DNA of 64,000 nt from Candidatus Latescibacterota bacterium (GTDB taxonomy: Bacteria > Latescibacterota > UBA2968 > UBA8231). The translations under genes were made by a program, and so were the position numbers. Every line of letters starts with the position of its first letter. The first letter of the stretch is position 1. This document shows, in pieces, positions 1 through 64,000 of the stretch. The notes below the pieces were generated by a model. It did no database searches and was not told the origin of the DNA. It saw only the letters and a program-made list of their open reading frames with translations. The stretch spans positions 576,001 through 640,000 of the forward strand of contig CBDCXV010000002.1 in the NCBI GenBank assembly GCA_965223905.1. Direction: 5' to 3'.

Positions 1-267
1 GAGGGGGTGCTGGCCGAAGGAGAGAAGGAAGTGCACTTCTCCGCCAGCCTGCACGGGACTGCGCCGATCGAGCGGGTGGAGATCATCGCCGGCGGGCAGT
101 GCGTCTGGCAGGACGCGCCCGATTCCTGGGACGTGGAGATCGCCGGGGCCGAGCTGCCGGCGCCGGAAGGGACGGGGTCCTGCTACTACCTGAGGCTGCG
201 GCAGAAGGACGGGCACCGGGCGTGGTTGAGCCCGGTGTGGCTCGACCGGGAGAACGGGGCGCGGTGA
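1..267 (+). CDS. C-terminal end of a DUF3604/CehA-McbA-like metallohydrolase-type protein (partial at window edge)
   Basis: Ends ...YYLRLRQKDGHRAWLSPVWL, the typical C-terminal strand motif of this group. Confidence 0.6.
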   Translation, partial: EGVLAEGEKEVHFSASLHGTAPIERVEIIAGGQCVWQDAPDSWDVEIAGAELPAPEGTGSCYYLRLRQKDGHRAWLSPVWLDRENGAR

Positions 268-458
268 ACGGCAGGAGCCGGGCCGGCATACAGCCAGGTG
301 TACGCGTTGCCATAGTGCAGAAGCAGGACCAGGGCACGGGCCGTCTGACCGAGGGGGTCGTGCGGGATATCCTCACCCGGTCGGCGTCGCATCCGCACGG
401 GATAAAGGTGCGCCTCGAGACCGGCGAAGTCGGCAGGGTCAGACAGGTGAGCCGGTAG
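264..458 (+). CDS. YwbE family (DUF2196) small protein
   Basis: GTGA overlap with upstream stop; VQKQDQGTGRLTEGVVRDILTRSASHPHGIKVRL is the family motif. Confidence 0.85.
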   Translation: MNGRSRAGIQPGVRVAIVQKQDQGTGRLTEGVVRDILTRSASHPHGIKVRLETGEVGRVRQVSR

Positions 459-545
459 AAACGGCCGCCTTGCAAAGGGCGGGATTTCGCGTCATGCAGC
501 GCCGGCCGAATTCACGCGGAATTGCGCCCGCAGGCACTGGCTCTC

Positions 546-2693
546 TTACGGCGCCGTCGAGAGCCGTTCCACCGTCTGGCCGCAGTCGATCAAGTCGGTG
601 CCCGTCATATCGAGGGTGCTGGTTTCATAAGCCTGCACACAACGGAACCCGTCCTCGATCGTGGCGCCGGACAGGTCGGCGTTTCCCGTTCTACCCACGC
701 GGATGCCATACCAGTTGGCATCGGAGGCTACGCCGGCTTCATCGGATGAACGAAAGGTGATGTTGCCGGCGCGAGCGTCGAGGGTGCCCTCGACGATGAG
801 CTCCGAACGGAGGTCGTCATTGCCGCCTCCGGTCTCATCCCCCGGGGCGAACGCCACGGTCGTTCCCGCAGACAGGGTCAATTTCACACCGGCAGGAATC
901 TTCACATCCCCGCTCAATGCGACGAGATCGTCCCAGGGTTCGAAGCGGAACAGCTTCCCCTCTCCCGGACCCAGGGATAGTGAAAAGGAAGGGGAAGGGC
1001 CGTTGCTGGTCGCTACCATCTCTTTGGTATGGAGATCCCTGACCAGGTAAGAATAGGCGGGGCCGTTCAATTCGGACGGATCCAGTTTGACGGTCACCGT
1101 CCGAGGCCTGGGAAAATAGGAGGGCTCGCAGCGGCGGTTGACGACCATCAGGTAACGCGTGCCATCCGCATGGGTAAAGGTGCCCAGGTGGTAGTCTGCC
1201 GGATCGGAGAGGCGCCGGACCAGGGATTCGGGAGCGTCGCCGCGGAAGACCGCGTCTGAAGTCAACTGCAACAGGGTATCGTCCAGTTCCTGCAGCATTT
1301 TGTTGAGGGCCTGCACTTCTCTCCATTTGGGGGTGATGCGGTAGTTTCCGTCTACCAGGCCCTGTATGTCGGCCCTGCCGTCGGCATTGGTATGGCTGGA
1401 ATACATGAAGTAGTAGATGCCCGTCACGCCGTGGGCGAGAACGAGATTGACCTGAACCCGGATTTCCTCCGGCGTCGGGTCGTGGAAGCGGTTGGGGATG
1501 CCAAATGCCTGGATAATCGCCCAAAGAGGTATGCCGGCACCCTTTGCCACCTCCCGTGCGCGTCCATACAAGGTGACGAATCTATCCAGGGAACTCTGCA
1601 GGCGGGTCGCATATCTTGCCTTACCGGGCCTCGGCAGGGAAGGCCCCAAAGTATAGAAATCAACCAGGAATTCCGAAGGGAAAACCGTGCCCACGAAATG
1701 CCGCATGAAATCCTTGCGGGTCTCGTGGAACGCCACCACCCCCGACTTGCCGGTCTGCGCCTTTATCAATTCGTTCACATAGGCGATGCTCTCGTCCTTT
1801 TCCGTCCACCGGGGCTCATCGTCCGCGTAGAAGCGCCAGGGTTGGTCGACCGATATGCCGTCATATGAGGCCAGGTCGTTCACGATATCGGCGTCATAGT
1901 ATCCGGAGAAGAGCCTGTAGCCGTATTGGTCGTGGGCCCTGATCCTGTCCACCCAGAGGTTCCCTGTCCCGCTCCAGTCGATCTGGTAGCGCACCCAGTC
2001 GCCGCTGCGAGGCACGGAATAGCGGATCAGGAAATCCTGGTAGGTATCGACGGCGCGAAACTCCAGTTTTCGCACATCCCGCGTGCGCAATACCGTGCCG
2101 TCGGAATGCCTGAGGATTCTGAGAGTGGCGATCGGGTCCGGGCCGCTGTTGTCGTCCGTCTTCAGGCGGAAGACATGTATCCCGTGGCGCGCCCTGTTTT
2201 CAACTACTTGCCCCCGGTCATTCAGTTTCTGTTCCCTGTAACGCAGGAAAATCCCGGAGCCCTCCGGGGGGGTGTCGAGAAGGAGGCCCGGGGTGTGATC
2301 TGCCGTATTCGCATGCCAGGCATCTCCGTCCTGCGTTCCGACAGGATGGGTGAACCTCCTGTTCTCCGCTTCCACGGTCTTGGTCCAATAGGTTCGGGTT
2401 CGGGTCCGCCAGGTTGGAGGCATATTCCAGTTGTACAACTGAACATTCAGTCCCCGCTGGTGCGCCAGGTCCAGGAAGACGCCATTGACCGACGCATCGT
2501 TTCTTCCTTCGAGAGCGGCGTGGATGGTGTTGAAGTTGGCATCGACTACCTGGTCGAGCCGCGCGGCAAACTGTGCCGATTGATTGTTGAACAGGCCCGG
2601 AAACCAGGCCCCGATGGGAAATTCCTGCGCAAGACCCAACCTGTGACAAAAGAAAACAAGGGCCGAAAAAAGCAGGATTTGATGGGCCTTCAC
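546..2693 (-). CDS. Secreted glycoside-hydrolase-like (TIM barrel) protein with C-terminal beta-helix-like module
   Basis: GTG at 2693 overlaps the upstream stop; signal peptide; FPIGAW, DEP and PTPEEIRVQVNLVLAHGVTGIYYF motifs; C-terminal GDVxIP..LTL..G..V.F...LIVEGTL...WYGI module. Confidence 0.65.
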   Translation of the reverse strand: MKAHQILLFSALVFFCHRLGLAQEFPIGAWFPGLFNNQSAQFAARLDQVVDANFNTIHAALEGRNDASVNGVFLDLAHQRGLNVQLYNWNMPPTWRTRTRTYWTKTVEAENRRFTHPVGTQDGDAWHANTADHTPGLLLDTPPEGSGIFLRYREQKLNDRGQVVENRARHGIHVFRLKTDDNSGPDPIATLRILRHSDGTVLRTRDVRKLEFRAVDTYQDFLIRYSVPRSGDWVRYQIDWSGTGNLWVDRIRAHDQYGYRLFSGYYDADIVNDLASYDGISVDQPWRFYADDEPRWTEKDESIAYVNELIKAQTGKSGVVAFHETRKDFMRHFVGTVFPSEFLVDFYTLGPSLPRPGKARYATRLQSSLDRFVTLYGRAREVAKGAGIPLWAIIQAFGIPNRFHDPTPEEIRVQVNLVLAHGVTGIYYFMYSSHTNADGRADIQGLVDGNYRITPKWREVQALNKMLQELDDTLLQLTSDAVFRGDAPESLVRRLSDPADYHLGTFTHADGTRYLMVVNRRCEPSYFPRPRTVTVKLDPSELNGPAYSYLVRDLHTKEMVATSNGPSPSFSLSLGPGEGKLFRFEPWDDLVALSGDVKIPAGVKLTLSAGTTVAFAPGDETGGGNDDLRSELIVEGTLDARAGNITFRSSDEAGVASDANWYGIRVGRTGNADLSGATIEDGFRCVQAYETSTLDMTGTDLIDCGQTVERLSTAP

Positions 2694-3463
2694 TCTAGTT
2701 CTCCATTTGCTTGATCGCTCTTGATGCTTCCCCATAGTCGGGGCTCGACAACAGTCGAGATGCGCACCTCCACGGGGCCCCATGGGACTTCGAAATAGGT
2801 ATCTCCGTCCGGGACGAAATCGTGCGAACCGTTTTTAGTGGTTTTGGCCGTCCACTTGAAGTTGAAATACCCTCTTTCTTCTTCTTCCAGAGTGTCTCCG
2901 GGACTGCCCAACGCCGACCAGGGGACAGCCCCTTCCAGCCATTGACCCGACAGCGCTACCTCCACTTCAGTCAGATCCTCGCCTTCGGTGACAACCCATT
3001 GATCTCCGACGAGACGGCGGTAAACCTCTTTGGTGAGCCCCCCATTCCGGCCGACGATTTCGATTCGATGATCCGGGAGAAACCCGACCCAGGGCGGCGT
3101 GGCCTCGCCAAGGGTCGAATCGGCCGACACGTCGAAGAACAGCTCCACCGAAGTCTGGGCCGAATCCTGAAAGGGATCCTCCAGAAACCTGAAAATGAAG
3201 GCGAACAGCTCCTCCGTTCCGTTCGCATCGTCCCGGCGGAAAGAACCGAGTCCATAGCCGTAGGTAATGATATCAATGCTGCTGTTGGTATCGGGGGTGA
3301 CATCGTAAAATTCATCCCCCTCCGCGGGACCGCCCCGTCCCCAATCTCCCCAGTCTCCGTCGACGACGAACTCCGAGGTATCCTGGGCATGGGCCGTATC
3401 GGTGCCATTTCCCGGCATGAGGGCGCAGACCGAACCGAAGAGCAGGTTCCATATCACGCGCAT
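2690..3463 (-). CDS. Secreted DOMON/CBM9-like protein with C-terminal WGxIK tail
   Basis: RBS GAAAGGA before ATG 3463; signal peptide; VDGDWGDW...LEGAVPWSALG; ends STVVEPRLWGSIK. Confidence 0.65.
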   Translation of the reverse strand: MRVIWNLLFGSVCALMPGNGTDTAHAQDTSEFVVDGDWGDWGRGGPAEGDEFYDVTPDTNSSIDIITYGYGLGSFRRDDANGTEELFAFIFRFLEDPFQDSAQTSVELFFDVSADSTLGEATPPWVGFLPDHRIEIVGRNGGLTKEVYRRLVGDQWVVTEGEDLTEVEVALSGQWLEGAVPWSALGSPGDTLEEEERGYFNFKWTAKTTKNGSHDFVPDGDTYFEVPWGPVEVRISTVVEPRLWGSIKSDQANGELE

Positions 3464-3614
3464 GGCAGGAGTCCTTTCAGTGAGAATGAGCTGTTGCGGC
3501 TCTGCATCCGGTTTCGGCCGTTTCAAGGCAGACCGAAAAGTACTGCGCACTATTGAGAAGGTTTCACGCTGTCCCGGCCTTCATACACCGGGGTCGGTCA
3601 AGACCGATGGAAAA

Positions 3615-5231
3615 CTACTTGAGATAGATCAGTCTCCGCGTCTGCTCCCCGCCGGGCCAGGTCAGGCGGGTGAAATAGATCCCCGCTGCGACCGCGGCCC
3701 CCCGCCGATCGCGCGCATCCCAGGAGACCCGGTACGCGCCCGCGGCCTGGGTCTCGTCAACCAGCGTATGTACCTGTTGCCCCAGGAGGTTGTAGATCTC
3801 CAGCCGCACCGGACCGGAGGCGGCCAGGCGGTAGGCGATGCGGGTGCCGGCGTTGAATGGGTTGGGCGTGTTGGGATGCAGCTCGCTGGCAACCAATCCT
3901 TCCGGCGCCGCGACCTTGGCCGCGGCCAGCGGTTCGACCGACACCACCTGCATGCCGCCACCCAGGGTCAGTTCCAGGAACTGGCGCTCGTCGCTGTTGA
4001 GAGGAATGCTGTGCCACTGGCCCACCACCTTTCCGGCGGCGGTGAGGGCGCGGGCCTCGTAGAAGCCGCTGACGCCGGGGAAGAGGGTCAGTTCCAGCCG
4101 CCCCGCCGTGTCGGTGACGGCCCTCCAGACGTAGTGGCGGCGGCGTCCGGCGATGGCCCGGGAAAACTCGACGGTCAGCCCCTCGACCATGCCGCCCAGG
4201 ACCGCGGCCTCCACTTTGGTGCGGGGCGCCAGATCCCACAGCACTACCGAGAAATGACTGCTCTCGCTCCCACTCCTGCTCCTGCTGCCGCTGGCCAGGG
4301 TGTTGCCATCCGGGGAGAACGCCACCGAAGAGACCCAGCTCTCATGTCCATCGAGGGCAAGGGTGGCCCTGAGCTGTCCGGTCTCCACGTCCCACAGCCG
4401 GATCGCGAGGTCGTGAGCGCTGGCCAGGGTATTGCCGTCCGGCGCGAACGCCAGGGACCATACCCATTCCGCAGGTCCCTCCGCCGTATATCCCTCCCAG
4501 GTAGTCTCCGGATCTCCGGTGCCTGCGTCCCAGAACCGGATCGTCCCGTCCCAGCTGCCGCTGGCCAGGGTCTTGCCGTCCGGCGAGAACGCAACCGCCT
4601 GGATCCAACCTGTATGCCCCTCCAGGGTATTCCTGAGCTGCCCGGTGCCCGCATCCCACAACCGGATCGTATAGTCCCCGCCGGCACTGGCCAGGGTTTT
4701 GCGGTCGGGAGAGAATGCAAGGGCCTCGACCTCCCCTGTATGTTCCTCCAGGGTATTCCTGAGCTGTCCGGTCCTGACCTCCCATAACCGGATGGCGTGG
4801 TCCCTGCCGCCGCTGGCCAGGGTCTTGCCGTCCGGGGAGAACGCCAGGGAACGGACGAAACCCGCAGGGCCGTCAAGGGTGGCCTTGAGCTTTCCCGTGC
4901 TGACCTTCCACAACCGGATTTCCCCACCACTTTCTCCGGCGAGGGTCCTGCTGCCGGGTGCGAACGCCACCGATCGGACGAACCCTGAACCAAGGCGGGC
5001 CTTGAGTCGGCCGGTCCGTGCACTGTAGAGCCAGATACCGATGGTGCTGGGCGCCGCCAGCCAGGCGCCATTGGGCGAATAGGCGATTTCACCGGTAAGT
5101 ACCGCTTCGCCAAAGCGTGCTCTGGTGCCATTGGGTAAAACCAGGCGGGAATGCTCCCTGGCGAGGCTGTCCTCCATGAACACGCAGGACAGCAACAGGA
5201 AGGTGAGATGGAACAACCGGGTCGTTTTCAT
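3615..5231 (-). CDS. Secreted WD40-repeat protein with C-terminal FlgD-Ig (T9SS-sorting-like) domain
   Basis: Signal peptide; about six LAFSPDGKTLASG..D..IRLW repeats; PNPFN...LEIYNLLGQ...WDARD..G..VAAGIY tail. Confidence 0.9.
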   Translation of the reverse strand: MKTTRLFHLTFLLLSCVFMEDSLAREHSRLVLPNGTRARFGEAVLTGEIAYSPNGAWLAAPSTIGIWLYSARTGRLKARLGSGFVRSVAFAPGSRTLAGESGGEIRLWKVSTGKLKATLDGPAGFVRSLAFSPDGKTLASGGRDHAIRLWEVRTGQLRNTLEEHTGEVEALAFSPDRKTLASAGGDYTIRLWDAGTGQLRNTLEGHTGWIQAVAFSPDGKTLASGSWDGTIRFWDAGTGDPETTWEGYTAEGPAEWVWSLAFAPDGNTLASAHDLAIRLWDVETGQLRATLALDGHESWVSSVAFSPDGNTLASGSRSRSGSESSHFSVVLWDLAPRTKVEAAVLGGMVEGLTVEFSRAIAGRRRHYVWRAVTDTAGRLELTLFPGVSGFYEARALTAAGKVVGQWHSIPLNSDERQFLELTLGGGMQVVSVEPLAAAKVAAPEGLVASELHPNTPNPFNAGTRIAYRLAASGPVRLEIYNLLGQQVHTLVDETQAAGAYRVSWDARDRRGAAVAAGIYFTRLTWPGGEQTRRLIYLK

Positions 5232-5567
5232 CCGAAGACGCTCAACATGCGAATGCTGTTTCAGGGGGACCTGGAGTTGACCCGGTTCCCTGGACACTCA
5301 ATTTCTCGAAAAAGTGGACGACTTCGATCATCTCCTGGCCCGGTCACGATCGCCGGGGACTTCAAGCGCCAGCTCGCCCGACTCGAAGCGTGTCGTAGTC
5401 GCTTAGGGCAGCCGCGGGAAGCGCGATCTGCAGGCGGGAGAGGTCCGTGGTTTTTCAGTCACTCCCAGCCGGCCCGAAGGCGGCCGATCTGTTGGTTTCC
5501 CTGTGTCGTTTCGGGGGTTGCTGAAAGCTACGCCATCCCTCCATCCGGTAAAAACCGAGGCCCTGAA

Positions 5568-5730
5568 ATGACCCCTCCCGTGCCCCTCAACTCCGGCGGG
5601 GCCGCCATCCAGACCACCAACCTCGCTGTCAGCAGCGACGGCATCCGCTTCGAGCAGCCGGAGCTGGGGTTGGTGGAGTTCAACGGCACGCGCAGGAACA
5701 ACGTCGAATCTCTCAGGGCTCCGGACAACT
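5568..5730 (+). pseudogene. Remnant of a beta-propeller glycosidase-like gene
   Basis: AVSSDGIRFEQPELGLVEFNGTRRNN motif with no surrounding full-length gene. Confidence 0.4.
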
Positions 5731-5788
5731 ACCGGGGAGCTGCCGCCACGAATCCTCCCCGCCGAAGAAGTGAGAAAGACAGGACGAA

Positions 5789-6760
5789 ATGCCTGATTTG
5801 CCGGCCATTCAGGTCGAGACCTTGACCACCGTCCGCAAGGACGACAACCACAACGCCTTCACCGACCTGTGTGTCTACTCGGGCAGGTACTACCTGACCT
5901 TCCGGAGCTGCCCCGACGGCCACCGGGTCTCGAGCTCCGCTTGGGTCGTCGTCCTCGAGAGCGGCGACGGCCGCAGTTGGTCGGAGGCGTTCACCTTTTC
6001 AGTCCCCGGTCGCGACACCCGCGACCCCCACTTCCTCGTCTTCGGGGGGTCGCTGTTCGTCTACACCGGCACCTGGCTGCTGCACGAGGCGGGCGTTCCC
6101 CTGAACCTCAACGAACATCTCGGGTACGCGGCCTGGACCGCGGACGGTTCCGAGTGGAACGGGCCGGCGCAACTGGAGGGGACGTACGGCCATTACGTCT
6201 GGAGGGCGGCTTCCCACGGCGACCGCGCCTTTCTGTGCGGGCGCAGGCGCCGCGGCTATGGGTCCGGCATTGAGGACGAGCAGCAACCCGAGTCGATCGA
6301 GTCGGCGATGCTCGAAAGCAGCGACGGCCTGGTGTGGTCCTTCCGCTCCCTCTTCGCCCGGGATTTCGGCGATGAAACCGCGTTCCTGTTCGAGGAGGAC
6401 GGCTCCGCCGTGGCCCTGGTTCGCGACGGCTCCGGAAAGCGGGTCCGCATCTGCCGGTCCGCGCCGCCCTGGAAGGCCTGGACGTCCGCATGCCTAGAGC
6501 GCAATGTCGGCGGCCCCCTGCTGGCGCGATGGGGGGGCCGCTACCTCGTGGGAGGACGCAAGAGCATGGGGGACACCGCGGCGACCTCGCTCTGGTGGCT
6601 GCACGGGGAGGCGTTGCACGAAGCCGCGGAGCTGCCGAGCGGCGGCGACAGCTCTTATCCCGGGTTCGTGGCGCTGAGCGAGGAGCGGGGACTGCTGTCC
6701 TACTACTCGACCCACGAAGGCAGCACCGCCGTCTACCTCGCGGAGCTGTCGTGGCGTTAG
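5789..6760 (+). CDS. BNR/Asp-box exo-alpha-sialidase-like protein
   Basis: HNAFTDL, SGDGRSW, RDP, SSDGLVW, LPSGGDSSYPG, SYYSTHEG. Confidence 0.8.
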   Translation: MPDLPAIQVETLTTVRKDDNHNAFTDLCVYSGRYYLTFRSCPDGHRVSSSAWVVVLESGDGRSWSEAFTFSVPGRDTRDPHFLVFGGSLFVYTGTWLLHEAGVPLNLNEHLGYAAWTADGSEWNGPAQLEGTYGHYVWRAASHGDRAFLCGRRRRGYGSGIEDEQQPESIESAMLESSDGLVWSFRSLFARDFGDETAFLFEEDGSAVALVRDGSGKRVRICRSAPPWKAWTSACLERNVGGPLLARWGGRYLVGGRKSMGDTAATSLWWLHGEALHEAAELPSGGDSSYPGFVALSEERGLLSYYSTHEGSTAVYLAELSWR

Positions 6761-7055
6761 TGCCTGCGCGCGGAAGCAAGCGTACGAACGAGGGCGAGGA
6801 ACTACGCCCCTGCACCGAATGCGCCCGGCTCGCAAGGCGCCTGAACGAGTCGTACCGGGGATGCAGCGGCGACCGAATTCACGCGGAACGGTCCGCCCCG
6901 GATGATCCGCATCTGCTCGGATCCGCCGCAGCAGGAAGCCAGGAACTCGGGGGTATGGACCCCCGGATCGGGCGCCGTCATGCCCAGGCCGGCGTAGTCG
7001 ACGGCGCCCCACCGGCCGGTCGAGCGGGGGGCCGGGCGGCCCTATTTTCCTCCCC

Positions 7056-7982
7056 ATGAAGAACCTCTCCACGGAGCCGATCCGCGGCCGGCGGGTGTGG
7101 ACCGCGGCAACCATCGACGACGCCTCGGCCTGGACCACCGCCCTGAGCAACGAGTCCCTCGACGAGCTCGAGGCGCACGTCGGCGGCGAGGACACGGCGC
7201 CCCCGAGCCTCTCCCGTCCTCACCTGCCTCGTTGCGCCGAGCAGCTGGCCCCGGCGCGCGAGGAGCTGGATCGGGGCCGCGGCTTCGCCCTCGTGGAACG
7301 CCTCGACGAGGCCCGCTTCGGCCGCGGGACCGTGGCCGCGTACTGGGCCCTGGGCCGGCTCCTCGGACGGCCCTTCGCCCAGGACACGGCCGGCAACCTG
7401 CTCTACGACGTGCGCGACACCGGCCGCTCCGTGGCCGACGGCGCCCGCTTCTCCGTGACCCGCGCCGAGAGCACCTTCCACACCGACAACGCCTTCAACG
7501 AGCAGCTGCCGGACTTCGTCGGGCTCCTCTGCCGGCGCGCCGCCCTCGAGGGCGGACGGAGCCAGCTCATCAACGCCATGGCCCTCTACAACGAGCTGCT
7601 GGGCTCCGTCGATCCGGAGACCCTGCACGGGGCCTTCTGGTTCGACCGGCGCGGCCAGGAGGGACGGGAGGAGCCCCCCATCGCCCGCCGCCGGATCTTC
7701 ACCCGGAACGGCGACGAGCTGTCCATGCGCTACATGGCCTACTACATCGAGGTCGGCCAGGAGCGGGCGGGCGAGGCCCTGACCCCCGCCCAGGCCCGCT
7801 TCCTCGAGGCCGTGGAGGAGGTCCTGGCGCGCCCCGGGATGCGCGTGGAGTTCGACCTGGGGCAGGGGCAGATGTTGTTCACCAACAACCACTGGATCCT
7901 GCACAACCGCACGGCCTTCACCGATCACCCGGAGGCCGCGGACCGGCGGCATTGCGTGCGGCTGTGGCTGCGCCGCAACTGA
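7056..7982 (+). CDS. TauD/TfdA family 2OG-Fe(II) dioxygenase
   Basis: GRGF, FHTD (HxD), GGRSQL, NNHWILHNRTAF, R.W motifs. Confidence 0.9.
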   Translation: MKNLSTEPIRGRRVWTAATIDDASAWTTALSNESLDELEAHVGGEDTAPPSLSRPHLPRCAEQLAPAREELDRGRGFALVERLDEARFGRGTVAAYWALGRLLGRPFAQDTAGNLLYDVRDTGRSVADGARFSVTRAESTFHTDNAFNEQLPDFVGLLCRRAALEGGRSQLINAMALYNELLGSVDPETLHGAFWFDRRGQEGREEPPIARRRIFTRNGDELSMRYMAYYIEVGQERAGEALTPAQARFLEAVEEVLARPGMRVEFDLGQGQMLFTNNHWILHNRTAFTDHPEAADRRHCVRLWLRRN

Positions 7983-7984
7983 GC

Positions 7985-9430
7985 GTGCCGTCCCGGACCC
8001 CCTTCCATCCCGACCCGTCCCTGCTGCGCCGCCTCGGCGGCGAGGCGGGCGTGCACCGCCTCATCGACGCCTTCTACGACGCCGTGGCCGGCGACGAGGA
8101 GCTGAGGCCGCTGTTTCACGAGTTCCACCTGCGTCGCGGACGGGAGCGGGTGAAGGCTTTCTTCGTCGAGTGGCTGGGGGGGCCGCCGGGTTACTACCGC
8201 ACCGCCCGCATGGGTATGCGCCGCTTCCACGACCACCTGTTCATATCGCCGCGTCTCTCCGAGCGCTGGCTGGGGCGGTTCGGCGGGGCCCTGCGGGAGG
8301 TGGGGGCCCCGGACGCCGCCGCGGCCGAGGTGATGGCCGCCCTGCGCCGCTTGGCCGACCACGTGGTCAACGACCTGGAAGAGCGCCGGCCCCTGCTGCC
8401 GGGCGGCGGCCTGAGCTGCGTGCGCTCCCGGCTCTTCCGCGAGCCCCTGGCCCGCGTCGCCGCCGGCGACCTGCCGGGCCTGCGCGCCATCCTCGAGGGC
8501 GACCCCCTGCTGCCGCGGGTGAGCGGCCCCGGGGGCCGCACCCTGCTGTGGGAGGCGGCCTGGCGCGGCCGGCTGGAGATCGCCCGGTTTCTCCTCGACC
8601 GCGGCGCCGATCCCTGCGAGCCGGGCCTGGCCGCAACGGCCTCCCGCCTCGACGCCGTCGGCTCCGACCTCATGGTGACCCCCCTGTGCGCGGCCCTGTG
8701 GCGGGGCCGCCGCGAGACCGCGGAGCTGCTGCTTGCCCGCGGCGCCGAGGTGCGCCCCCACAGCCGCGGCCTGCTCGACCGCGCCGCCCGCCTCCAGCGC
8801 GTCGACCTCGTGAGGCTGCTGCTCGATCACGGCGCCGACCCGGCGCGGGTGATCCCCGGCCCCTGGGTCGTCGACCGCGCCATCGCCAGGCTGCTGGCCC
8901 CGAGCGCCGCCAACCTCGGGCACTCGCGCTGGGTGCGCCTCTCCTGCTCCGCCGACATCCGCAGCCGCCGCGGCGCCGCTCCCCTGGCCCGGGCCTTCCT
9001 CGACTTCGGCGCCGACGTCAACGCCCGGCAGGCGGACGGACGCTACCCGCTGCACGCCGCGGCCAAGGCCGGATTCCTCGAGACCATCGAGCTGTTCGTC
9101 CACCGCGGCGCCCATGTCGACGCCCGGGACGCGCAGGGGGAGACCCCCCTTCACTACACCCTCAAGGGGGGCCGGCGCGCCGACGCGATCGCCGCCATGC
9201 AACTGCTGCTGGAGGCCGGCGCCGCCGGCGACTTGGGCGCCACGGTCCTGCACCGGGCCGCGGCCCGGCGCGACGCCGACGCGGTGGCCTTCCTGTTGTT
9301 GGAGGGGGCCGACCCCGACCGGAGGGACCGGCGCGGCCGTAACCCCCAGGACGCGCTGCACGCCGGCCGCGGCACCCCGGACCCCGCCCTCGTTCGGCTG
9401 CTGTCGGAATTCTCCGCCCCGCCCGCCTGA
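7985..9430 (+). CDS. Group II truncated hemoglobin fused to ankyrin repeats
   Basis: LGGEAGVHRLIDAFYD...LRPLF...EWLGGPPGY...MRRFH...RWL, followed by several ankyrin repeats (GRTLLWEAA, TPLCAA, YPLHAAAKAG, GETPLH). Confidence 0.8.
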   Translation: MPSRTPFHPDPSLLRRLGGEAGVHRLIDAFYDAVAGDEELRPLFHEFHLRRGRERVKAFFVEWLGGPPGYYRTARMGMRRFHDHLFISPRLSERWLGRFGGALREVGAPDAAAAEVMAALRRLADHVVNDLEERRPLLPGGGLSCVRSRLFREPLARVAAGDLPGLRAILEGDPLLPRVSGPGGRTLLWEAAWRGRLEIARFLLDRGADPCEPGLAATASRLDAVGSDLMVTPLCAALWRGRRETAELLLARGAEVRPHSRGLLDRAARLQRVDLVRLLLDHGADPARVIPGPWVVDRAIARLLAPSAANLGHSRWVRLSCSADIRSRRGAAPLARAFLDFGADVNARQADGRYPLHAAAKAGFLETIELFVHRGAHVDARDAQGETPLHYTLKGGRRADAIAAMQLLLEAGAAGDLGATVLHRAAARRDADAVAFLLLEGADPDRRDRRGRNPQDALHAGRGTPDPALVRLLSEFSAPPA

Positions 9431-9672
9431 TCCGCCTCGTGCTCGAAGGCCCCTGCCGGCAGCTCTCCCGCGAATCCAGTCCGGCACCGGCGGGGCGAGC
9501 CTTGCCGTTGCGAAGAGAGTCGCGGAGACCGCCGCCCGCCTGGCAGTTCCGGGTACTTGCGGGCAGCCGCCGATTGGCGATCCTCTCGCCCGGGACCGCA
9601 TGCGGCGGCGTTCAGTTCCTCGGTGAAAGCCTCCCGGACGGCCTGCTTTTCCGATGAGACGGAGGATCCGAA

Positions 9673-11076
9673 ATGGAGAATAAAGCGAACGTCGTTTTCA
9701 TCCTGACGGACGACCAGGGACCCTGGGCCGCCGGTTGCTGCGGCAACGACGAGATACGTACCCCCTTCCTCGACCGGTTGGCCTCGGAGGGGACCCGCTT
9801 CAGCAACTTCTTCTGCACGAGCCCGGTCTGCTCCCCGGCGCGGGCGAGCCTGATGACCGGACGCATCCCCTCGGCGCACGGGGTGCACGACTGGATCCGC
9901 GAGGGCAACATGCCGCCGGATCCCGCTCGCTACCTCGAAGGACTGACCTGCTATACCGATGTCCTGGCCGGCAACGGCTACACCGTCGGGCTCAGCGGCA
10001 AGTGGCACCTCGGGGACAGCATGACGCCGCAGCACGGCTTCAGTCACTGGTTCGCATTGCCCACCGGCGGCAGCCAGTACAACGACGCGGACATGATCCG
10101 GGACGGACAGGTCGAAACGCAGCCCGGGTACCTCACGGACATGATCACAAACGACGCGCTGGAATTCATCTCCGCGAACCGGGAAGGGCCGTTCTGCCTC
10201 AGCGTCAATTACAACGCGCCGCATACCCCGTTCACGGGGCACCCCCGGGAGATCGTCGACTCCTACGACGACTGTCCGTTCAGGACCTGTCCACAGGAGG
10301 CATTGCACCCGTGGGCGGTGCAGGCGGCGGCCGTTCACATGGGCAACCGCGAGTCGTTGAAAGGGTATTTCGCGGCGATAACGGCGCTCGACTTCAACGT
10401 CGGGCGGATCCTCGAACGGCTGGCGCAGCTCGGTATTCGCGACAACACGCTCGTCGTCTTCAGCAGCGACAACGGCTACTCGTGCGGACATCACGGGTTC
10501 TGGCACAAGGGAAACGGCACCTTCCCGCTGAACATGTACGAGAACTCCGTGAAGGTCCCCTTCATCGTCAGCCAGCCCGGCAGGATCCCCGCCGGACGGG
10601 TGAGCGAGGCGATGGTGAGCCAGTACGACTTCATGCCGACCCTGCTCGACTACCTCGGGTTGCCCGATCCGAACGACGACATGTCCCCCGGCAGGAGCTT
10701 TCTCCCGGCGCTTTCCGGAGAGACGAACGACGCCAAGGAGGAGATCGTCGTCTTCGACGAGTACGGTCCCGTGCGCATGATCCGCACGCAGGAGTGGAAA
10801 TACGTCCACCGGTATCCGTACGGTCCGCACGAGCTCTACGACCTGGTGCACGACCCGGGGGAACGAAGAAACCTGGTGGACGACAAGTCCCGGAAGGCGC
10901 TGATATCCGACATGCGCCAACAGATGAGCGCTTGGTTCAACCGCTACGTCATGCCGGGACTGGATGGCGCGGGATTCCCGGTTACCGGCGGCGGGCAGGC
11001 AGCGAAGATCGGGGAGGGGCAATGCGGCGAAGGTGCGTTCTTTCCCAGGTACGATGCCCCGCGGCGGGATGTTTGA
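9673..11076 (+). CDS. Formylglycine-dependent sulfatase
   Basis: DDQG, CSPARASLMTG, GKWHLG, SDNG; RBS GGAGG. Confidence 0.95.
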   Translation: MENKANVVFILTDDQGPWAAGCCGNDEIRTPFLDRLASEGTRFSNFFCTSPVCSPARASLMTGRIPSAHGVHDWIREGNMPPDPARYLEGLTCYTDVLAGNGYTVGLSGKWHLGDSMTPQHGFSHWFALPTGGSQYNDADMIRDGQVETQPGYLTDMITNDALEFISANREGPFCLSVNYNAPHTPFTGHPREIVDSYDDCPFRTCPQEALHPWAVQAAAVHMGNRESLKGYFAAITALDFNVGRILERLAQLGIRDNTLVVFSSDNGYSCGHHGFWHKGNGTFPLNMYENSVKVPFIVSQPGRIPAGRVSEAMVSQYDFMPTLLDYLGLPDPNDDMSPGRSFLPALSGETNDAKEEIVVFDEYGPVRMIRTQEWKYVHRYPYGPHELYDLVHDPGERRNLVDDKSRKALISDMRQQMSAWFNRYVMPGLDGAGFPVTGGGQAAKIGEGQCGEGAFFPRYDAPRRDV

Positions 11077-11174
11077 TTCAGCCGTTGGAACAGTCCATCC
11101 GGGCTGCGGCCGGGCCTTGCGGCCGCGAACCCTTTGGGGGGAGGCCGCCCCGGACGAGTTGCCAGACGGCGACC

Positions 11175-12740
11175 CTACCGAAGCAGCGTCATGAATTGAG
11201 CCAGGGACTTCTCGGCCAGCCGCAACCGGGCCAGGTACACCCCGCTGGCCACCTCCCGGCCACGATCGTCGCGGCCGTCCCAGGAGACGGCGAAAACCCC
11301 CTCGGGATAGACGCCCTCCGCCAGCGTCGTCACCCGTTGACCGGTGAGGTTGTGGACGCGCAGCGACACCGGCTGACGGCGGTCCAGCTCGAAGCCGATG
11401 GTGGTGCGCGCATTGAACGGGTTGGGATAGCTGTCGAACAGACGAGATTGACCCGGAGCCCCGGAGCTGCCGGGCTCATCCTCTACCGAGGTCGGCCCCT
11501 GGGGCAGGCGCCAGCGGCCCAGCCGCCTACCGGCTGTCCACAGCACCTCCCCGTCGTAGTACAGCTTCTGAGCTGCCTGATCGACCGGGCTGCCGAAGAC
11601 ATCCGGATTCGAGCCGATGGGCGTGCGGTAGAATTGGCCGGACTCGAACACGCCGATCCAATCTCCATCTCCCTCAATCCAGATACGACCGGCGCGCTCT
11701 GCGGCCATCGAGCGTCCCATCCGGGTCCCTCCTCCTCCCGTCAAGACATACTCGTACGACATCCACCCGCTGGCAGTCTTGTATGCCAGGAGATATGAAC
11801 TGGAAATCCACAGCGTGCCACCCGGATCGACCACCATTCCCACTGTGCGTTCCGCGTGGCTTTTCAGCGAGATCTCGTACCCGCGCCACTCGCGGCCGTC
11901 ATACGAAACCAGGGCGTAAGCGACAAACCAATCCGGAGTATCGACTAAATCGGGATTGGGAAAATCATAGACGGGGTGGCCCCACACCGTGCCGGTGCTG
12001 TCCACCGCCATCGCGTCGATCCACGAAAAGCTGGGCAACCCGTCGGTACCCGAGAACAGCCGCCACTCTCGCCCGTCGAAGCGCAGGAACAGGGCCGGAT
12101 TCGCCTCCCTTCCGACTACACTGTACCCCCCCATCCACACCGTGTCTCCACTCCCCGCCGCGAAGGTGGACAAACTCCCGACTCCGAGATCCCGGAAGCC
12201 GCTGTACTCCGTCAGCGTATTACCCGATATGCGGTACACGTCGCTGCGATTCCCTATCACCCAGATTTTGCCCTGCGCGTCCCGGCCGAGCTCCTGGGCA
12301 CCATAAGTCGAAGAGACGCGCTGCCAAGAAGTGCTGTCGGAGAATACATACAGCCCATGTGGCTCCCTGGCCGTCGCCCATATCCGTCCCAGGGAGTCCT
12401 TGGTGACGTGGCGGAAATTTTGGGGATACCCACTGGGTTCGGTGACCAGATCCGATACCGTGACCGTCGGGGTGATGACGGTTCCGGAACCGGTTCCGAT
12501 CCGTCGGCCGGAGTCCGTGACCGACCGCCCCGGCCCTATGTCAACGGTATCAAGCTCGGAGACCTTGCGCGTCTCGAAGGTCAGGGACGCGGTGCCGTCC
12601 GGCGAGCGCGGACCGGAGGGGTCTTCCACCAGCACCTCCAGGGTTCCCGAATTGTTTTGGGCGGCTGCCTTGAGCGGTGCCCCCAGTAGCAGCGTCAGGC
12701 CGATGCTTGGGATCACCGAGAGTCGTCGCAGTCGTCGCAT
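11175..12740 (-). CDS. Secreted beta-propeller (two-component-regulator-propeller-like) protein with FlgD-Ig tail
   Basis: Signal peptide; D..G..W repeats; TSV..YPNPFN...WDGRDDRGREVASGVY. Confidence 0.85.
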   Translation of the reverse strand: MRRLRRLSVIPSIGLTLLLGAPLKAAAQNNSGTLEVLVEDPSGPRSPDGTASLTFETRKVSELDTVDIGPGRSVTDSGRRIGTGSGTVITPTVTVSDLVTEPSGYPQNFRHVTKDSLGRIWATAREPHGLYVFSDSTSWQRVSSTYGAQELGRDAQGKIWVIGNRSDVYRISGNTLTEYSGFRDLGVGSLSTFAAGSGDTVWMGGYSVVGREANPALFLRFDGREWRLFSGTDGLPSFSWIDAMAVDSTGTVWGHPVYDFPNPDLVDTPDWFVAYALVSYDGREWRGYEISLKSHAERTVGMVVDPGGTLWISSSYLLAYKTASGWMSYEYVLTGGGGTRMGRSMAAERAGRIWIEGDGDWIGVFESGQFYRTPIGSNPDVFGSPVDQAAQKLYYDGEVLWTAGRRLGRWRLPQGPTSVEDEPGSSGAPGQSRLFDSYPNPFNARTTIGFELDRRQPVSLRVHNLTGQRVTTLAEGVYPEGVFAVSWDGRDDRGREVASGVYLARLRLAEKSLAQFMTLLR

Positions 12741-13298
12741 ATCGATCTCCTTTTTTCAGAAGGCTTCTGGCCTTATACCCGGCGTGCTGACCAGCAGGTT
12801 GTTCAGGTTGGCGGCATCGGTTGTCCTGAAGAACCGATCCTAATTTGGACTCCTCTTAACCGCCCCCCGCCCGACCAGCCGGCCGGCTGGTACACACCGA
12901 TGACGAACCGGCCGATGGGGGACCCCAGGCCTGTGGACCCCATTCTTTGGACAGCCGAACAGAAGGGATATTTTGGACTCATTGGGTGACCAGAAACTAC
13001 ATGCCGATGCAAACAAACTGATGGTTAAAGGGAATTTCTCCTCCACCCGCCCAATAGTAGGAGGAGCGCGAGAGGGCGACGGCGAACAATCGGGAGGCCG
13101 GGATGATCCGGATCGATCATCGCCACCCTACGGTCGCGGCTCAACGACCGAAGGGGCATGACAAATCGGATTCAGGTAACGCTTGGCAGCGAGTTCGGCC
13201 AATCCTCTGATCGCCGACCGGGCCTCCAAGGCGACTTTGGCCTTGATCTTCGGATAAGTGGCCGGCCTTACCGGCGGGCGGCCAAGGGATAACCCACA

Positions 13299-13466
13299 AT
13301 GAAGATCCTCGTCCCGGGCGGCAGCGGCACGATCGGCGGTTACGTGCTGAGAGAGTTGATAGGGGCGGGCCATGCCGTGTCCTGCTTCAGCCGCACCGCG
13401 CCGCGGGTGGACGGGGCACAGTTCGTGCAGGGGGACATAACCGACCCTGACCAGCGTCCGACCTGA
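13299..13466 (+). pseudogene. Truncated NAD-dependent epimerase/SDR (55-codon N-terminus only)
   Basis: MKILVPGGSGTIGGYVLRELIGAGH...VQGDITD then stop. Confidence 0.75.
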
Positions 13467-13637
13467 GCGAACGGCGATTTCGGGCCCCGGCGCTCCCCCT
13501 CGACGAGGAACATCCCGCATGCGGACGATCTGCCGAGCCTCGTCCTCGGCGGCAACCTTGCCCGCATGTTGGAAACCGGCAGGCGGTGCCAGGTTCGACC
13601 CGGTAAACGGCGGAAATCAAAAAAACAGGAAAGCCTG

Positions 13638-15083
13638 ATGACGGCTGAACGCCCGAATATCGTGCTGATCATGTGCGATCAGATGCGCTGGGACGCGGCC
13701 GGGTTCGCCGGCAGCCCCACGGTCCGGACCCCCAACCTCGACCGGCTGGCCGCGAGCGGCGTCTGCTTCGAGAACGCCTACTGCGCCTCTCCGGTCTGTT
13801 CTCCCGCGCGGGCGAGTTGGTTGACCGGCCTCTATTCGCACGCCCACCTGCAGCTGCGGAACTACGGCCCCGGCAGGAAGGGGGAGTTCGGTGCCTCCCT
13901 GCCGGAGGACTGCATTACCATTGGCGATGTGCTCAAGGAGGCGGGATACCGCTGCGGCATCGTCGGACCGTGGCACCTGGGGGACGATCACCGCCCGCAG
14001 CACGGCTTCACCGACTTCTGGTGTACCTATCGCTACCTGGGCGAGCACCCGGATCCGCTGTTCGGCTATTTCGAACGGGAAGGGGTGCCCAACCTGTATC
14101 TCTCAGACGCGCCGGGTATGACTCTGTACGAGAACACCCTCGAGTTCGGCACCATCGAGGACCCCCGGCAGCAGCGCACGACCTGGACCGTCGACCGGTC
14201 TCTCGAGTTCATCGGGCAGAAAGGGGATGCCCCGTTCTTCCTGTTTGCGAGCGTAAAGGATCCGCATCCCCGAATCCTGGTACCGCCCGAGCTGCTGGTG
14301 AGCTACCCCGAAGAACGGATGCCGCTGTCCGCATCCCTGCGGGATCCGCTCGAGGGCAAGCCGGGCTTTCAGGCGCGGGGGAAGTTCCGCATTCACCCCT
14401 CGGTAACCGACGCGGAATTCCGCCGCATGACGGCCTTCTACTTCGCCCTCGTCACCCACATCGACACCCAGGTCGGGCGCCTCCTCCAAGCTCTCGAGGA
14501 ACGGGATCTTTTGAGCAATACAATCGTCACCTTCATAAGCGACCACGGTGAACTGCTGGGCGATCATGGCTACGTCGAGAAATGCCTGATGTATGAAGCG
14601 TCGGTTCGGGTTCCCTGCCTGATCTCATGGCCCCGGCAGTTGCCTGCCGGGTTCCGGGTTGCGGCGCCGCTGGCCGGGGTCGACCTGATGCCGACGTTGC
14701 TCGACCTCGCACATGAAACCCCGCCGGCCCCGGTCGACGGACGTTCCGTGGCCGAGGCCATCCTGAACCGGCGGGAGCCCGACCGCCAGCCCGTCTTCGC
14801 CGAGATCGCCAGCCTCGACGCGATTTACCACAACGCCCAAGACCCGGAGCAGCTCGCCGCCCACGCGATGGTCCGCGACGGCAACTGGAAGTATGTCCGC
14901 AACCGCTTCGATATCGACGAACTCTACGACCTCGACGCCGACCCGGGCGAGATGAACAACCTCGCCGGCGATGCCGATTGCGCTAACCGGATCGCTTCGA
15001 TGCGGGGGCAGATCGCCGGGATGATCCGCCGCACCGGGCCCGGCCCGTACGAATGGTGTTTACACGAAAGGGAGAAGGAGTGA
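13638..15083 (+). CDS. Sulfatase-family hydrolase
   Basis: PNIVLIMCDQ, CSPARAS, SDHG, ELYDL..DP.E; GKWH is replaced by GPWH. Confidence 0.93.
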   Translation: MTAERPNIVLIMCDQMRWDAAGFAGSPTVRTPNLDRLAASGVCFENAYCASPVCSPARASWLTGLYSHAHLQLRNYGPGRKGEFGASLPEDCITIGDVLKEAGYRCGIVGPWHLGDDHRPQHGFTDFWCTYRYLGEHPDPLFGYFEREGVPNLYLSDAPGMTLYENTLEFGTIEDPRQQRTTWTVDRSLEFIGQKGDAPFFLFASVKDPHPRILVPPELLVSYPEERMPLSASLRDPLEGKPGFQARGKFRIHPSVTDAEFRRMTAFYFALVTHIDTQVGRLLQALEERDLLSNTIVTFISDHGELLGDHGYVEKCLMYEASVRVPCLISWPRQLPAGFRVAAPLAGVDLMPTLLDLAHETPPAPVDGRSVAEAILNRREPDRQPVFAEIASLDAIYHNAQDPEQLAAHAMVRDGNWKYVRNRFDIDELYDLDADPGEMNNLAGDADCANRIASMRGQIAGMIRRTGPGPYEWCLHEREKE

Positions 15084-15290
15084 TCAGGTGAGGGCCAATA
15101 CCTTGATAACCGTTTCCGCCGGGGCGGAGTCTGTTCCGGGGCTGCAGGAGGCCTTGGGTCGGATGGACGTCGAGTAGAATGATCTCCCCGGCTGTCCGGC
15201 AAAGGACCACCACAGGGCGGACAGGGCAGGGAGTCCCGCGTTTCAGACTTTTTAAAAACCGGGCTTGCATAACTCCAGGAGGGACAGGGA

Positions 15291-16268
15291 ATGCATACTC
15301 ACAACCTTCATGTCTGGCGCCACAGCCATACCTTCGGACAGGACCTGAAACGCCCGGGGGAGCGCAGGACGCTGATCGTCATTGCCGTCACCGGCACGAT
15401 GATGGCTGTCGAGATCGTCGCCGGAGTCCTTACGGGATCCATGGCCTTGCTGGCCGACGGCCTGCACATGGGGTCGCATGCCGCGGCCCTGGGGATCGCC
15501 GCGCTGGCCTACATCTATGCCCGGCGCCACGCCCACGACGAGGATTTCACCTTGGGCACAGGCAAGGTCAACGCCCTGGGAGGGTTCACGGGCGCGGTCC
15601 TGCTGGCCCTGTTCGCGCTGCTGATGGCGTGGGAGAGCTGCGACCGTCTCCTGAACCCGGTGGACATCATCGTCGATCAAGCCCTGCTCGTGGCCGTTCT
15701 CGGGTTGCTCGTGAACGGAGCCAGCGTCTTCATCCTGCGGGTGGACGACCACCAGGGGGTGGGCGCCCACCAGGGTCATCACGATCACGACTCCGGTCAC
15801 GCGCATCACCACGATCACAACCTGAAGTCGGCCTACCTGCACGTGCTGGCGGACGCGCTCACCTCGCTTCTGGCGATCGTCGCCCTGCTTTCCGCCAAGT
15901 ATTTCGGGTTTGCGTGGATGGACCCGGCGGTGGGGATCGTCGGCGCCGTCCTCGTGGCCAGCTGGTCCATCGGCCTGCTGCGGACCACCAGCGGAACCCT
16001 CCTCGACAGGCAGGGTCCGGAATCGATCCGCGACAGGATCACCGACAGCATCGAGCAGGACGGCGACAGCAAGGTCACCGACCTCCATCTGTGGTCCATC
16101 GGTCCGGATATCTATTCGGCGCTGATCGCCGTCGTGGCTCACCGTCCCGCCATGCCGGGGCAGTACAAGGAGCGCATTCCCGGGAACCTCGGCCTCGTGC
16201 ACGTAGCGGTCGAGGTTCATACCTGCCCGGGAGGCGCGTCGGATATAGGAAGGGGATTCCGCGGATGA
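15291..16268 (+). CDS. CDF family Co/Ni/Zn efflux transporter (DmeF-like)
   Basis: SMALLADGLHMGSH, His-rich loop, NLKSAYLHVLADALTS, DLHLW. Confidence 0.9.
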   Translation: MHTHNLHVWRHSHTFGQDLKRPGERRTLIVIAVTGTMMAVEIVAGVLTGSMALLADGLHMGSHAAALGIAALAYIYARRHAHDEDFTLGTGKVNALGGFTGAVLLALFALLMAWESCDRLLNPVDIIVDQALLVAVLGLLVNGASVFILRVDDHQGVGAHQGHHDHDSGHAHHHDHNLKSAYLHVLADALTSLLAIVALLSAKYFGFAWMDPAVGIVGAVLVASWSIGLLRTTSGTLLDRQGPESIRDRITDSIEQDGDSKVTDLHLWSIGPDIYSALIAVVAHRPAMPGQYKERIPGNLGLVHVAVEVHTCPGGASDIGRGFRG

Positions 16269-16324
16269 CCGGACGGGAATTGGAGCCGCAGGGCTAGTCG
16301 CCGGGCGAGCGTTTCGCGCAACGG

Positions 16325-17959
16325 ATGGCCCGTTTGCTGCAGCCGGAAGGCATGAAGACGGAGAGCTACCAGTGCGGGATCGAGCCGGTGGACGGGAACC
16401 AGGCCTGGGAGCTCTTCTGCGCCAGCGGCGCCGGAGATCTGGAGCGGGTCCGCGCCTTGCTCGACAGCGACCCCCGGTTGGTCAACGCCCAGTACTGGTA
16501 CCAGTTTCCCATCCACATGGCGGTGCGCGAGAACCATGCCGAGGTGGTCGAGCTGCTGCTGCGGGCCGGGGCGGATCCGGGGCAGTCGCGCTATACCTAC
16601 AACTCGTGGGACAAGCTGCTGGCCATCGCCGAGGAGCGCGGCTACAGGGAGGTGCAGGCGCTGCTGGCGTCGGCGATGCGCGGGCGCTTCGGCTACGATC
16701 CGGGGTTTACAGCGATGGCCGAGGCGATCAAGGGCCGCGACCGCGCCCGGGTCGAAGCGGTGCTGGCCGGGCATCCAGGTTTCATTCGCGCCGCCGACGC
16801 GCTGGGCAACGGGCCGCTGCATTGGGCGGCGCTGACGCGGCAGAACGACCTGGTGGATCTCTTTGTCGCCCGGGGCACCGACCTGGAAGCCCGCCGCGCC
16901 GACGGCCAGACTCCGTTGCTGGTCTCGCTGAACGGCGACTACTGGTACCGGACGCGCAACCTGCCGGCTGAAGCGCCGCAAGACTCGTGGACGGTCACCC
17001 GCCACCTGCTCGCATGCGGCGCCGAGTACGCTCTCAGCATCGCCTGCGCTGCCGGCGACGAAGACCGCGTCGATGCGGTGCTGGCGGCCGATCCCGCCCA
17101 GGCCCGCGACCTCGATGACGGAAGGCGAAGTCCGCTCTCCTACGCCGCCCGCAACGGCCATACCCGGATCGTCGAAAAACTGCTTGACCTGGGGGCCGAT
17201 CCCAACCGGCCAGAGGAACTGGCGCCGCGCGGCGGGGCACTGTTCGGCGCTTCCGCGGGAAACCACCTGAAGACGGGGAAACTGCTGCTCGAACGCGGCG
17301 CCGATCCCAACGCCGGAGTGGACTCTTCCGGCACCTGCCTGACCATCGTCGAGTACAACCACGGAGAGAAGGGCGGTCCGATGCAGGCCCTGCTGCGCGA
17401 GCACGGAGCGGTGACGCCCCCCTATGCCATGGACGACGCGGCGCTGGAACGGGCCATGCGCGCAGGGGAGGAGGGGGTTTCGGACCCGCAACTGCTGCAC
17501 GAGGTGATGGGACGGGACAATCCCGCGCTCATCGGCCTCTTCCTCGACACCACGCCAAATGCGGGAGAGCTGTTCCAACTGACCGACATCTGGGGCGGCA
17601 ACTACCCGTCCGACCCCGGTACGATCCGCGCCCTGGCCGATCGCGGCGTCGACATGCGGCGCGCCAACTGGATCGGCCGCACCTTCCTGCACGGCTGCGC
17701 GGAAAAGGGGGACGTCGCCGCGGCCCGGGTCTTTCTGGAGCTGGGAGCCGATATCGAGGCGGTCGAGCTCGAATACGGGGGCACGCCCCTGGCCGCTGCC
17801 GCGCGCAAGGGGCAGGCGGAGATGGTGCGGTTTCTTTTGAACCAGGGCGCCGATCCGACGGCCCCGGCGCAGTCGCCCTGGGCGCAGCCGCTCCATTGGG
17901 CGGAGAAGGAGGGGCACGGGGAAGTGGCGGCGCTGCTCAGGGAGCGGCTGAGCGGGTAA
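16325..17959 (+). CDS. Ankyrin-repeat protein
   Basis: Many TPL/PLH..A...G repeats; no signal peptide. Confidence 0.9.
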   Translation: MARLLQPEGMKTESYQCGIEPVDGNQAWELFCASGAGDLERVRALLDSDPRLVNAQYWYQFPIHMAVRENHAEVVELLLRAGADPGQSRYTYNSWDKLLAIAEERGYREVQALLASAMRGRFGYDPGFTAMAEAIKGRDRARVEAVLAGHPGFIRAADALGNGPLHWAALTRQNDLVDLFVARGTDLEARRADGQTPLLVSLNGDYWYRTRNLPAEAPQDSWTVTRHLLACGAEYALSIACAAGDEDRVDAVLAADPAQARDLDDGRRSPLSYAARNGHTRIVEKLLDLGADPNRPEELAPRGGALFGASAGNHLKTGKLLLERGADPNAGVDSSGTCLTIVEYNHGEKGGPMQALLREHGAVTPPYAMDDAALERAMRAGEEGVSDPQLLHEVMGRDNPALIGLFLDTTPNAGELFQLTDIWGGNYPSDPGTIRALADRGVDMRRANWIGRTFLHGCAEKGDVAAARVFLELGADIEAVELEYGGTPLAAAARKGQAEMVRFLLNQGADPTAPAQSPWAQPLHWAEKEGHGEVAALLRERLSG

Positions 17960-18022
17960 GGTACTGGCGCTAGGCCGGCACTGGGCTTAGTCCTGTTGCA
18001 ACCACCTGAAAGGAGCAAACCC

Positions 18023-18904
18023 GTGATACCATTGGTCAGCACCCTCTGTCAAGGCCCGCTGGGCGTGGCCCAGCTGCCGCGTCTCTGGTGGAAGAACCGT
18101 CTACACCAGGCCGGTCAGCTCGACCCCGGCTACCCATTCTGCAGCGGCGGCCTCGACAAGTACGTCCTCGAGGTGCTGTGCCTCGACCGGGACCGCACCC
18201 TGCAATTCCTGTGGGACCAGCGCCCTTCCTACCTGCAGTTCGAGGAGTGGGTGACTGCCGAAGGCACCTGCGATCCCGCCCGCATCGCGCGCTGGAACAA
18301 GGCCCTGGTGCAGCGCCCCCACCACATCCCGGAAAAGATCGACGAGACCTATGGGGACATAGGCTGGTCGCAGGAGGAGACGACCGAGGTATCGGCGGTG
18401 CTGCTCAACTGCCTGCAGGACTGGCAGCTGTTCCACCGCCAGGTCTTCGCTCCCGGCGCCGAGGGTCTGCCAGGGCCCGTTGCCCCGACCCTCAGCAGCA
18501 TCGACCGGGGGCCCCTGGGGATCTGCCAGCTTCCCCGCACCTGGCTCAAGACCTGTCTGCGCGCCAGGGGCCTGCTGCATCCCGACTATCCCGACTGCGC
18601 CGAGGGCAGCCTCGACCAGCGCTGCCTGCGGACCCTGCAGGTGGATGAGGACGCGGCCCTTGCGTTTCTCCGCGGGGAGATGCCGGCCTACCTCGCATTC
18701 GAGGACTGGGTCCGGCGGGAAGGTGTTGTCGAGGAAGGAGCTGTGGCGGCCTTCAACCGGCGCATGCTCGAGCGCGTGCACATCGAGGCCAAGCAGGCGG
18801 AAATCCACGCCACCTTGCAGCGGCCCCGGACGTGGACTTCAGGGGTGCTGCTCAACCACCTGGAGGACTGGCATTTCGCCCACCAGGGGTTGGAAGGGCT
18901 GTAG
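18023..18904 (+). CDS. Tandem DUF5069-like domain protein
   Basis: RBS AGGAG before GTG 18023; two copies of GPLG..QLPR.W.K...G.L.P.YP.C..G.LD...PxYL.FE.WV...L.DW..(F/A)H. Confidence 0.7.
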   Translation: MIPLVSTLCQGPLGVAQLPRLWWKNRLHQAGQLDPGYPFCSGGLDKYVLEVLCLDRDRTLQFLWDQRPSYLQFEEWVTAEGTCDPARIARWNKALVQRPHHIPEKIDETYGDIGWSQEETTEVSAVLLNCLQDWQLFHRQVFAPGAEGLPGPVAPTLSSIDRGPLGICQLPRTWLKTCLRARGLLHPDYPDCAEGSLDQRCLRTLQVDEDAALAFLRGEMPAYLAFEDWVRREGVVEEGAVAAFNRRMLERVHIEAKQAEIHATLQRPRTWTSGVLLNHLEDWHFAHQGLEGL

Positions 18905-19135
18905 TTTCTTCAACTTTTTCAAAGACACATCGTCGATCAAGGCACGGTAGATCCCGTCGGTCATTGCCCGGGCGAAACCGACGAGGCGGTCCCCTTCCCA
19001 GGCCCCCAGCGTGAGGGATGTTCCTTCCAGCATTCTCCGGACACCCTCGATGCTTCTCTGGTTCGCCCAGCCCGCCTGCCGGAGCAGGCCCATCAGCTGT
19101 TTCGGTTCGATCCTTCGGTCAAAAGAATAGCGCGA
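18905..19135 (-). pseudogene. GNAT acetyltransferase fragment
   Basis: LLRQAGWA...GAWEGDRLVGFARAMTDGIYRALIDDV, then breaks before motif A. Confidence 0.7.
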
Positions 19136-19348
19136 CAGATCCTTAGGTGTCTTCGTCGGTGATCGTCGGGTCGGTCGAGAGCCCATCTCCGGATCCCGTT
19201 GACGATCCCGGTTCTTTGGTCGAAGGAGATGCCTGAACGATCGTCGCGTCCATGATAGTACCCTCCCTGAGCAGCAAACCCCGGTACGAGGGTCGGGACT
19301 CCCAGTGCATCCAGGGGATCGAGCTGGTGATCTGCTATGTGTGAGGTG

Positions 19349-19597
19349 TGTTGCAAAATGCGACTCGTGTTCCAAATTGCAACACATTCCCCGTCCTGCT
19401 TCTTATTCTTTTCTATAACTTATTGATAAACAAACAGTTGCAGTTTCTTCTGCCACAGGGCATTCGGTCTTCGGAGCGATGTACGTGTCGCATTCTGCAA
19501 CGCTTCCCCAAATCTTGCAAGGAGACTCACATACGATATAACTCTCGCATTTGCAATAAGTTAGTCCGCTTTCTAACAGATTGGCACAGGATTTGCA
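19349..19597 (+). promoter_or_regulatory. Sigma54 promoter module, copy 1 (activator sites + IHF site + -24/-12)
   Basis: TGGCACAGGATTTGCA at 19582; TGTCGCA-N3-TGCGACA-like palindromes at 19349, 19368 and 19486; TATCAATAAGTTA on minus strand at 19416-19428. Confidence 0.8.
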
Positions 19598-19677
19598 GAC
19601 CGAGTCTTGATATGCAAGACTCTTCCCCCATCACTGCTGAACGATTGAGGAGAGGAAAGCACCATGGAAACGAAAAA

Positions 19678-20751
19678 ATGGAAACGAAAAAGATGATCAG
19701 CCTGACCCTGGCCGAGCTGCTCGTAGTGAGCTGGGCCTGGGGGGCCGTAGCTGCCGACTGTGAGGCCGCGGACTACCTGCCGCCGGCCGTGGGCAACTCG
19801 TGTACTTACAAAGATTCTGCCCATTCGGCCATTGGGGATACCAAGGCTGCCCGGGCGGGGCTAATTCTGGAGACGTACGCGGATTCAGTCGGTGACCTCG
19901 CCGAGCCGCCGCCGGCAGGGGTGATCCTGAAAGGCGGTCAGATCGACAGCAGCAGGGTGGAGGTGGGCGCCTTTGCGGTGGTGATCCATGGGCAAGGGGA
20001 GCGGCACCCGCTATCCGGGGAGTGGGAAAGGCTGGAGACCGCCCGTGGCTACATCCAGGCCATCAATGGGGAGACGTTGACCCTATCCCAGGGACGAGAC
20101 GGCAGGCTGAAACCCATGGCCCTGGAGCGCATTCAAACGCTGGTCCAGGTAGGGTCACTTTCCCGGAGAGCGACGGGGCGGCCGCAGAGAGTACGGTCGG
20201 ATGGGCTGCCACAGGCCCTGGCGGTGGTAGATACGCAACATGTAGAAAGCGGCGCGACGTTGGATAGTCTGGCGGAGAGCAAAGGAACAAGAACTGGTAA
20301 GCGGGTTGCTCTCAAGCTAATCACCGGACCTTTTTTTGGGATGCTGGGGGGCGTGATAGGTGGCTCAAGCTGCGGTAGGAATCAAGATTTCGACTGTTTG
20401 GGACCTGTATTCGGTTATCTGGCCGGAATGGCGATTGGCGTTTCTGCGGTTGACTACAGTGTGGTTGATCCACGATACGACCCCTCTATGCTGTCCTTCA
20501 TCGCGGACACAGGCGTGTCCCTGGGCGGCAGTGTAGTGGGATTAAGCAGTGCAGTGTTATTAATGGAAGGCTTTGGGTTGACGATGGCCAATCCAGAGGT
20601 GCTCTGGCCATCCCTCCTTGCCGGCCCTGTCGTCGGTGCGACGCTGGCGTCGGAATGGTGGCGCAGGTTCTGCGCAGCCCGCGGTTTCTCAATCGGCTTT
20701 GCACCGAACCCGAGGGGCAGCTTGTCCGCGGTCGCCACGCTGCACTTTTGA
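19678..20751 (+). CDS. Exported Gly-rich hydrophobic-hairpin protein with conserved C-terminal beta-strand (family member 1)
   Basis: Signal-like N-terminus; VEVGAF..I domain; Gly-rich helices; ends FSIGFAPNPRGSLSAVATLHF. Confidence 0.65.
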   Translation: METKKMISLTLAELLVVSWAWGAVAADCEAADYLPPAVGNSCTYKDSAHSAIGDTKAARAGLILETYADSVGDLAEPPPAGVILKGGQIDSSRVEVGAFAVVIHGQGERHPLSGEWERLETARGYIQAINGETLTLSQGRDGRLKPMALERIQTLVQVGSLSRRATGRPQRVRSDGLPQALAVVDTQHVESGATLDSLAESKGTRTGKRVALKLITGPFFGMLGGVIGGSSCGRNQDFDCLGPVFGYLAGMAIGVSAVDYSVVDPRYDPSMLSFIADTGVSLGGSVVGLSSAVLLMEGFGLTMANPEVLWPSLLAGPVVGATLASEWWRRFCAARGFSIGFAPNPRGSLSAVATLHF

Positions 20752-20780
20752 ACAGAGCGCCTGAAGACAGAATTCACTAA

Positions 20781-21131
20781 AAAAAGAAGGAGAGTCCACA
20801 TGGAGGCTGGAATTTCGGAACAGCTCTTGGCGTAACAATAGTAGACCCATACGGTAAATTTACCTACATTTACGCATTTGCAGGAAGTTGGATGGGATTT
20901 GAAGCGGGTGGTATACTGGCCACCATAGTACACAATACATTAGTGAATACATCTGAAACCTCAAAAGCAAAGATAGCACTCGGTTTCTATTTCGGCGTTC
21001 CGGCGATCATGGCTGCGCTTGCATCCGAAGGAACGCGCGGTTTCCATGAAGAGGCCCGCTTCTCCGTCGGTCTGACCCCGGACCGCGGGGAGGTATGTCG
21101 GCCGTTTCCACGCTGCGATTTTGGACGATGA
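20781..21131 (+). pseudogene. Orphan C-terminal cassette of the same family (member 2)
   Basis: Start-less frame GTALGVTIVDP...LASE...RFSVGLTPDRG; SAVSTLRF continues in another frame. Confidence 0.65.
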
Positions 21132-21633
21132 CTCACTCCTGCATGAAGGAGGAAAAATGAGGCTCCTCTGGAGAATCTGTGGGTTGAGGAGGGGAGGCCT
21201 TGACGATGGGGATGGAGGAGGCCAGGTAGCACAGGCGCATCATCCCCCGGTATGTTGGGACAGTCCACCAAGACCGATCCCAACCTGTGGAGGGAATGAT
21301 GCGCCTGATCACGGTACTAAACCGGTGCACGACCTTCAAGAGGTTTGTGTTTGAGGGCAGTCACCCAGTGATCACCGGGTTTACTTACACAATCGGCTAA
21401 TGCACCCGTCCGGGAGTGGGGGACCACTGCCTCGCGTACCCCAGCGCGCACCGGTCATAGGCGTTCCCGACCAGGGCCCGGTAATCGGCCCCGGGGTCAG
21501 CGACGATTCTCATCGGAAAGGTCTTTTCTCCGGAAGTCGGGTTCGGGAATCTGGAACCGGCTCACGGACGAAGACGGTCCGCCTTCAAAGGGGCTTTGGC
21601 GCCTCGATGCGGTGATCCCCAATGCGTGAGGAC

Positions 21634-21882
21634 TGTCGCAAAATGGGACATTCGTTGAAAAATGCGACACATTCCCCGTCCCCTCTCCGAATATTCCCTG
21701 TAACTTGTTCAAAAACTTACAGTTGAAGTCTCCCCGCAACAGGGCATTCGGTCGTCGGGCGGGATGGGCGTGTCGCATTTTGAAACACTTCCCGAAATCT
21801 TGCCAGGAAACCCACATACGATATAACTCCCGCATATACCGTATGTTAGTCTGTTTTCAAACAAAATGGCACAGAATTTGCA
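21634..21882 (+). promoter_or_regulatory. Sigma54 promoter module, copy 2
   Basis: TGGCACAGAATTTGCA at 21867; palindromes at 21634, 21653 and 21771; colinear similarity to copy 1. Confidence 0.8.
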
Positions 21883-22332
21883 AACCGGATCTTAACAAGC
21901 AGGGAGGGTACAGCGCGCCCGAACCCGGTGATCTACGGATAGGAGAGGTGGGCGCCCATAGCAGAGATAAAGGGGGCAAGGGGGGATATTTTTGCTCCAA
22001 AACAAATTTAGGTATTGGTATTGACAAGGGCATATTGGCGGGGTTTCTTGTTCGGGCCAAGCGAAACCCTGCGCAGTTAGGCGCAATTACACTTAGGGCG
22101 CTGTGTGTAGCGAATGATGGAGTGGGTTTTGGCAGCGGCGAAGGCGCCCTGTGCTCGTGCACTTTCCCCGCGCTCATGCAAAAGGGCCCGAATCACGTAA
22201 GCGGTGGCGGTGTCTGGGCGCTTGTTTTGGCAACCAGAGGGTCATCTTGTGTGCGATGATATCAGTAGAGTAGTCCATAACTTGGGACGTGAAATTCAGA
22301 TGCTCGCCACGGTACCCATAGGAGATTACTCG

Positions 22333-22790
22333 ATGAAATGTCGTGGGATGAGATTGCCAATGTTCATGCTCGTTTTTTTGGTTAGCTATTCAGCCGTTGT
22401 GGCCGTCCATGAAATCGATGAGCCCGATTCTCTCCGGTTAGAACTCGATCCGCACGACTACGTCCCATTGGCGGTGGGTAATCGCTGGACGTACGAGCAT
22501 CACTATGCGAATGACACGTATCCCGGTACCGAGTCGGAATACCTGAAGGCCTTCGAGATACCGGGTTATCCGCATGGACGGGACAATCCCGTTCCGCCGG
22601 AATCCCTGACCCATGTAGAAAGGATGTTGACCATTGAAATCACTCATACTGAAATGATCGATGGCTTCGAGTACTATGTCTTTAGTGACGCGGATTATGC
22701 GTGGCCGCCCTTGCCCGAATTGGGACGAAGGGTTTCTGGTTTTTCGATGGGACGGGCAGGATGTTCCAGTGTATGACTTTAAATACAACT
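22333..22790 (+). pseudogene. Truncated/frameshifted secreted protein (DYxPLAVGNxWTY family)
   Basis: RBS GGAG; signal peptide; plausible continuation DEGFLVFRWDGQDVPVYDF lies in another frame. Confidence 0.55.
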
Positions 22791-22824
22791 TGGCCAATTC
22801 AGGAATCGAAAAGTGATTTTTTCA

Positions 22825-24180
22825 GGCTCATCCGGTTTGAGAGTGGGCCCCCCCAAGATGTAGTGGTATCATAGGGCTGCCGTCCCTGTCCCACCCTCAT
22901 CGGGGAGTGCCGTCGTGGAAGACCTCAAGCAGTTCTATGCCCGTCTGTTGCGAATCGAGCGGCCCTGGATCGTCATCGAGGTGCGGTTTCCGGACCAGGA
23001 GCGAGTCGACGTCTACGTGGATCATGAGCGCGGGATCAAGCTGCGCTGCCCTCGGTGCGACGCCTGGTGTCCCGTCTACGACCACTGCCCCGAGCGGGAA
23101 TGGCGGCACCTGGACACGTGCGACGTGCCCACCTACGTCCATACCCGCCTGCCCCGGGTGCAGTGCAAGGTCCACGGCGTGCTGTCCATCGCCTCGGAGT
23201 GGGCCGAGCCCGGCTCGAATCTGACCCGGGCCCTGGAGGCCCACGTCATCGACTTGGCCAAGGAGGCCAGCCTGCAGGCGGTGAGCCGTCTCACCGGGCT
23301 CAGCTGGGACCGCTGTTGGGGGGTCCTGGGCCGCGCCGTCCGCCGGGGCCAGCGCCGCAAGGCGTGGAAGGTGCCGGCCCATCTCGGCGTCGACGAGAAG
23401 GCCTTCGCCAAACGTCATCAGTACATGACCCTGGTCTGTGACCTGGAGACCAAGAGCGTGGAATACGTGGCCGAGGGCCGCCGCTGGGAGAGCCTGGAGG
23501 AGTATTTCCTCCCCTTCGACGAGGAGGAGCTGGAGCGGATCGAGGCCATCTGTGTGGACATGCACGACCCCTACATCGCGGCCGTGCGAGCCTGGGTGCC
23601 CGACGCCCAGGACAAGATCGTGTTCGACAAGTTCCATGTCCTGCGTCTGATGAACGAGGCCGTCGACCGGGTGCGCCGCCAGGAGCACAAGAAGCTGCGG
23701 GCCCAGCACGACGAGGTGCTCAAGGGGACCAAGTATCTCTGGCTCTACCACCCCGACCACATCCCCGAGGCCCTGCTGCCCCGATTCGAGGAGCTGCGTC
23801 GCATGGACCTGCAGGTCAGCCGCGCCTGGGCCCTCAAGGAGAACTTGCGGCAACTGTGGACCTACCGCCGCGAGGGCTGGGCTCGTCGCTTCTTCCGACG
23901 CTGGTATTTCTGGGCCACCCATAGCCGGCTGCCGCCCGTGATCGCGGTGGCCCGCACCCTGAAGCGGCGGCTCGACAACATCCTGACCTACCTGCGACAC
24001 CGGATCACCAACGCCCTCAACGAGTCCCTGAACGCCCAAGTGGAGAAGGTCAAGCGCATGGCCCGCGGCTATCGCAACCGCGCCCACTTCCAAACCGCCA
24101 TCTACTTCCATTGCGGCGGACTCGACCTCTATCCACGCCCACAACATGTAGGGGCTACCCACAGTAATTCCCGATGAGCC
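22825..24180 (+). mobile_element. Complete ISL3-family insertion sequence
   Basis: Imperfect terminal IRs GGCTCATCCGGTTTGAGAGTGGG / GGCTCATCGGGAATTACTGTGGG; 8-bp target duplication TTTTTTCA at 22817-22824 and 24181-24188. Confidence 0.95.
22915..24177 (+). CDS. ISL3 family transposase
   Basis: CPRC zinc finger, WRHLD, GVDE, DM, DKFHV, TNA..ES.N, ARGYRN, FHCGGLDLYP. Confidence 0.97.
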   Translation: MEDLKQFYARLLRIERPWIVIEVRFPDQERVDVYVDHERGIKLRCPRCDAWCPVYDHCPEREWRHLDTCDVPTYVHTRLPRVQCKVHGVLSIASEWAEPGSNLTRALEAHVIDLAKEASLQAVSRLTGLSWDRCWGVLGRAVRRGQRRKAWKVPAHLGVDEKAFAKRHQYMTLVCDLETKSVEYVAEGRRWESLEEYFLPFDEEELERIEAICVDMHDPYIAAVRAWVPDAQDKIVFDKFHVLRLMNEAVDRVRRQEHKKLRAQHDEVLKGTKYLWLYHPDHIPEALLPRFEELRRMDLQVSRAWALKENLRQLWTYRREGWARRFFRRWYFWATHSRLPPVIAVARTLKRRLDNILTYLRHRITNALNESLNAQVEKVKRMARGYRNRAHFQTAIYFHCGGLDLYPRPQHVGATHSNSR

Positions 24181-24187
24181 TTTTTTC

Positions 24188-24325
24188 ATGACAGCGCGCG
24201 TTTTACTGGTAGCCGATCATTCGGTCATGCAGGAAGGGTTGCGGGTATTGCTCGGTCGTGAAGACGATATAAAAGTCGTCGGCGTGGCCGGGGACGGCCG
24301 CACCGCCGTCGAAATGGCCCCTGAT
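24188..24325 (+). pseudogene. NarL/FixJ-type response-regulator receiver N-terminal remnant
   Basis: MTARVLLVADHSVMQEGLRVLL..EDDIKVVGVAGDGRTAVEMA, then unrelated sequence. Confidence 0.7.
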
Positions 24326-24705
24326 CATTTCGAAAGACAAAAAGCAGCATTTCGGAAGGCCAATATCAGACATTCGCCCACAGACTGGCTCCCGGCTGGT
24401 TGCTATCTTCTTGGGCGGCAGGTATCCCAGATTTTTCAGGGACGGTCGGCCGGGGGGTTCCGGCCGGCACATCCGGGTTTCATGGCCGGCTTAACCAGGG
24501 CGCCTGCAACCCATCTGGGCAAGTAATGCACCCTGGGACGTAGTCTTGGTCACTTTGGGGATACTACCCCTAGACATGCCGGCAATACTGCGGTGAACGA
24601 CGCGGTGGACCAGTTCAAGTACGACGACCTGCCGCACCTCTACACGCGTTTCAGGGACGGTCGCCTGATCCCGGTGCCGTCCAGCTAACGATGGAGGATT
24701 TCAAG

Positions 24706-24980
24706 CGCTTTTTCAGCGGCTTGCCCCCGGCGACCGCCTCGACCGAGACGATGCGCACGCGGCGGGGCCAGCGGCGCTGGCGTTCGGAGACGCCGTGGAC
24801 CTCGGCGAGAATGCGCTGAGAGAAAATATAATTTGTGCAAAAGCATAATATATTTTGGCAAATTCAAAGTGCAGTTATAGCGGGGTGACGCCGAGTTCGG
24901 CCCCGGCGCGGGCCAAGTTCTGGTGGCGGGCGGCGGCCTCGAAGAAGCGCAGGCTTTCGAGTGGGGGCAGGAGCAGCACG
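24706..24980 (-). pseudogene. LysR-family regulator remnant in two pieces
   Basis: LPPLESLRFFEAAARHQNLARAGAELGVTP HTH; RILAEVHGVSERQR...VRIVSVEAVA follows after an AT-rich interruption. Confidence 0.65.
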
Positions 24981-25146
24981 GCAGCGAAACTTCCGGAAGG
25001 GCTTGGGTAAATTGCGGCTATGTGATCGCACATTTTCGCGTGGGGGGGGCAAGCCGGTCTCTGGGGGGAAACCGGGAGAGAGGGCAAGTCCCCCGGCCGA
25101 CGCAACATCTATGGGCAAATATAATTTGTCAAACCCCCAGAAGCCA

Positions 25147-25187
25147 GGGATAGTTTAACTATGTCATAGGCATTGTTAAACTATCCC
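25147..25187. repeat. 41-bp near-perfect inverted repeat
   Basis: GGGATAGTTTAAC ... GTTAAACTATCCC with inner ATGTC/GGCAT pairing. Confidence 0.85.
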
Positions 25188-25213
25188 AAATTACACTTAT
25201 CGCAAATTACACC

Positions 25214-25241
25214 TTGCCTTTTTGGGGAAATCAGTTAGAAT
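25214..25241 (+). promoter_or_regulatory. Putative sigma70 promoter for the 25505 operon
   Basis: TTGCCT-N16-TAGAAT in an AT-rich stretch. Confidence 0.4.
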
Positions 25242-25504
25242 TAAACTTTAATCCGTGAAGCGGGGAGCCTGATTTTTTTTGCTTGTCGAGGGGAAACTAG
25301 GGGTTACAAAATCGGCTAATGCACCCTGTCGACCTACCGGATTCACGGACTACGAGGACGAACCAGACGATTCCGGCCAGCCCCCCGGTGCAGCTACGGT
25401 TTCTGCCACTGCAAGCCGCTCCTGGGGATTCGTCAAGGATTTGTTTTTAAATCGCTAAGCAACACCCCTCCCGATCATACTTTCATGCGAAAGGAGCCGC
25501 AGCC

Positions 25505-26416
25505 ATGAACCGCCGCATTTTTGCGCTCGTCCTGCTGTTGACCTGGCCCGCTGGCGGCCACGAACTGAATAACACGGTCTATCCGGCGTTTCAGTGGCCG
25601 TGGGGTGCAGATGAAATTCTGGTCGACGGCGTCATCGACGATTTGGCCATTGTTCCTTTGTTCGAATTTGGCCATTGGATTTCGTCTACGGAGCTTCGAA
25701 ATGAAGAAGGGGAAGCCCCCGACCCCAATTCTCTGTATTCCGAAATTCTCGTCCTCTGGGACGACTACACCAACAGGATATATCTGCTGGAATTTCGGTA
25801 TGACGACCATGTGTATCAGTCCAGCGACCTAGATGGCGACATCTTCCTCCTCAAGGCAGGTTTGAACCCCGAGGGTAGCGCGACCCAAGCCCATTTCATG
25901 GGCGTGAGACCGGACTCGATTTATTTGGCTCCGCTTCGAAATACCTGGCACGACGAGCCTCCCTATGTAGAAAAGGCTTTCTCGTCCATCGACAAAATGT
26001 GGCCTGGTACATTCCCGGAAGCGACGGTGTACGAGGATTGGCTGTACATCGAATCGAGCTGGACCCTGTGGGAAGAATTGGTCTATGGGGAGTCTGGCGA
26101 AGTGCAATCGGCGGTGGAGTTCGACCTGGAAGAAGGCCAGATCATCGGTCTCGCATGGGAGTATTGGGATCTCGACCGCTCGAAAGGCCCGGGCCCCGAA
26201 GTCTGGTACAGCGTCGACCATAGGCCCGGATTGACTCGCTTCGAAAATTGGGCCCTGTCCGCTTTTCTGCTGGAACCCGAGACCCCTGGGTTCTATGGTT
26301 GGGTTTACGGATTCCAGGATCCACCTAGCCTACCCGAAGACGACGGATCCGAGGATGATTCCGCGGTTGTTGCCCGCAGCTGGGGATCCCTCAAGGACCT
26401 GTTTCGGAATCGTTGA
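25505..26416 (+). CDS. Secreted CBM9/DOMON-like protein with C-terminal WGxLK tail
   Basis: RBS AAGGAG; signal peptide; ILVDG..DD; DLEEGQIIGL; ends SAVVARSWGSLKDLFR. Confidence 0.75.
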   Translation: MNRRIFALVLLLTWPAGGHELNNTVYPAFQWPWGADEILVDGVIDDLAIVPLFEFGHWISSTELRNEEGEAPDPNSLYSEILVLWDDYTNRIYLLEFRYDDHVYQSSDLDGDIFLLKAGLNPEGSATQAHFMGVRPDSIYLAPLRNTWHDEPPYVEKAFSSIDKMWPGTFPEATVYEDWLYIESSWTLWEELVYGESGEVQSAVEFDLEEGQIIGLAWEYWDLDRSKGPGPEVWYSVDHRPGLTRFENWALSAFLLEPETPGFYGWVYGFQDPPSLPEDDGSEDDSAVVARSWGSLKDLFRNR

Positions 26417-26444
26417 ACCCGCCCCTCCCGAAGAAAGGGATCTG

Positions 26445-29400
26445 ATGATCCGGCTGTTGCCCGTGTTGCTTGCCCTGATGCCTGTATCCGCTCTGGCATT
26501 CGTGTGCGGATTCGCACTCGACGAAACCGATGAGCAGGCGGCTGCCGCAAAGGCGGCTGCCGGGTCGATTGATTTCACCCAGGACGACATAAGCCTGTTG
26601 CTTCTGTTTGGAACGTACCAGGGTGATACGACCGGGCCAATTTCTCTGTCCGGAAGCAACATCTCTGGCTCGGCAGGCGATTCTGATGATGTCCCGATGT
26701 ATTCGCCGTCTGATTTTTTCGACATCGGCATGCCGGGCAGCCTTTCCCACTACATGCGGGAAATGTCCGGAAACGATCTCACGATCACGGGCACCCCCGA
26801 TGACCTCATGACAACGTGGCATCAGTCAACGACGGGAACGGAATTTGCCGCTTACAACAACGGACCAGACGATTGCCCTGGTGGCGTAGGTCCTATGAAA
26901 ACTTTTGCACGTGAAGTCCTTGCCGCAGCCTATAATGAACACGGCGGAGATGACAGGATTCCCTTTGAGGACTACGATGCGCTTGGCGTGGTGATTCCGA
27001 AGGATTTTAAGAAATGCGCCAATGGAACCGTCATCTTGAGCTACCCTTTCGATGTTCCCGGGCAGTCGGCGGAATACCGGAAGGTGCTGATCATTACGCT
27101 GGAAAAGTTCGACCGCATGGTGGGGTTCATGGCTCATGAGTACGGTCATTTCATGGGCCTGCCGGAATTGTTCGATCGCAGCCACCGTCAACCCCGACTC
27201 CGGGAGCGTGCCGACCTGAGAGCCGATCGGCTGAAAGAGGACGACATAGACGACCTGTCAGAGGCTCGGCTCCACGCCCAGGAAGAACACGACCTGTATC
27301 TTCACAGCGCCGGTCTGGGGTTCTGGGGCCTGATGGCCGGCGGTGCCCGCGGGTGGCAGGTGGTAGACCAGGAGGTGCAAAACGAGGACGAGTCGACCGA
27401 GACCACGTTCTTTCATTTTCCGGCCCCGCATCCCATGACCGCATGGTCTCGACTGGAGGTCGGCTGGCTGGACGAGAATGTCATCCAGGGGAACTCCACG
27501 GTCACCGTCAAGGACATATCCGAAGAAAGCGAGGCGTACAAGATCCCGATCTCCGGGACCGATCAGTATTTCCTGTTCGAAAACCGCCAGAACACCTACG
27601 ACGCAGATGACGACAACTCCGTGGGCAGTCCGTATGCCGAACACGATCCGAAAAGCGGACTGTTCATATGGCACGTGGACGAAAATACGGGCATCGGCAA
27701 CGATGCCAACGAATGGGAGGAGCGCAAGCGTGTCGACTTGGAATGCGCCGACGGGCTGAGCCTGGGCCATTCGACCACCGGTGCGGCGGACTCGGAAACC
27801 GGGCTGGATGGTATGGACAGACGGCACCACGTGCCGGACGAACGATTTGACCCCCAGGAGTTTGGAGGCGACAACGGCGACGCGGGCGACCTGTGGGACG
27901 GCACTGCGGGCAAAAGGAAGTTCACGCCGGATTCCAACCCGTCGAGCAACGGCTACGAGACGTGGACAAAACCCACGGAAAAGTTCCGGGAGATTTTTAG
28001 TGGCGAGGTCGGATTCGATCCGGAACTGGGTTCGGGCGATACCCTGCTTGCGGGGTACGGAAAGCCCCAAAACGTCTTTTCCGGCATCTATATCGAAAAC
28101 ATCCGAAGCAACGAATCTCCGGCCGGCTCCATGAGCTTCGACGTCCTTTTCGCTCCGATGGCCCCGCAAAACCTGGAAGCCCTGTCCGGCGGGCGGCTGG
28201 TGGAGCTCATGTGGGATCCCCCGGCGAACAGCGATTTTGCCGGTATTTCTTCCTGGACCGTCCGGTACCGCTTGAAGCCCCCGGGTTCCATCGTCGAACG
28301 GGGGCCCCGCAGACCCGAATGGACCGACATCGAGAATCTGGCTGCGGACACCGGGTTGTACGTGGTCAGAAACCTGGAAAACGAACGAACCTATGAGTTT
28401 GAAGTTTTCGCCACGGGCAGCGACTACGAGAATCCGGACGGCACCGAGTACAGCAAGAAAAGAGGCGAGCGGGCCCGGGTGGAAGGCACTCCTGACCGGG
28501 TCATGTTCGTGGGAAAAGAATCGATTGACACCAAGGAGGTGATCCTGCCGGACCCCGACTGGGACGTGTCTCTGGACCTGTACGAGCTGGCCGCGGGTAC
28601 GAACTGGATGCTGAAAAGCTCCGAGGAGAACGGCACGGACCACGAGCTGTTCCAGCTGAAGGGATCGGGCGGCTCCCGGGATCTTCACTTCAGGGATCCG
28701 CCCGACTTCGAGCACTCGCGGTATGCGAGCGCGGACCGGACGCACAACATCGTCATCCAGGCCACGGTCGGGGGGACCGATTACACGAAGAACGTCTCCG
28801 TAACGATCGAAAACCTGGAGGAGGAAGGTTCCGTTACGCTGTCGACCGAGGATGCTCGAGCGGGCCAGCCGATTACGGCGACCCTGACGGATCCGGACAT
28901 TGTCGATACCGAATCGGTCACGTGGCAGTGGAAAAGGGAAGTATGGAAGGAGGTGGAAGGAGGTGGCCACTCCCTCTCATACCCCGAGGACGAACTCATC
29001 GATGGGGCTACCTCCGCTGGAGCTACCTCCGCAACGTATGAGCCCACAGGCGAAGATGTCGGGTTCCGGCTCAAGGCGACCGCTTCCTACACGGACGGAG
29101 AAAGCGGCAGCACCCGTCGGGAGAAAAGCTCCGAAAAAACTCTCAAAACGAAGGGACCCTTGGTCTCGCCCATGGACGTCGAGTTTGCCGAAAAGGATAC
29201 CCAGCCCGTGGGGACGGCCGTCGTGAATGACGCAGATGGCAACGCGGTTACCGAAAACGTGACCTGGTCCCTGGACCTGGACCGGGGAACCGAACAGCAG
29301 GACGAGGCCGAGTTCACGATCTCGACGGGCGGCGTGCTGGAGTTCAAGGAGCCGCCCAATTACGAGAAGCCCACATCGGTCGTCGATCCGTTGTTGGATT

Positions 29401-31217
29401 TGGCGGCCCGAAACGTCTACTCCGTGAAGGTAATTGCCGAGGTCGATGGCATCTTCGTAAGCCGCATCTTTACGATAACGGTGACGGACGTGGACGAGGA
29501 CGGCACGGTGACCTTGTCCACGACTACGCCAGTGGTGGGTCATCCGTTGGGGAGCGCGCTCGATGAACCGGATGGGGGCGTGACCGATCTCCAGTGGCAG
29601 TGGCAGCGCCGGTTGAGCGGTACGAAGAGGTGGGAAAACATCTCTTCGAGCGGGGCCCGGTCCGAGGAATTCCATCAAGGGGAGGGGTATACGCCGAAAC
29701 CGGGGGATGTAGGGTATGAACTGCGGGCGACGGTCGGCTATACCGACGTGCATGACGAGGGCAAGAGCGCGGAGAGCGCGGAGAGCGCCCCGGTGGTGGA
29801 CGAGCCGGGCCCGGTTCGCATCCTGCGAGCGGCGGCGGGGAATGGTCAGGTGACGCTTTCCTGGGTGGCGCCGTTGTCGGATGGGGGCTCGGCGCTGACG
29901 GGGTATGAGTATCGGCAGAGCAGCGACGGGGGCGGCACGTGGTCTCCGGACTGGGGGCCGGTTCCGGGCAGCGATGGGTCGACGACGAGCCACACGCCGA
30001 TGGGCCTGACCAACGGCACGGAGTACAGCTTCGAGGTGCGCGCCGTCAACGGGGCGGGCGAGGGGGCCTCCGCGAGCGACACGGCGACGCCGGCGAGGCC
30101 GGACACGCGCGGCCGGGTGGAGTGGAGCACGACTCAGCCGCGGGTGGGTCAGGAGCTGACGCCGACGCTCATCGACCCGGACAACCCGGCGCTGGCAGAG
30201 GCGCGCTGGCGCTGGCGCCGGCAGAGGTGGCCTCGGTCCGATGACGGCGATTCGCTGGCGGCGCCGGTCCCCGGGTCGCGCTCCGGTGAATCGAAACTAG
30301 GAGTGATCGCCCGCACGCGTCAGTATAGGCCCCAGGTGAGCGATCTCCATCAGTGGTTGTGGGTTGAAGTCACTTATACCGACGACTATACCGACGATTC
30401 CGGCCGGCACCGAGTAAGCGCGACGACGTCGAGGGCGGTGGGACCGGGCCCCCCGTGCGCCCCCGCCAACCTGAAGGCTAAGCCCGGGGACGGGCAGGTG
30501 ACGTTGACCTGGGAGGCGGGCTGCAACAACGGGGGGACCATCGACAGGTATCAATACCGGCGTCCGGAGGCGGTGAAATGGGTGCGGGTGCCCGGGGACG
30601 GCTCGGCCCGTCGTCAGCAGGTGGAGGGCCTGACCAACGGGGAGGCGCACACGTTCGAGGTGCGGGCGAGGAACGGTCAAGGGTGGGGTCCTGCCGCCCA
30701 GGCCACGGCCACGCCCGCGGCGGCGGAGCGCACGGTGTCTTTCGCGGCGGCCGCGTATCAGGCGAGTGAAGGGGGGGAGGCGGCGACGGTGACGGTGCGG
30801 CTGTCGCCGTCGGCGTCGGAAGCGCTGAGCATCCCGATCACGGTCAATCCCCCGTCGGGCGACTTCACGGTGGCCGGGCTGACGGACGGAGCGCTGTCGT
30901 TTTCTTCGGGCGCGGAGCGGCAAACGTTTACGGTCACGGCGGATCAGGATGACGACTGGGACGACGAAGAGGTGACGCTGGGTTTCGGCACGCTGCCGGC
31001 GCAGGTGGGCGCCGGTGCGACCGCGCAGGCGGTGGTGACGCTGGAGGACGTACCGCAGCCCCTGACGGTGACGTACGGGGCCGAGTCGTACCGTGCGGGG
31101 GAAGGGGAGGATGCGGTATCGGTGACGGTATCGGTATCGCCGGAGACGGACCGGGCGCTGAAGATCCCGATTTCGGTGACCCCGGATTCGGAGACGAGGA
31201 AGGCGACTACGCGGTGA
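26445..31217 (+). CDS. Giant secreted M6 (immune inhibitor A-like) metalloprotease with Fn3/cadherin-like/Ig/Calx-beta stalk; C-terminally truncated
   Basis: Signal peptide; HEYGHFMGLPELFD, GLMAGG, AWSRLEVGW, FENRQ, GLFIWHVDE; Fn3 LTNGTEYSFEVRAVN; frame breaks inside a Calx-beta-like unit. Confidence 0.85.
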   Translation: MIRLLPVLLALMPVSALAFVCGFALDETDEQAAAAKAAAGSIDFTQDDISLLLLFGTYQGDTTGPISLSGSNISGSAGDSDDVPMYSPSDFFDIGMPGSLSHYMREMSGNDLTITGTPDDLMTTWHQSTTGTEFAAYNNGPDDCPGGVGPMKTFAREVLAAAYNEHGGDDRIPFEDYDALGVVIPKDFKKCANGTVILSYPFDVPGQSAEYRKVLIITLEKFDRMVGFMAHEYGHFMGLPELFDRSHRQPRLRERADLRADRLKEDDIDDLSEARLHAQEEHDLYLHSAGLGFWGLMAGGARGWQVVDQEVQNEDESTETTFFHFPAPHPMTAWSRLEVGWLDENVIQGNSTVTVKDISEESEAYKIPISGTDQYFLFENRQNTYDADDDNSVGSPYAEHDPKSGLFIWHVDENTGIGNDANEWEERKRVDLECADGLSLGHSTTGAADSETGLDGMDRRHHVPDERFDPQEFGGDNGDAGDLWDGTAGKRKFTPDSNPSSNGYETWTKPTEKFREIFSGEVGFDPELGSGDTLLAGYGKPQNVFSGIYIENIRSNESPAGSMSFDVLFAPMAPQNLEALSGGRLVELMWDPPANSDFAGISSWTVRYRLKPPGSIVERGPRRPEWTDIENLAADTGLYVVRNLENERTYEFEVFATGSDYENPDGTEYSKKRGERARVEGTPDRVMFVGKESIDTKEVILPDPDWDVSLDLYELAAGTNWMLKSSEENGTDHELFQLKGSGGSRDLHFRDPPDFEHSRYASADRTHNIVIQATVGGTDYTKNVSVTIENLEEEGSVTLSTEDARAGQPITATLTDPDIVDTESVTWQWKREVWKEVEGGGHSLSYPEDELIDGATSAGATSATYEPTGEDVGFRLKATASYTDGESGSTRREKSSEKTLKTKGPLVSPMDVEFAEKDTQPVGTAVVNDADGNAVTENVTWSLDLDRGTEQQDEAEFTISTGGVLEFKEPPNYEKPTSVVDPLLDLAARNVYSVKVIAEVDGIFVSRIFTITVTDVDEDGTVTLSTTTPVVGHPLGSALDEPDGGVTDLQWQWQRRLSGTKRWENISSSGARSEEFHQGEGYTPKPGDVGYELRATVGYTDVHDEGKSAESAESAPVVDEPGPVRILRAAAGNGQVTLSWVAPLSDGGSALTGYEYRQSSDGGGTWSPDWGPVPGSDGSTTSHTPMGLTNGTEYSFEVRAVNGAGEGASASDTATPARPDTRGRVEWSTTQPRVGQELTPTLIDPDNPALAEARWRWRRQRWPRSDDGDSLAAPVPGSRSGESKLGVIARTRQYRPQVSDLHQWLWVEVTYTDDYTDDSGRHRVSATTSRAVGPGPPCAPANLKAKPGDGQVTLTWEAGCNNGGTIDRYQYRRPEAVKWVRVPGDGSARRQQVEGLTNGEAHTFEVRARNGQGWGPAAQATATPAAAERTVSFAAAAYQASEGGEAATVTVRLSPSASEALSIPITVNPPSGDFTVAGLTDGALSFSSGAERQTFTVTADQDDDWDDEEVTLGFGTLPAQVGAGATAQAVVTLEDVPQPLTVTYGAESYRAGEGEDAVSVTVSVSPETDRALKIPISVTPDSETRKATTR
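30005..30728 (+). repeat. ~724-bp near-identical direct repeat (copy at 36540-37263); second shared block ~30768-30901 / 37333-37466
   Basis: Direct comparison, offset 6535, only scattered substitutions. Confidence 0.95.
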
Positions 31218-31318
31218 CGTGGCCGGGGTCGACGACACGCTGGCCCCGACCCGGACGGCGGCGTAAACGGAAGCAAGTGGCAGTGGTGGCTACCCTACCC
31301 GGAGCAAGGGAGATGCAG

Positions 31319-32392
31319 ATGAAAACAGCCTTTCGAATCCTTCTCACAGTTATTTCGCTTCTCGCAATGGTGAACTTTTCGTACGCGGATTCAGCCGAGA
31401 CTTCACAGGAAAGAGTGATCCTGGAAGCTGGGGAGATCGACAGCAACACGGTGGAGGTGGGTGCGTTTTCCGTGATTATCCATGAGCAGAGAAAAGGGCA
31501 TCCGGTCTCGGGAAAGTGGGATAACTTGGCGACGGTCGGAGCTACGTTCGAGTCGTTGATCCTGGCCTTGGGGAGAGATCGGCGAACGAAGCCGATTTCT
31601 GTAGATGGAATTCAAAGGTTGGTCATAGTAGGAGCGCCTTCCCGGAGGGTGGTGGAGCGAGCCAATATGCGTACGACCAAACAGTTGGCCGGTGAGGCCG
31701 AATCGTTTTCCCTGGAAATTACGGACAAAAATAGTATGCAGGCCCAAGTGATCGTCGATTCAGCGGCCGTTACACCACCAGCGCCGGGACCAGCGGACGA
31801 AGACAGTACTCAGGCAGAGCTCGGCCCCGCCGTTCGCAGGCTCATAGCGCCGCCGGATACGGTTCATCTGAGATTGGAACCGGAGAAATGGAAGCCGACG
31901 ACGGAGGACAGGCGGATAGCTGCCAAGTTGGGCCTCGGATTACTAGGTGGGGCCGCGGGGGGCGCCGGCGGGTTCGGCATAGGCCTTTTGCTTGGATTTG
32001 CGGGTATTGGTTGTTCGGGGAATGATAGTGACCGTGAGTTTGGTGGTCTGTGTGTATTCGTGCCAGCCATATACGGCGGTTTGCCCATAGGCTATACTGT
32101 AGGAGTAGGAGCCGGAGTGAGCGTGGTGGATACGCACGACAGCTTCAAATACTCACTGATAGGAAGCGCTGTAGGACTTGGGGCAAGTATTGGATTAGTA
32201 TACGGGCTGAAACCCATAGCTGAAAATCCCTATGTAGGTTACCTTGGCAGTAGTTGCATTATTTTGGGCCCCATCGGTTTAGCAACAGTCCTGTCCGAAT
32301 GGTCCCGCGATCCCCCTGAAACCCGTTTCTCTGTCGGTCTGAAGCCAAGTCCCATAGGGCATTTGTCAGCCGCCGCCACGCTGCGATTCTGA
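31319..32392 (+). CDS. Exported Gly-rich hairpin protein (family member 3)
   Basis: Signal peptide ..SYA/DS; VEVGAF domain shared with 19678; ends FSVGLKPSPIGHLSAAATLRF. Confidence 0.75.
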   Translation: MKTAFRILLTVISLLAMVNFSYADSAETSQERVILEAGEIDSNTVEVGAFSVIIHEQRKGHPVSGKWDNLATVGATFESLILALGRDRRTKPISVDGIQRLVIVGAPSRRVVERANMRTTKQLAGEAESFSLEITDKNSMQAQVIVDSAAVTPPAPGPADEDSTQAELGPAVRRLIAPPDTVHLRLEPEKWKPTTEDRRIAAKLGLGLLGGAAGGAGGFGIGLLLGFAGIGCSGNDSDREFGGLCVFVPAIYGGLPIGYTVGVGAGVSVVDTHDSFKYSLIGSAVGLGASIGLVYGLKPIAENPYVGYLGSSCIILGPIGLATVLSEWSRDPPETRFSVGLKPSPIGHLSAAATLRF

Positions 32393-32478
32393 CGATGCGT
32401 CTAGAGAACGCCCAAGCAGAATGCGGAGATGGCTGGGTCGCAGTCGGACAATCAGCATTTGGATAAGGATGAAACAAA

Positions 32479-33249
32479 ATGACGAAGGATAAAATGGCTG
32501 TAGTTGCGTTGTTCACATTGCTGACGATTAGGTATGGGTATGCGGATCCGGCCAGCGATTTGGCAGTGGCACCCGCACGGATGACCAATGAGGCTAGATT
32601 GTTTTTTTGGCGATCAACGACCGGGGGGATCATGCAGACGGAAGCAGGCGTCCATTCTGTGAACAGTTATTTGGCTTCCATGAGGTTGGCGGTCAGAGAC
32701 AGTACGCAGATAGATATTGCCAATGTCGTTAGCGGCGTCACAGGAATGCCGGAAAGATTTTCTGGACAAGCAGAAGAAATGAGAGCCAGCGGGAGAATTG
32801 CCAGTAAGCTGGCTGCCGGGACTCTATCGGGAATCGGGTTCGCCATCGTTGGGGGCTTCGTTTTTGTGACTACTGAGGATTGCTCTGGGTACGACAGTGA
32901 AAATACTTTTGGTCCGACTTCTTGCGCCTTGGGCCTCCTCTCTTTCATGTACATAGGCTATGTTGTGGGAGTACCGGTAGGAGTGAGCATGTGGGATCCA
33001 CATGATCAATTCATCGCTTCACTTGGGGGCAGTCTAGGGGGAGCAGTAGTGGGGTCAGTGGTGGGCTTAATGATGAGCTCCACCAATTATGAAGATTATG
33101 GAGGATGGCCTTTATTGATGGGTCCTGTTGTTTTCTCGACGATTGCGTCGGAACGATTCCGTAATATTCCCGAAACCCCCCGTTTCTCAATTGGCTTGAA
33201 GCCTGACCTTCGAGGCCACGTTTCCGCGGTTTCCATTCTGCGATTCTGA
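32479..33249 (+). CDS. Exported Gly-rich hairpin protein (family member 4, lacking the VEVGAF domain)
   Basis: Signal peptide ..GYA/DPASDLA; ends FSIGLKPDLRGHVSAVSILRF. Confidence 0.7.
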   Translation: MTKDKMAVVALFTLLTIRYGYADPASDLAVAPARMTNEARLFFWRSTTGGIMQTEAGVHSVNSYLASMRLAVRDSTQIDIANVVSGVTGMPERFSGQAEEMRASGRIASKLAAGTLSGIGFAIVGGFVFVTTEDCSGYDSENTFGPTSCALGLLSFMYIGYVVGVPVGVSMWDPHDQFIASLGGSLGGAVVGSVVGLMMSSTNYEDYGGWPLLMGPVVFSTIASERFRNIPETPRFSIGLKPDLRGHVSAVSILRF

Positions 33250-33289
33250 AGGGTCGACTGGACACCACTAATAAAGAGGGCGACAAACT

Positions 33290-35179
33290 ATGAAACATAG
33301 GATTGTTGTAGTTGCGTTACTTGCCTCATTTTTTATTGAGGATGCGTACGCGGATCCGGCCGGCGATTTGGCATTGGCCCGCAAGTTTTCCCCCATACTT
33401 ATCCTTACGAAAGAGACCAGCGGTGAATATGGAAATGTTCGCGTAACCAAACCGGAACCGGTGGAAATTGTGGGTGCGCACTCAGCCGATTCTTTACGGT
33501 TCAGAGTGTACGAACATTATCATCAACCGGATGAATTGCAAAGCCATCCAACCGACGCGACTGTTGTTGGATTTGATGGTTGGGTTCTCACTCTGACGTA
33601 TCCCAATGTTAAAGAATTTCCTACTGCTTCTGTCCCTGGTGAACGTCCAACCGATAGTGACATACAAAGTGCTGCGCCGGATGAAAATTTTACTAGAATC
33701 GATTTCCCAAATAACCAATTTGCTTTTCTAAGACTTTTCGAGTACATCGGTGCTCCCCGTGGTTTTGAAAACGGCTTTTACAAAGTAGCTCCTTACTTTG
33801 ATTATCCCGGTGTAAAACCAGAAGGCAAAAAGGTACCGAATCCTTTTTCGGATGGACCAGATTCCCTCATCACCCCCGGATGGAATGACACGTACTTTGG
33901 CAGCGGACCTCACGCAGGCGAGAACGAAAACTTCCCCAATACATCCTACGTGCATATATACAAGACAACCCACACAACCTATACTGACTCCATTACAGTA
34001 ATCCAATTTTTTTACTTTTACCCTTTCAATCACTGGTGGAACAGGCATGAGGGCGACTGGCAGCGAGTTCATGTTGTGGTGAATTCGAGGGATAGCACTA
34101 CTGCGGAGATCATAGGGGTGGAGTATTTGTTTCACAAGGCACATTTGTCTTATTATAATAACTTTAGCTCAAAACCTGACATAACAACCAATTATGTGTT
34201 TAATCCGCGGGAAGAGATCAAATTAAGTCAGGGTACACATCCTGTAATATACGTGGGGGCCGGATCACATGCCGCATACCCTACTGGCGGCGATTTTCTT
34301 GTCTATGAAAAAGCCTCTACAAATGAACGTTGGGAGAATATGACCCATACTGGTCTAATATTAAGCACTCAAGCCGATGATTTTCGTGATGACCTATGGG
34401 AGAGGTATGATTTGGTGTTACTTTCTGAACCGGATACGACTAACACAACTAACAATATGGATCTTCCTAAGAGTATGAGTTGGCTGGGAGCAGATGTCAG
34501 GTGGGGGACTCACCGTGTTGATTCGCCTGACTCCTATCCCGTTTCAACTCCGATTATTGGTTCATTGGCGAATTCACTTGTGGGTCAACAAGGTAATGAC
34601 AGCCCTCCCGGTCCGTACCATAAAGGTTGGAAAAAGCTCAAATTCTTCAGTCCATCTCAGACTGGTGGAGACGTTCTTGGATTCGAAGGTTTTCGCCGTA
34701 CCATTCGGCATAGTGACATACCCTACGAAGATTATCACCACTGGGCAATCCTCGGCCATGAGACTTGGGGTTATCGATATAATCCGAACCGGGACTCCCC
34801 CGGGTCACGCAGTCCTCTCCCCGAGACTTTTCGACTGTCTCGCGGGGACACTCTTTCCTTGACCGGGGACATCGTCATTTTTCCGAATGACACCCTCACC
34901 GTAGTGGAGGGCAGTCTGATCGAATTTGAACCGGTAACCGATCGCCACCAATTTTCTGTACATGGTGCCGATGATCGACGGGCCGAAATTTTCGTGTATG
35001 GCACCCTGATTGCTGAAGGGACTTTTACAGACTCAATTCGTTTTGCGTCCAGGGACACTGTCTTTTTCTGGGATCCTCCCGCTTGGACTGGAATACGTGT
35101 GATGGAGGGTGGTTCGGTTTCACTCAGCCATACAAGAATCAGCGATACGCAGCGCCCCCCCCCTGGCCTACTGGCCTGA
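33290..35179 (+). CDS. Secreted Vps62/NPP1-like head plus beta-helix-like module; 5' part of a gene split at a C9 tract
   Basis: Signal peptide; IQFFYFYPFNHWWNRHEGDWQ, HPVIYVGAGSHAAY, RWG, PPGP; visibly AT-richer than flanks. Confidence 0.75.
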   Translation: MKHRIVVVALLASFFIEDAYADPAGDLALARKFSPILILTKETSGEYGNVRVTKPEPVEIVGAHSADSLRFRVYEHYHQPDELQSHPTDATVVGFDGWVLTLTYPNVKEFPTASVPGERPTDSDIQSAAPDENFTRIDFPNNQFAFLRLFEYIGAPRGFENGFYKVAPYFDYPGVKPEGKKVPNPFSDGPDSLITPGWNDTYFGSGPHAGENENFPNTSYVHIYKTTHTTYTDSITVIQFFYFYPFNHWWNRHEGDWQRVHVVVNSRDSTTAEIIGVEYLFHKAHLSYYNNFSSKPDITTNYVFNPREEIKLSQGTHPVIYVGAGSHAAYPTGGDFLVYEKASTNERWENMTHTGLILSTQADDFRDDLWERYDLVLLSEPDTTNTTNNMDLPKSMSWLGADVRWGTHRVDSPDSYPVSTPIIGSLANSLVGQQGNDSPPGPYHKGWKKLKFFSPSQTGGDVLGFEGFRRTIRHSDIPYEDYHHWAILGHETWGYRYNPNRDSPGSRSPLPETFRLSRGDTLSLTGDIVIFPNDTLTVVEGSLIEFEPVTDRHQFSVHGADDRRAEIFVYGTLIAEGTFTDSIRFASRDTVFFWDPPAWTGIRVMEGGSVSLSHTRISDTQRPPPGLLA

Positions 35180-38100
35180 CGGTACAACCGGGCAACAACG
35201 CAGCGACGCTGAGTTGGACCAAGTCGGTTGACCCCTCCATCACGCACTGGGAGTACCAGACGAAACAGGGGCTCGCGGATTGGGGAGAATGGCTCAGGAT
35301 CGACCCGAGTGATTGGTCGACGACCTCGTACACCGCCGAGAACCTACTCCGGGGAGTGACCTACCAGTTCAAAGTGCAGGCGGTCAATTTGAGCGGCACC
35401 GCCGCATCCGAGGCCGTGGAGGTGACGCTGCCGGCCGGACCGCCGGACCCGCCCGAGTTGACGGTGATTCCGGGTCACGAGATGGTGACCCTGAGCTGGA
35501 CCCCCGGATCCGATAACGGCTCGGCTATCGAGCGGCACGAGTTGCGCTACAGCGCCGACGGGGGCAATACGTGGAACCCGGATTGGACCGCTGAACCGCC
35601 GCGCGAGCAGATCATCCGGAACCTGCTCAACGAAACCGCGTACACCTTCCAGATGCGGGCCAAGAACGCAGTGGGCTACAGCACGGTGGCGGAGGTCACG
35701 GTCACGCCGCAGCATCCGATCCTGGGGCCTACCGCCCTCTCGTCCGCCGAGAACTCTGAGGACCGGTTGGCGACCTACCGATTCAGCGCCCCTTCGGACC
35801 TGGACCTGTCCGAGGTCCTCTACGGCTTGGGGCTGTCCGATATCGACGACAGCGGGGTCTTCGAGCTTGATAATCAGGGCGGGTTGAGCTTCCAGGACGC
35901 GCCGGACTTTGAGGCGCCGGCCACTGCCGATCGGGGCAACCTCTACGCCGTATGGCTGCGTGCGGCTCCAAGTTCTGAGGGTGGGGGGGAAGGAGTGCGA
36001 GTGGAGCCGCCTCCCACCTTTCTAAAACGGGTGGAAGTGACGGTGACCAACGTGGACGAGCCGGGCCGTGTGGAGCTGTCGTCGACCGAGCCCAAGGTGG
36101 GGGACAGGCTGACGGCGGAGCTCACCGACCCGGACAAGGGCGTGGAGGATGTGGATTGGCGGTGGCAGGCCTTGCCCCCGGGCACTCGCAGTACGCACCC
36201 GCCGGGGCCGGGAGCCTCGACGGCTTCTTCCCTGCTGGTCACGAGTGAGCATATCGGGCTGACCCTGTCGGCGCAGGTGACCTACGTAGACGGGGAAAGC
36301 GAAGACGCGAACGACCGCAAGAGCGCGCAGAGCGCGGCGACGGCGCCGGTGGTGGATGTTCCCTCGGCGCCTCGGAACCTGGAGGCGGCTGCGGGGAACG
36401 CCCGGGTGGATCTGAGGTGGGATCCGCCGCTCACCGACAACGGCTCGGCGCTGACGGGGTATGTGGTTCGGCACAGCGCCGACGGGGGCGCGAACTGGAT
36501 GTCGGAGACGCTGGCGGTGACGCGCCACACGGTGCGCGACCTGACCAACGGCACGGAGTACAGCTTCGAGGTGCGCGCCGTCAACGGGGCGGGCGAGGGG
36601 GCCTCCGCGAGCGACACGGCGACGCCGGCGAGGCCGGACACGCCGGGCCGGGTGGAGTGGAGCACGACTCAGCCGCGGGTGGGTCAGGAGCTGACGCCGA
36701 CGCTCATCGACCCGGACAACCCGGCGCTGGCAGAGGCGCGCTGGCGCTGGCGCCGGCAGAGGTGGTCTCGGTCCGATGACGGCGATTCGCTGGCGGCGCC
36801 GGTCCCCGGGTCGCGCTCCGGTGAATCGAAAATAGGAGTGATCGCCCGCACGCGTCAGTATACGCCCCAGGTGAGCGATCTCCATCAGTGGTTGTGGGTT
36901 GAAGTCACTTATACCGACGACTATACCGACGATTCCGGCCGGCACCGAGTAAGCGCGACGACGTCGAGGGCGGTGGGACCGGGCCCCCCGTGCGCCCCCG
37001 CCAACCTGAAGGCGGCGCCCGGCGACGGGCAGGTGACGCTGACCTGGGAGGCGGGCTGCGTCAACGGGCAGACTATCGACAGGTATCAATACCGTCGTCT
37101 GGAGGCGCGGAAATGGGTGCGGGTGCCCGGGGACGGCTCGGCCCGTCGTCAGCAGGTGGAGGGCCTGACCAACGGGGAGGCGCACACGTTCGAGGTGCGG
37201 GCGAGGAACGGTCAAGGGTGGGGTCCTGCCGCCCAGGCCACGGCCACGCCCGCGGCGGCGGAGTCCCCTCCTCCTCCACCTCCCCCGCCGCCGCTGACGG
37301 TCACCTACGGAGCGTCGTCCTACTCGGCGCAGGAAGGGGGCGAGGCGGCGACGGTGACGGTGCGGCTGTCGCCGTCGGCGTCGGAGGCGCTGAGCATCCC
37401 GATCACGGTCAATCCCCCGTCGGGCGACTTCACGGTGGCCGGGCTGACGGACGGAGCGCTGTCGTTCGCACCGGAGGCGGACGAAGCGACGTTCACGATC
37501 ACGGCGGATCAGGATGACGACACGGTCGACGAGACGGTGCTTCTGGGGTTCGGGGATCTGCCGGAGGAGGTGAGCGCGGGCACGCCGGCCAGCGCCACGG
37601 TGACCCTGTTTGACGACGACGTGGTCACGCCCGTGGTGAGCTTGTCGACGACGACGCCGCAGGTGGGTCAGCGGATGACGGCCACCCTGGTGGACGTCGA
37701 CGGGAGCGTGGCGGACACTAGCTGGCAGTGGCAGCGGCGGGCCGACGCGGGTTCGGGGTGGGTGCCTATCGAACGGTCGGCGCGCTACCCCATTGCGGCC
37801 ACGTCCCGCTACACGCCGGTGGCCGCCGATGCCGGCAAGCAACTGCGGGCCACGGTGAGCTACACCGACGCCCACGGCCCGGGCAGCGCCCAGAGCGCGG
37901 CCACCGACGCGGTGACGTGGCCGCCGCTGACGGTCACCTACGGCGATTCGACGTATTCGGCGAGTGAAGGGGGCGCCGCGGCGACGCTGACGGTGCGGCT
38001 GTCGGCAGAGGCGGAACAGTTGGTGAAGATCCCGATCACGAGAGACCCTGCGTCGGGGGACTACACGGTGACGTGGCCGGGGGTGGAAGACACGCTGTCG

Positions 38101-41010
38101 TTTTCGGGCAGCACGACCTCGCAGTCGTTTACGGTCACGGCGACCGAGGACGACGACGAGGACGACGAGACGGTGCTTGTGGGATTCGGGGCTCTGCCGG
38201 AGAGGGTCGAGGCGGGCACGCCGGCGAGCGCGACGGTAACCCTGGTCGACGACACGGACCACCCCGGCACGGTGAGACTGTCGACGTCGTCGCCGGAGGT
38301 GGGTCAGCGGATGACGGCCACCCTGACGGACGTCGACGGCGGCCTGGAGGCGGTGGCCTGGCAGTGGCAGCGGCGGGCCGACGCGGGTTCGGCGTGGGTG
38401 CCTATCGAGCGGTCGCCGCGCTACCCCATTGTGGACCTGTCCCGCTACACGCCGGTGGCCGCCGACCGGGGCAAGCAGCTGCGGGCCACGGTCGGCTACA
38501 CCGACGGGCACGGTCCGGACAAGAGCGCGCAGAGCGCGGCGACGTCGGCGGTGAGGCCGGCCGACACCCCCGGCACGGTGCGCTTGTCGACGGCGTCGCC
38601 GCAGGTGGATCGGGAGCTGACGGCCACCCTGGTGGACGAGGACGGGTACCTGAGGGATATATCGTGGCGGTGGGAGCGCCGGTCCGGGCCCGGGTCGGCG
38701 TGGAGGGACATCGAGCGGCCGGACGACCGCTTTCCCCATGCGGATTTGTCGCGCTACACGCCGTCGTCGTCCGAAGCAGGGCAGCAGCTGCGGGCGACGG
38801 TCTCCTACACGGACGGGCACGGCCCGGGCAAGAGCGCTCAAAGCGGCGAGACCGATCCGGTGCAGAGGCCGGACCGTCAGGGCACGGTGCGCTTGTCGAC
38901 GGCGTCGCCGCAGGTGGGTCGGGAGCTGACGGCCACCCTGGTGGACGTCGACGGCGGTCTGGAGGCGGTGGCCTGGCAGTGGCAGCGGCGGGCGGACGCG
39001 AGTTCGGGGTGGGTGCCTATCGAGCGGTCGGCGCGCAACCCCATTGCGGCCACGTCCCATTACACGCCGGTGACGGCGGATGTGGGGCAGCAGTTGCGGG
39101 CCACGGTCGGCTACACGGACGCCCACGGTCCGGACAAGGCGGCGGCCAGCGGCGAGACCGATCCGGTGCAGAGGCCGGACCGTCAGGGCACGGTGCGCTT
39201 GTCGACGGCGTCGCCGCAGGTGGATCGGGAGCTGACGGCCACCCTGGTGGACGAGGACGGGTACCTGAGGGATATATCGTGGCGGTGGGAGCGCCGGTCC
39301 GGGCCCGGGTCGGCGTGGAGGGACATCGAGCGGCCGGACGACCGCTTTCCCCATGCGGATTTGTCGCGCTACACGCCGTCGTCGTCCGAAGCAGGGCAGC
39401 AGCTGCGGGCGACGGTCTCCTACACGGACGGGCACGGCCCGGGCAAGAGCGCTCAAAGCGGCGAGACCGATCCGGTGCAGAGGCCGGACCGTCAGGGCAC
39501 GGTGCGCTTGTCGACGGCGTCGCCGCAGGTGGGTCGGGAGCTGACGGCCACCCTGGTGGACGTCGACGGCGGTCTGGAGGCGGTGGCCTGGCAGTGGCAG
39601 CGGCGGGCGGACGCGAGTTCGGGGTGGGTGCCTATCGAGCGGTCGGCGCGCAACCCCATTGCGGCCACGTCCCATTACACGCCGGTGACGGCGGACAGGG
39701 GGCAGCAGTTGCGGGCCACGGTCGGCTACACGGACGCCCACGGGCCGGACAAGGCGGCGGCCAGCGGCGAGACCGCCCCGGTGGTCACCGTGCCGTCGGT
39801 GCCGAGGGATTTCACCGCAGAAGCCGGCAACAGGCAGGTGGTGCTGTCGTGGCGGGCGCCGGTCTCCGACGGCGGCCTGTCCCTGACGGGCTACGAGTAC
39901 CGGCGCCGGGCCGGCAGCGGCTCCTGGTCGGGCTGGACCGGGGTGGGCACGAATACGACCCGGACGGTGACCGGGCTGAGCAACGGCACTCGCTACCGCT
40001 TCGAGGTGCGGGCGCGCAACGCGGCCGGGGCGGGTGCGGCGGCCAGCGCCTCGGCGACCCCGGTCCAGCCCAACCGGGCCCCGTATTTCACCAGTGGCCC
40101 CACCAGCGTCTCCTTCGCCGAGAACGGCAGCGGCCCGGTGGGCCGGTACACGGCCAGGGACCCGGACGGCGACGCCATCACCTGGTCGAGGACGGGTACG
40201 GAGGCGAGCGCTTTCCAGCTGGAGGGGACCGGCACGACGCGCACCCTCACCTTCGACACGGCGCCCGACTACGAGGCCGGGAGGTCCTACCAGGTGACCG
40301 TCGAGGTCAGCGACGGGTCGCTGCAGGCGGAGCGAACGGTGAGGGTGACGGTGACCGACGAGCCCGAGCCGCCGGAGCCGCCCTCCGGGGTGAGGGTGAG
40401 CGCGCCGGACAACATGGGCCATGAGCGCCTGGAGGTGAGCTGGACGGCCCCGGACAACCGCGGCCGGCCGGCGCTCAGCGGCAACGACGTGCACTACTGC
40501 AAGACCAACGAGGTCTTCTTTTGCGACAGCTACAACATCTGGTCCTCGCTGACGGTCGGCGGCTCGGCCACCGGCACCCTGCTGACCGGACTGTCCTCCC
40601 ACACCGGATACACGGTGCGGGTGCGGGCCCGCAACGCCGAAGGCACCAGCGGCTGGTCGGCGCGGGCCACCGGCCGCACCCGCTCGGCCGCGGCCAAGGC
40701 CCTGGCCGGGCAGCTGGCAAGGACCGGGATGAAAGGACTGGCCGCCCTGGCCGCGCCCAACCCCTTCAATTCCAGTACGACCCTCTATTTCCAGCTGACC
40801 GAAACCGGGGAGGCCTCCCTGGTCATCTACAGCCTCGCCGGGCAGGTGGTGAAGACCCTGATACCCAACCGCACCCTGAAAGCCGGGATACACCAGGTGG
40901 ACTGGGAGGGCCGCGACGAGCAGGGCCGCCCCGTGGCCGCCGGCGTCTACCTCTACCGACTCGCCGCAGGGGACAAGGCCCTGGTGCGAAAAATGACCCT
41001 GCTGCGATAA
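35155..41010 (+). CDS. Fn3/cadherin-like/Ig/Calx-beta repeat stalk with C-terminal FlgD-Ig; 3' part of the split gene
   Basis: No signal peptide or credible start of its own; Fn3 begins right after the C9 tract; ends APNPFN...WEGRDEQGRPVAAGVY..KMTLLR. Confidence 0.85.
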   Translation, partial: PPPWPTGLTVQPGNNAATLSWTKSVDPSITHWEYQTKQGLADWGEWLRIDPSDWSTTSYTAENLLRGVTYQFKVQAVNLSGTAASEAVEVTLPAGPPDPPELTVIPGHEMVTLSWTPGSDNGSAIERHELRYSADGGNTWNPDWTAEPPREQIIRNLLNETAYTFQMRAKNAVGYSTVAEVTVTPQHPILGPTALSSAENSEDRLATYRFSAPSDLDLSEVLYGLGLSDIDDSGVFELDNQGGLSFQDAPDFEAPATADRGNLYAVWLRAAPSSEGGGEGVRVEPPPTFLKRVEVTVTNVDEPGRVELSSTEPKVGDRLTAELTDPDKGVEDVDWRWQALPPGTRSTHPPGPGASTASSLLVTSEHIGLTLSAQVTYVDGESEDANDRKSAQSAATAPVVDVPSAPRNLEAAAGNARVDLRWDPPLTDNGSALTGYVVRHSADGGANWMSETLAVTRHTVRDLTNGTEYSFEVRAVNGAGEGASASDTATPARPDTPGRVEWSTTQPRVGQELTPTLIDPDNPALAEARWRWRRQRWSRSDDGDSLAAPVPGSRSGESKIGVIARTRQYTPQVSDLHQWLWVEVTYTDDYTDDSGRHRVSATTSRAVGPGPPCAPANLKAAPGDGQVTLTWEAGCVNGQTIDRYQYRRLEARKWVRVPGDGSARRQQVEGLTNGEAHTFEVRARNGQGWGPAAQATATPAAAESPPPPPPPPPLTVTYGASSYSAQEGGEAATVTVRLSPSASEALSIPITVNPPSGDFTVAGLTDGALSFAPEADEATFTITADQDDDTVDETVLLGFGDLPEEVSAGTPASATVTLFDDDVVTPVVSLSTTTPQVGQRMTATLVDVDGSVADTSWQWQRRADAGSGWVPIERSARYPIAATSRYTPVAADAGKQLRATVSYTDAHGPGSAQSAATDAVTWPPLTVTYGDSTYSASEGGAAATLTVRLSAEAEQLVKIPITRDPASGDYTVTWPGVEDTLSFSGSTTSQSFTVTATEDDDEDDETVLVGFGALPERVEAGTPASATVTLVDDTDHPGTVRLSTSSPEVGQRMTATLTDVDGGLEAVAWQWQRRADAGSAWVPIERSPRYPIVDLSRYTPVAADRGKQLRATVGYTDGHGPDKSAQSAATSAVRPADTPGTVRLSTASPQVDRELTATLVDEDGYLRDISWRWERRSGPGSAWRDIERPDDRFPHADLSRYTPSSSEAGQQLRATVSYTDGHGPGKSAQSGETDPVQRPDRQGTVRLSTASPQVGRELTATLVDVDGGLEAVAWQWQRRADASSGWVPIERSARNPIAATSHYTPVTADVGQQLRATVGYTDAHGPDKAAASGETDPVQRPDRQGTVRLSTASPQVDRELTATLVDEDGYLRDISWRWERRSGPGSAWRDIERPDDRFPHADLSRYTPSSSEAGQQLRATVSYTDGHGPGKSAQSGETDPVQRPDRQGTVRLSTASPQVGRELTATLVDVDGGLEAVAWQWQRRADASSGWVPIERSARNPIAATSHYTPVTADRGQQLRATVGYTDAHGPDKAAASGETAPVVTVPSVPRDFTAEAGNRQVVLSWRAPVSDGGLSLTGYEYRRRAGSGSWSGWTGVGTNTTRTVTGLSNGTRYRFEVRARNAAGAGAAASASATPVQPNRAPYFTSGPTSVSFAENGSGPVGRYTARDPDGDAITWSRTGTEASAFQLEGTGTTRTLTFDTAPDYEAGRSYQVTVEVSDGSLQAERTVRVTVTDEPEPPEPPSGVRVSAPDNMGHERLEVSWTAPDNRGRPALSGNDVHYCKTNEVFFCDSYNIWSSLTVGGSATGTLLTGLSSHTGYTVRVRARNAEGTSGWSARATGRTRSAAAKALAGQLARTGMKGLAALAAPNPFNSSTTLYFQLTETGEASLVIYSLAGQVVKTLIPNRTLKAGIHQVDWEGRDEQGRPVAAGVYLYRLAAGDKALVRKMTLLR
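38572..39775 (+). repeat. Intragenic tandem duplication with 615-bp period (two Ig-like modules per unit)
   Basis: 38572-39160 is nearly identical to 39187-39775. Confidence 0.95.
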
Positions 41011-41499
41011 AGAGGGGCGGTATTTCCTGGTTTTACTTACATGCTTTTTGTGCCGGGCGGCCCGGGCTCGCGGTATGGCCCAATCGGAAATCACCAAGTT
41101 GCCGGGCACCTGCGGGGGGTGCTGAAGACCCCAGGCCGAGTTGACGATGAGAGGCGACCGCCAGTGGCATGCGCCTGGCCCGGTTGATGCTCGAACCGCT
41201 GTACGCGGAGTACCTCCCATTCACCCGAGGAAGGCAAGCGGAGGAGGAACTGGGCGGTCACTGCAAAACAGTTGAGAAGATTGTTCGTGCGTTGCCCGAC
41301 GGGTGCGGCCCTGGACCATCGCTCGTCTTTGCGCCTGCGTCAGAGGAGGACCGGCATGAATCGCAAGCTCTCGCACGAAGGCTGTTGTCAGCCTGTTGAG
41401 TCGCCTGAAGATTGCCGAAGACACCTTGCCCGAGGCCGTTGAGGGCAATCAAGGAGTTGGCCGAAAAAACCGGAGACATCATGAGCAGTCGAGGACATG

Positions 41500-41803
41500 C
41501 TTCTGCCTGGACCTGGTGGCGGCGCTGGTCTCGGGATGGCGGACCACCGCGGAAATCTCGCGGGAGGCGAGGGAAGAGGGGGTGTCGCAGCTGTTCCTGG
41601 CCATCGATCTGGTGCGGGTCGGCGACCCGGAACGCGTGCAGCAGGCCGTGGAGGAATCCCTGGCCGACCTGGCCTCGGCGGCTTCCCTGCCCGGAGAGCG
41701 CGTCGTCTACCCAGGGCAGCGCAGCGCCGAGCGGCGGCGCGAAGCCCTGAGCCGGGGAGTGCCCGTGGAGCGCCGCTTCTGGGAAGAGGTGCTGGCCCTG
41801 TAG
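41500..41803 (+). pseudogene. C-terminal fragment of an Ldh_2 family (YiaK/DlgD-like) oxidoreductase
   Basis: LDLVAALVSG..TTAEI...GVSQLFLAID...VVYPGQ...GVPV...WEEVLAL. Confidence 0.65.
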
Positions 41804-41845
41804 AGCTACAGGGCGGCCATCAGCTGCAGCTGGTTCAGCACTCCT

Positions 41846-42328
41846 CTACAGATCGTGAATGGTTGCTTCGAGTGTCTCCAGATCCACGGTTGAAACCGTC
41901 GATCTTCCTGTAGTCCAACCCCCTGTTTCCCCCGGATTCAGCAGGAGAGATGTACCCTTGCGGATGTCGATGTCGTGGGTGTGTCCATACACGACGATGT
42001 CGTATCCCCCGCTTTCCGCTATCGGGATGGCGAGCTCCGGGTAATGCATGACGGCGATGTTCCTGTCGCCGACGGATACACTGGCCAAGTTGGGATGGAT
42101 CTCCCCGACGGCTTCGAACCGCTTCGACAGCCCGACTCGTTCGCCGTCGTTGTTCCCGAAAACGCCCACGACCCGGCAGTTCAGATTCGCCAACGGGTCG
42201 ATGGCGAAGGGGGCGATGAAATCGCCGGCATGGACCACCAGATCCACCCCGGTTTCGTTGAAGAGCGCGACAGCCCGTTCGATATTCGGGACGTTGTCGT
42301 GGCTGTCGGACATGACGCCGAGTTTCAT
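41846..42328 (-). CDS. YfcE/MJ0936-family metallophosphoesterase
   Basis: DSHDN, HAGD, GNND, H, GHTH, NPG. Confidence 0.92.
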   Translation of the reverse strand: MKLGVMSDSHDNVPNIERAVALFNETGVDLVVHAGDFIAPFAIDPLANLNCRVVGVFGNNDGERVGLSKRFEAVGEIHPNLASVSVGDRNIAVMHYPELAIPIAESGGYDIVVYGHTHDIDIRKGTSLLLNPGETGGWTTGRSTVSTVDLETLEATIHDL

Positions 42329-42737
42329 TTCGAATCCTCCCAATCAAGGAAAATTGCAGCCGGACCGGTTCGTACTGAAGAGGCGCAATCCCGTCCTTCG
42401 AAGCAATCGAATGGAGATGCGGGGAAGGCGTGAGCCGCACCTGCCATGGGATGAGCACCTCGCAGTCGGCTACCAGGGCTGGGTGATCTTCCGGGGTTCC
42501 GGGCAATGGTTGTTGCATGAAGGAAAAATATCCAATGCTATCCGATCTGGAAGTCGGGCAGTTCAGGACGTTCGGGTTCATCTTTGAGCGAGAACCAGCC
42601 CTTCGTGTATAGCAGGGAGATGATGAGAAAGGGGGATGCCGGCCGGGAGAAGATGGCGTCAAAGGCTTGAGGAGCTGGGTGTGGAGCGGGTGAGAGAGTT
42701 GTAAGTCCCGAGGCTGAAAGGAGCGAAGGAAGCCCCG

Positions 42738-43780
42738 ATGAGCTGCTTCCGGTTGGAAGAGCGGAACACGAACGTGCGGACCGAGGTGCTGGCCGGATGC
42801 ACCACGTTCCTGACCATGGTGTACATCATCTTCGTGAACCCGCTGGTGTTGGCGGGCACGGGGATGGACACCGGGGCGGTGCTGGTAGCGACCTGTCTCG
42901 CCGCGGCCTTCGGCTGCGCGGTCATGGGCCTTTATGCCAACTACCCGATCGCGCTGGCCCCGGGGATGGGGCTGAACGCCTACTTCGCCGCGGTCGCGGT
43001 GGGCACGCTGGGCCTGTCCTGGCAGGCCGCGCTCGGAGCGGTGTTCTGTTCCGGGGTCCTGATGCTCATCCTGTCGGTGCTGCCGGTGCGCGAGTGGGTC
43101 GTCAACAGCATACCGCGCTCGCAGAAGATGGCCATCGCCGCGGGGATCGGGTTCTTCCTCGTCATCATCGGGCTCCGCAACGCCGGGGTGGTGGTTGCCA
43201 ACGAAGCCACGCTGGTCGGCCTGGGCAACCTGGCTCAGTGGACGGTGGCGCTGGCTGCCCTCGGATTCATGGGCATCGTCGCGCTCGAGCACCGGAAGAT
43301 TCCCGGCGCGGTCGTGATCTGCATTCTGGCGGCAGCGGCGGCGGGTTGGCTCGGGGGGCTGTCGCCGGCGCCCGAATCCGTCGCCTCGGCACCCCCTTCG
43401 CTGGCCCCGTCAGCGCTGCAGCTGGACATCGCCGGGGCGTTGGAGGTGGGCCTGCTCGCCATCGTGTTCGCCTTCCTGATGGTGGACCTTTTCGACACCA
43501 GCGGCACCCTGGTCGCCGTGCTCAACGAGGCCGGACTGACCGACGACTCGGGGCGGGTTCCCGGGCTGCGCCGGGCCCTCGTGGCGGACAGCTCCGCCAC
43601 CATGGTGGGTGCTTTGCTCGGTACCTCGACCACGACGTCCTATATCGAGAGCGCCGCGGGGGTGCGGGCGGGAGGCCGGACCGGGCTCACCGCCCTGGTC
43701 GTGGCCGGGCTTTTCATTGTTGCGCTCCTGTTCGCGCCGGTCGCGACCGCGATTCCGGGATACGCTACCGCACCGGCTGA
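42738..43780 (+). pseudogene. NCS2/AzgA purine permease, truncated after YATAPA (ORF reads on to 44066)
   Basis: TTFLTMVYI..VNP, APGMGLNAYF, DLFDTSGTL, YIESAAG...GRTGLT; last TM helices missing. Confidence 0.8.
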
Positions 43781-43785
43781 AGCTC

Positions 43786-43822
43786 GGCCTCGGCGGAGCG
43801 GATGGCCGCTGCCGCCGAGGCC
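43786..43822. terminator. GC-rich hairpin between convergent genes
   Basis: GGCCTCGGCGG-AGCGG atgg CCGCT-g-CCGCCGAGGCC. Confidence 0.5.
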
Positions 43823-43942
43823 AGGTAGAAGCCGCAGAAGGAGGGGATTCGCGCATCTCCAGGTGGCTGCCAGTACTCAATGCCATCCGCCATTCTCTGC
43901 CCATGAATTCCTGCTGCACCTGCATCCCCTTCCCTTCCAACC

Positions 43943-46054
43943 TCACTCGTCACGGAGGCATCCGTTTATTTTGTGGTTCGGATCGTCGGGCAAAGCGGCG
44001 TGGTCGAGGTTCGCTGCGGCACCACTGGAAAGCCCGGTGATGGTTCCCTGGTTCCGGTATACCTGATTTGGTCTGACCGATATTCCGGTTCTATCCCGAT
44101 CACGGCGGGAAACACAGTACGCAAAGACCAGCCTCTCCGTGCCCGATCCGGATGTATAGTCGGCTATTTCCCACAATGCATTCGAGTCGATTTCAAATGA
44201 AAGAAATGGCTCGCCCGTTACCGCCACGGGCATGTCGAAGACCACCTCTATCTTTATGATCTCACCGCGGCCATAGGTGGTACCTCTTTGGGGAGTGGAG
44301 ATTATCCGGAGTCTCTCTATCACTGGATCCGGCTCCTCCAGGACCACTTCTGCGCTGGCGGGCGTTGCCTGAGTCACATTCGCCGGGAGATCACCAAAGT
44401 TCAACTGGATCTCTTCGGCACCTTCATCCTGGTCGCTGTCCTCCATGGCCATCAAGGTGAAGGTCTGCATGCTGTCATCCGGTGCGAAGGTGATACTCGA
44501 CGGTACGCCTGAATAGTCTTCGGGACCGGCACCATCTTCCTCTTCCACAGTTATGGGAACCGTGATCGGCAAAGCCCCTGCCCGGGGATCCAGATACACC
44601 GCAATCTCAACCCCGGAGGAATCCCCCTCCATGGTGGTGTACTGCGATGCCCCGAAGGAAACGGTGCGTTCAACCCGTTCGGCTCGTACCGTGGATGACC
44701 AGGCTCCGCTGCCTTCGCTGTTGTTGGCCCGCACCTGAATTTCGTAGGAATCTTCCGTAAGGTCCTCCATGGTGACCGTCGTCTCTGTCAGATCGGTGTC
44801 TGTCACTTCGGTCCAGGACGCTGCTCCCCCCGCCCGGTAGCGGTAGTCGTAATCGGCGACCTCGAAGCCTGCCGGAAATTCCACCAGGCTCCCGTTTTCG
44901 CTGAAGCCGTCAGGAGCGGTCCAGGTCACGTCGATCCTGGTGTCGTCGGTGTCCTGAAATCCAGCTTCAATATCTTCCGGGGGCAACGGAACTCCTACGT
45001 CCTTTACCCGAATGGTCAGGTCGAGCACCGAGCCGCTGCAGCCTGTCGGCGTTCCTTCACCTCCTAGACCATGGATGTTGTGCGTGTTTACGACGCGCAC
45101 CTGGTACTCGTTGTCCTCGTTGCCGTCGCCGGGAGTTTCATAGTCGGGCGCTGTCTTGAACGAAAGCGAAACCGTTCCCGATGTAGCCCGCTCTTCCGAG
45201 TCCAGGGAAAACAGGGCATTGTCGAAACCACCGGCCGGAAGGGTGTATGGATCGTAGACGGTAACGATCTCACACCGGATGGAGGGAGGCGACCAAGCGA
45301 ACCCCCACTCCCGGCGCGCTGCCGTAACCGCCGTCCAGGTGGGCAAATCCTCGCCCGCCGGCATCGTTGCCCCTTCGTACATCTCTATGGGAGGAGGGAT
45401 CTCCCAGCGTTGGTCTTTCTTGTATTCCGCCGGTGCCGAGAACTGGGCCGAGCCGTCGTAAACCAGGTGTACGCTGAAGACCTCGGGATCGCTTTCAGCG
45501 GTTCCATCGCTTGCGTAGATTGCCGACAGCAAGGTTGGGATGGTGGCGACCTCCCCGTAAACCGAGGTGAACCGGGCGGGGGTTATGTCTCCGTCTGGCT
45601 GGAATACAAAGCTGTTGCCTTCCCGGGTGATCCTGAACAGGGCTTCCGCAGGGGTTTGAATTCCCGAAAGACCGGGAACCGCGAACCCGAACCGGTAGGA
45701 GATGTCGTCTCCGTCCGGGTCCGTCGCCGGTTCTCCCGAAAACTCCAGCTGATCCCCTGGACCCCTCGGGAGCAGAAGGGTCAGGCCATGCCCTTCCAGG
45801 GAACTGTTGAAGGTCGGGGGATGGTTGGACCCGTGGGCCCTTGGTTCTGCGGCGGAACCAGTGTCGGTACCGGAGGACGCCGTATTTAAAGCGGAGGAGG
45901 CTAAAAAACGCGCGGAGTCCGAAGCCGTTGCCACTGCCTTGCCGGCAGGAAGCATTGGATCCGATTGCGTCGGTTGGGTCGGCATTGAGTCCTTGCCGCA
46001 GGCGACTGCAAGAAACGCAAACATCAGGCATGGAAGTGCGAATGGTCCTTTCAT
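43943..46054 (-). CDS. Surface lipoprotein with cadherin-like, Fn3, Calx-beta and Ig-like domains
   Basis: Lipobox LAVAC; APDYETP.D...DNEY; YEIQVRANNSEGSGAWS; YTSGSGT..L.F.Y. Confidence 0.85.
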   Translation of the reverse strand: MKGPFALPCLMFAFLAVACGKDSMPTQPTQSDPMLPAGKAVATASDSARFLASSALNTASSGTDTGSAAEPRAHGSNHPPTFNSSLEGHGLTLLLPRGPGDQLEFSGEPATDPDGDDISYRFGFAVPGLSGIQTPAEALFRITREGNSFVFQPDGDITPARFTSVYGEVATIPTLLSAIYASDGTAESDPEVFSVHLVYDGSAQFSAPAEYKKDQRWEIPPPIEMYEGATMPAGEDLPTWTAVTAARREWGFAWSPPSIRCEIVTVYDPYTLPAGGFDNALFSLDSEERATSGTVSLSFKTAPDYETPGDGNEDNEYQVRVVNTHNIHGLGGEGTPTGCSGSVLDLTIRVKDVGVPLPPEDIEAGFQDTDDTRIDVTWTAPDGFSENGSLVEFPAGFEVADYDYRYRAGGAASWTEVTDTDLTETTVTMEDLTEDSYEIQVRANNSEGSGAWSSTVRAERVERTVSFGASQYTTMEGDSSGVEIAVYLDPRAGALPITVPITVEEEDGAGPEDYSGVPSSITFAPDDSMQTFTLMAMEDSDQDEGAEEIQLNFGDLPANVTQATPASAEVVLEEPDPVIERLRIISTPQRGTTYGRGEIIKIEVVFDMPVAVTGEPFLSFEIDSNALWEIADYTSGSGTERLVFAYCVSRRDRDRTGISVRPNQVYRNQGTITGLSSGAAANLDHAALPDDPNHKINGCLRDE

Positions 46055-46464
46055 ATTGTAGCTCCGTGGTTGCGAGGTCGGAATAAGCCAGGGAACTACA
46101 TACCGCGGGGGAGCCCGGGCCCGAGAGGAAACCGTGCCGGAGAGACCTGACATCCCCCTGTAAAATGACGCGGTCCTTGCGGGCGACCGGGCCGATCGGG
46201 AACCAGTCGCGGTCCAGGATTGTCTTGAGCTCGCCGGCAGCACATCCGTTGTCCGGGCGTCCTTCGCGTAGCGATCAGCCATTTGACAACCTCCCTTTCG
46301 GACCTGCTGCCGTTGCCGAGTCCACTCATCTCTCAAACGAATGAAGGGAGGCTATTGTTCCCGTGCGGATGATGTGTTGAGTTTACCCCGGCCGTCGGCC
46401 AGGATTGGGATGGAGCCCAGTGGCTGTCGACGGTCGAAATGAACAGACAGAAAGGAGCCGTTCT

Positions 46465-47658
46465 ATGTATTTCCTTCCTCTTTTTCTTATGGGATTGATT
46501 CTGGGTTCTTGCGCAAAGGATCCCCTTTCCGAACGCGTGGAAAAACTTGAGGAGCGGATCGACGAGCTCGAAGCCGAACAGGAGGAGGAGCGATCGACCC
46601 TGCTCGGCCGGTTGGATCAGGTCGCGGTGACTGCCGACAATTCCGATGAAGTGAATGAAATCAGGGCCAAGCTGGCACAGACGGATATTTCACGCGCAGA
46701 ATTCGACAGACTGCGAGACCGGGTCCTGTCCCTGGAGCGCCGGATCGGAGACTGGAGCCAGGTGGTCAATGCCATGCAGCGCTCGGTTTACGCCGTGATC
46801 CACGCCGTGTTCGTTTCAGAGGATGACATAATTTTCACCTTTGTCGGAACCGGCTTCGCCGTAACCAGGGAAACTATAGTTACCAACGGCCATATCATCG
46901 ACGCACTTGTCCAACTGGACGATCAATTTCAGGACTTCAATCAGAGATTCGGGACGGACCTTCCGGCCTATTGGATGGTAGTGCAGAATCTGACCCCTGC
47001 TCTCGTGTACAGGTGGAACTATTTCTTTATCGACGAGTTCGGTACTCACCCGCAGTGGAATGCCGCCGATCTCAGCTCCCCCGATGTAGGTAGGATGCAG
47101 GTTCTCGAGGGGTCAATGCCGCGCACGATTCCTTTGGTTACGGTCTCCGAGGCTCTGAGGTTGAGGGTAGGTACACGCGTGGCGACACTCGGTTTTCCCG
47201 GCGAGCTTCAGGGAGGCGACCTCGATCACCTGTATCCCATCGCGACGTTCAAGGACGGCACGGTCAGCGCCGTGCGTCCTCCCTTTCAGGGGGAACGCTA
47301 CAGCCCGCGGGATACGTATGTCGTTCAGCACAACCTCGATCTGTCGGGTGGAACCAGCGGCAGTCCCATCTTCGACGCATCGGGAAAAGTTCTGGCGATC
47401 AACAACGCCGGCATCGCCAACGTGGTCCTCACGTTGGGGGGAGCACCTGCCCGCATTTCACAGGCTGCCCTGGGGTTCGGTATTCGCGCCGACAAGATCC
47501 ACGAGCTGCTCAACGAAGCGGGGATCGCAGCCAAGCCGGTGGCAACTATTGACAGTCCCGGCATTTCCGCGGTGCTGGATGGAAGGGAGATGAGCGCTTT
47601 CGAGATAGGTACCGTGGAGGACGATCTTACGGAACGCCTCATTCAGGCGGCATTTTGA
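46465..47658 (+). CDS. Lipoprotein: coiled coil plus trypsin-like (S1) serine protease
   Basis: RBS AAGGAG; lipobox LGSC; GTGF, TNGH, D, GFP, GGTSGSP. Confidence 0.88.
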   Translation: MYFLPLFLMGLILGSCAKDPLSERVEKLEERIDELEAEQEEERSTLLGRLDQVAVTADNSDEVNEIRAKLAQTDISRAEFDRLRDRVLSLERRIGDWSQVVNAMQRSVYAVIHAVFVSEDDIIFTFVGTGFAVTRETIVTNGHIIDALVQLDDQFQDFNQRFGTDLPAYWMVVQNLTPALVYRWNYFFIDEFGTHPQWNAADLSSPDVGRMQVLEGSMPRTIPLVTVSEALRLRVGTRVATLGFPGELQGGDLDHLYPIATFKDGTVSAVRPPFQGERYSPRDTYVVQHNLDLSGGTSGSPIFDASGKVLAINNAGIANVVLTLGGAPARISQAALGFGIRADKIHELLNEAGIAAKPVATIDSPGISAVLDGREMSAFEIGTVEDDLTERLIQAAF

Positions 47659-47690
47659 CGCAAGCGCTCCGTCACCGCGCAGGGGGTCGG

Positions 47691-48548
47691 TCAGCGCGGT
47701 TCCCCGGGCCCGCCGCCGTGCCGGGTCTCGTTCTCCCAGCGCCGGTACATCTCGGGCCGGCGGTAGTGGCGGAAGAACATGGTCGTGTCCCTGCGGCTGT
47801 CCGCCAGCGCCGAGGCGCTCAGGTCGGCGACGATCATCTCCTCTTCGCTGCCGCTGCGCACCTCGGCGATGACGGCTCCGAGGGGATCGCAGATGAAGGT
47901 CACGCCCGCGAAGGTGCGGCCCGCCCCGTTGTCGCCGACGTGGTTGCAGATGGCGACGTAGAGGTTGTTGTCGTACGCACGGGCGGGAACGTAGCGCATC
48001 CAGCGGGCCCGCTTTTCCACAGGGGTCTCCAGCGGCGAGGCATGGGGCAGGAAGATCACTTCCGCCCCCTTCTCCGCGAGCAGGGTGCTCAACTCGGGGA
48101 AGTGGGAATCGTAGCAGATCTCGATGCCGTAGCGGGCCCTGGGATGGTCGAACACCGGAAGGTCGTCGCCGTGGCGCCAGGTGCCGATCTCGAGATCGGG
48201 GACGTGCGTCTTGCGGTAGTGGCCGGCGTACCCCTCGGGGCCGCAGACGACCTGGGTGTTGTAGACGATGCCGCTGGCGTCCCGTTCGAGGAAGCCGGCG
48301 AGCAGGGTGATCCGGCAGTTGCGGGAGATCTCCTCGAGCCTGCGCAGGGATTCCCCTTGAAGCGGCTCGGGCTCCGGCGTCGAGGTGTCGCCGGCGTTGT
48401 ACCCGCACACGCAGAGCTCGGGAAAGCAGGCGATGTCGACGTTTTGCGCCGCGGCCTCTTCTGCGAAGCGCTGAATGGTTGCCAGGTTGCGTTCGTGTGC
48501 CGCGACGCGGCAGTTCATCTGCACCGCGGCTATGCGCAGGTTCTGCAT
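47691..48548 (-). CDS. Carbon-nitrogen hydrolase (nitrilase family)
   Basis: FPE, YRKTH, ICYD..FPE (E-K-C triad), RAYDN. Confidence 0.92.
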   Translation of the reverse strand: MQNLRIAAVQMNCRVAAHERNLATIQRFAEEAAAQNVDIACFPELCVCGYNAGDTSTPEPEPLQGESLRRLEEISRNCRITLLAGFLERDASGIVYNTQVVCGPEGYAGHYRKTHVPDLEIGTWRHGDDLPVFDHPRARYGIEICYDSHFPELSTLLAEKGAEVIFLPHASPLETPVEKRARWMRYVPARAYDNNLYVAICNHVGDNGAGRTFAGVTFICDPLGAVIAEVRSGSEEEMIVADLSASALADSRRDTTMFFRHYRRPEMYRRWENETRHGGGPGEPR

Positions 48549-48572
48549 CGGATCGGTCCTCCTCTTTGGTGG

Positions 48573-48980
48573 TCAGCGGGCGGGCCAAAGCTCGAGTGGC
48601 GTCCACTTCGCCATGTGGTTGAAGTCGAGGTCGGTCGCCAGCATGACCAGTTTATAGCGAATACAGATCTGGGCGAGAAGCGCGTCGATGGTTCCGATCT
48701 GAATGCCGTGCCGGCGGCACTTGTTGCGCAAGGCTGCTGCGTCAATGTAGTCGTCACGGGCGGGGGAAATCATGGCGAGCGCCTCGAACCGTTCGATGAT
48801 CCCCGCCCTGGCTCGCGGTCCTGAAAAGCCCTGCAACAACTCCTGCAAGACGATCCCGGTCGTGTAAACCGGTTCGCCGCTGCCGAGCCCCTCCCGCAGG
48901 CGCTGCACCTCTGCCCCTTCCGGTGCCGTATCCCGTCTCAAGGCCAGCGACCAGACGCTCGTGTCCACAAACAACGTCAC
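48573..48980 (-). CDS. vapC: VapC PIN-domain toxin
   Basis: VDTSVW, ELLQG, IDALLA, TD.DF. Confidence 0.92.
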   Translation of the reverse strand: MTLFVDTSVWSLALRRDTAPEGAEVQRLREGLGSGEPVYTTGIVLQELLQGFSGPRARAGIIERFEALAMISPARDDYIDAAALRNKCRRHGIQIGTIDALLAQICIRYKLVMLATDLDFNHMAKWTPLELWPAR

Positions 48981-49177
48981 CCACGGCTCCGTTCGCGTTT
49001 GTAGTCGAAGCCCTCGTCCCAGTCGAGTTTTCCAAAAAGATCCAGGAGCCGTTCCTGCTCCCGGCGTGCGATGAACTCCCGCAAGGCGCGGTTGACAGTC
49101 GCCTTCTTCGTCTTCTCGCCGCCGATCTCCAACGCCTTTTCGAGCAGCATTGGGTCTATCGCCAGGTTTGTCGCCAT
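48977..49177 (-). CDS. vapB: VapB-type antitoxin
   Basis: MATNLAID..LL..A...TKKATVN.AL.EFI; GTGA overlap with vapC. Confidence 0.9.
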   Translation of the reverse strand: MATNLAIDPMLLEKALEIGGEKTKKATVNRALREFIARREQERLLDLFGKLDWDEGFDYKRERSRG

Positions 49178-49402
49178 TGTGTTACCTCCGACACATGGAA
49201 TAACACATAACTAACCCCCGGCCGGTGACGCGGACAAGGGCATGCGGCAGCCGGGCCCGAGCTGCTGGCCGGTTCGGGCTCGGGTTTGCCGCAACCAGGC
49301 CAGGCCGATCCCGGCCCGAGGAGACTGGCTTACCCGAAGGATGTCGGTCAGGTGATGGTATAGGATGGAGTACGTCCTATTTTTTGTTTCCAGGAGAAAG
49401 CC

Positions 49403-50197
49403 ATGACCACTTCCAGCGCCATCCAGCAACAGTTCCGGACCGACGGTTTTTACCTCGCCGCGGAGCCCGTTCTGCCTGGCGGCATCGTGCAGGCCGCTGT
49501 CGCCGGCATGGACGCGGTGCGCGAGGGCCGCTACGACGCCGGCCAGCCTCCCCCGCCCTCGCACTGGAATCCGGGCGACGATCCCGGCGAGCTGTGCAAG
49601 ATAGAGCTGCCCCAGCAGGCCGATCTCGGCATCCGCGCCCTGGTCAGCCATCCCGACCTGGGCCATTGGGCCGCCCGCGTCACCGGCGCCCGCAGGGTGC
49701 AGGTCTGGTGGACGCAACTGCTCTACAAGCCGCCCCAACCCGCCGAAGGGGAGGCCGAGCTCAACATCGGCTGGCACCAGGACCGGCACTACTGGAGGGC
49801 GTGGGAGGAGGGCAGCGAGCTGTTCACCGCCTGGGTGGCCTTGAGCGACGTGACCGCGGATGCCGGCCCCATGCGCTTCGTGCGGGGTTCGCACCGGTGG
49901 GGCCTGTTGGACGACGGCGGTTTCTACCGCCAGGACCTCGACGACCAGCGCGAGGCCATTCCCGTGCCTGCCGGCCGATCCTGGGAGGAGGTGCCCGCCC
50001 TTCTCCCGCAGGGGGGCGCCAGCTTCCACCACTGCCTCACCTTCCACGGCAGCGGTCCCAACCGCTCGGCCGGTCCCAGGCGCAGCCTCGCCATCCACAT
50101 GCGCACGGAACAGTCCGCCCCGGTGGGGGACCGCCGCGAGGGCCTCACCGCGTTTTTGGACGATCCCGAGCGCAACCCCGTCATCTTCTGCGAATAG
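49403..50197 (+). CDS. PhyH-family 2OG-Fe(II) dioxygenase
   Basis: WHQD, W.AL.D, GPM.FV.GSH, HGSGPN.S..PRR. Confidence 0.92.
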   Translation: MTTSSAIQQQFRTDGFYLAAEPVLPGGIVQAAVAGMDAVREGRYDAGQPPPPSHWNPGDDPGELCKIELPQQADLGIRALVSHPDLGHWAARVTGARRVQVWWTQLLYKPPQPAEGEAELNIGWHQDRHYWRAWEEGSELFTAWVALSDVTADAGPMRFVRGSHRWGLLDDGGFYRQDLDDQREAIPVPAGRSWEEVPALLPQGGASFHHCLTFHGSGPNRSAGPRRSLAIHMRTEQSAPVGDRREGLTAFLDDPERNPVIFCE

Positions 50198-50200
50198 CAC

Positions 50201-50947
50201 GTGGACCCCGTCCTCGGACAGCTGGGTCTGGAGCCGAGCACCCTGCCCCGGCGCCACCTGGAGGAACTGGACCGGAAGGGGTTCACCATTCTGCCCGGTA
50301 TCATCGACCCGGCCTGGCGCGCCGAGCTGGCCAGGGCATTCGACCGCCTGTCCGAGGAGGAAGGGGACCGCGCCGGCAGCGAAGTGGGGCTGGCGCCCGG
50401 AGTGCGACGCCTGGCCGACCTGGCAAACAAGGGGGAGGTGTTCGACCGCATCTATCTCCACCCGGCACTGTTGCGGGCGGTCTGGCACGTCCTGAAGCGC
50501 CCCTTCAAGCTGCACTCGCTCAATGGCCACGACCCTCTGCCGGGCCAGGGACAGCAGCACTTGCACACGGACTGGGGCGGCGACCGGACCGTCTTTCACG
50601 TGGTCAATTCCATGTGGATGCTCGACGAATTCACCGCCGACAACGGCGCCACCCGCGTAGTGCCGGGAACCCATCTGCTGCCCGAAAAGATCGATGCCTA
50701 CGTCGAGGACCGGACGGCTCCCCGGGAGGGCGAAGTCCAGCTGATCGCCCCGGCCGGATCGGTGGGCATCTTCAACGGCAGCTTGTGGCACAGCTGCAGC
50801 CACAACCGGACGACGGCCAGGCGGCGCACCCTGCACTGCGCCTTCATCGCCCGCGAGCACCCGCAGCAGACCGACCAGAAGAAGTACCTGCGCCCGGAGA
50901 CCGCCCGGCGCCTCGGTCCGCTGGCCCGCTACGTTCTGGATGTGTGA
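50201..50947 (+). CDS. PhyH-family dioxygenase
   Basis: LHTD, FTADNGATRVVPGTH, WH...N.T...RR. Confidence 0.9.
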   Translation: MDPVLGQLGLEPSTLPRRHLEELDRKGFTILPGIIDPAWRAELARAFDRLSEEEGDRAGSEVGLAPGVRRLADLANKGEVFDRIYLHPALLRAVWHVLKRPFKLHSLNGHDPLPGQGQQHLHTDWGGDRTVFHVVNSMWMLDEFTADNGATRVVPGTHLLPEKIDAYVEDRTAPREGEVQLIAPAGSVGIFNGSLWHSCSHNRTTARRRTLHCAFIAREHPQQTDQKKYLRPETARRLGPLARYVLDV

Positions 50948-51018
50948 GCCTGTTCTTCAGCGAGTGTTGAAACGCTGACAGGCCAGCGGCCCTGCATACC
51001 GGTGAAGGACAGCACCCC

Positions 51019-52143
51019 TTACAGGGACAAACGCGCCCAGCGCACCTCCATGCAGGCGTCGTCGCCGGCGTAATAGACGACCATGACGTCGCCGTCCGGC
51101 AGGGCCGCGGAAAAAGGCAGCCCGAAACTCCACAGGCCCATTTCCGCCAGCAGGTCGCCGGTGTCCCCCAGGCCGGCAGCGGTCTGGTCGCCGCCGCCGG
51201 TCTGGCGGTACAGCTCCACCTCGGTGGCCGCCCCGAAAGGGGCGTCCGCGGCCGCTGCCAGGCGGGCCCGGATCGAGCGCGACCCGAAGCGGTCGACCCA
51301 GGCCAGGACCGCGCGGCCGTCGGGCAGGATGGCCGGATGGGCCGCCTGGTCGGCGAAACCGAGATCCTCGGGGGCGGACCAGGTGGCCCCCTCGTCCGTG
51401 CTCAGGCGCCGCTGGATGTTGAGGTAGCGGGTCGTCTGCCGGTCGTAGGTCCAGGTGAAGGTGGCCAGGCGGCCGTCGGGGAAGACCCCGGCGCGCTGGT
51501 CCCAGTGGAAGATGCGGCCGGCCGGGTCCTGGCAGGTGGTGACCGGATCGCTCCAGGTCAGGCCCTGGTCTTCGGAGTACAGATACACCACCCGCTGCAG
51601 CCAGGGACCGCGGTCCCGGTAGGTCTTGTTGGTCTCGATGCTCAGGGCCAGGCGGCCGCTCGGCAGAACGAGCACGGGGTTGGTGAGACTGGGCGGGCCG
51701 ACGTCCGCGGGGACCGGCACGGGGCGCCATCCGGACCAGGTGCGCCCCAGGTCGTGGGAATCGGCCACGACCATCTCAGTGGGAATGCAGCCCTCGGTCT
51801 CCTCGTTGAAGAGGGGTTGCCCCGGATAGGTCTGGCGGTCGACCCACATGGCGGCAAGCAACAGGCGGCTGTTGCCCAGGTCGGTGATGTAGCCGACCCG
51901 GAGCGAGCCGTTCATCCCGTTCAGGGTCGTGGCGAAAGGGGTTTCGGGTGCGCCCCAGGATTTCCCGCCGTCGTCCGAACGCCTCAACTCGACGGTGCCG
52001 TCCGCCGAGTCCTTGCTGCTGCCGACGCGGTAGCTGGCCAGCAGCGAGCCGTCGGCCAGGGGGGTCAGGGCGGGGAAGGTCGAATAGGCGCGCCGAGTTC
52101 CCGGCTGGCCGCGGTTGATACTGCCTCGATCGCTGATTTCCAT
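51019..52143 (-). CDS. BNR/sialidase-family protein
   Basis: Asp boxes SDDGGKSW, SHDLGRTW, SEDQGLTW, STDEGATW. Confidence 0.85.
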   Translation of the reverse strand: MEISDRGSINRGQPGTRRAYSTFPALTPLADGSLLASYRVGSSKDSADGTVELRRSDDGGKSWGAPETPFATTLNGMNGSLRVGYITDLGNSRLLLAAMWVDRQTYPGQPLFNEETEGCIPTEMVVADSHDLGRTWSGWRPVPVPADVGPPSLTNPVLVLPSGRLALSIETNKTYRDRGPWLQRVVYLYSEDQGLTWSDPVTTCQDPAGRIFHWDQRAGVFPDGRLATFTWTYDRQTTRYLNIQRRLSTDEGATWSAPEDLGFADQAAHPAILPDGRAVLAWVDRFGSRSIRARLAAAADAPFGAATEVELYRQTGGGDQTAAGLGDTGDLLAEMGLWSFGLPFSAALPDGDVMVVYYAGDDACMEVRWARLSL

Positions 52144-52509
52144 TTTGATCTCCCAGGTTCGGGCGCTCCCTCGATGCCGGCATGGTTTCCATCCGCTGCA
52201 GCTGCCATCCCCCGGGCAAGGCGGCGCGGCCGGGGAAAGTGCGGGGGCAGGTGGGGCCGCGGCAGGAGGGGAATGACTGAATATAGCTCCGACCGAAGCT
52301 GCGTTCGCCGGGATGCCCCGCACTGACAGTCCCTTGAAAAAGTCCATCTGGGCCGCGGCCCGCCCTGACGGTCGACCGCAATGACTCGGCCTCGCCTGCA
52401 GAGCAATTTAATCAACGGGCTGCCAAGGGGAACGAGCATATGCCGCAGGCTCGGAGCTGGCTCGCAGGCAATGTCCCTGTGGACAGGTTTGCAGGCGTCG
52501 TCTTGTTTC

Positions 52510-52538
52510 TTGACATGAAATTTTCATGTTTTCATCTT
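52510..52538 (+). promoter_or_regulatory. Sigma70 promoter with overlapping palindromic operator (TA autoregulation)
   Basis: TTGACA-N17-CATCTT; ACATGAAA-T-TTTCATGT at 52513-52529. Confidence 0.75.
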
Positions 52539-52544
52539 AATCGC

Positions 52545-52820
52545 ATGTCCACAATGATTCAGATTCGCAACGTCCCGGAACTCATGCATCGCCGCCTGAA
52601 AGCGCGCGCCGCGATGGAGGGTGTCTCCATGTCGCAGTACGTGATGTGGGCGATCGAGCGGGCGCTGGAGCGGCCGAGCCGGAAGGAACTGCTTGCGGCT
52701 ATCCGCCGGCAGCCCGAGTCGGCTCTCGAACCATCGCCGGCCGACCTGCTCGGCGCGGAACGGGACGCCCGCGGCGACGCGAGCGTCAACGACGAGGATT
52801 CCGGCGAGCGAGAGCGGTAG
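52545..52820 (+). CDS. FitA-like ribbon-helix-helix antitoxin
   Basis: IQIRNVP..MHRRLKARAA.EG.SMS.Y. Confidence 0.85.
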   Translation: MSTMIQIRNVPELMHRRLKARAAMEGVSMSQYVMWAIERALERPSRKELLAAIRRQPESALEPSPADLLGAERDARGDASVNDEDSGERER

Positions 52821-52826
52821 GCACCG

Positions 52827-53219
52827 TTGCTGGTTCTCGATGCCTCGGCTGCGGTCGAGTTGTTGCTGAATACGGCGTCGGGAAAGCGCGTCGCGAAGAG
52901 GGTGGAAAACCCCGCTGTCAGCATCCACGTACCCCACCTCATCGACGTGGAGATCGCTCACGTACTCCGGCGCTACGCCCTGCGAGGAACGTTGAGCGCC
53001 GCACGTGGAGAACTTGCCCTCGACCAATGGCGTGCCCTCGACGTCGAACGGTACCCGCACGAGTTGTTCCTCGACCGGATCTGGCAGCTTCGCGACAACG
53101 TCAGCGCTTACGACGCGGTGTACGTCGCGCTGGCCGAGGCGCTCGGGGCGGTGCTCGTGACCGGCGACCGCCGGCTGGCCGGCGCCCCGGGCCTGGGTAT
53201 CCGCATCGAGCCGGCATGA
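52827..53219 (+). CDS. vapC: VapC PIN-domain toxin
   Basis: VLDAS, PHLIDVE, YDAVYVALAE, T.D.RL. Confidence 0.92.
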   Translation: MLVLDASAAVELLLNTASGKRVAKRVENPAVSIHVPHLIDVEIAHVLRRYALRGTLSAARGELALDQWRALDVERYPHELFLDRIWQLRDNVSAYDAVYVALAEALGAVLVTGDRRLAGAPGLGIRIEPA

Positions 53220-53416
53220 TGGGGCCGCGGCGGCATCCGGGTCCCACCGGGTTTCCCCTGGCAGAAGCCCTGCGCAGTAGCTCGGGGGCGGACGGTTCCA
53301 CCCTTTAACGGCCGCTACACATCCGAGGGGGGTCAGCCGGGAGGGATAGTGGAAGAATCGACCATGACATCAAGGCACAGGGGGGGTGCTGGTTGCCCGA
53401 AGATTATCGCGCCTGA

Positions 53417-53455
53417 GCCGAGGCTGCGGCGAACCTCGGAGCCGGATGGGTGAGC
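53417..53455. repeat. Short hairpin-forming repeat, second copy at 54372-54413
   Basis: Exact 25-nt core GCGGCGAACCTCGGAGCCGGATGGG in both copies. Confidence 0.8.
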
Positions 53456-53462
53456 CTGGAGG

Positions 53463-54317
53463 CTATCCGGGGTAGTCGTACTTCCGGTTGCGGCTGATGT
53501 AGTCGATCTGCCCGTCCACGAATTCCGCTACCGTCTCCAGCGCGCTGTCCGTAAACAGCCCTTCCGTCCCCCTGGGAAACAGCAGCGGTTTCTCCGTGTG
53601 CCACCAGCGCACCCAGTGGATCATGGCGATCATCGGGCGTGGCTGGCCGGTGAGGTTGGGCATGCCGCGGTGCCAGAGGCGCATGTCGCGGATCAGCACG
53701 CTGCCGGCCGGCAGCGTCGGCTGCAGGGGCTGGTGCAGATCGCGCAGGCGCTCTTCGGTTGCGGGCGAAAACTTGATGTCGGCGTCGCCGATGGCGCGGG
53801 TGGTGTCGAGGTGAGTGCCGGGCCAGAGCTCGGTGCTGCCGTTTTCCGGGGTGGAGTCGACGACCGGCACGTTGACGACGAGGCCGTAGGCCGGCGTCGC
53901 TGCCTCGAGGTCCGGCCAGAGCTGGCCCGCGTCGACGTGGAGCGGTTGCCGGGTGGTGTTGGGCAGGCAGGTGTTGCCGCTGTAGAAGGCGTTCTTGACC
54001 CCGTCGCCGAGAACCGCCCGCGTCACCTCGACGACCAGGTCGTTGACCAGCACGTCGCCGAAGAGATAGGGCGGGAAGGGAGGCGGGTCCTGCTGCAGGT
54101 GGCCGCCGTTGAACTGGTAGGGGACGTCGGCCAGGGCGAGGATCTTCTCGACGTCGGCGAGCATGCGCTCGCGCAGCGTTCCGATGTGGGCGGGTTCGAT
54201 GGCGCCGTGGAGGAGGACGAAGCCATCCTCCTGCAGGGCGGTGACCGCCCGTTGCAGGTGCTCCGCTTTCAGTTTGCGCGAGTTGTGTTCGGCCGCGCTC
54301 AGTTCCAGTTCGGTCAT
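53463..54317 (-). CDS. PhyH-family dioxygenase, KanJ-like
   Basis: GHLQQDPP, YSGN..LP, QPLHVD, ENGSTELWPGTH, RD.RLWHRG.PN. Confidence 0.88.
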   Translation of the reverse strand: MTELELSAAEHNSRKLKAEHLQRAVTALQEDGFVLLHGAIEPAHIGTLRERMLADVEKILALADVPYQFNGGHLQQDPPPFPPYLFGDVLVNDLVVEVTRAVLGDGVKNAFYSGNTCLPNTTRQPLHVDAGQLWPDLEAATPAYGLVVNVPVVDSTPENGSTELWPGTHLDTTRAIGDADIKFSPATEERLRDLHQPLQPTLPAGSVLIRDMRLWHRGMPNLTGQPRPMIAMIHWVRWWHTEKPLLFPRGTEGLFTDSALETVAEFVDGQIDYISRNRKYDYPG

Positions 54318-54367
54318 GACATTCGGTTGCAGATTGTGATCGTTGGTTTGCCGGTGACTCGCAGGCG

Positions 54368-55297
54368 CTATGCCGAGGCCGGGGCGGCGAACCTCGGAGC
54401 CGGATGGGCGAGCTGCGGTTCCGCTGCCAGGTGCCGGTACACGTCGCCGCAGGAAGCCAGGGTCAGGCCGGCTTCGCGGGCGTGCTCCAGCAGCAGGTCG
54501 ATCTGCCCGGCCCCGCGGTCCACCCGGTGGATCGACCAGGGATGAAAGCAGGGAACGTAGGTGAGAAGCCCCCGGTCGCGGCAGTGCTCGATGCCCGGAG
54601 CGTAGGCTTCGTACACCTCGCGGGCGGTGGTGGGCATCCGCGCGGGGTAGCCCCAGGGCAGCGCCGGCGGCCATGCCGCGGTTGCCGGCTGGCCCGTGAG
54701 GATGTTGTCGTGCCAGGCGTGGGCGGATATCTCCAGCAGCTCCGGGAAGCCGTCGCCGTCGAACCAGAACGGCTGCGTCAGCGGCGCCGGGGCGGCGTTG
54801 TCCGCCTGCCAGCTCAGGGTGCGGACGTACCGGTAACCGGCTTCCCAAACCGCTTCGAGCAGCTCCGTTTCGCCGAGAAAGCCGTGCCCGTGGCCGCCCG
54901 GCGCCGTAAAGCCGGTCACCCCGCGTCCGAACAGGTCCTCTATGACGCGTTTGGAGTCGGCCAGCTCGTGGCGCATCGCCGCCGGATCGTCCCGGATCGC
55001 CAGCATGTTCCGGTGCGTGAAGCTGTGGGACTGCAGATCGAACAGGTCGTGATCGAGGATCTCCCGCAGGCGCGGTCCCGCGGCAACGGCGAGTCGGGCG
55101 ACGATGAAGAAAGTGGCCGGGGCCTGTCGACGCAGGTGCACCTCGGCCACCGCGCGCACCCCGTCGAGGCACTCGTCCAGGCGCGCCCCTTCGTAGCTGA
55201 CCACCTGCTGATAGCTCCTCGCGGAACCTGGGGTCTCCCCGAGCTCCCACCAGGGGAAGATTGCCTCGGTGTCGTATCCTGCTACGTAGAAAGTCAT
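54368..55297 (-). CDS. NodB-like polysaccharide deacetylase
   Basis: YDTE, ATFF, HSFTH, FTAPGG, FHPW. Confidence 0.8.
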   Translation of the reverse strand: MTFYVAGYDTEAIFPWWELGETPGSARSYQQVVSYEGARLDECLDGVRAVAEVHLRRQAPATFFIVARLAVAAGPRLREILDHDLFDLQSHSFTHRNMLAIRDDPAAMRHELADSKRVIEDLFGRGVTGFTAPGGHGHGFLGETELLEAVWEAGYRYVRTLSWQADNAAPAPLTQPFWFDGDGFPELLEISAHAWHDNILTGQPATAAWPPALPWGYPARMPTTAREVYEAYAPGIEHCRDRGLLTYVPCFHPWSIHRVDRGAGQIDLLLEHAREAGLTLASCGDVYRHLAAEPQLAHPAPRFAAPASA

Positions 55298-55359
55298 GGC
55301 GGCACCAACCCTACGCCGGTGCCGGGCGCCGGGCAAGGGGGTGGAGGTCTACAGGTCCG

Positions 55360-55500
55360 ATGACGATTTCGGAGCTTCGGGAAGTCCATGAGGACCACTG
55401 TTTCCTCCTCGGCGACACCCGGGACTACAGTACCGACAGCCGCACCCACGGCCCGGTCCGCGCGCCTTCCTGCGCGCCAAAGCGGGGATCGTGTACCTTT
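55360..55500 (+). pseudogene. Signal peptidase I C-terminal remnant
   Basis: FLLGDTRDYSTDSRTHGPV (box E). Confidence 0.55.
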
Positions 55501-55631
55501 CGGTCAGGGATGGATTTTCCGTCCGCTGGAACCGCTTCGGGCACCTTGTCCGCTGAATCCTCCACGTTTCCCGCATTCCAGGATTCCGGCGGTCCGAGGC
55601 CGAACTTCTATCCGCGCAGGCGACAAACCGC

Positions 55632-55933
55632 ATGACCACTCTACCTGATCACCCCGCCCCGCCGCCGAGCCCCGGCCGCGCGGGCAGCGCATCGGCCTGT
55701 GGCTCGGACCCCTGCTGTTCGCCCTCACCCTGCTGCTCGACCTCGAGCCCGGCAGGCCGGAGATCACGCGCATGGCCGCGGTGGCCCTGCTCATGGCCAC
55801 CTGGTGGATCACCGCCCCACGGCTTCCGGACCACCGGACTGGCCCGTTTCATCGGCGACGGTTTCAACGGGCTCGGCTCGGTGCCGCCACTCCTCCTCAT
55901 CCTCGGCATCTGCCTGACGATCACCTTCCTCAC
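55632..55933 (+). pseudogene. Internally deleted copy of the SLC13/DASS transporter gene at 58488
   Basis: DNA matches ~58545-58673 joined directly to ~59603-59722. Confidence 0.9.
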
Positions 55934-56024
55934 TACAATCCCTGCGTCCTTGTTTTTTCGCGGTTATGGTTCTCGCGTTGCTTTTTTTGATCCCGGACAA
56001 GGCACGCCTTAAGGAGGTTGAAAA

Positions 56025-58232
56025 ATGAAACTGTCGGGGATAGGCACCTTGAAGAAGCTACCAAAGTGGTGGGTTGGGTCCTTGGCAGCAGTTCTCGGCC
56101 TTGCTCTGGCATCGGTCTCTTTCGCCCATCAGCCCGAAGGGGTCGTGTACCCGGTTTTTCAATGGCCTGAAGGGCAGGAGCCAGTTATCGATGGCGACCT
56201 ATGGGAATGGGATATGATCCCGGACGAGTACCGCATCTCGTCCTCCATTTGTCGAAGTTTCAACGGAGACTCCCCGGAGGCTTACGGGCTGGAATCCGAG
56301 ATCATCGTCAGTTGGAGCGAGTCCCAGAACAAGATCTACATCCTGGAAGTCCGGCAGGACGATGATTTCATCCTCGGGGACCCGGACACCTATGGCGACG
56401 CCATCGACATACAACTGGACGGCGATCACGGGGGCGAACTCATTTACTTCAGTCAAGATGAATACCCGGATGATGAAGAGCGAAGTCTCAACAAGGGCCG
56501 CCGGGCGCAATCCTACGTTCAGTTTCTTCCGGGCAGCACTCGGGGTCCGGAGGATACTTGGGCCTGGTTCTGGGTCAGCGAGTCTACCTGGTATGACCAG
56601 CCGGAATACATGGACATGGCCTATGTATTCGAAGGCCAACTGAGGGGGGAGGGCCTGCTGGTGACCGAGTCCAGTTGGACCTTGTGGGACGATTTTATCT
56701 GGAACGACCCGGACGCCTCCGTCCAAACCGATCTCGAAGAGGGCCACATCATCGGCCTGGGATGGATATACCATGATTTTAATGATGAGGGTGATAGGTC
56801 CGTGTTTTATTGCAGCGGGCCCGAGGCAGAGGATCAGTATAGAACTTCGGCCTCGATTTCGGACTTTCTTCTGGAACCGGCCTACCATTGGCCTGACTAC
56901 TCCATCCTCCTCCCCGACCCACCCCCCTGTCCTTGCCAGGAGGTGGACGACGATTCGGTTGTCATATGGGAATCTTGGAGGCGCTTCAAGGGGCCTTCAG
57001 ATGGAGTCAATTTCCTGTCGTTTTCACCGGATGGGCGCACCCTGGCCAGTAGCAGTTGGGACCGAACAGTTCGGCTTTGGGATGTCGACACGGGTACACC
57101 CCAGGCCACCCTGGAAGGCCATGGGGGTACGGTCTTAGAGGTGGCGTTTTCGCCGGATGGGGGCACCCTTGCCAGTGGGAGTATGGACGGCACGATTCGG
57201 CTGTGGAATGTGAGAACGGGCCAACTCGACACCAGCCTTTCAATTGATCCTGGGAGGGGTGTCTGGTCCGTGGCGTTTTCGCCGGATGGCGAAACGCTGG
57301 CCAGTGGAGGTAACGATGGCGAGGTTCATCTGTGGGATGTGGGAACGGGCCAACAAGTGACCAGCATTGGACATTCCATTTATTGCGGTTCCCTGGCGTT
57401 TTCGCCGGATGGCGAATCGCTGGCCTGTGGGGTATCATTCGGCGGGCTTAACCTTTTTGAAGTTGGGCCGGGGACACTGGGGTGGCCAAGCGCCTCGAAA
57501 GTGACTATTTCGCCGGATGGCGGTGCACCGAAGAGGACGGAGTTGCCGCCACAACCCTCCGGGGTCGGTACCGTTGCCTTTACTCCGGATGGCAGCAAGT
57601 TGGCCTGGGGGCTGCCCTTTGGCGGGACGACTCGGTTGTGGGATCTGGACAGGGACCAGGAGAGCACTCTTCGGGACAGGGGTTATGTGGCCTTCTCGCC
57701 GGATGGCCAAACCCTGGCGATTGCTGATGACTGGAACTCGGACACGATAATTCGCTTGTGGGATGCGGAAACCGGTCAACACAAGGCCACCCTGAAGGGG
57801 CCCCTGAATGATAGGACCCATTCGATAGCGTTTTCACCGGACGGGACTCTAGCCAGTGCGGGTAAAGGTGGCATCCTTTTGTGGGACATGTCGCCATTCA
57901 TAACGGATCATTCTGAAATAACGGTTGTATCTGCCGTGGGACCCGCGGTGCCTGTCGTCAGCGGCCTGGATGCGATTGCGCCCAATCCCTTCAACACCAC
58001 CACTCGGATTTCCTACCGCATGGCCACCCCCGGCCAGGTGCGTCTGGAGATCTACAATACCCTCGGCCAGCGGGTGCGCACGCTGGTAGACGAAGCCCGA
58101 CCCGCCGGCTCCTACCAGGTTCTCTGGGACGCCCGCGACCAGGAGGGCGCCGTAGTTTCGGCCGGGGTTTACCTCGCTCGCCTTCACTATCGCGACGGTG
58201 CGGAGACGCGGCGGCTGCTCTACCTCAAGTAG
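56025..58232 (+). CDS. Secreted CBM9/DOMON-like + WD40 + FlgD-Ig protein
   Basis: RBS AAGGAGG; N-domain paralogous to 25505; FSPDG repeats; PNPFN tail. Confidence 0.9.
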   Translation: MKLSGIGTLKKLPKWWVGSLAAVLGLALASVSFAHQPEGVVYPVFQWPEGQEPVIDGDLWEWDMIPDEYRISSSICRSFNGDSPEAYGLESEIIVSWSESQNKIYILEVRQDDDFILGDPDTYGDAIDIQLDGDHGGELIYFSQDEYPDDEERSLNKGRRAQSYVQFLPGSTRGPEDTWAWFWVSESTWYDQPEYMDMAYVFEGQLRGEGLLVTESSWTLWDDFIWNDPDASVQTDLEEGHIIGLGWIYHDFNDEGDRSVFYCSGPEAEDQYRTSASISDFLLEPAYHWPDYSILLPDPPPCPCQEVDDDSVVIWESWRRFKGPSDGVNFLSFSPDGRTLASSSWDRTVRLWDVDTGTPQATLEGHGGTVLEVAFSPDGGTLASGSMDGTIRLWNVRTGQLDTSLSIDPGRGVWSVAFSPDGETLASGGNDGEVHLWDVGTGQQVTSIGHSIYCGSLAFSPDGESLACGVSFGGLNLFEVGPGTLGWPSASKVTISPDGGAPKRTELPPQPSGVGTVAFTPDGSKLAWGLPFGGTTRLWDLDRDQESTLRDRGYVAFSPDGQTLAIADDWNSDTIIRLWDAETGQHKATLKGPLNDRTHSIAFSPDGTLASAGKGGILLWDMSPFITDHSEITVVSAVGPAVPVVSGLDAIAPNPFNTTTRISYRMATPGQVRLEIYNTLGQRVRTLVDEARPAGSYQVLWDARDQEGAVVSAGVYLARLHYRDGAETRRLLYLK

Positions 58233-58487
58233 CCATTCCGGTGAGGTGGTGCACCTGATGGATAACCGATCGCACCCCAGAGGCCTCACTTGCCATTTTG
58301 CAGCAGCGTTCTTGAGTCCTTGGCCTACAGGGAGCCAGCCACGGTCAGCCGGACCCCGGGGGGATATACTGGACTGAGGAGAGAGACCTCGGCTGGATTC
58401 AGCGATCCGACCTTGACTCGAGGTGAAGCCGAACCGGATCGCATTGGAACCGATCCTGGGAAAAGATCTACTTCAGGCGGCGGCCCC

Positions 58488-60047
58488 ATGACCGGAACTC
58501 ACGACCCTGCCACCCCGCCCTCCGGCGAAACCCGGTCGCGCGGCCAGCGCATCGGCCTGTGGCTCGGCCCGCTGCTGTTCGCGCTCACCCTGCTGCTCGA
58601 CCTCGAGCCCGGCAGGCCGGAGATCACGCGCATGGCTGCGGTGGCCCTGCTCATGGCCGCCTGGTGGATCACCGACGCCTTTCCGCTCTTCGCGACCGCG
58701 CTGCTGCCTCTGCTCCTGTACCCCCTTCTCGGTATCGAGCAGACCCGGGCCACGGCCCCGATCTACTTCAACAGCACCATCGTCCTTTTCCTCGGCGGGT
58801 TCATGATCGCCCTGACCATGGAGAAGTGGGACGTCCACCGCCGCATCGCCCTGTGGGTCATCCGCTCGGTAGGCGGAGGACCGGCGCGGATCGTGCTGGG
58901 GTTCATGCTCGCCGCGGCCTTCCTGTCGATGTGGATCTCGAACACGGCCACGGCGATCATGATGATTCCGGTCGGCCTCGCGGTGATCCTGAGAATGGAG
59001 GAGCAGTTCGGGCGGGAGCGGACGCGCGCCTTCTCCGTGGCCGTCATGCTCGGGATCGCCTACGCCTGTTCCGCCGGGGGCATCGCCACCCTGGTGGGCA
59101 CGCCCCCGAACCTCTCCCTGGAGCGGATCTTCCAGATCACCTTTCCGGAGGCGCCGCACCTATCGTTCGGGGTGTGGTTCGTTATGGCCGCGCCCATCTC
59201 CGTGCTCATGCTCGCCTCCGCCTGGCTGCTGATCACGCAGGTCTTCTTCCGCATACCGGCCGAGGTCGCCGTCGACCGGGAGGTCCTCGAGTCGGAGGCC
59301 CGAAAGCTCGGCCCCGTCTCCTTCGAGGAGCGGGTAATCCTCGCGGTGTTCGCCGCCACCGCCCTGCTCTGGGTCTTCCGCGCGCCGATCGAGATCGGAG
59401 GGCTGACGATTCCCGGCTGGTCCGCCCTCCTGCCGTACGGCAACCTCATCGACGACGGCACCGTGGCGATCGCCATGGCCAGTCTCCTCTTCCTGGTGCC
59501 GGCCCGGTCTCCCGGGGCGAAGTCGCGGATGGTGATGGGGCCCGACGTGGTGCGCGGGCTGCCCTGGAACATCGTGCTGCTCTTCGGGGGAGGCTTCGCC
59601 CTCGCCCACGGCTTTCAGACCACCGGACTCGCCCGTTTCATCGGCGACGGCTTCAGCGGCCTCGGTTCGGTGCCGCCTTTGGTCCTCATCCTCGTCATCT
59701 GCCTGACGATCACCTTCCTCACGGAGCTCACCTCGAACACGGCAACCACCGAGATGGTGCTCCCCATCTTCGCGGCCGTCGCCGTGTCCGCCGGCGTTCA
59801 CCCGCTGCTGCTGATGATCCCGGCGACGCTGTCCGCCTCGTGCGCCTTCATGATGCCGGTGGCCACGCCCCCCAATGCCGTGGTCTTCGGCAGCGACCGC
59901 GTCAAGGTCTCGGAGATGGCGCGGGTCGGCATCTTCCTCAATTTTGTCGGCGCCGTCGTCATCACCCTGGTTTTCCGCGCCATGGGCCCGCTCCTGTTCG
60001 GCATCGAGCCCGGGGTGCTGCCGGAGTGGGCAGGGGCGGGAGGCTGA
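58488..60047 (+). CDS. SLC13/DASS family sodium-coupled anion symporter
   Basis: LSMWISNTAT, GTPPN, LTELTSNTAT, FMMPVATPPNA. Confidence 0.95.
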   Translation: MTGTHDPATPPSGETRSRGQRIGLWLGPLLFALTLLLDLEPGRPEITRMAAVALLMAAWWITDAFPLFATALLPLLLYPLLGIEQTRATAPIYFNSTIVLFLGGFMIALTMEKWDVHRRIALWVIRSVGGGPARIVLGFMLAAAFLSMWISNTATAIMMIPVGLAVILRMEEQFGRERTRAFSVAVMLGIAYACSAGGIATLVGTPPNLSLERIFQITFPEAPHLSFGVWFVMAAPISVLMLASAWLLITQVFFRIPAEVAVDREVLESEARKLGPVSFEERVILAVFAATALLWVFRAPIEIGGLTIPGWSALLPYGNLIDDGTVAIAMASLLFLVPARSPGAKSRMVMGPDVVRGLPWNIVLLFGGGFALAHGFQTTGLARFIGDGFSGLGSVPPLVLILVICLTITFLTELTSNTATTEMVLPIFAAVAVSAGVHPLLLMIPATLSASCAFMMPVATPPNAVVFGSDRVKVSEMARVGIFLNFVGAVVITLVFRAMGPLLFGIEPGVLPEWAGAGG

Positions 60048-60122
60048 GCCTTCGGCCGCGGTATCGCCGAGCCCGGGCTGCCGGCGCCGGGACAGCAACT
60101 CATCGCAACGAGGAGAGAACCC

Positions 60123-61298
60123 ATGATCGAGGGACCCCGCGCCTGCAGGCCGGAAGAGTTCGACGAGACCATCGCCCTGATCAACGCCACCTTCCGCCCC
60201 GACTCGGACCAGAACATCCGCACCGACTACCCCCTGATCTTCAACCAGCAGGGACTCCGCTACATGCGCATCCTCAAGGTCGCGGGGGAGGTGGTCGCCC
60301 ATGTCCCGGTGGCCCCGCGGCGGATCGTCGCAGGCGGCGACTCCTTCACCGCCGGCATCATCAGCCCCACCGTCACCCATCCCGGCCACCGCCACAAGGG
60401 GTACGCCACCCGCTGCCTGCGCGACTGCGTGCGCATCATGGAGGAGAGCGGCTGGCCCGTGTCGGTGCTGTGGACGCAGCACGCCACCTTCCCCTTCTAC
60501 CACCACTCCGGGTGGGAGGCGGTGGACAACCAGGGGTGGATGTATATCCTCGCGCCCGGCGACGCGGTGTTGTTCGACCGGAGGGACTTCGAGATCGTCC
60601 CCTTCGATCCGGCCCGCCCCGGGCACCTCGACGCCGTCATCCGCTTCCACGACGGGGAATCCTGCCGCGTCGCCCGCACCAGGGAGGAGTACGCCGCCCT
60701 GCTGACGCTGCCGAAGATCGATACGCGGGTTGCCCTGGCCGGCGCCGAGGTGGCCGGCTATCTGTGCGTGGGGTCGGGAAGGAACAAGCCGGGCCTGATC
60801 GAGGCGGGCGGAAGCCCCGGCGCGGTGGAAGCCCTGGTGGCGGAGGCGGCGAGGACCCACGGCCCGGTCCAGGCCATAACGAACCTGACCCCCTCAGTGC
60901 TGGACGACCTCCTCGCTGCCCATGTGGGATTTTCGCGGAAGCCGGTCGAGCATGCCGCCGGCGTCGGCCCCCAGATGATGCGGATCAACAGCCTGGGCCT
61001 GCTGCTGAGGAGCATCGAGAGCCACCTGCGCTCGAGGTCGGCCGGTCTCTCAGGCGCCGTGTCGCTGGAGTGCACGGACACCGGCGAGGTGGTCACCCTG
61101 GCCTTCCGCGACGGCGCGGTCCGGTTCGACTCGGGTCCGGCTTCCGACAGGGCGGTCCTGAACGCGCGGCAGATGGTGCAGCTGATCTTCGGGTCACATT
61201 CCTCCTGCGAGCCGCTGGATCTGCCCGCGGGCGCGGCCGACCTGTTGGGCAGGCTGTTTCCCTTCTATTTCCCGATCTGGGAGCTCGACCACTCGTAG
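60123..61298 (+). CDS. Eis-like GNAT acetyltransferase with C-terminal SCP2-like domain
   Basis: VTHPGHRHKGYA, FYHHSGWE, second GNAT-like domain, L..RQ.VQLIFG. Confidence 0.75.
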   Translation: MIEGPRACRPEEFDETIALINATFRPDSDQNIRTDYPLIFNQQGLRYMRILKVAGEVVAHVPVAPRRIVAGGDSFTAGIISPTVTHPGHRHKGYATRCLRDCVRIMEESGWPVSVLWTQHATFPFYHHSGWEAVDNQGWMYILAPGDAVLFDRRDFEIVPFDPARPGHLDAVIRFHDGESCRVARTREEYAALLTLPKIDTRVALAGAEVAGYLCVGSGRNKPGLIEAGGSPGAVEALVAEAARTHGPVQAITNLTPSVLDDLLAAHVGFSRKPVEHAAGVGPQMMRINSLGLLLRSIESHLRSRSAGLSGAVSLECTDTGEVVTLAFRDGAVRFDSGPASDRAVLNARQMVQLIFGSHSSCEPLDLPAGAADLLGRLFPFYFPIWELDHS

Positions 61299-61567
61299 CG
61301 TCCGGCCCGCAGAATCCTGTCGCCATGACTGTATCGAACGAGGCAAGGAAGCTCGACTGAGACCAAAGCCGCCCGCATCCGTGGTTGCTGCCGCCGAAGG
61401 GCTCAACCGCAAAATCCAACTGTTCGGCGAACACCGGGGAACACATGACCGATGGACACGTCGTAGATTAATAAGCTCCGAGGGTTGAAAATCGCGGAAG
61501 TTGAAATGCAGTTCGCCGGCAGCGCGCGCGCTGCCCTTTCCCTTCAACAAGAACCAGGAGGTTCTTC

Positions 61568-62206
61568 ATGCGCCGGATCCTGTCATCACTCGTGTTCCTC
61601 TGCCTTCTCGTCCTACCCCTCTCCGCCCAGGAGGAAGCCCTCCACGGCACCTGGGAGGGGAGCTTCGTGGACGAGGAAGGCAACGCGATCACCATGCGCC
61701 TGTCCTTTGAGGAGGATGGCGCCTTCGAGCTCAACCAGGTCGTCGAGCTGGGAGAAGACTTCCAGTCCGTTGTCGGAGCCACGGAAATACCCGTGGAGGA
61801 GATCACCGCCCAGGGCATCGGCACCTACGAGGTCGACGGCGACAAGCTCTCCGTCGATATCACCGAGGTGGAAATGCTCGTCGGCGACCGGGACTTCTTC
61901 GAGGTCCTCGCCGAGGTCGCCCGCGCCCTGGCCCGTTTTGCCGCGGACTTTGCCGGAGTCTCCGAAGAGGACTACCCGGCCTTCGAGCAGAACTTCGTCG
62001 ACGAGTTCCTCGCCGGAATGGACGAGGACGAGTTCCTTGCCGGATTCGAGGAGGAGGTCACCTACGCCATCGAGGGTGACACCCTGTTCATCACGTCTCC
62101 CACGGAGGACGGGGGAGAAGAAACCTCGGAATACCAGCGCGTCGACGTCGGCACTGCCGTGGCCGGGACGACCTGGGGCGGTCTGAAAGCGAATTGGCGT
62201 CCGTGA
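61568..62206 (+). CDS. Acidic secreted protein with C-terminal WGxLK tail
   Basis: RBS AGGAGG; signal peptide; LHGTW; ends TAVAGTTWGGLKANWRP. Confidence 0.8.
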   Translation: MRRILSSLVFLCLLVLPLSAQEEALHGTWEGSFVDEEGNAITMRLSFEEDGAFELNQVVELGEDFQSVVGATEIPVEEITAQGIGTYEVDGDKLSVDITEVEMLVGDRDFFEVLAEVARALARFAADFAGVSEEDYPAFEQNFVDEFLAGMDEDEFLAGFEEEVTYAIEGDTLFITSPTEDGGEETSEYQRVDVGTAVAGTTWGGLKANWRP

Positions 62207-62260
62207 GCATGCGCCTCTCTCCGCCGGATTGATCCGGGACCTCCCCTCGCGATCGCTTCA

Positions 62261-62298
62261 GCCGGTACTGGCCCCCCGGGCCGGTACCGGCATTTTTT
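62261..62298 (+). terminator. Rho-independent terminator
   Basis: GCCGGTACTGGCCC/GGGCCGGTACCGGC hairpin followed by a T run. Confidence 0.75.
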
Positions 62299-62621
62299 CT
62301 GCGTTCTTCTTCAGAAACAGATACGCAGACGCACGGCTCCCCTCATGCCGTTGTGACCGAACCGATGGTCGGGGTTGGGAACCACCTGCGTTGGAAACGA
62401 AGCTCCGGTTTTCCTCCGGCTCCGCCATGGTCCCCAACCGCTCAAATCGCCCCGGTCGGATGGGAAGAGCCATCTCCTGCTCTCGCTCAGGCACCCTGCG
62501 AGCCGGACGCTTCGGCGAAAACGCGGTTTGTCCTCGCCCTCGTCCGTGCGCTTACTTACGCGCGCAGGACGCTGGCTGGCGACATGGAATCCGGGATGAC
62601 TACGGCAAGGAGATGGTCGCA

Positions 62622-63024
62622 ATGGCAACTGACGGACAGGAGACCGACGGGACTGCTGCATGGACCATCGGCAATGCAGGAGACTTGACGATGGAAGGAC
62701 GGCGAGAGGGAGGGACCTTGGTGGCGGAACTCGCTGGCCGCGTCGACGGGAGCCAACGCCCTTGAATTCCAGGATGCCCTGGAAAGCGTCCTCGACAAGG
62801 ACGTAACCGCCCTGGTCCTGGACCTGGAGCGCCTTTCCTACATCAGCAGCGCCGGTCTCAGGGTCATGCTGTTTGCCTCAAAGACACTTCTGGAAAAAGA
62901 TGGGAAGTTTGCCGCGTGCTCCTTGGCGGATTCAATCGCTGCGGTGTTCAAGATAAGCGGCTTTGACCGGATCATTCCTGTTTTCGCCACCCGGTCCGAG
63001 GCGCTGACGGCGCTCAGCGAGTGA
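62622..63024 (+). pseudogene. STAS anti-sigma-factor antagonist with a +1 frameshift at ~62748-62750 (possible sequencing error)
   Basis: LAGRVDG in one frame; ANALEFQ...YISSAGLRV...VFKISGFDRII in the next. Confidence 0.8.
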
Positions 63025-63096
63025 CTTGGGGCTGCGCCGCAGGGTCGAGCCACGCAGGGAATTTCCCAAAGTCCGATCGAACCGAACAGGTGAACC

Positions 63097-64000
63097 ATGG
63101 TCAAAATGACCGGGGGCGAAGCCTTGGTGAAGTCGCTGGTAAACGAAGGCGTCGAGGTCGTATTCGGGATCCCGGGCATCCATGTGTCGGGGGTCGTCGT
63201 CGCCATGCGCGAGGAAGCGGGCATCCGCATGATCACGACCCGCCACGAACTGGGAGCGGCGCACATGGCCGACGGCTATGCCCGCGTGTCGGGGAAACCG
63301 GGAGTGGCCCTGGTGGTCCCGGGCGCGGGCGTTTACAACGCCGCCGCGGGCGTGGCCACTGCCTACGCCCGATCCTCGCCCGTGCTCCTCATTGCCGGCC
63401 AGATCCCCCGCGGCCAGATCGGCCAGGACCTCGGGGCCATCCATGAAGTTGCGAACCAGGCCGAAGTGCTGCGCCCGGTGACCAAGTGGCGGCGGCAGGC
63501 GCTCAGGCCGAGGGAAATCCCGAATGCCGTGTCCGAAGCGTTCCGGCAGATGCGCAGCGGACGCCCCCGTCCCGTTCTCATCGAGATTCCGCCCGAGGCC
63601 GGCGTCGAGCAGGAGGAGGTTCAGCTGCGGAATCCGGCCCCGGTATCGCGAATCGTGCCGAGCCCGGAACAACTGCGGGAGGTTGCCGGCGTCATTGCCC
63701 GATCCCGGCTCCCCCTGATATTCGCCGGCGGCGGTGTGGTGCGATCGGGCGCGGAACAAGCCCTTGTTGAATTGGCGGAAGCGACAAACATCCCCGTGGT
63801 CACCTCAGGCGGAGGCAAGGGGGCCATTCCCGACAGCCATCCGCTCTGTTACGGCTCGTGTCTCAGCCCCGCAGGAGAGAGATACGAGATGAACCAGCTT
63901 TTTGAAGTGATGCAGTCCGCCGACGTCACGATAGGAATCGGGTCCCGTTTTTCGCTGGGCAATCCCGCGGGCGAGCCATGCACGTTGGTCAACATCAACA
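63097..64000 (+). CDS. Thiamine-pyrophosphate-binding enzyme (acetolactate synthase-like), partial
   Basis: MTGGEA, VFGIPG, RHE.GAAHMADGYAR.SG, GRPRPV.IEIP, GKGAIP. Confidence 0.92.
   Translation, partial: MVKMTGGEALVKSLVNEGVEVVFGIPGIHVSGVVVAMREEAGIRMITTRHELGAAHMADGYARVSGKPGVALVVPGAGVYNAAAGVATAYARSSPVLLIAGQIPRGQIGQDLGAIHEVANQAEVLRPVTKWRRQALRPREIPNAVSEAFRQMRSGRPRPVLIEIPPEAGVEQEEVQLRNPAPVSRIVPSPEQLREVAGVIARSRLPLIFAGGGVVRSGAEQALVELAEATNIPVVTSGGGKGAIPDSHPLCYGSCLSPAGERYEMNQLFEVMQSADVTIGIGSRFSLGNPAGEPCTLVNIN

Follow-up and report, generated by a model that had tools for sequence, protein, structure and literature searches.

The window, that is, the whole stretch of 64,000 nucleotides that was analysed, comes from a Latescibacterota-like genome of about 7.9 Mb and carries, on the plus strand, a single open reading frame that joins two proteins into one. 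The product of this gene (56025) consists, in order, of a signal peptide, a CBM9-like domain, a Pro/Cys linker, the segment DDSVVIWESWRRFK, a seven-bladed WD40 propeller and a T9SS type A C-terminal sorting domain (CTD). Positions 56900-57010, at the junction, encode aa 293-329 of the product, SILLPDPPPCPCQEVDDDSVVIWESWRRFKGPSDGVN. The parts of the gene, its unfused paralog in the same window (25505) and a further reading frame with the same C-terminal tail are as follows.

56025..58232, plus strand: fused gene, 735 aa, exported; single open reading frame with Pfam and NCBIfam matches; AlphaFold mean pLDDT 83.9
56025..56126, plus strand: signal peptide region (aa 1-34), modelled with a hydrophobic helix at aa 14-28; in the alignment it matches the hydrophobic N-termini of the paralogs
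56127..56894, plus strand: beta-sandwich domain of CBM9-like type (aa ~35-290), with 25505 as its paralog (BLASTP E 1e-24)
56895..56948, plus strand: linker, Pro/Cys-rich and disordered (aa 291-308; pLDDT <50 for aa 291-309)
56949..56999, plus strand: probable internalised WG-tail relic DDSVVIWESWRRFKGPS (aa 309-325), best tail-matrix window of the protein
57000..57899, plus strand: WD40 propeller of seven blades (aa ~326-625, structurally also aa 311-325); PF00400, 152.7 bits
57975..58229, plus strand: T9SS type A C-terminal sorting domain, FlgD-Ig-like (aa 651-735); TIGR04183 and PF13860
25505..26416, plus strand: unfused paralog, 303 aa, with signal peptide, CBM9-like domain and terminal WG tail; model mean pLDDT 74.5
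26354..26413, plus strand: terminal WG tail of 25505, DDSAVVARSWGSLKDLFRNR; last 33 residues at pLDDT 48-59, unpacked on the domain
61568..62206, plus strand: second WG-tailed open reading frame in the window, 212 aa, ending ...TAVAGTTWGGLKANWRP; unrelated, lipocalin-like passenger

The N-terminal domain of the 56025 product is paralogous to 25505, as an earlier note on this DNA had proposed from four shared motifs (VYP.FQWP, ESSWTLW, DLEEG.IIGL.W and FLLEP). All four lie within a BLASTP alignment of aa 24-322 of the fused product with aa 8-297 of 25505 (91.3 bits, E = 1e-24, 98/331 identities), which at its end pairs ...DDSVVIWESWRRFK with ...DDSAVVARSWGSLK. The profile of the family reached the CBM9 structure 1i82 in the PDB at E = 2.1e-5, and a Foldseek search with the 25505 model returned 1i82_A (E = 5.4e-7, TMt 0.68) and 7nwn (E = 6.1e-7, TMt 0.69). 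Because no Pfam family matches 25505 at E-values up to 0.1, we call the domain CBM9-like and not a member of CBM9; no Pfam match falls on the N-domain of 56025 either. It is like the CBM9 modules in fold and weakly in profile, unlike them in being unmatched by Pfam and in an identity of only 11–12% to 1i82 and 7nwn, and any sugar binding is putative.

The order of WD40 repeats and then FlgD-Ig behind the segment, also read in the earlier note, is borne out by PF00400 (152.7 bits) and by PF13860 (FlgD_ig, 40 bits against 27, aa 670-721). TIGR04183 scores 28.9 bits against a cut-off of 23 over aa 651-731, and PF18962 is not among the best 25 Pfam matches listed for the product. The CTD stands at the extreme C-terminus (it ends at aa 731-735 of 735), a hydrophobic helix is present at the N-terminus, and the signal peptide is presumably cleaved near SFA/HQ; on the TIGR04183 match and the T9SS core genes described below, the terminal CTD is credible as a T9SS signal. 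The region of the gene is prone to rearrangement: pieces of a downstream transporter gene are duplicated just upstream, and the copy in a relative is cut by IS elements.

The genome holds 21 CBM9-like paralogs, of which 15 are tailed, one has a variant tail (SLGAIK), two are WD40 and CTD fusions, two are PKD fusions and one is tailless. The profile search of the family found 2,661 representatives (E <= 1e-3), and the WG tail ends 112 of the 152 family proteins examined, namely the best 150 of the 2,661 listed plus P0001 and P0004 from a separate search.

The WG tail and the T9SS sorting domain

The WG tail is a genuine module that is tied to its position. Its consensus, [ST]-A-V-E-x-x-[ST]-W-[GA]-R-[IV]-K-A, closes 113 open reading frames of the genome; all show W[GA]x[ILVM]K behind a shared preface, and in 88 of them the Lys lies 0–7 residues from the end. 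Strict matches to the motif are found within 25 aa of the end of the reading frame in 83 of 88 cases, which fits the proposal of the earlier note that the tail works only at the C-terminus. The passengers are mutually unrelated (CBM9-like, LVIVD propeller, WD40 and lipocalin-like), and 92 reading frames outside the CBM9-like family end in the tail. Its presumed role is in sorting or anchoring, and it would depend on a free C-terminus. It is flexible in the model of 25505 (pLDDT 48–59), and its Lys stands most commonly at position −6 from the end (38/113), the position at which 79 of 92 CTDs have Lys or Arg. The NCBIfam sorting-signal models matched none of five WG-tailed proteins at E-values up to 1, and no T9SS model matches the tail. 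No description of it was found in the open-access literature searched, and the terms 'T9SS', 'secretion system' and 'C-terminal' are all absent from the text of a paper on sponge Latescibacterota (PMC12993501).

A tail matrix of 17 ungapped columns was made from the 92 tails of proteins outside the CBM9-like family. Real tails score at least 4.3 bits (median 35.0), and of 5,567,422 internal windows from all reading frames of the genome, 1,098 reach 0 bits, 327 reach 3 bits and eight reach 12 bits. That the tail might be a copy of the first PKD strand was suggested by the family profile, which aligns the PKD-fused members through the tail columns, and this idea was rejected: the corresponding segments score −4.2 to −19.1 bits, against a control median of −17.7, and the likeness between tail and PKD is therefore not significant.

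Core genes of the T9SS are present in the genome, with matches for SprA_N (98 bits), PorV (47 and 33 bits) and Peptidase_C25 (258.7 and 255.8 bits), all above the cut-offs, and PorV lies directly downstream of one of the two C25 PorU-like genes. When the PorV candidate (aa 24-350) and a WG-tail peptide of 40 residues (aa 296-335) were modelled as a complex, both scores were 0.00, with 0.32 as the mark, a result that speaks neither for nor against an interaction.

The WG motif occurs upstream of the CTD in none of the 92 CTD reading frames of this genome, and a comparison of 111 WG and 87 CTD passengers found no reading frame with both tags. Of the 111 WG passengers, 28 have a CTD-tailed homolog, 14 of these 28 outside the CBM9-like family. 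In one pair (L051 and L052) the two proteins share 69.6% identity across 352 aa as far as 'T[SE]TAV', after which one has the WG tail and the other a CTD. The pattern [ST][AV][VI] is found 10–30 aa before PNPFN in 28 of 84 CTD reading frames, against 2–5 of 84 in four control windows. To judge from these sequences, either tag can stand in for the other as a module in this genome, and close homologs have exchanged them at a 'TAV' hinge common to both. The earlier note had called the tags alternatives, and this holds for the present genome, with its 0/92 count and its swapped pair of about 70% identity, but not universally, since among the fetched loci of Poribacteria one of 19 CTD reading frames has the WG motif directly before the CTD.

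The probable fusion and the ancestry of the internal segment

When 25505, 56025 and their homologs were aligned, the segment fell in register with the tails of 15 paralogs. In trees built from the domain only, the fused genes are nested in WG-tailed sets at four starred levels (IQ-TREE 99/93, 100/97, 98/90 and 97/96), 25505 is in the sister group of the fused clade, which has three rows in IQ-TREE, and a FastTree of 163 rows agrees in placing the fused genes inside tailed sets. In each of the two same-genus genomes the top match is an unfused reading frame (312 and 356 aa), and in genomes of the same genus and family the nearest unfused relatives end in ...TAVEE[DQ]SWGRIK... at all five loci fetched. 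From the nesting in tailed clades and the SWGRIK ends of the nearest unfused relatives it follows that the fusion is very probably derived and the segment an internalised tail, and the view of the earlier note that a WG-tail gene was fused to a WD40-FlgD gene is thereby supported.

The opposite direction, in which the fused form is ancestral and the tailed proteins of about 300 aa arose by truncation, has in its favour that the trees are unrooted and that change counts alone cannot separate gain from loss. We regard it as highly improbable, however, given that the three-row fused clade lies four starred levels deep among tailed rows, that 126 of the 163 rows are tailed and that the tail is shared by the 92 reading frames outside the family. 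With the query used, moreover, the fused form was found only as two copies in its own genome and as a broken gene in one of the two other same-genus genomes; it also occurs as two database proteins from other assemblies.

The rearrangements around the locus (the upstream duplicates of transporter pieces and the IS-cut copy of the relative) might raise the suspicion that an error of assembly or gene calling has made one gene of two adjacent ones. The chance of this is negligible, for the gene is one open frame without a stop, its modelled fold is continuous across the junction, and the junction recurs on contigs of three other assemblies (P0002, P0004 and L020) and in a diverged paralog on contig C10.

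The earlier note had proposed a search for unfused orthologs, and unfused relatives were found for one side of the junction. Tailed CBM9-like reading frames exist in the same-genus and same-family genomes, but an unfused WD40-CTD donor was not found, and the full-coverage matches other than P0265 begin with a different N-terminus (a signal peptide followed by QEYTRWSLPEEAKARLGEGS). P0265 (421 aa, 70% identical) was considered as an unfused WD40-CTD ortholog and rejected; it is probably a partial gene call, because it starts inside the first blade and has no signal peptide. A precursor pair, that is, a tailed CBM9-like gene with a WD40-CTD gene directly behind it, occurs neither downstream of the 21 paralogs nor at loci L045-L049. 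One distant CBM9-like paralog has a WD40 reading frame of 267 aa at 429 nt downstream.

Within the 735-aa product the best tail-matrix window is exactly aa 309-325, at 2.4 bits, and the same segment is the best window in two orthologs from other assemblies (P0002, 14.2 bits; P0004, 3.3 bits). It scores −16.5 bits in the fused C10 paralog, and hmmsearch with the 17-column tail HMM did not report the relic. Taken over these matrix scores, the match of the segment to the tail is beyond chance. Its score lies below the minimum (4.3) and far below the median (35.0) of real tails, so that 'decayed' is an apt description. Among the other CTD-ended representatives of the family, eight score −10 to −17 bits with no displaced-tag relic visible, and a ninth (P0073) has one window of +2.0 bits, 42 residues past the end of the domain, which we read as chance.

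The two halves of the relic differ. Columns −9 to 0 contribute +9.9 bits and columns +1 to +7 contribute −7.4 bits (real tails have a median of 21.1 in columns 0 to +6). The preface, D310-S311-V312-V313...S317-W318, stands at the end of the passenger domain and follows the pattern D-[ST]-[AV]-[VI] at 5–7 residues before [ST]-W; the column of W318 is at least 90% conserved and is shared with the Trp of the family's tails. The core reads W-R-R-F-K against W-G-R-I-K in the tail and departs from W-[GA]-x-[ILVM]-K, and K322 is 413 residues from the C-terminus, whereas the Lys of a tail lies within about 25. The Gly is replaced in all five fused homologs (by R, K, R, R and A) and the Lys is retained in two of the five. 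Among the fused genes the core is identical at 2/5, 2/5 and 0/5 positions, with domain identities of 90, 54 and 52%, against a WGRIK identical in all 36 pairs of the nine nearest unfused relatives (domain identity 28–91%). This unfused conservation is inflated because part of that set was chosen by a regular expression already requiring W, [GA], [ILVM] and K (the five fetched loci were chosen by domain similarity alone), and the fused sequences number only three to five, including the broken gene L020.

In a comparison with the ortholog of 90% identity, identity is 91% over aa 305-318 but only 18% over aa 319-329 (5.8th percentile of windows). The second half falls at the 5.8th and 14.6th percentiles of window identity, in the low tail, yet other stretches of the protein are more variable. 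The first half is 91–100% identical among the orthologs in 11-aa windows, which is not the pattern of neutral decay. The decay of the internal tag claimed in the earlier note is seen in the core, which has lost the Gly and often the Lys; the first half has been kept, and the segment appears to have been re-used.

The internal segment as a possible part of the propeller

AlphaFold models strands at residues 312-314 and 319-322 of the relic (pLDDT 71–82), after the disordered linker of aa 291-309. VIA-align aligns the model with solved WD40 propellers at Z-scores of 37–39 over ranges from 308/316 to 621/625; for WDR5, residues 29/31-334 align with model residues 308/310-624 (Z about 37), and model residues 308/310-324 correspond to WDR5 29/31-44. 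The N-terminal strand of WDR5 in this region completes the last blade. The relic region resembles this velcro closure of WD40 propellers in its alignment with the N-terminal strand of WDR5, and differs from it in that the strand, by sequence, probably derives from the sorting tail of a different protein rather than from a WD repeat. As the relic is modelled as closing strands of the propeller, it has probably been re-used in that role at the N-terminal side and is not merely decaying.

The same alignments would also be expected if the segment had no tail ancestry, being an ordinary N-terminal closing strand brought by the WD40 donor and resembling a tail by chance. Solved propellers align from model residues 308-316 onwards, where strands are predicted, the Pfam propeller envelopes begin at aa 309-328 (several families from aa 309-321), and the R-R-F-K-G-P of the relic is in exact register with the 'x-x-L-k-G-H' of a WD repeat, F-K-G-P falling on L-k-G-H. 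The sequence itself, however, is unlike a WD repeat: a WD-repeat matrix gives W318..P324 a score of −6.2 bits (−7.3 to −11 in other fused genes), below the 5th percentile (−4.3) of the 144 true WD repeats of the genome, whose median is +13.4, and it turns positive from aa 325. Chance likeness also has to contend with the register with the tails of 15 paralogs after the same Asp-rich linker as in 25505, with the position of the segment as best tail-matrix window in each of three orthologs, with the different beginning of the unfused WD40-CTD relatives (signal peptide and QEYTRWSLPEEAKARLGEGS), and with ortholog P0002, which reads SWKSIKAAS, tail-like and without G-H. We consider an origin of this kind quite improbable. 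The earlier note had made its reading depend on the segment not belonging to the first WD40 blade of unfused homologs, and the outcome is divided, aa 311-322 being placed in the propeller by AlphaFold although their sequence is not that of a WD repeat. Given the register with the WD repeat and the modelled strand, the WD40 donor may have supplied all the residues that follow W318, and 'WG to WR' would then be the junction rather than a substitution.

The conserved first half could also be explained if the relic were still a partly working internal site of recognition or processing, at which a cut would free the CBM9-like module from the propeller and CTD. The D-S-V-V...S-W stretch, 91–100% conserved among orthologs, matches the [ST]-A-V hinge, the same preface precedes CTDs (28/84 against 2–5/84) and marks the swap point of L051 and L052, and the disordered linker of aa 291-309 lies just upstream; in T9SS cargo described in PMC11969387, cleavage sites lie in the flexible linker ahead of the CTD. 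Here, however, the model shows ordered propeller strands rather than an exposed linker at these residues, the C10 paralog no longer has the preface (SVPD; columns −9 to 0 score −5.1 bits), and high identity over 14 residues between 90%-identical orthologs is weak evidence of function. A processing site is accordingly unlikely in our judgement.

Interpretation and comparison with known systems

The explanation that we prefer, and hold with good confidence, is that a tailed CBM9-like protein was fused to a WD40-CTD protein, that the old tag was thereby internalised, that its Gly and Lys were freed, and that its first half was kept as the segment was re-used as propeller strands. The ancestor would have been an exported protein of about 300 aa with a CBM9-like domain and the WG tail [ST]-A-V-E-x-x-[ST]-W-[GA]-R-[IV]-K-A-x-x-x-COOH. 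Its stop codon would have been lost and the gene joined to a WD40 propeller with a T9SS type A CTD. The terminal CTD would now address the fused protein, and the old tail, about 410 residues from the end, would have ceased to be recognised as a tag, with the constraint on its diagnostic Gly and Lys at an end. The relic would have retained its first half and its strand-forming character because it now provides the closing (velcro) strands at the N-terminal side of the propeller.

The drift after internalisation of Gly and Lys, which are invariant in every terminal copy, beside a flanking domain that is still 90% identical, is comparative evidence for reading at a free C-terminus, and suggests a short tag that is read only at the free end of a protein. 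Short C-terminal tags are usually defined by sharing alone; here evolution would have supplied a control, with the same tag on the same domain moved inward. More tentatively, and with the odds rather against it, the WG tail might be an uncatalogued minimal sorting signal that needs a free C-terminus, is served by the same envelope machinery as the T9SS CTD, mimics the last strand of the CTD with its basic residue six from the end, and is exchanged with CTDs by recombination at the 'TAV' hinge. If this were true, the fused gene would be a natural internalisation experiment in which the conservation of Gly and Lys ends beside an intact, 90%-identical domain, and Latescibacterota, Poribacteria and related uncultured phyla would possess a second and minimal signal class alongside the folded CTD. 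The exclusion of the tags, the hinge and the swapped pair yield testable predictions for a putative sorting signal of uncultured sponge-associated phyla that is undescribed in the libraries and literature searched. The closing-strand model would mean, in addition, that a discarded element resembling a signal peptide can be recycled as a structural strand of a newly attached domain.

Among known systems, the name 'choice-of-anchor' denotes homologous passengers with different C-terminal sorting signals. The present proteins are like such families (TIGR04312) in that homologous passengers bear either a WG tail or a CTD, the CBM9-like family requiring at least six changes of the CTD label across its 163 rows, and TIGR04312 is the best NCBIfam match of both L051 and L052; its scores of 78.1 and 61.9 against a cut-off of 100 amount to resemblance only, and the WG tail is absent from the catalogued anchors. 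Tripartite signals (LPXTG/sortase, PEP-CTERM/exosortase, MYXO-CTERM and the like) are built of a motif, a membrane helix behind it and a cluster of basic residues. The WG tail is like them in being a short conserved C-terminal motif of exported proteins with many passengers per lineage, and unlike them in that it has no hydrophobic helix and ends 0–7 residues past the Lys in 88 of 113 reading frames.

With the T9SS type A CTD (TIGR04183 / PF18962, Por_Secre_tail) the WG tail shares the character of a C-terminal address on Sec-exported proteins with varied passengers. However, the CTD is a folded domain of about 70–90 aa, whereas the WG tail has some 17–20 residues and is predicted to be flexible. 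In the systems studied, the extreme end of the CTD is important: according to PMC11285876 and PMC11969387, export of RgpB is blocked when two residues are removed, and for HBP35 the last 22 residues are enough. The latter source also describes short T9SS CTDs of Prevotella intermedia, of 40–55 aa and three strands, whose last strand (motif E) still has a conserved basic residue; T9SS signals can thus be greatly shortened without losing it. As described there, these short CTDs keep motifs B and D and the three-stranded sheet, neither of which the WG tail has. The tail, a putative T9SS signal, is like them in the basic residue near the end, its Lys being commonest at −6.

The fused gene and its CBM9-like relatives

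The window (G000:C2:576001-640000) belongs to an assembly of 7.92 Mb and 64% G+C, whose closest named relative in the genome collection is a Candidatus Latescibacterota MAG. Positions 56900-57010 of the window encode aa 293-329 of a fused gene with the following parts.

Parts of the fused gene
56025..58232, + strand: the ORF, 735 aa
N-terminal end: hydrophobic helix
N-domain: ~255 aa, no Pfam match
Linker after the N-domain: Pro/Cys-rich
aa 309-322: segment DDSVVIWESWRRFK
WD40 repeats: PF00400, 152.7 bits
C-terminal FlgD-Ig-like domain (CTD, the sorting domain): TIGR04183 (T9SS type A), 28.9 bits, cut-off 23 passed

The paralogy that the earlier note had seen with 25505..26416, an unfused ORF of 303 aa, is confirmed by BLASTP (E 1e-24, 30% identity): it extends through the tail end of 25505, the alignment continuing right up to ...DDSAVVARSWGSLK. 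The N-domain has 21 paralogs in the genome (E < 1e-6).

Ends of the 21 N-domain paralogs
Terminal WG tail: 15/21
Variant end SLGAIK: 1/21
Fused to WD40 and CTD: 2/21 (the window gene and C10:264699-267140)
Fused to a PKD domain: 2/21 (G000:C10:2008226-2009305, + strand; G000:C11:1482110-1483180, - strand)
Without tail: 1/21

A PKD domain where others carry the tail is also found in many database relatives; the likeness of its first strand to the tail was not significant. Searched with the family profile, 1.84 billion representatives yielded 2,661 relatives at E <= 1e-3. Of the 152 examined (the best 150 of the 2,661, plus P0001 and P0004 from a separate search), 112 have a terminal tail, in one the tail stands 27 residues before the end, and the other 39, including all of the CTD-ended and PKD-ended ones, have none. 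The fold of the N-domain is predicted to be CBM9-like, the family profile matching 1i82 in the PDB (E 2.1e-5) and the structural model of 25505 matching 1i82_A (E 5.4e-7, TMt 0.68) and 7nwn.

The WG tail proves to be a genuine C-terminal module. Across the whole genome, 113 ORFs end in W[GA]x[ILVM]K, commonly as D-[TS]-A-V-E-x-x-[ST]-W-[GA]-R-[IV]-K-A-S-[LF]; in 88 of these, 0-7 residues follow the lysine. A strict motif, searched in every ORF of at least 80 aa, gave 88 hits, 83 of them no more than 25 aa from the ORF end. The tail is carried by unrelated passengers (CBM9-like, LVIVD propeller, WD40 and lipocalin-like), and by a crude test 59 of the 113 tailed ORFs, versus 62 of 500 control ORFs, have an N-terminal hydrophobic run. 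The tail also ends 13 ORFs in the Poribacteria loci retrieved. No NCBIfam model matched the tail in the five tailed proteins searched, and no paper on it was found in the open-access literature.

The internal segment: former tail or first WD40 blade

A matrix built from 92 tails outside the N-domain family scores no window of the 735-aa protein higher than aa 309-325 (2.4 bits), and the best windows of two fused orthologs from other assemblies fall at the same place: DDSVVIWQSWKSIKAAS in P0002 (14.2 bits) and DDSVVIGTSWRRIDEPS in P0004 (3.3 bits). For the diverged fused paralog on C10, with DDSVPDLEFRARFDSVS, the score is -16.5. The median of real tails is 35; of 5.57 million internal windows of the genome 327 reach 3 bits and eight reach 12 bits. 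In the window gene, P0002, P0004 and the C10 paralog, the first half (columns -9..0) scores +9.9, +8.8, +15.6 and -5.1, being retained in three of the four, and the second half -7.4, +5.3, -12.3 and -11.4 (median of real tails in these columns, 21.1), being lost except in P0002. A fifth fused copy, in L020 (a related Latescibacterota MAG), is interrupted by transposase ORFs and reads ...SWRRIGE...; the glycine is replaced in all five fused copies and the lysine kept in two.

The L020 locus (243-6147) is a wrecked syntenic ortholog of the window gene, with transposase-like ORFs in place of the 5' part, another (3602..5236) splitting the propeller, and the same transporter and acetyltransferase genes downstream. 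Elsewhere in G000, a possible second internalised tail is EGQADEGTSWARIPDVT (11.7 bits, aa 696-712 of G000:C5:43128-45632, + strand), which stands some 33 residues ahead of the 'ATAV' preface to the CTD of a CTD-ended 834-aa protein. No internal window of the genome is more tail-like than VDYAIRMDPWGRSKADF (21.5 bits, aa 185-201 of G000:C11:936407-937237, + strand), which a read-through, a frameshift or chance could explain; 75 residues separate it from the end of its 276-aa ORF.

The earlier note had named, as the reading that would undo its own, that the segment is part of the first WD40 blade in unfused WD40 homologs. By sequence the segment is no WD repeat: a matrix made from 144 internal repeats in WD40-CTD proteins of the genome gives W318..P324 a score of -6.2 (true repeats: median +13.4, 5th percentile -4.3), positive values begin at aa 325, and unfused WD40-CTD relatives have a different N-terminal start. 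The structural evidence is less decisive. The AlphaFold model (mean pLDDT 83.9) places a disordered linker at aa 291-309, then strands at 312-314 and 319-322 (pLDDT 71-82) and only then the first blade, and solved seven-bladed propellers (5yzv_D, Z 39.4, rmsd 1.6, 276 residues; WDR5 29/31-334, Z ~37) align with model residues 308-316 to 621-625. In the model of unfused 25505, the tail region has a pLDDT of 48-59 and is not packed against the domain. Judged by the secondary structure of the model, its confidence values and the ranges that align, the old tail now probably supplies the closing strands of the propeller. F-K-G-P stands in register with L-k-G-H of WD repeats; either the tail or the WD40 donor may be the source of the residues after W318, and the later half of the relic may be the fusion junction itself.

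Direction of the change and loss of constraint

An IQ-TREE tree of the domain only (49 rows, without the tail columns) nests the fused clade in otherwise tailed sets (support 99/93, 100/97, 98/90 and 97/96) and places 25505 in its sister group. A FastTree tree of 163 rows agrees with this nesting and needs eight changes of the CTD label, at least six of them forced by the starred branches. A search of 30 related genomes with the N-domain found no intact fused gene outside the genome of the window; one same-genus genome has a broken copy, and in the other, which is 96% complete, none was found. The best matches in both same-genus genomes are unfused ORFs (312 and 356 aa). All five unfused loci retrieved have ...TAVEE[DQ]SWGRIK... 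at the end.

All 36 pairs that the nine closest unfused relatives form (domain identity 28-91%) share an identical WGRIK core, with the caveat that a regular expression had classed four of the nine as tailed; among the three fused genes the core is identical at 2/5, 2/5 and 0/5 positions (domain identity 90, 54 and 52%). In 11-aa windows, identity with P0002 is 91% at aa 305-318 and 18% at aa 319-329 (5.8th percentile), and the lowest identity with P0004 is 36% (14.6th percentile).

Just upstream of the fused gene, two pieces of the downstream symporter gene have been duplicated and joined (92% and 90% identical), so that the fused gene lies between broken and intact transporter copies. These copies on both sides suggest a duplicative rearrangement at the locus.

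Symporter copies around the fused gene
55653-55933: duplicated pieces, compared with 58513-58674 and 59605-59722
58290..60047: Na/sulfate symporter gene, PF00939

Two C-terminal tags

The claim that the two tags are alternatives holds for this genome but is not universal. Here the two tags are ALTERNATIVES: no ORF carries both (111 WG and 87 CTD passengers compared), and in the 60 aa that precede PNPFN a WG motif is present in none of 92 CTD ORFs. In the Poribacteria loci, one of 19 CTD ORFs (888 aa, L021 MAG) has TTWGKIK five residues before the CTD, ahead of FQNYPNPFN; therefore the WG motif and a CTD can also stand in tandem elsewhere.

Of the 111 WG passengers, 28 have a CTD-tailed homolog, 14 of these outside the CBM9-like family. 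The clearest swapped pair, L051 and L052 (69.6% identity over 352 aa), agrees up to 'T[SE]TAV', after which one reads KPASWGRVKTLFRDRN-stop and the other a full CTD; the best match of both is the NCBIfam model choice-of-anchor B, below its cut-off. A [ST][AV][VI] preface stands 10-30 aa before PNPFN in 28 of 84 CTD ORFs versus 2-5 of 84 in four control windows, so that the two tags have a hinge in common. L050 has the reciprocal architecture: a signal peptide, a CarboxypepD_reg-like piece, an internal TIGR04183 domain (30 bits, aa 129-205, passing the cut-off), ~245 aa and a terminal WG tail.

ORFs with swapped or internal tags
G000:C10:57647-58804, + strand: L051, LVIVD beta-propeller paralog
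G000:C2:649882-651549, - strand: L052, LVIVD beta-propeller paralog
G000:C1:770612-771970, - strand: L050, 452 aa

The window's lineage is the one switch of the N-domain family with a visible relic, since the tail matrix found none in the other CTD-ended members (eight at -10 to -17, one at +2.0 elsewhere). Also in the window, on the minus strand, a WG-tailed ORF (286 aa, 2690-3550) lies directly downstream of a WD40 and CTD ORF (560 aa, 3615-5297), the order of the tags being opposite to that of the fusion.

As the operative signal of the fused protein, the terminal CTD is credible. Genes for SprA, PorV and two PorU-like C25 proteins occur in the genome, that for PorV just downstream of one PorU-like gene; a search of 31 genomes found PorV in 27. 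The commonest form of the WG tail has lysine at -6 from the end (38/113), and the CTDs of this genome have lysine or arginine at -6 in 79 of 92. In two papers (PMC11285876, PMC11969387), T9SS signals are described as needing their extreme C-terminus and as tolerating a great deal of shortening, which makes it a fair hypothesis and no more that the WG tail is a 'minimal CTD-like signal'.

In short, the finding is real, and the evidence supports the interpretation that a WG-tail gene was fused to a WD40-FlgD gene and that the now internal tag decayed. That homologous passengers may have different C-terminal anchors is already known as a principle; the WG tag itself, and a visible, internalised and half-decayed copy of it, are new.

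Follow-up and report, generated by a model that had tools for sequence, protein, structure and literature searches.

Time and again, new envelope machinery has been discovered by way of C-terminal sorting and anchoring signals, as with the sortases, exosortases, rhombosortase, myxosortases and the T9SS. The known C-terminal tags for export across the outer membrane fold into domains of ~70-100 residues. The ~20-residue choline-binding repeats are short tandem cell-envelope binding repeats, MinD, FtsA and PBP5 carry short C-terminal membrane-targeting helices, and the TonB box is a docking peptide bound by beta-strand pairing. For the tripartite C-terminal sorting signals, a list of attributes is available (10.1101/2023.06.07.544157), among them a hydrophobic stretch after the motif that could span the membrane as a helix, two to five clustered basic residues at the end, a signal peptide on most carriers, many carrier pairs alike in nothing but the signal, and homologues in other lineages that have no such signal or a different one.

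In a 64-kb stretch of DNA from an uncultured sponge-associated Latescibacterota bacterium (the window), we found that tails of ~17 to 22 residues terminate small exported proteins with unrelated bodies (Table 1). The candidate tail unit is ~16-20 residues long and is made up of [ST]-[AST]-V-x4-W-G-x-[ILV]-K and a short end, usually of 3-9 residues and often basic. The initial annotation of this DNA had listed three ORFs that end alike; all three are confirmed, and a fourth copy that it lacked, together with relatives in other loci, makes the pattern stronger than it had claimed. Its consensus allowed three or four residues between [ST]-[ATV]-V and the Trp, a spacing that becomes four in 3/3 tails if P1 is read as T-V-V.

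Table 1. Tail-bearing proteins, their tails, and contrasting T9SS/FlgD-tailed proteins, in window coordinates.
Feature	Coordinates	Strand	Basis or remark
P1, 257-aa exported protein of no known family, with tail	2690..3463	-	ORF; no Pfam/NCBIfam match
P1 tail STVVEPRLWGSIKSDQANGELE + stop	2690..2758	-	core 2720-2734
WD40 protein with T9SS type A C-terminal domain (contrast class)	3615..5297	-	TIGR04183 35.1 bits vs cut-off 23; no WG.[ILVM]K
Protein with FlgD_ig / T9SS type A C-terminal domain	11175..12740	-	FlgD_ig 1.6e-08; TIGR04183 24.8 bits
3' remnant of P2-like gene, 59-aa ORF, tail kept (..SATASRSWGFVKDLFLNR + stop)	25279..25458	+	core 25423-25437
P2, 303-aa exported protein of no known family, with tail	25505..26416	+	ORF; no Pfam/NCBIfam match
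P2 tail SAVVARSWGSLKDLFRNR + stop	26360..26416	+	core 26381-26395; acidic, Pro-rich linker in front
1975-aa fn3/Calx-beta protein with FlgD_ig C-terminal domain	35083..41010	+	FlgD_ig match
WD40 protein with T9SS type A C-terminal domain	56025..58232	+	TIGR04183 28.9 bits
P3, 212-aa exported lipocalin-like protein with tail	61568..62206	+	ORF; Lipocalin_4 23.3 bits vs cut-off 22.4
P3 putative Sec signal peptide MRRILSSLVFLCLLVLPLSA, boundary approximate	61568..61627	+	sequence reading; kept in homologues
P3 tail TAVAGTTWGGLKANWRP + stop	62153..62206	+	core WGGLK at 62174-62188

The bodies of P1, P2 and P3 have no detectable homology to one another (best BLASTP E-values 1.2, 2.2 and 0.13), and besides the tails their pairwise alignments are short, non-significant chance segments. 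All three N-termini are hydrophobic and signal-peptide-like, as judged by eye and by a crude hydrophobicity rule. In the AF2 model of P3 the body is folded up to residue 191 and the tail lies outside the predicted fold: a linker comes after the last barrel strand, residues 196-202 have a pLDDT <50, and residues 203-209 are drawn as a low-confidence helix (pLDDT ~49). The best fold matches of P3 were periplasmic ToxS/VtrC-type and Bacteroides lipocalin-like barrels. P2 has a 70% identical homologue (P0130) that keeps the tail, and the start codon chosen for P1 is backed by a near-identical protein (P0121). The P1 tail is atypical, with nine residues after the Lys and an acidic net charge; the strand of its ORF had been left unstated and is the minus strand. 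The ORF remnant with the fourth copy lies ~1.1 kb downstream of an ISL3 transposase gene (22915-24177) and is an IS-truncated paralogue, left over from a P2-like gene.

A six-frame scan of the window for WG.[ILVM]K returned four matches, and in 4/4 only 5-9 residues separate the motif from a stop. When the window was shuffled 200 times under a Markov-1 model, the shuffles contained on average 0.645 matches, with 0.155 near a stop, and 0/200 shuffles reached the four near-stop matches of the real sequence. We extended the census to the window plus 53 related loci (1.04 Mb), where 71/73 matches lay no more than 15 residues from a stop with at least 50 open codons upstream, although 60/73 matches belong to homologues of P3, the protein for which the loci were fetched. 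By comparison, 119 permutations of the same five positions, used as decoys, fell at ORF ends in a pooled 8.6% of cases. The C-terminal enrichment on which the initial annotation had staked its motif is thus present, and the link that it drew to Latescibacteria agrees with the records of the 53 related loci. The core stands 3-23 residues from the end in 72/73 matches, with five residues in most P3 homologues, and each tail-bearing Latescibacterota protein of the window and the 53 loci has a single unit. Two loci of one chromosome (L012 and L050) together hold five copies, next to the four of the 64-kb window.

Tail-bearing ORFs also look exported: 64/72 pass the crude signal-peptide rule, compared with 11/104 conserved non-tail clusters, and 3 of the 8 that fail are truncated remnants. 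The expected co-occurrence of tail and signal peptide is therefore borne out by this rule. When the motif was masked, BLASTP sorted 26 carriers into 14 groups, of which at least 8 are full-length families, so the tail is a module that recurs on different proteins. A second carrier family is an sCache_2 domain, body types include lipocalin-like, sCache and SnoaL-like, and one carrier fragment has a sub-threshold likeness to a polysaccharide lyase (24.6 bits, cut-off 27). By these family assignments, the carriers are predicted small ligand-binding folds of kinds that are membrane-tethered in other organisms.

Conservation was followed in P3 homologues found by whole-protein similarity, with the motif playing no part in their selection (the best 120 of 265). 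Among these, 115/120 keep the core, 112 of them exactly five residues from the end, and the tail is retained down to 30-48% body identity, conserved far above the bodies that carry it. In 40 aligned homologues (49-92% identity), W203, G204 and K207 are among only 20 invariant columns; the [ILV] before the Lys and the [ST] before the Trp are almost fixed. The last residues are the least conserved part of the tail (RP, RR, LR, GE, NR, LE). At the codon level, tail Gly is written GGC 42, GGT 17, GGA 11 and GGG 2 times, tail Lys AAA 59 and AAG 13 times, and Ser comes from both AGY and TCN codons. Because of this synonymous variation, with Ser in both codon classes, we conclude that selection acts on the tail peptide and that a DNA-level element is ruled out.

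These data bear on the simplest alternative, in which the tail would have no function and the likeness would stem from chance, from recent paralogy or from a DNA element conserved where genes end. The motif is indeed short, and a blind profile misses it: when tail-only HMMs were built with one family left out, the omitted tails scored 2-15 bits, so a blind database census of single-copy tails is not possible with HMMER. Against this stand the shuffles and the differing decoy permutations, the unrelated bodies with tails kept at low body identity, and the codon usage, and we regard a functionless tail as hardly credible, refuted as far as sequence analysis can do so.

No entry of Pfam or NCBIfam matches the window tails, and a profile search of PDB sequences gave a best E of 0.25, which is chance level. 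The four window tail sequences likewise matched none of the NCBIfam sorting models, TIGR04183 included, even at E up to 10. Literature searched for the motif strings gave a sole match, an unrelated mitochondrial-peptide paper, and the literature listings searched contained nothing on sorting signals in these phyla. Within the libraries and literature searched, the tail therefore does not coincide with an already described sorting domain, a coincidence that would have undercut the initial annotation.

The closest contrast is found within the window itself. FlgD_ig is matched by four window proteins, and 3/3 of those scanned pass TIGR04183 (24.8-35.1 bits, cut-off 23). Like the T9SS type A domain, the W-G tail is a C-terminal tag on Sec-exported proteins of the FCB superphylum, and both classes occur in this window. 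However, the T9SS tag is a folded beta-sandwich of ~70-100 residues whereas the tail is an unfolded peptide of ~17-22 residues, and W-G tails are carried by proteins of 212-303 aa whereas the T9SS/FlgD-tailed proteins have 521-1975 aa. The two tags had been described as mutually exclusive, and they are: 0/4 FlgD-tailed proteins have the motif, and no W-G tail protein has an FlgD domain. A T9SS C-terminal domain was rejected as the identity of the tail, as there is no TIGR04183 similarity.

The same contrast informs a second alternative, in which the tail is an export signal: an outer-membrane translocon, either unknown or the T9SS reading a minimal signal, would take small Sec-exported proteins across, and the tail might later be removed. 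In Latescibacterota the tail is strictly C-terminal and single, its carriers have hydrophobic, signal-peptide-like N-termini by the crude rule, T9SS type A domains are in use in the same genome, and the lyase-like fragment (at 24.6 bits, short of the cut-off of 27) would belong to a class that often acts outside the cell. Tail genes also lie beside giant surface proteins, T9SS-tailed or not, and beside OMP-like genes, both in the window and in L050, but such neighbourhoods are weak evidence where four T9SS-tailed genes share 64 kb. The tail has no similarity to TIGR04183 or any other T9SS model, and, as noted above, known tags of this kind are folded domains several times its length. Taken with the evidence from other lineages described below, we consider an export signal unlikely.

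An index-free profile search of 1.84 billion proteins returned six matches (P0133-P0138), each with a terminal unit and further units. Since scores add over copies, this search favours multi-copy proteins, and single-copy proteins of other lineages fall below significance. Tandem arrays of 4 and 5 units with a ~20-residue period occur, with C-terminal arrays in P0133 and P0134; the other arrangements include domain-unit-domain-unit and one unit directly after the signal peptide, and 3/6 of these proteins are lipoproteins. A word-limited profile search, which scored the 8000 candidates sharing most words, gave 12 matches, 10 of them counterparts of the sequences from which the profile was built. 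The last 44 residues of P2 gave no candidate in a word-index search, and the P0133 repeat region gave no usable match in the ESM Atlas. The AF2 model of P0133, from a 4-row alignment, was unusable (mean pLDDT 35.5).

That each multi-copy protein still has a unit at its very end fits an export signal; the known signals by which Sec-dependent cargo is secreted, however, do not come in tandem or internal copies, and the unit also occurs on lipoproteins. On account of the tandem arrays and internal copies, and of the lipoproteins of other lineages, we favour a peptide that docks or anchors its carrier over an export signal that is cleaved off. The ~20-residue repeats of choline-binding type offer a likeness here, with conserved aromatic, Gly and basic residues and C-terminal tandem arrays as in P0133 and P0134, and by this analogy the arrays suggest a non-covalent, avidity-based anchoring. 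The likeness has its bounds, as the W-G units match no Pfam repeat family (P0133-P0138, searched at E up to 10), Latescibacterota carriers have single units as a rule, and the phyla concerned are of diderm type.

We know of no cognate intramembrane protease for the W-G tail, and its lack of a transmembrane helix means that it is not a tripartite sortase-type signal. Still, the tail shares attributes 1, 3, 6 and 7, and may share attribute 2, with the tripartite signals (LPXTG/sortase, PEP-CTERM/exosortase, GlyGly-CTERM/rhombosortase and MYXO-CTERM/myxosortase; 10.1101/2023.06.07.544157). Both have a C-terminal position, three invariant signature residues, and otherwise unrelated carriers with signal-peptide-like N-termini (by the crude rule for the tail), and the copies counted in the window and in L012 and L050 may correspond to the repeated occurrence of those signals in one genome. 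Unlike those signals as listed there, the tail has no hydrophobic transmembrane segment, the Lys being followed by 3-23 mostly polar or basic residues; it may also lack a regular Arg cluster, and other lineages have tandem and internal copies of its unit. The initial annotation's "second, minimal export or anchoring tag" thus holds in so far as the tail is a separable C-terminal module distinct from FlgD/T9SS; the missing transmembrane helix and the tandem and internal units elsewhere weaken the rest.

The invariant Lys raises a third alternative, in which a dedicated enzyme would cross-link it to a polymer of the envelope, for instance peptidoglycan or a glycolipid, much as Braun's lipoprotein is linked to the envelope through a Lys. 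Among the best 120 of 265 P3 homologues, 115 bear the motif, and in 115/115 of these Arg never takes the place of the Lys; the 40 aligned homologues likewise have an invariant Lys, although in all other sets its invariance is imposed by the regex or profile. The adjacent Trp and Gly are equally fixed, as an enzyme recognition site would be, and the outer-membrane-type lipoproteins with several units could be envelope staples. Yet further residues follow the Lys, no candidate for the enzyme emerged, and the motif has no precedent in the libraries searched; a covalent attachment seems to us distinctly unlikely. More broadly, it is possible, if doubtful, that [ST]-A-V-x4-W-G-x-[ILV]-K serves as the address tag for an as yet undescribed pathway that sorts proteins within the envelope or attaches them there, common to FCB candidate phyla (Latescibacterota and, by lead only, Eiseniibacteriota and Krumholzibacteriota). 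Such a pathway would need neither a transmembrane helix nor the T9SS domain, and would have a dedicated receptor or enzyme that reads the invariant Trp-Gly and uses the invariant Lys, possibly covalently.

The composition of the tail might also suggest a membrane-binding amphipathic helix, like the C-terminal helices of MinD, FtsA and PBP5, which are likewise short Trp/aliphatic/basic peptides joined by a linker to a soluble domain. Consistent with this are a Trp suited to the membrane interface, the basic character of the units (32 tail units average a net charge of +1.75), an aromatic at +7 in many of them, the short AF2 helix in P3 and the avidity that tandem copies could provide. Many tails end in R/K-containing stretches (..WRP, ..RNR, ..FRRLMPNP), while some lack a basic cluster and that of P1 is acidic. 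However, the hydrophobic moment at 100 degrees did not exceed that of shuffles (z = 0.38), and 0/32 units stood out, so the amphipathic helix was rejected as the nature of the tail. The helix drawn by AF2 has a pLDDT of only ~49, the tail would be extracytoplasmic, and its W, G and K are invariant, whereas membrane-targeting helices usually conserve character rather than exact residues. We judge this alternative highly improbable.

From the Trp to +8, in turn, the hydrophobic moment rose above shuffles at 170-180 degrees (z ~4.8, reached by 0/1000 shuffles), a beta-type periodicity that is descriptive rather than inferential, the units having been picked by the motif itself. Its alternation recalls the TonB box, also a short extended peptide with an [ST]-x-V-type stretch, through which one partner could read many proteins; the TonB box itself is N-terminal and on outer-membrane transporters, whereas the W-G tail is C-terminal. 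A beta-type pattern would also suit a proteolysis or quality-control tag, read in extended-strand form by a periplasmic C-terminal processing or PDZ-type protease, or by a chaperone, and setting half-life or maturation; PDZ domains usually bind by extended strand. The predicted tail, a short, exposed and unstructured C-terminal peptide on exported proteins, fits such a role. Yet conservation is lowest in the final residues, the part that such proteases recognise, there are also internal and N-terminal copies, and it would be unusual for many unrelated families, in more than one lineage, to keep a degradation tag, which makes this reading very unlikely.

We therefore lean, with confidence a little short of even, towards the tail as an autonomous envelope-docking peptide, distinct from a T9SS C-terminal domain and from the cleaved tripartite signals of sortase type. 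From their N-termini, the carriers would cross the inner membrane via Sec and lose the signal peptide, leaving a folded cargo joined by a flexible linker to an unstructured tail, as predicted for P3. We infer that one shared envelope partner, either a protein receptor or an envelope polymer, binds the tail, probably in an extended beta-type conformation, and that otherwise soluble small ligand-binding proteins would in this way be retained at a particular envelope site or passed on to it. Tandem units on lipoproteins of other lineages would raise avidity. Some observations speak against docking: the single near-terminal unit in Latescibacterota is equally expected of a C-terminal export signal, the tail of P3 has a low-confidence AF2 helix at residues 203-209, and the strict invariance of the Lys could instead mean chemistry, for example a covalent link.

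The tail shows most of the bioinformatic hallmarks of a sorting signal, minus the transmembrane part, and does so in phyla that have no cultured model for envelope biology and that include abundant sponge symbionts. Should there be a partner, the tail would offer a simple handle for finding it. Annotation would gain as well, with the tail marking otherwise anonymous small ligand-binding proteins (lipocalin-like, sCache, SnoaL-like) as one envelope cohort.

An O-glycosylation-type D-[ST]-A sequon, noticed before the tails of P2, P0131 and P0138, was dropped, since most P3 homologues do not have it. Across the 53 loci, tail genes had no conserved neighbour beyond the ordinary synteny of one paralogue group, and no candidate partner, translocon or peptidase was found among their neighbours. 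In that syntenic group, a Tat-like twin-arginine start is present on the first gene upstream.

The short C-terminal ending that the initial annotation had proposed as a second, minimal export or anchoring tag was present on the three ORFs named there (P1, P2 and P3), P1 being encoded on the minus strand. Scanned in six frames for the core WG.[ILVM]K, the window gave four matches, each 5-9 residues ahead of a stop codon. The fourth lies on a 59-aa remnant whose tail is closely similar to the P2 tail and which has an ISL3 transposase gene ~1.1 kb upstream; the remnant is thus a truncated paralogue. In Markov-1 shuffles of the window (n = 200) the motif occurred on average 0.645 times, and 0.155 times near a stop; four near-stop matches were reached in 0/200. 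That the tail has no function is scarcely credible. The bodies of P1, P2 and P3 showed no significant BLASTP similarity (best E = 1.2, 2.2 and 0.13), and what aligned beyond the tails was limited to short chance segments without significance. All three have hydrophobic, signal-peptide-like N-termini, as judged by eye and by a crude rule.

Coordinates of tail-bearing and FlgD_ig-tailed ORFs in the window
Feature	Position	Strand	Detail
P1	2690-3463	-	257 aa ORF
P2	25505-26416	+	303 aa ORF
P3	61568-62206	+	212 aa ORF
Tail-bearing remnant	25279-25458		59-aa ORF; motif core 25423-25437
FlgD_ig-like C-terminal domain protein	3615-5297	-	
FlgD_ig-like C-terminal domain protein	11175-12740	-	
FlgD_ig-like C-terminal domain protein	35083-41010	+	
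FlgD_ig-like C-terminal domain protein	56025-58232	+	

Scanning with a P3 alignment, one genome per species, yielded 53 loci (979,095 bp in total), nearly all titled Candidatus Latescibacterota MAGs and some Gemmatimonadetes or Gemmatimonadota, which bears out the link to Latescibacteria suggested in the initial annotation. The window and these loci held 73 motif matches in six frames, lying 0-3 (n = 3), 4-12 (n = 64), 13-30 (n = 5) or >30 (n = 1) residues from the next stop; the last was discarded as noise, its frame being only 9 codons long. With a stricter rule (motif ≤15 residues from the stop, ≥50 open codons upstream), 71/73 matches qualified vs a pooled 8.6% when the five positions were permuted (119 decoys), confirming C-terminal enrichment across the window and the 53 loci. 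P3 homologues account for 60/72 tail ORFs, the loci having been chosen for P3 homology; the remaining 12 comprise one five-member family, with an sCache_2/dCache_2 body (from a scan of its database counterpart, P0122), and seven singletons. Two singletons, one in the window and one in locus L001, are remnants beside transposase genes, so two of the tail genes seen are IS-disrupted. In the window, an ISL3-family transposase gene (DDE_Tnp_ISL3, 1.2e-71) and then a 112-aa ORF, whose start by eye resembles a response-regulator receiver fragment, occupy 22915-24526 and precede the remnant; in L001 the remnant (18662-18994) adjoins a transposase-like ORF (17412-18737, minus strand). The tail is also retained (..SAVEALSWGQLKAASR) by a P3 relative with 30% identity, encoded at 5058-5825 of L051, a 7.7-kb contig of a MAG that bears the title Gemmatimonas phototrophica; this leaves two readings, a misbinned contig or a reach of the tail into Gemmatimonadota.

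Searches found 265 P3 homologues at E ≤ 1e-3, and among the best 120 of these W-G-x-[LV]-K was kept in 115, its distance to the end being 5 residues in 112, 6 in two and 7 in one. The other five had divergent, frame-shifted-looking ends (n = 3), a cut-off sequence (n = 1) or a W to L change (n = 1). Across 40 homologues with 49-92% identity to P3, only 20 columns were invariant, W203, G204 and K207 among them, and V198, T201, L206 and A208 were close to invariant. The conserved Gly was encoded by GGC (42), GGT (17), GGA (11) or GGG (2), the Lys by AAA (59) or AAG (13), the Leu by four different codons, and the Ser by both AGY and TCN classes; this codon variation at conserved residues shows that it is the peptide, rather than a nucleotide element, that is under selection. 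The three strictly conserved residues indicate specific recognition. The invariant Lys might instead serve as a covalent attachment site, a reading we regard as improbable.

In an AF2 model of P3 (40-row alignment; mean pLDDT 79.4), a barrel ends at residue 191, with a linker at residues 196-202 (pLDDT below 50) and a short, low-confidence helix at 203-209. The helical hydrophobic moment from W to +8 equalled that of shuffles (z = 0.38), and identification of the tail as an amphipathic helix was rejected; membrane binding by such a helix is therefore a highly improbable explanation. The beta-type moment at 170-180 degrees exceeded 1000/1000 shuffles (z ~4.8), a descriptive value, as the units were picked by motif. 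By Foldseek, the P3 barrel resembled ToxS and VtrC periplasmic domains and Bacteroides lipocalin-like proteins (best E-value 2e-06, target-normalised TM-score 0.63), and one carrier family gave weak, sub-threshold SnoaL/DUF4440-like matches. Together with the sCache body, this makes the carriers assigned to date a set of small ligand-binding folds located outside the cytoplasm (lipocalin-like, sCache and, weakly, SnoaL/DUF4440-like). Elsewhere, such folds are usually held at the membrane by a transmembrane helix or lipid anchor.

A word-index search with a tail profile returned 12 proteins, the unit being C-terminal in 12/12; 10/12 were counterparts of the profile-building sequences, the new ones being P0131 (308 aa, signal peptide) and the fragment P0128, which weakly matched a polysaccharide lyase. 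An index-free profile search that covered 1.84 billion representative proteins yielded six matches at E ≤ 1e-3, all with a unit ≤7 residues from the end and extra copies elsewhere. Since each further copy adds to the score, such a search is biased towards multi-copy proteins, and single-copy tails fall short of significance. P0133 and P0134 carry four and five tandem units with a period of ~20 residues, P0135 and P0136 show a domain-unit-domain-unit order, P0137 bears one unit straight after the signal peptide and one terminal, and the fragment P0138 has two; lipoprotein-type signals are found at the N-termini of P0133, P0134 and P0136. For P0137, the closest ESM Atlas clusters were mostly Candidatus Eiseniibacteriota and Krumholzibacteriota (scores 0.88-0.90), a placing we treat as a lead only. 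The consensus across these wider carriers is [PST]-A-[VT]-E-x-[ST]-[ST]-W-G-x-[IL]-K-x-L-[YF], and BLASTP sorted 26 unit-masked carriers into 14 groups, of which at least eight are full-length families. An acidic stretch ending D-S-A (..EDDSAV..), reminiscent of the general O-glycosylation sequon of Bacteroidota, stands ahead of some tails (window 26339-26365; P0131, P0138) and is missing from most P3 homologues.

The tails matched no described sorting domain in the databases covered: no Pfam or NCBIfam model, these being the InterPro members searched, matched the tails or the tandem units with a threshold as loose as E = 10, and no PDB sequence matched the unit. The motif was also absent from all four FlgD-tailed window proteins, as had been noted. 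These matched FlgD_ig (4/4), and the three scanned against NCBIfam passed the T9SS type A model TIGR04183 (24.8-35.1 bits vs a cut-off of 23); the W-G tails did not match TIGR04183, and a T9SS domain was rejected for them. Preprint 10.1101/2023.06.07.544157 lists eight attributes of tripartite C-terminal sorting signals. Of these, the W-G tail shares the position, the signature residues, the signal peptides and the unrelated nature of the carriers. Multiplicity within a genome was seen in part, the terminal basic cluster is inconsistent and, with just 3-23 residues after the Lys, there is no transmembrane segment, so tripartite identity was rejected. Searches across 8.1 million open-access papers and 0.36 million preprints turned up no account of the motif; the sole match to the motif strings was an unrelated mitochondrial-peptide paper. 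That exported proteins can carry a short address at the C-terminus is known in general; the W-G unit itself, its transmembrane-helix-free architecture and its tandem arrangement have apparently not been described.

We tentatively favour an autonomous docking or anchoring peptide, because the tail is modular, strictly conserves three residues and lies outside the fold, and because tandem and internal copies occur elsewhere, also on lipoproteins. Cargo would first be exported by Sec; the tail, probably in an extended conformation, would then be bound by an envelope partner common to the carriers, to which it would tether or deliver the cargo. That the tail is instead an outer-membrane export signal seems unlikely, and a protease or quality-control tag very unlikely. 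No candidate partner gene was found, the conserved neighbours of tail genes being ordinary synteny. In the window and locus L050, tail genes adjoin OMP-like genes and genes for giant surface proteins with or without a T9SS tail, which is weak evidence since this DNA abounds in such genes. In ~22 loci (L005 7834-9981 and equivalents in ~21 others), two conserved same-strand genes always precede one P3-family paralogue group, the nearer starting with a twin-arginine (Tat-like) motif.

The FlgD_ig-tailed proteins have WD40, fn3 and Calx-beta repeat bodies, so this Latescibacterota genome appears, from its domain content, to export eukaryote-like repeat proteins by a T9SS-type route. Sulfatases and ankyrin, WD40 and fn3 proteins are among the window's genes, a content that fits sponge-associated Latescibacterota as described in PMC12993501. 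Two sulfatases, a 544-aa ankyrin-repeat protein and a PIN-domain protein lie at 9673-11076, 13566-15083, 16325-17959 and 48573-49181, all but the PIN-domain protein being typical of sponge-symbiont genomes. Three paralogues (19348-20751, 31214-32392 and 32479-33249, +; BLASTP 1e-10 to 1e-32), without a Pfam or NCBIfam match, share the ending ..SA[VA][AS][TI]L[HR]F, whose last residue is aromatic, like that of outer-membrane beta-barrels. Two lie directly 3' of a 1590-aa M6-like/fn3 protein, and the paralogues may be dedicated outer-membrane partners of giant surface proteins. This giant protein (26445-31217, +) has an M6-metalloprotease-like domain (TIGR03296, 1.4e-14, below cut-off), fn3 repeats and an end that lacks a T9SS domain. 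At the 3' end its gene runs ~260 bp into the stop-to-stop frame of the next gene (30953-32392); the two may truly overlap, or a frameshift or sequencing error may be responsible.
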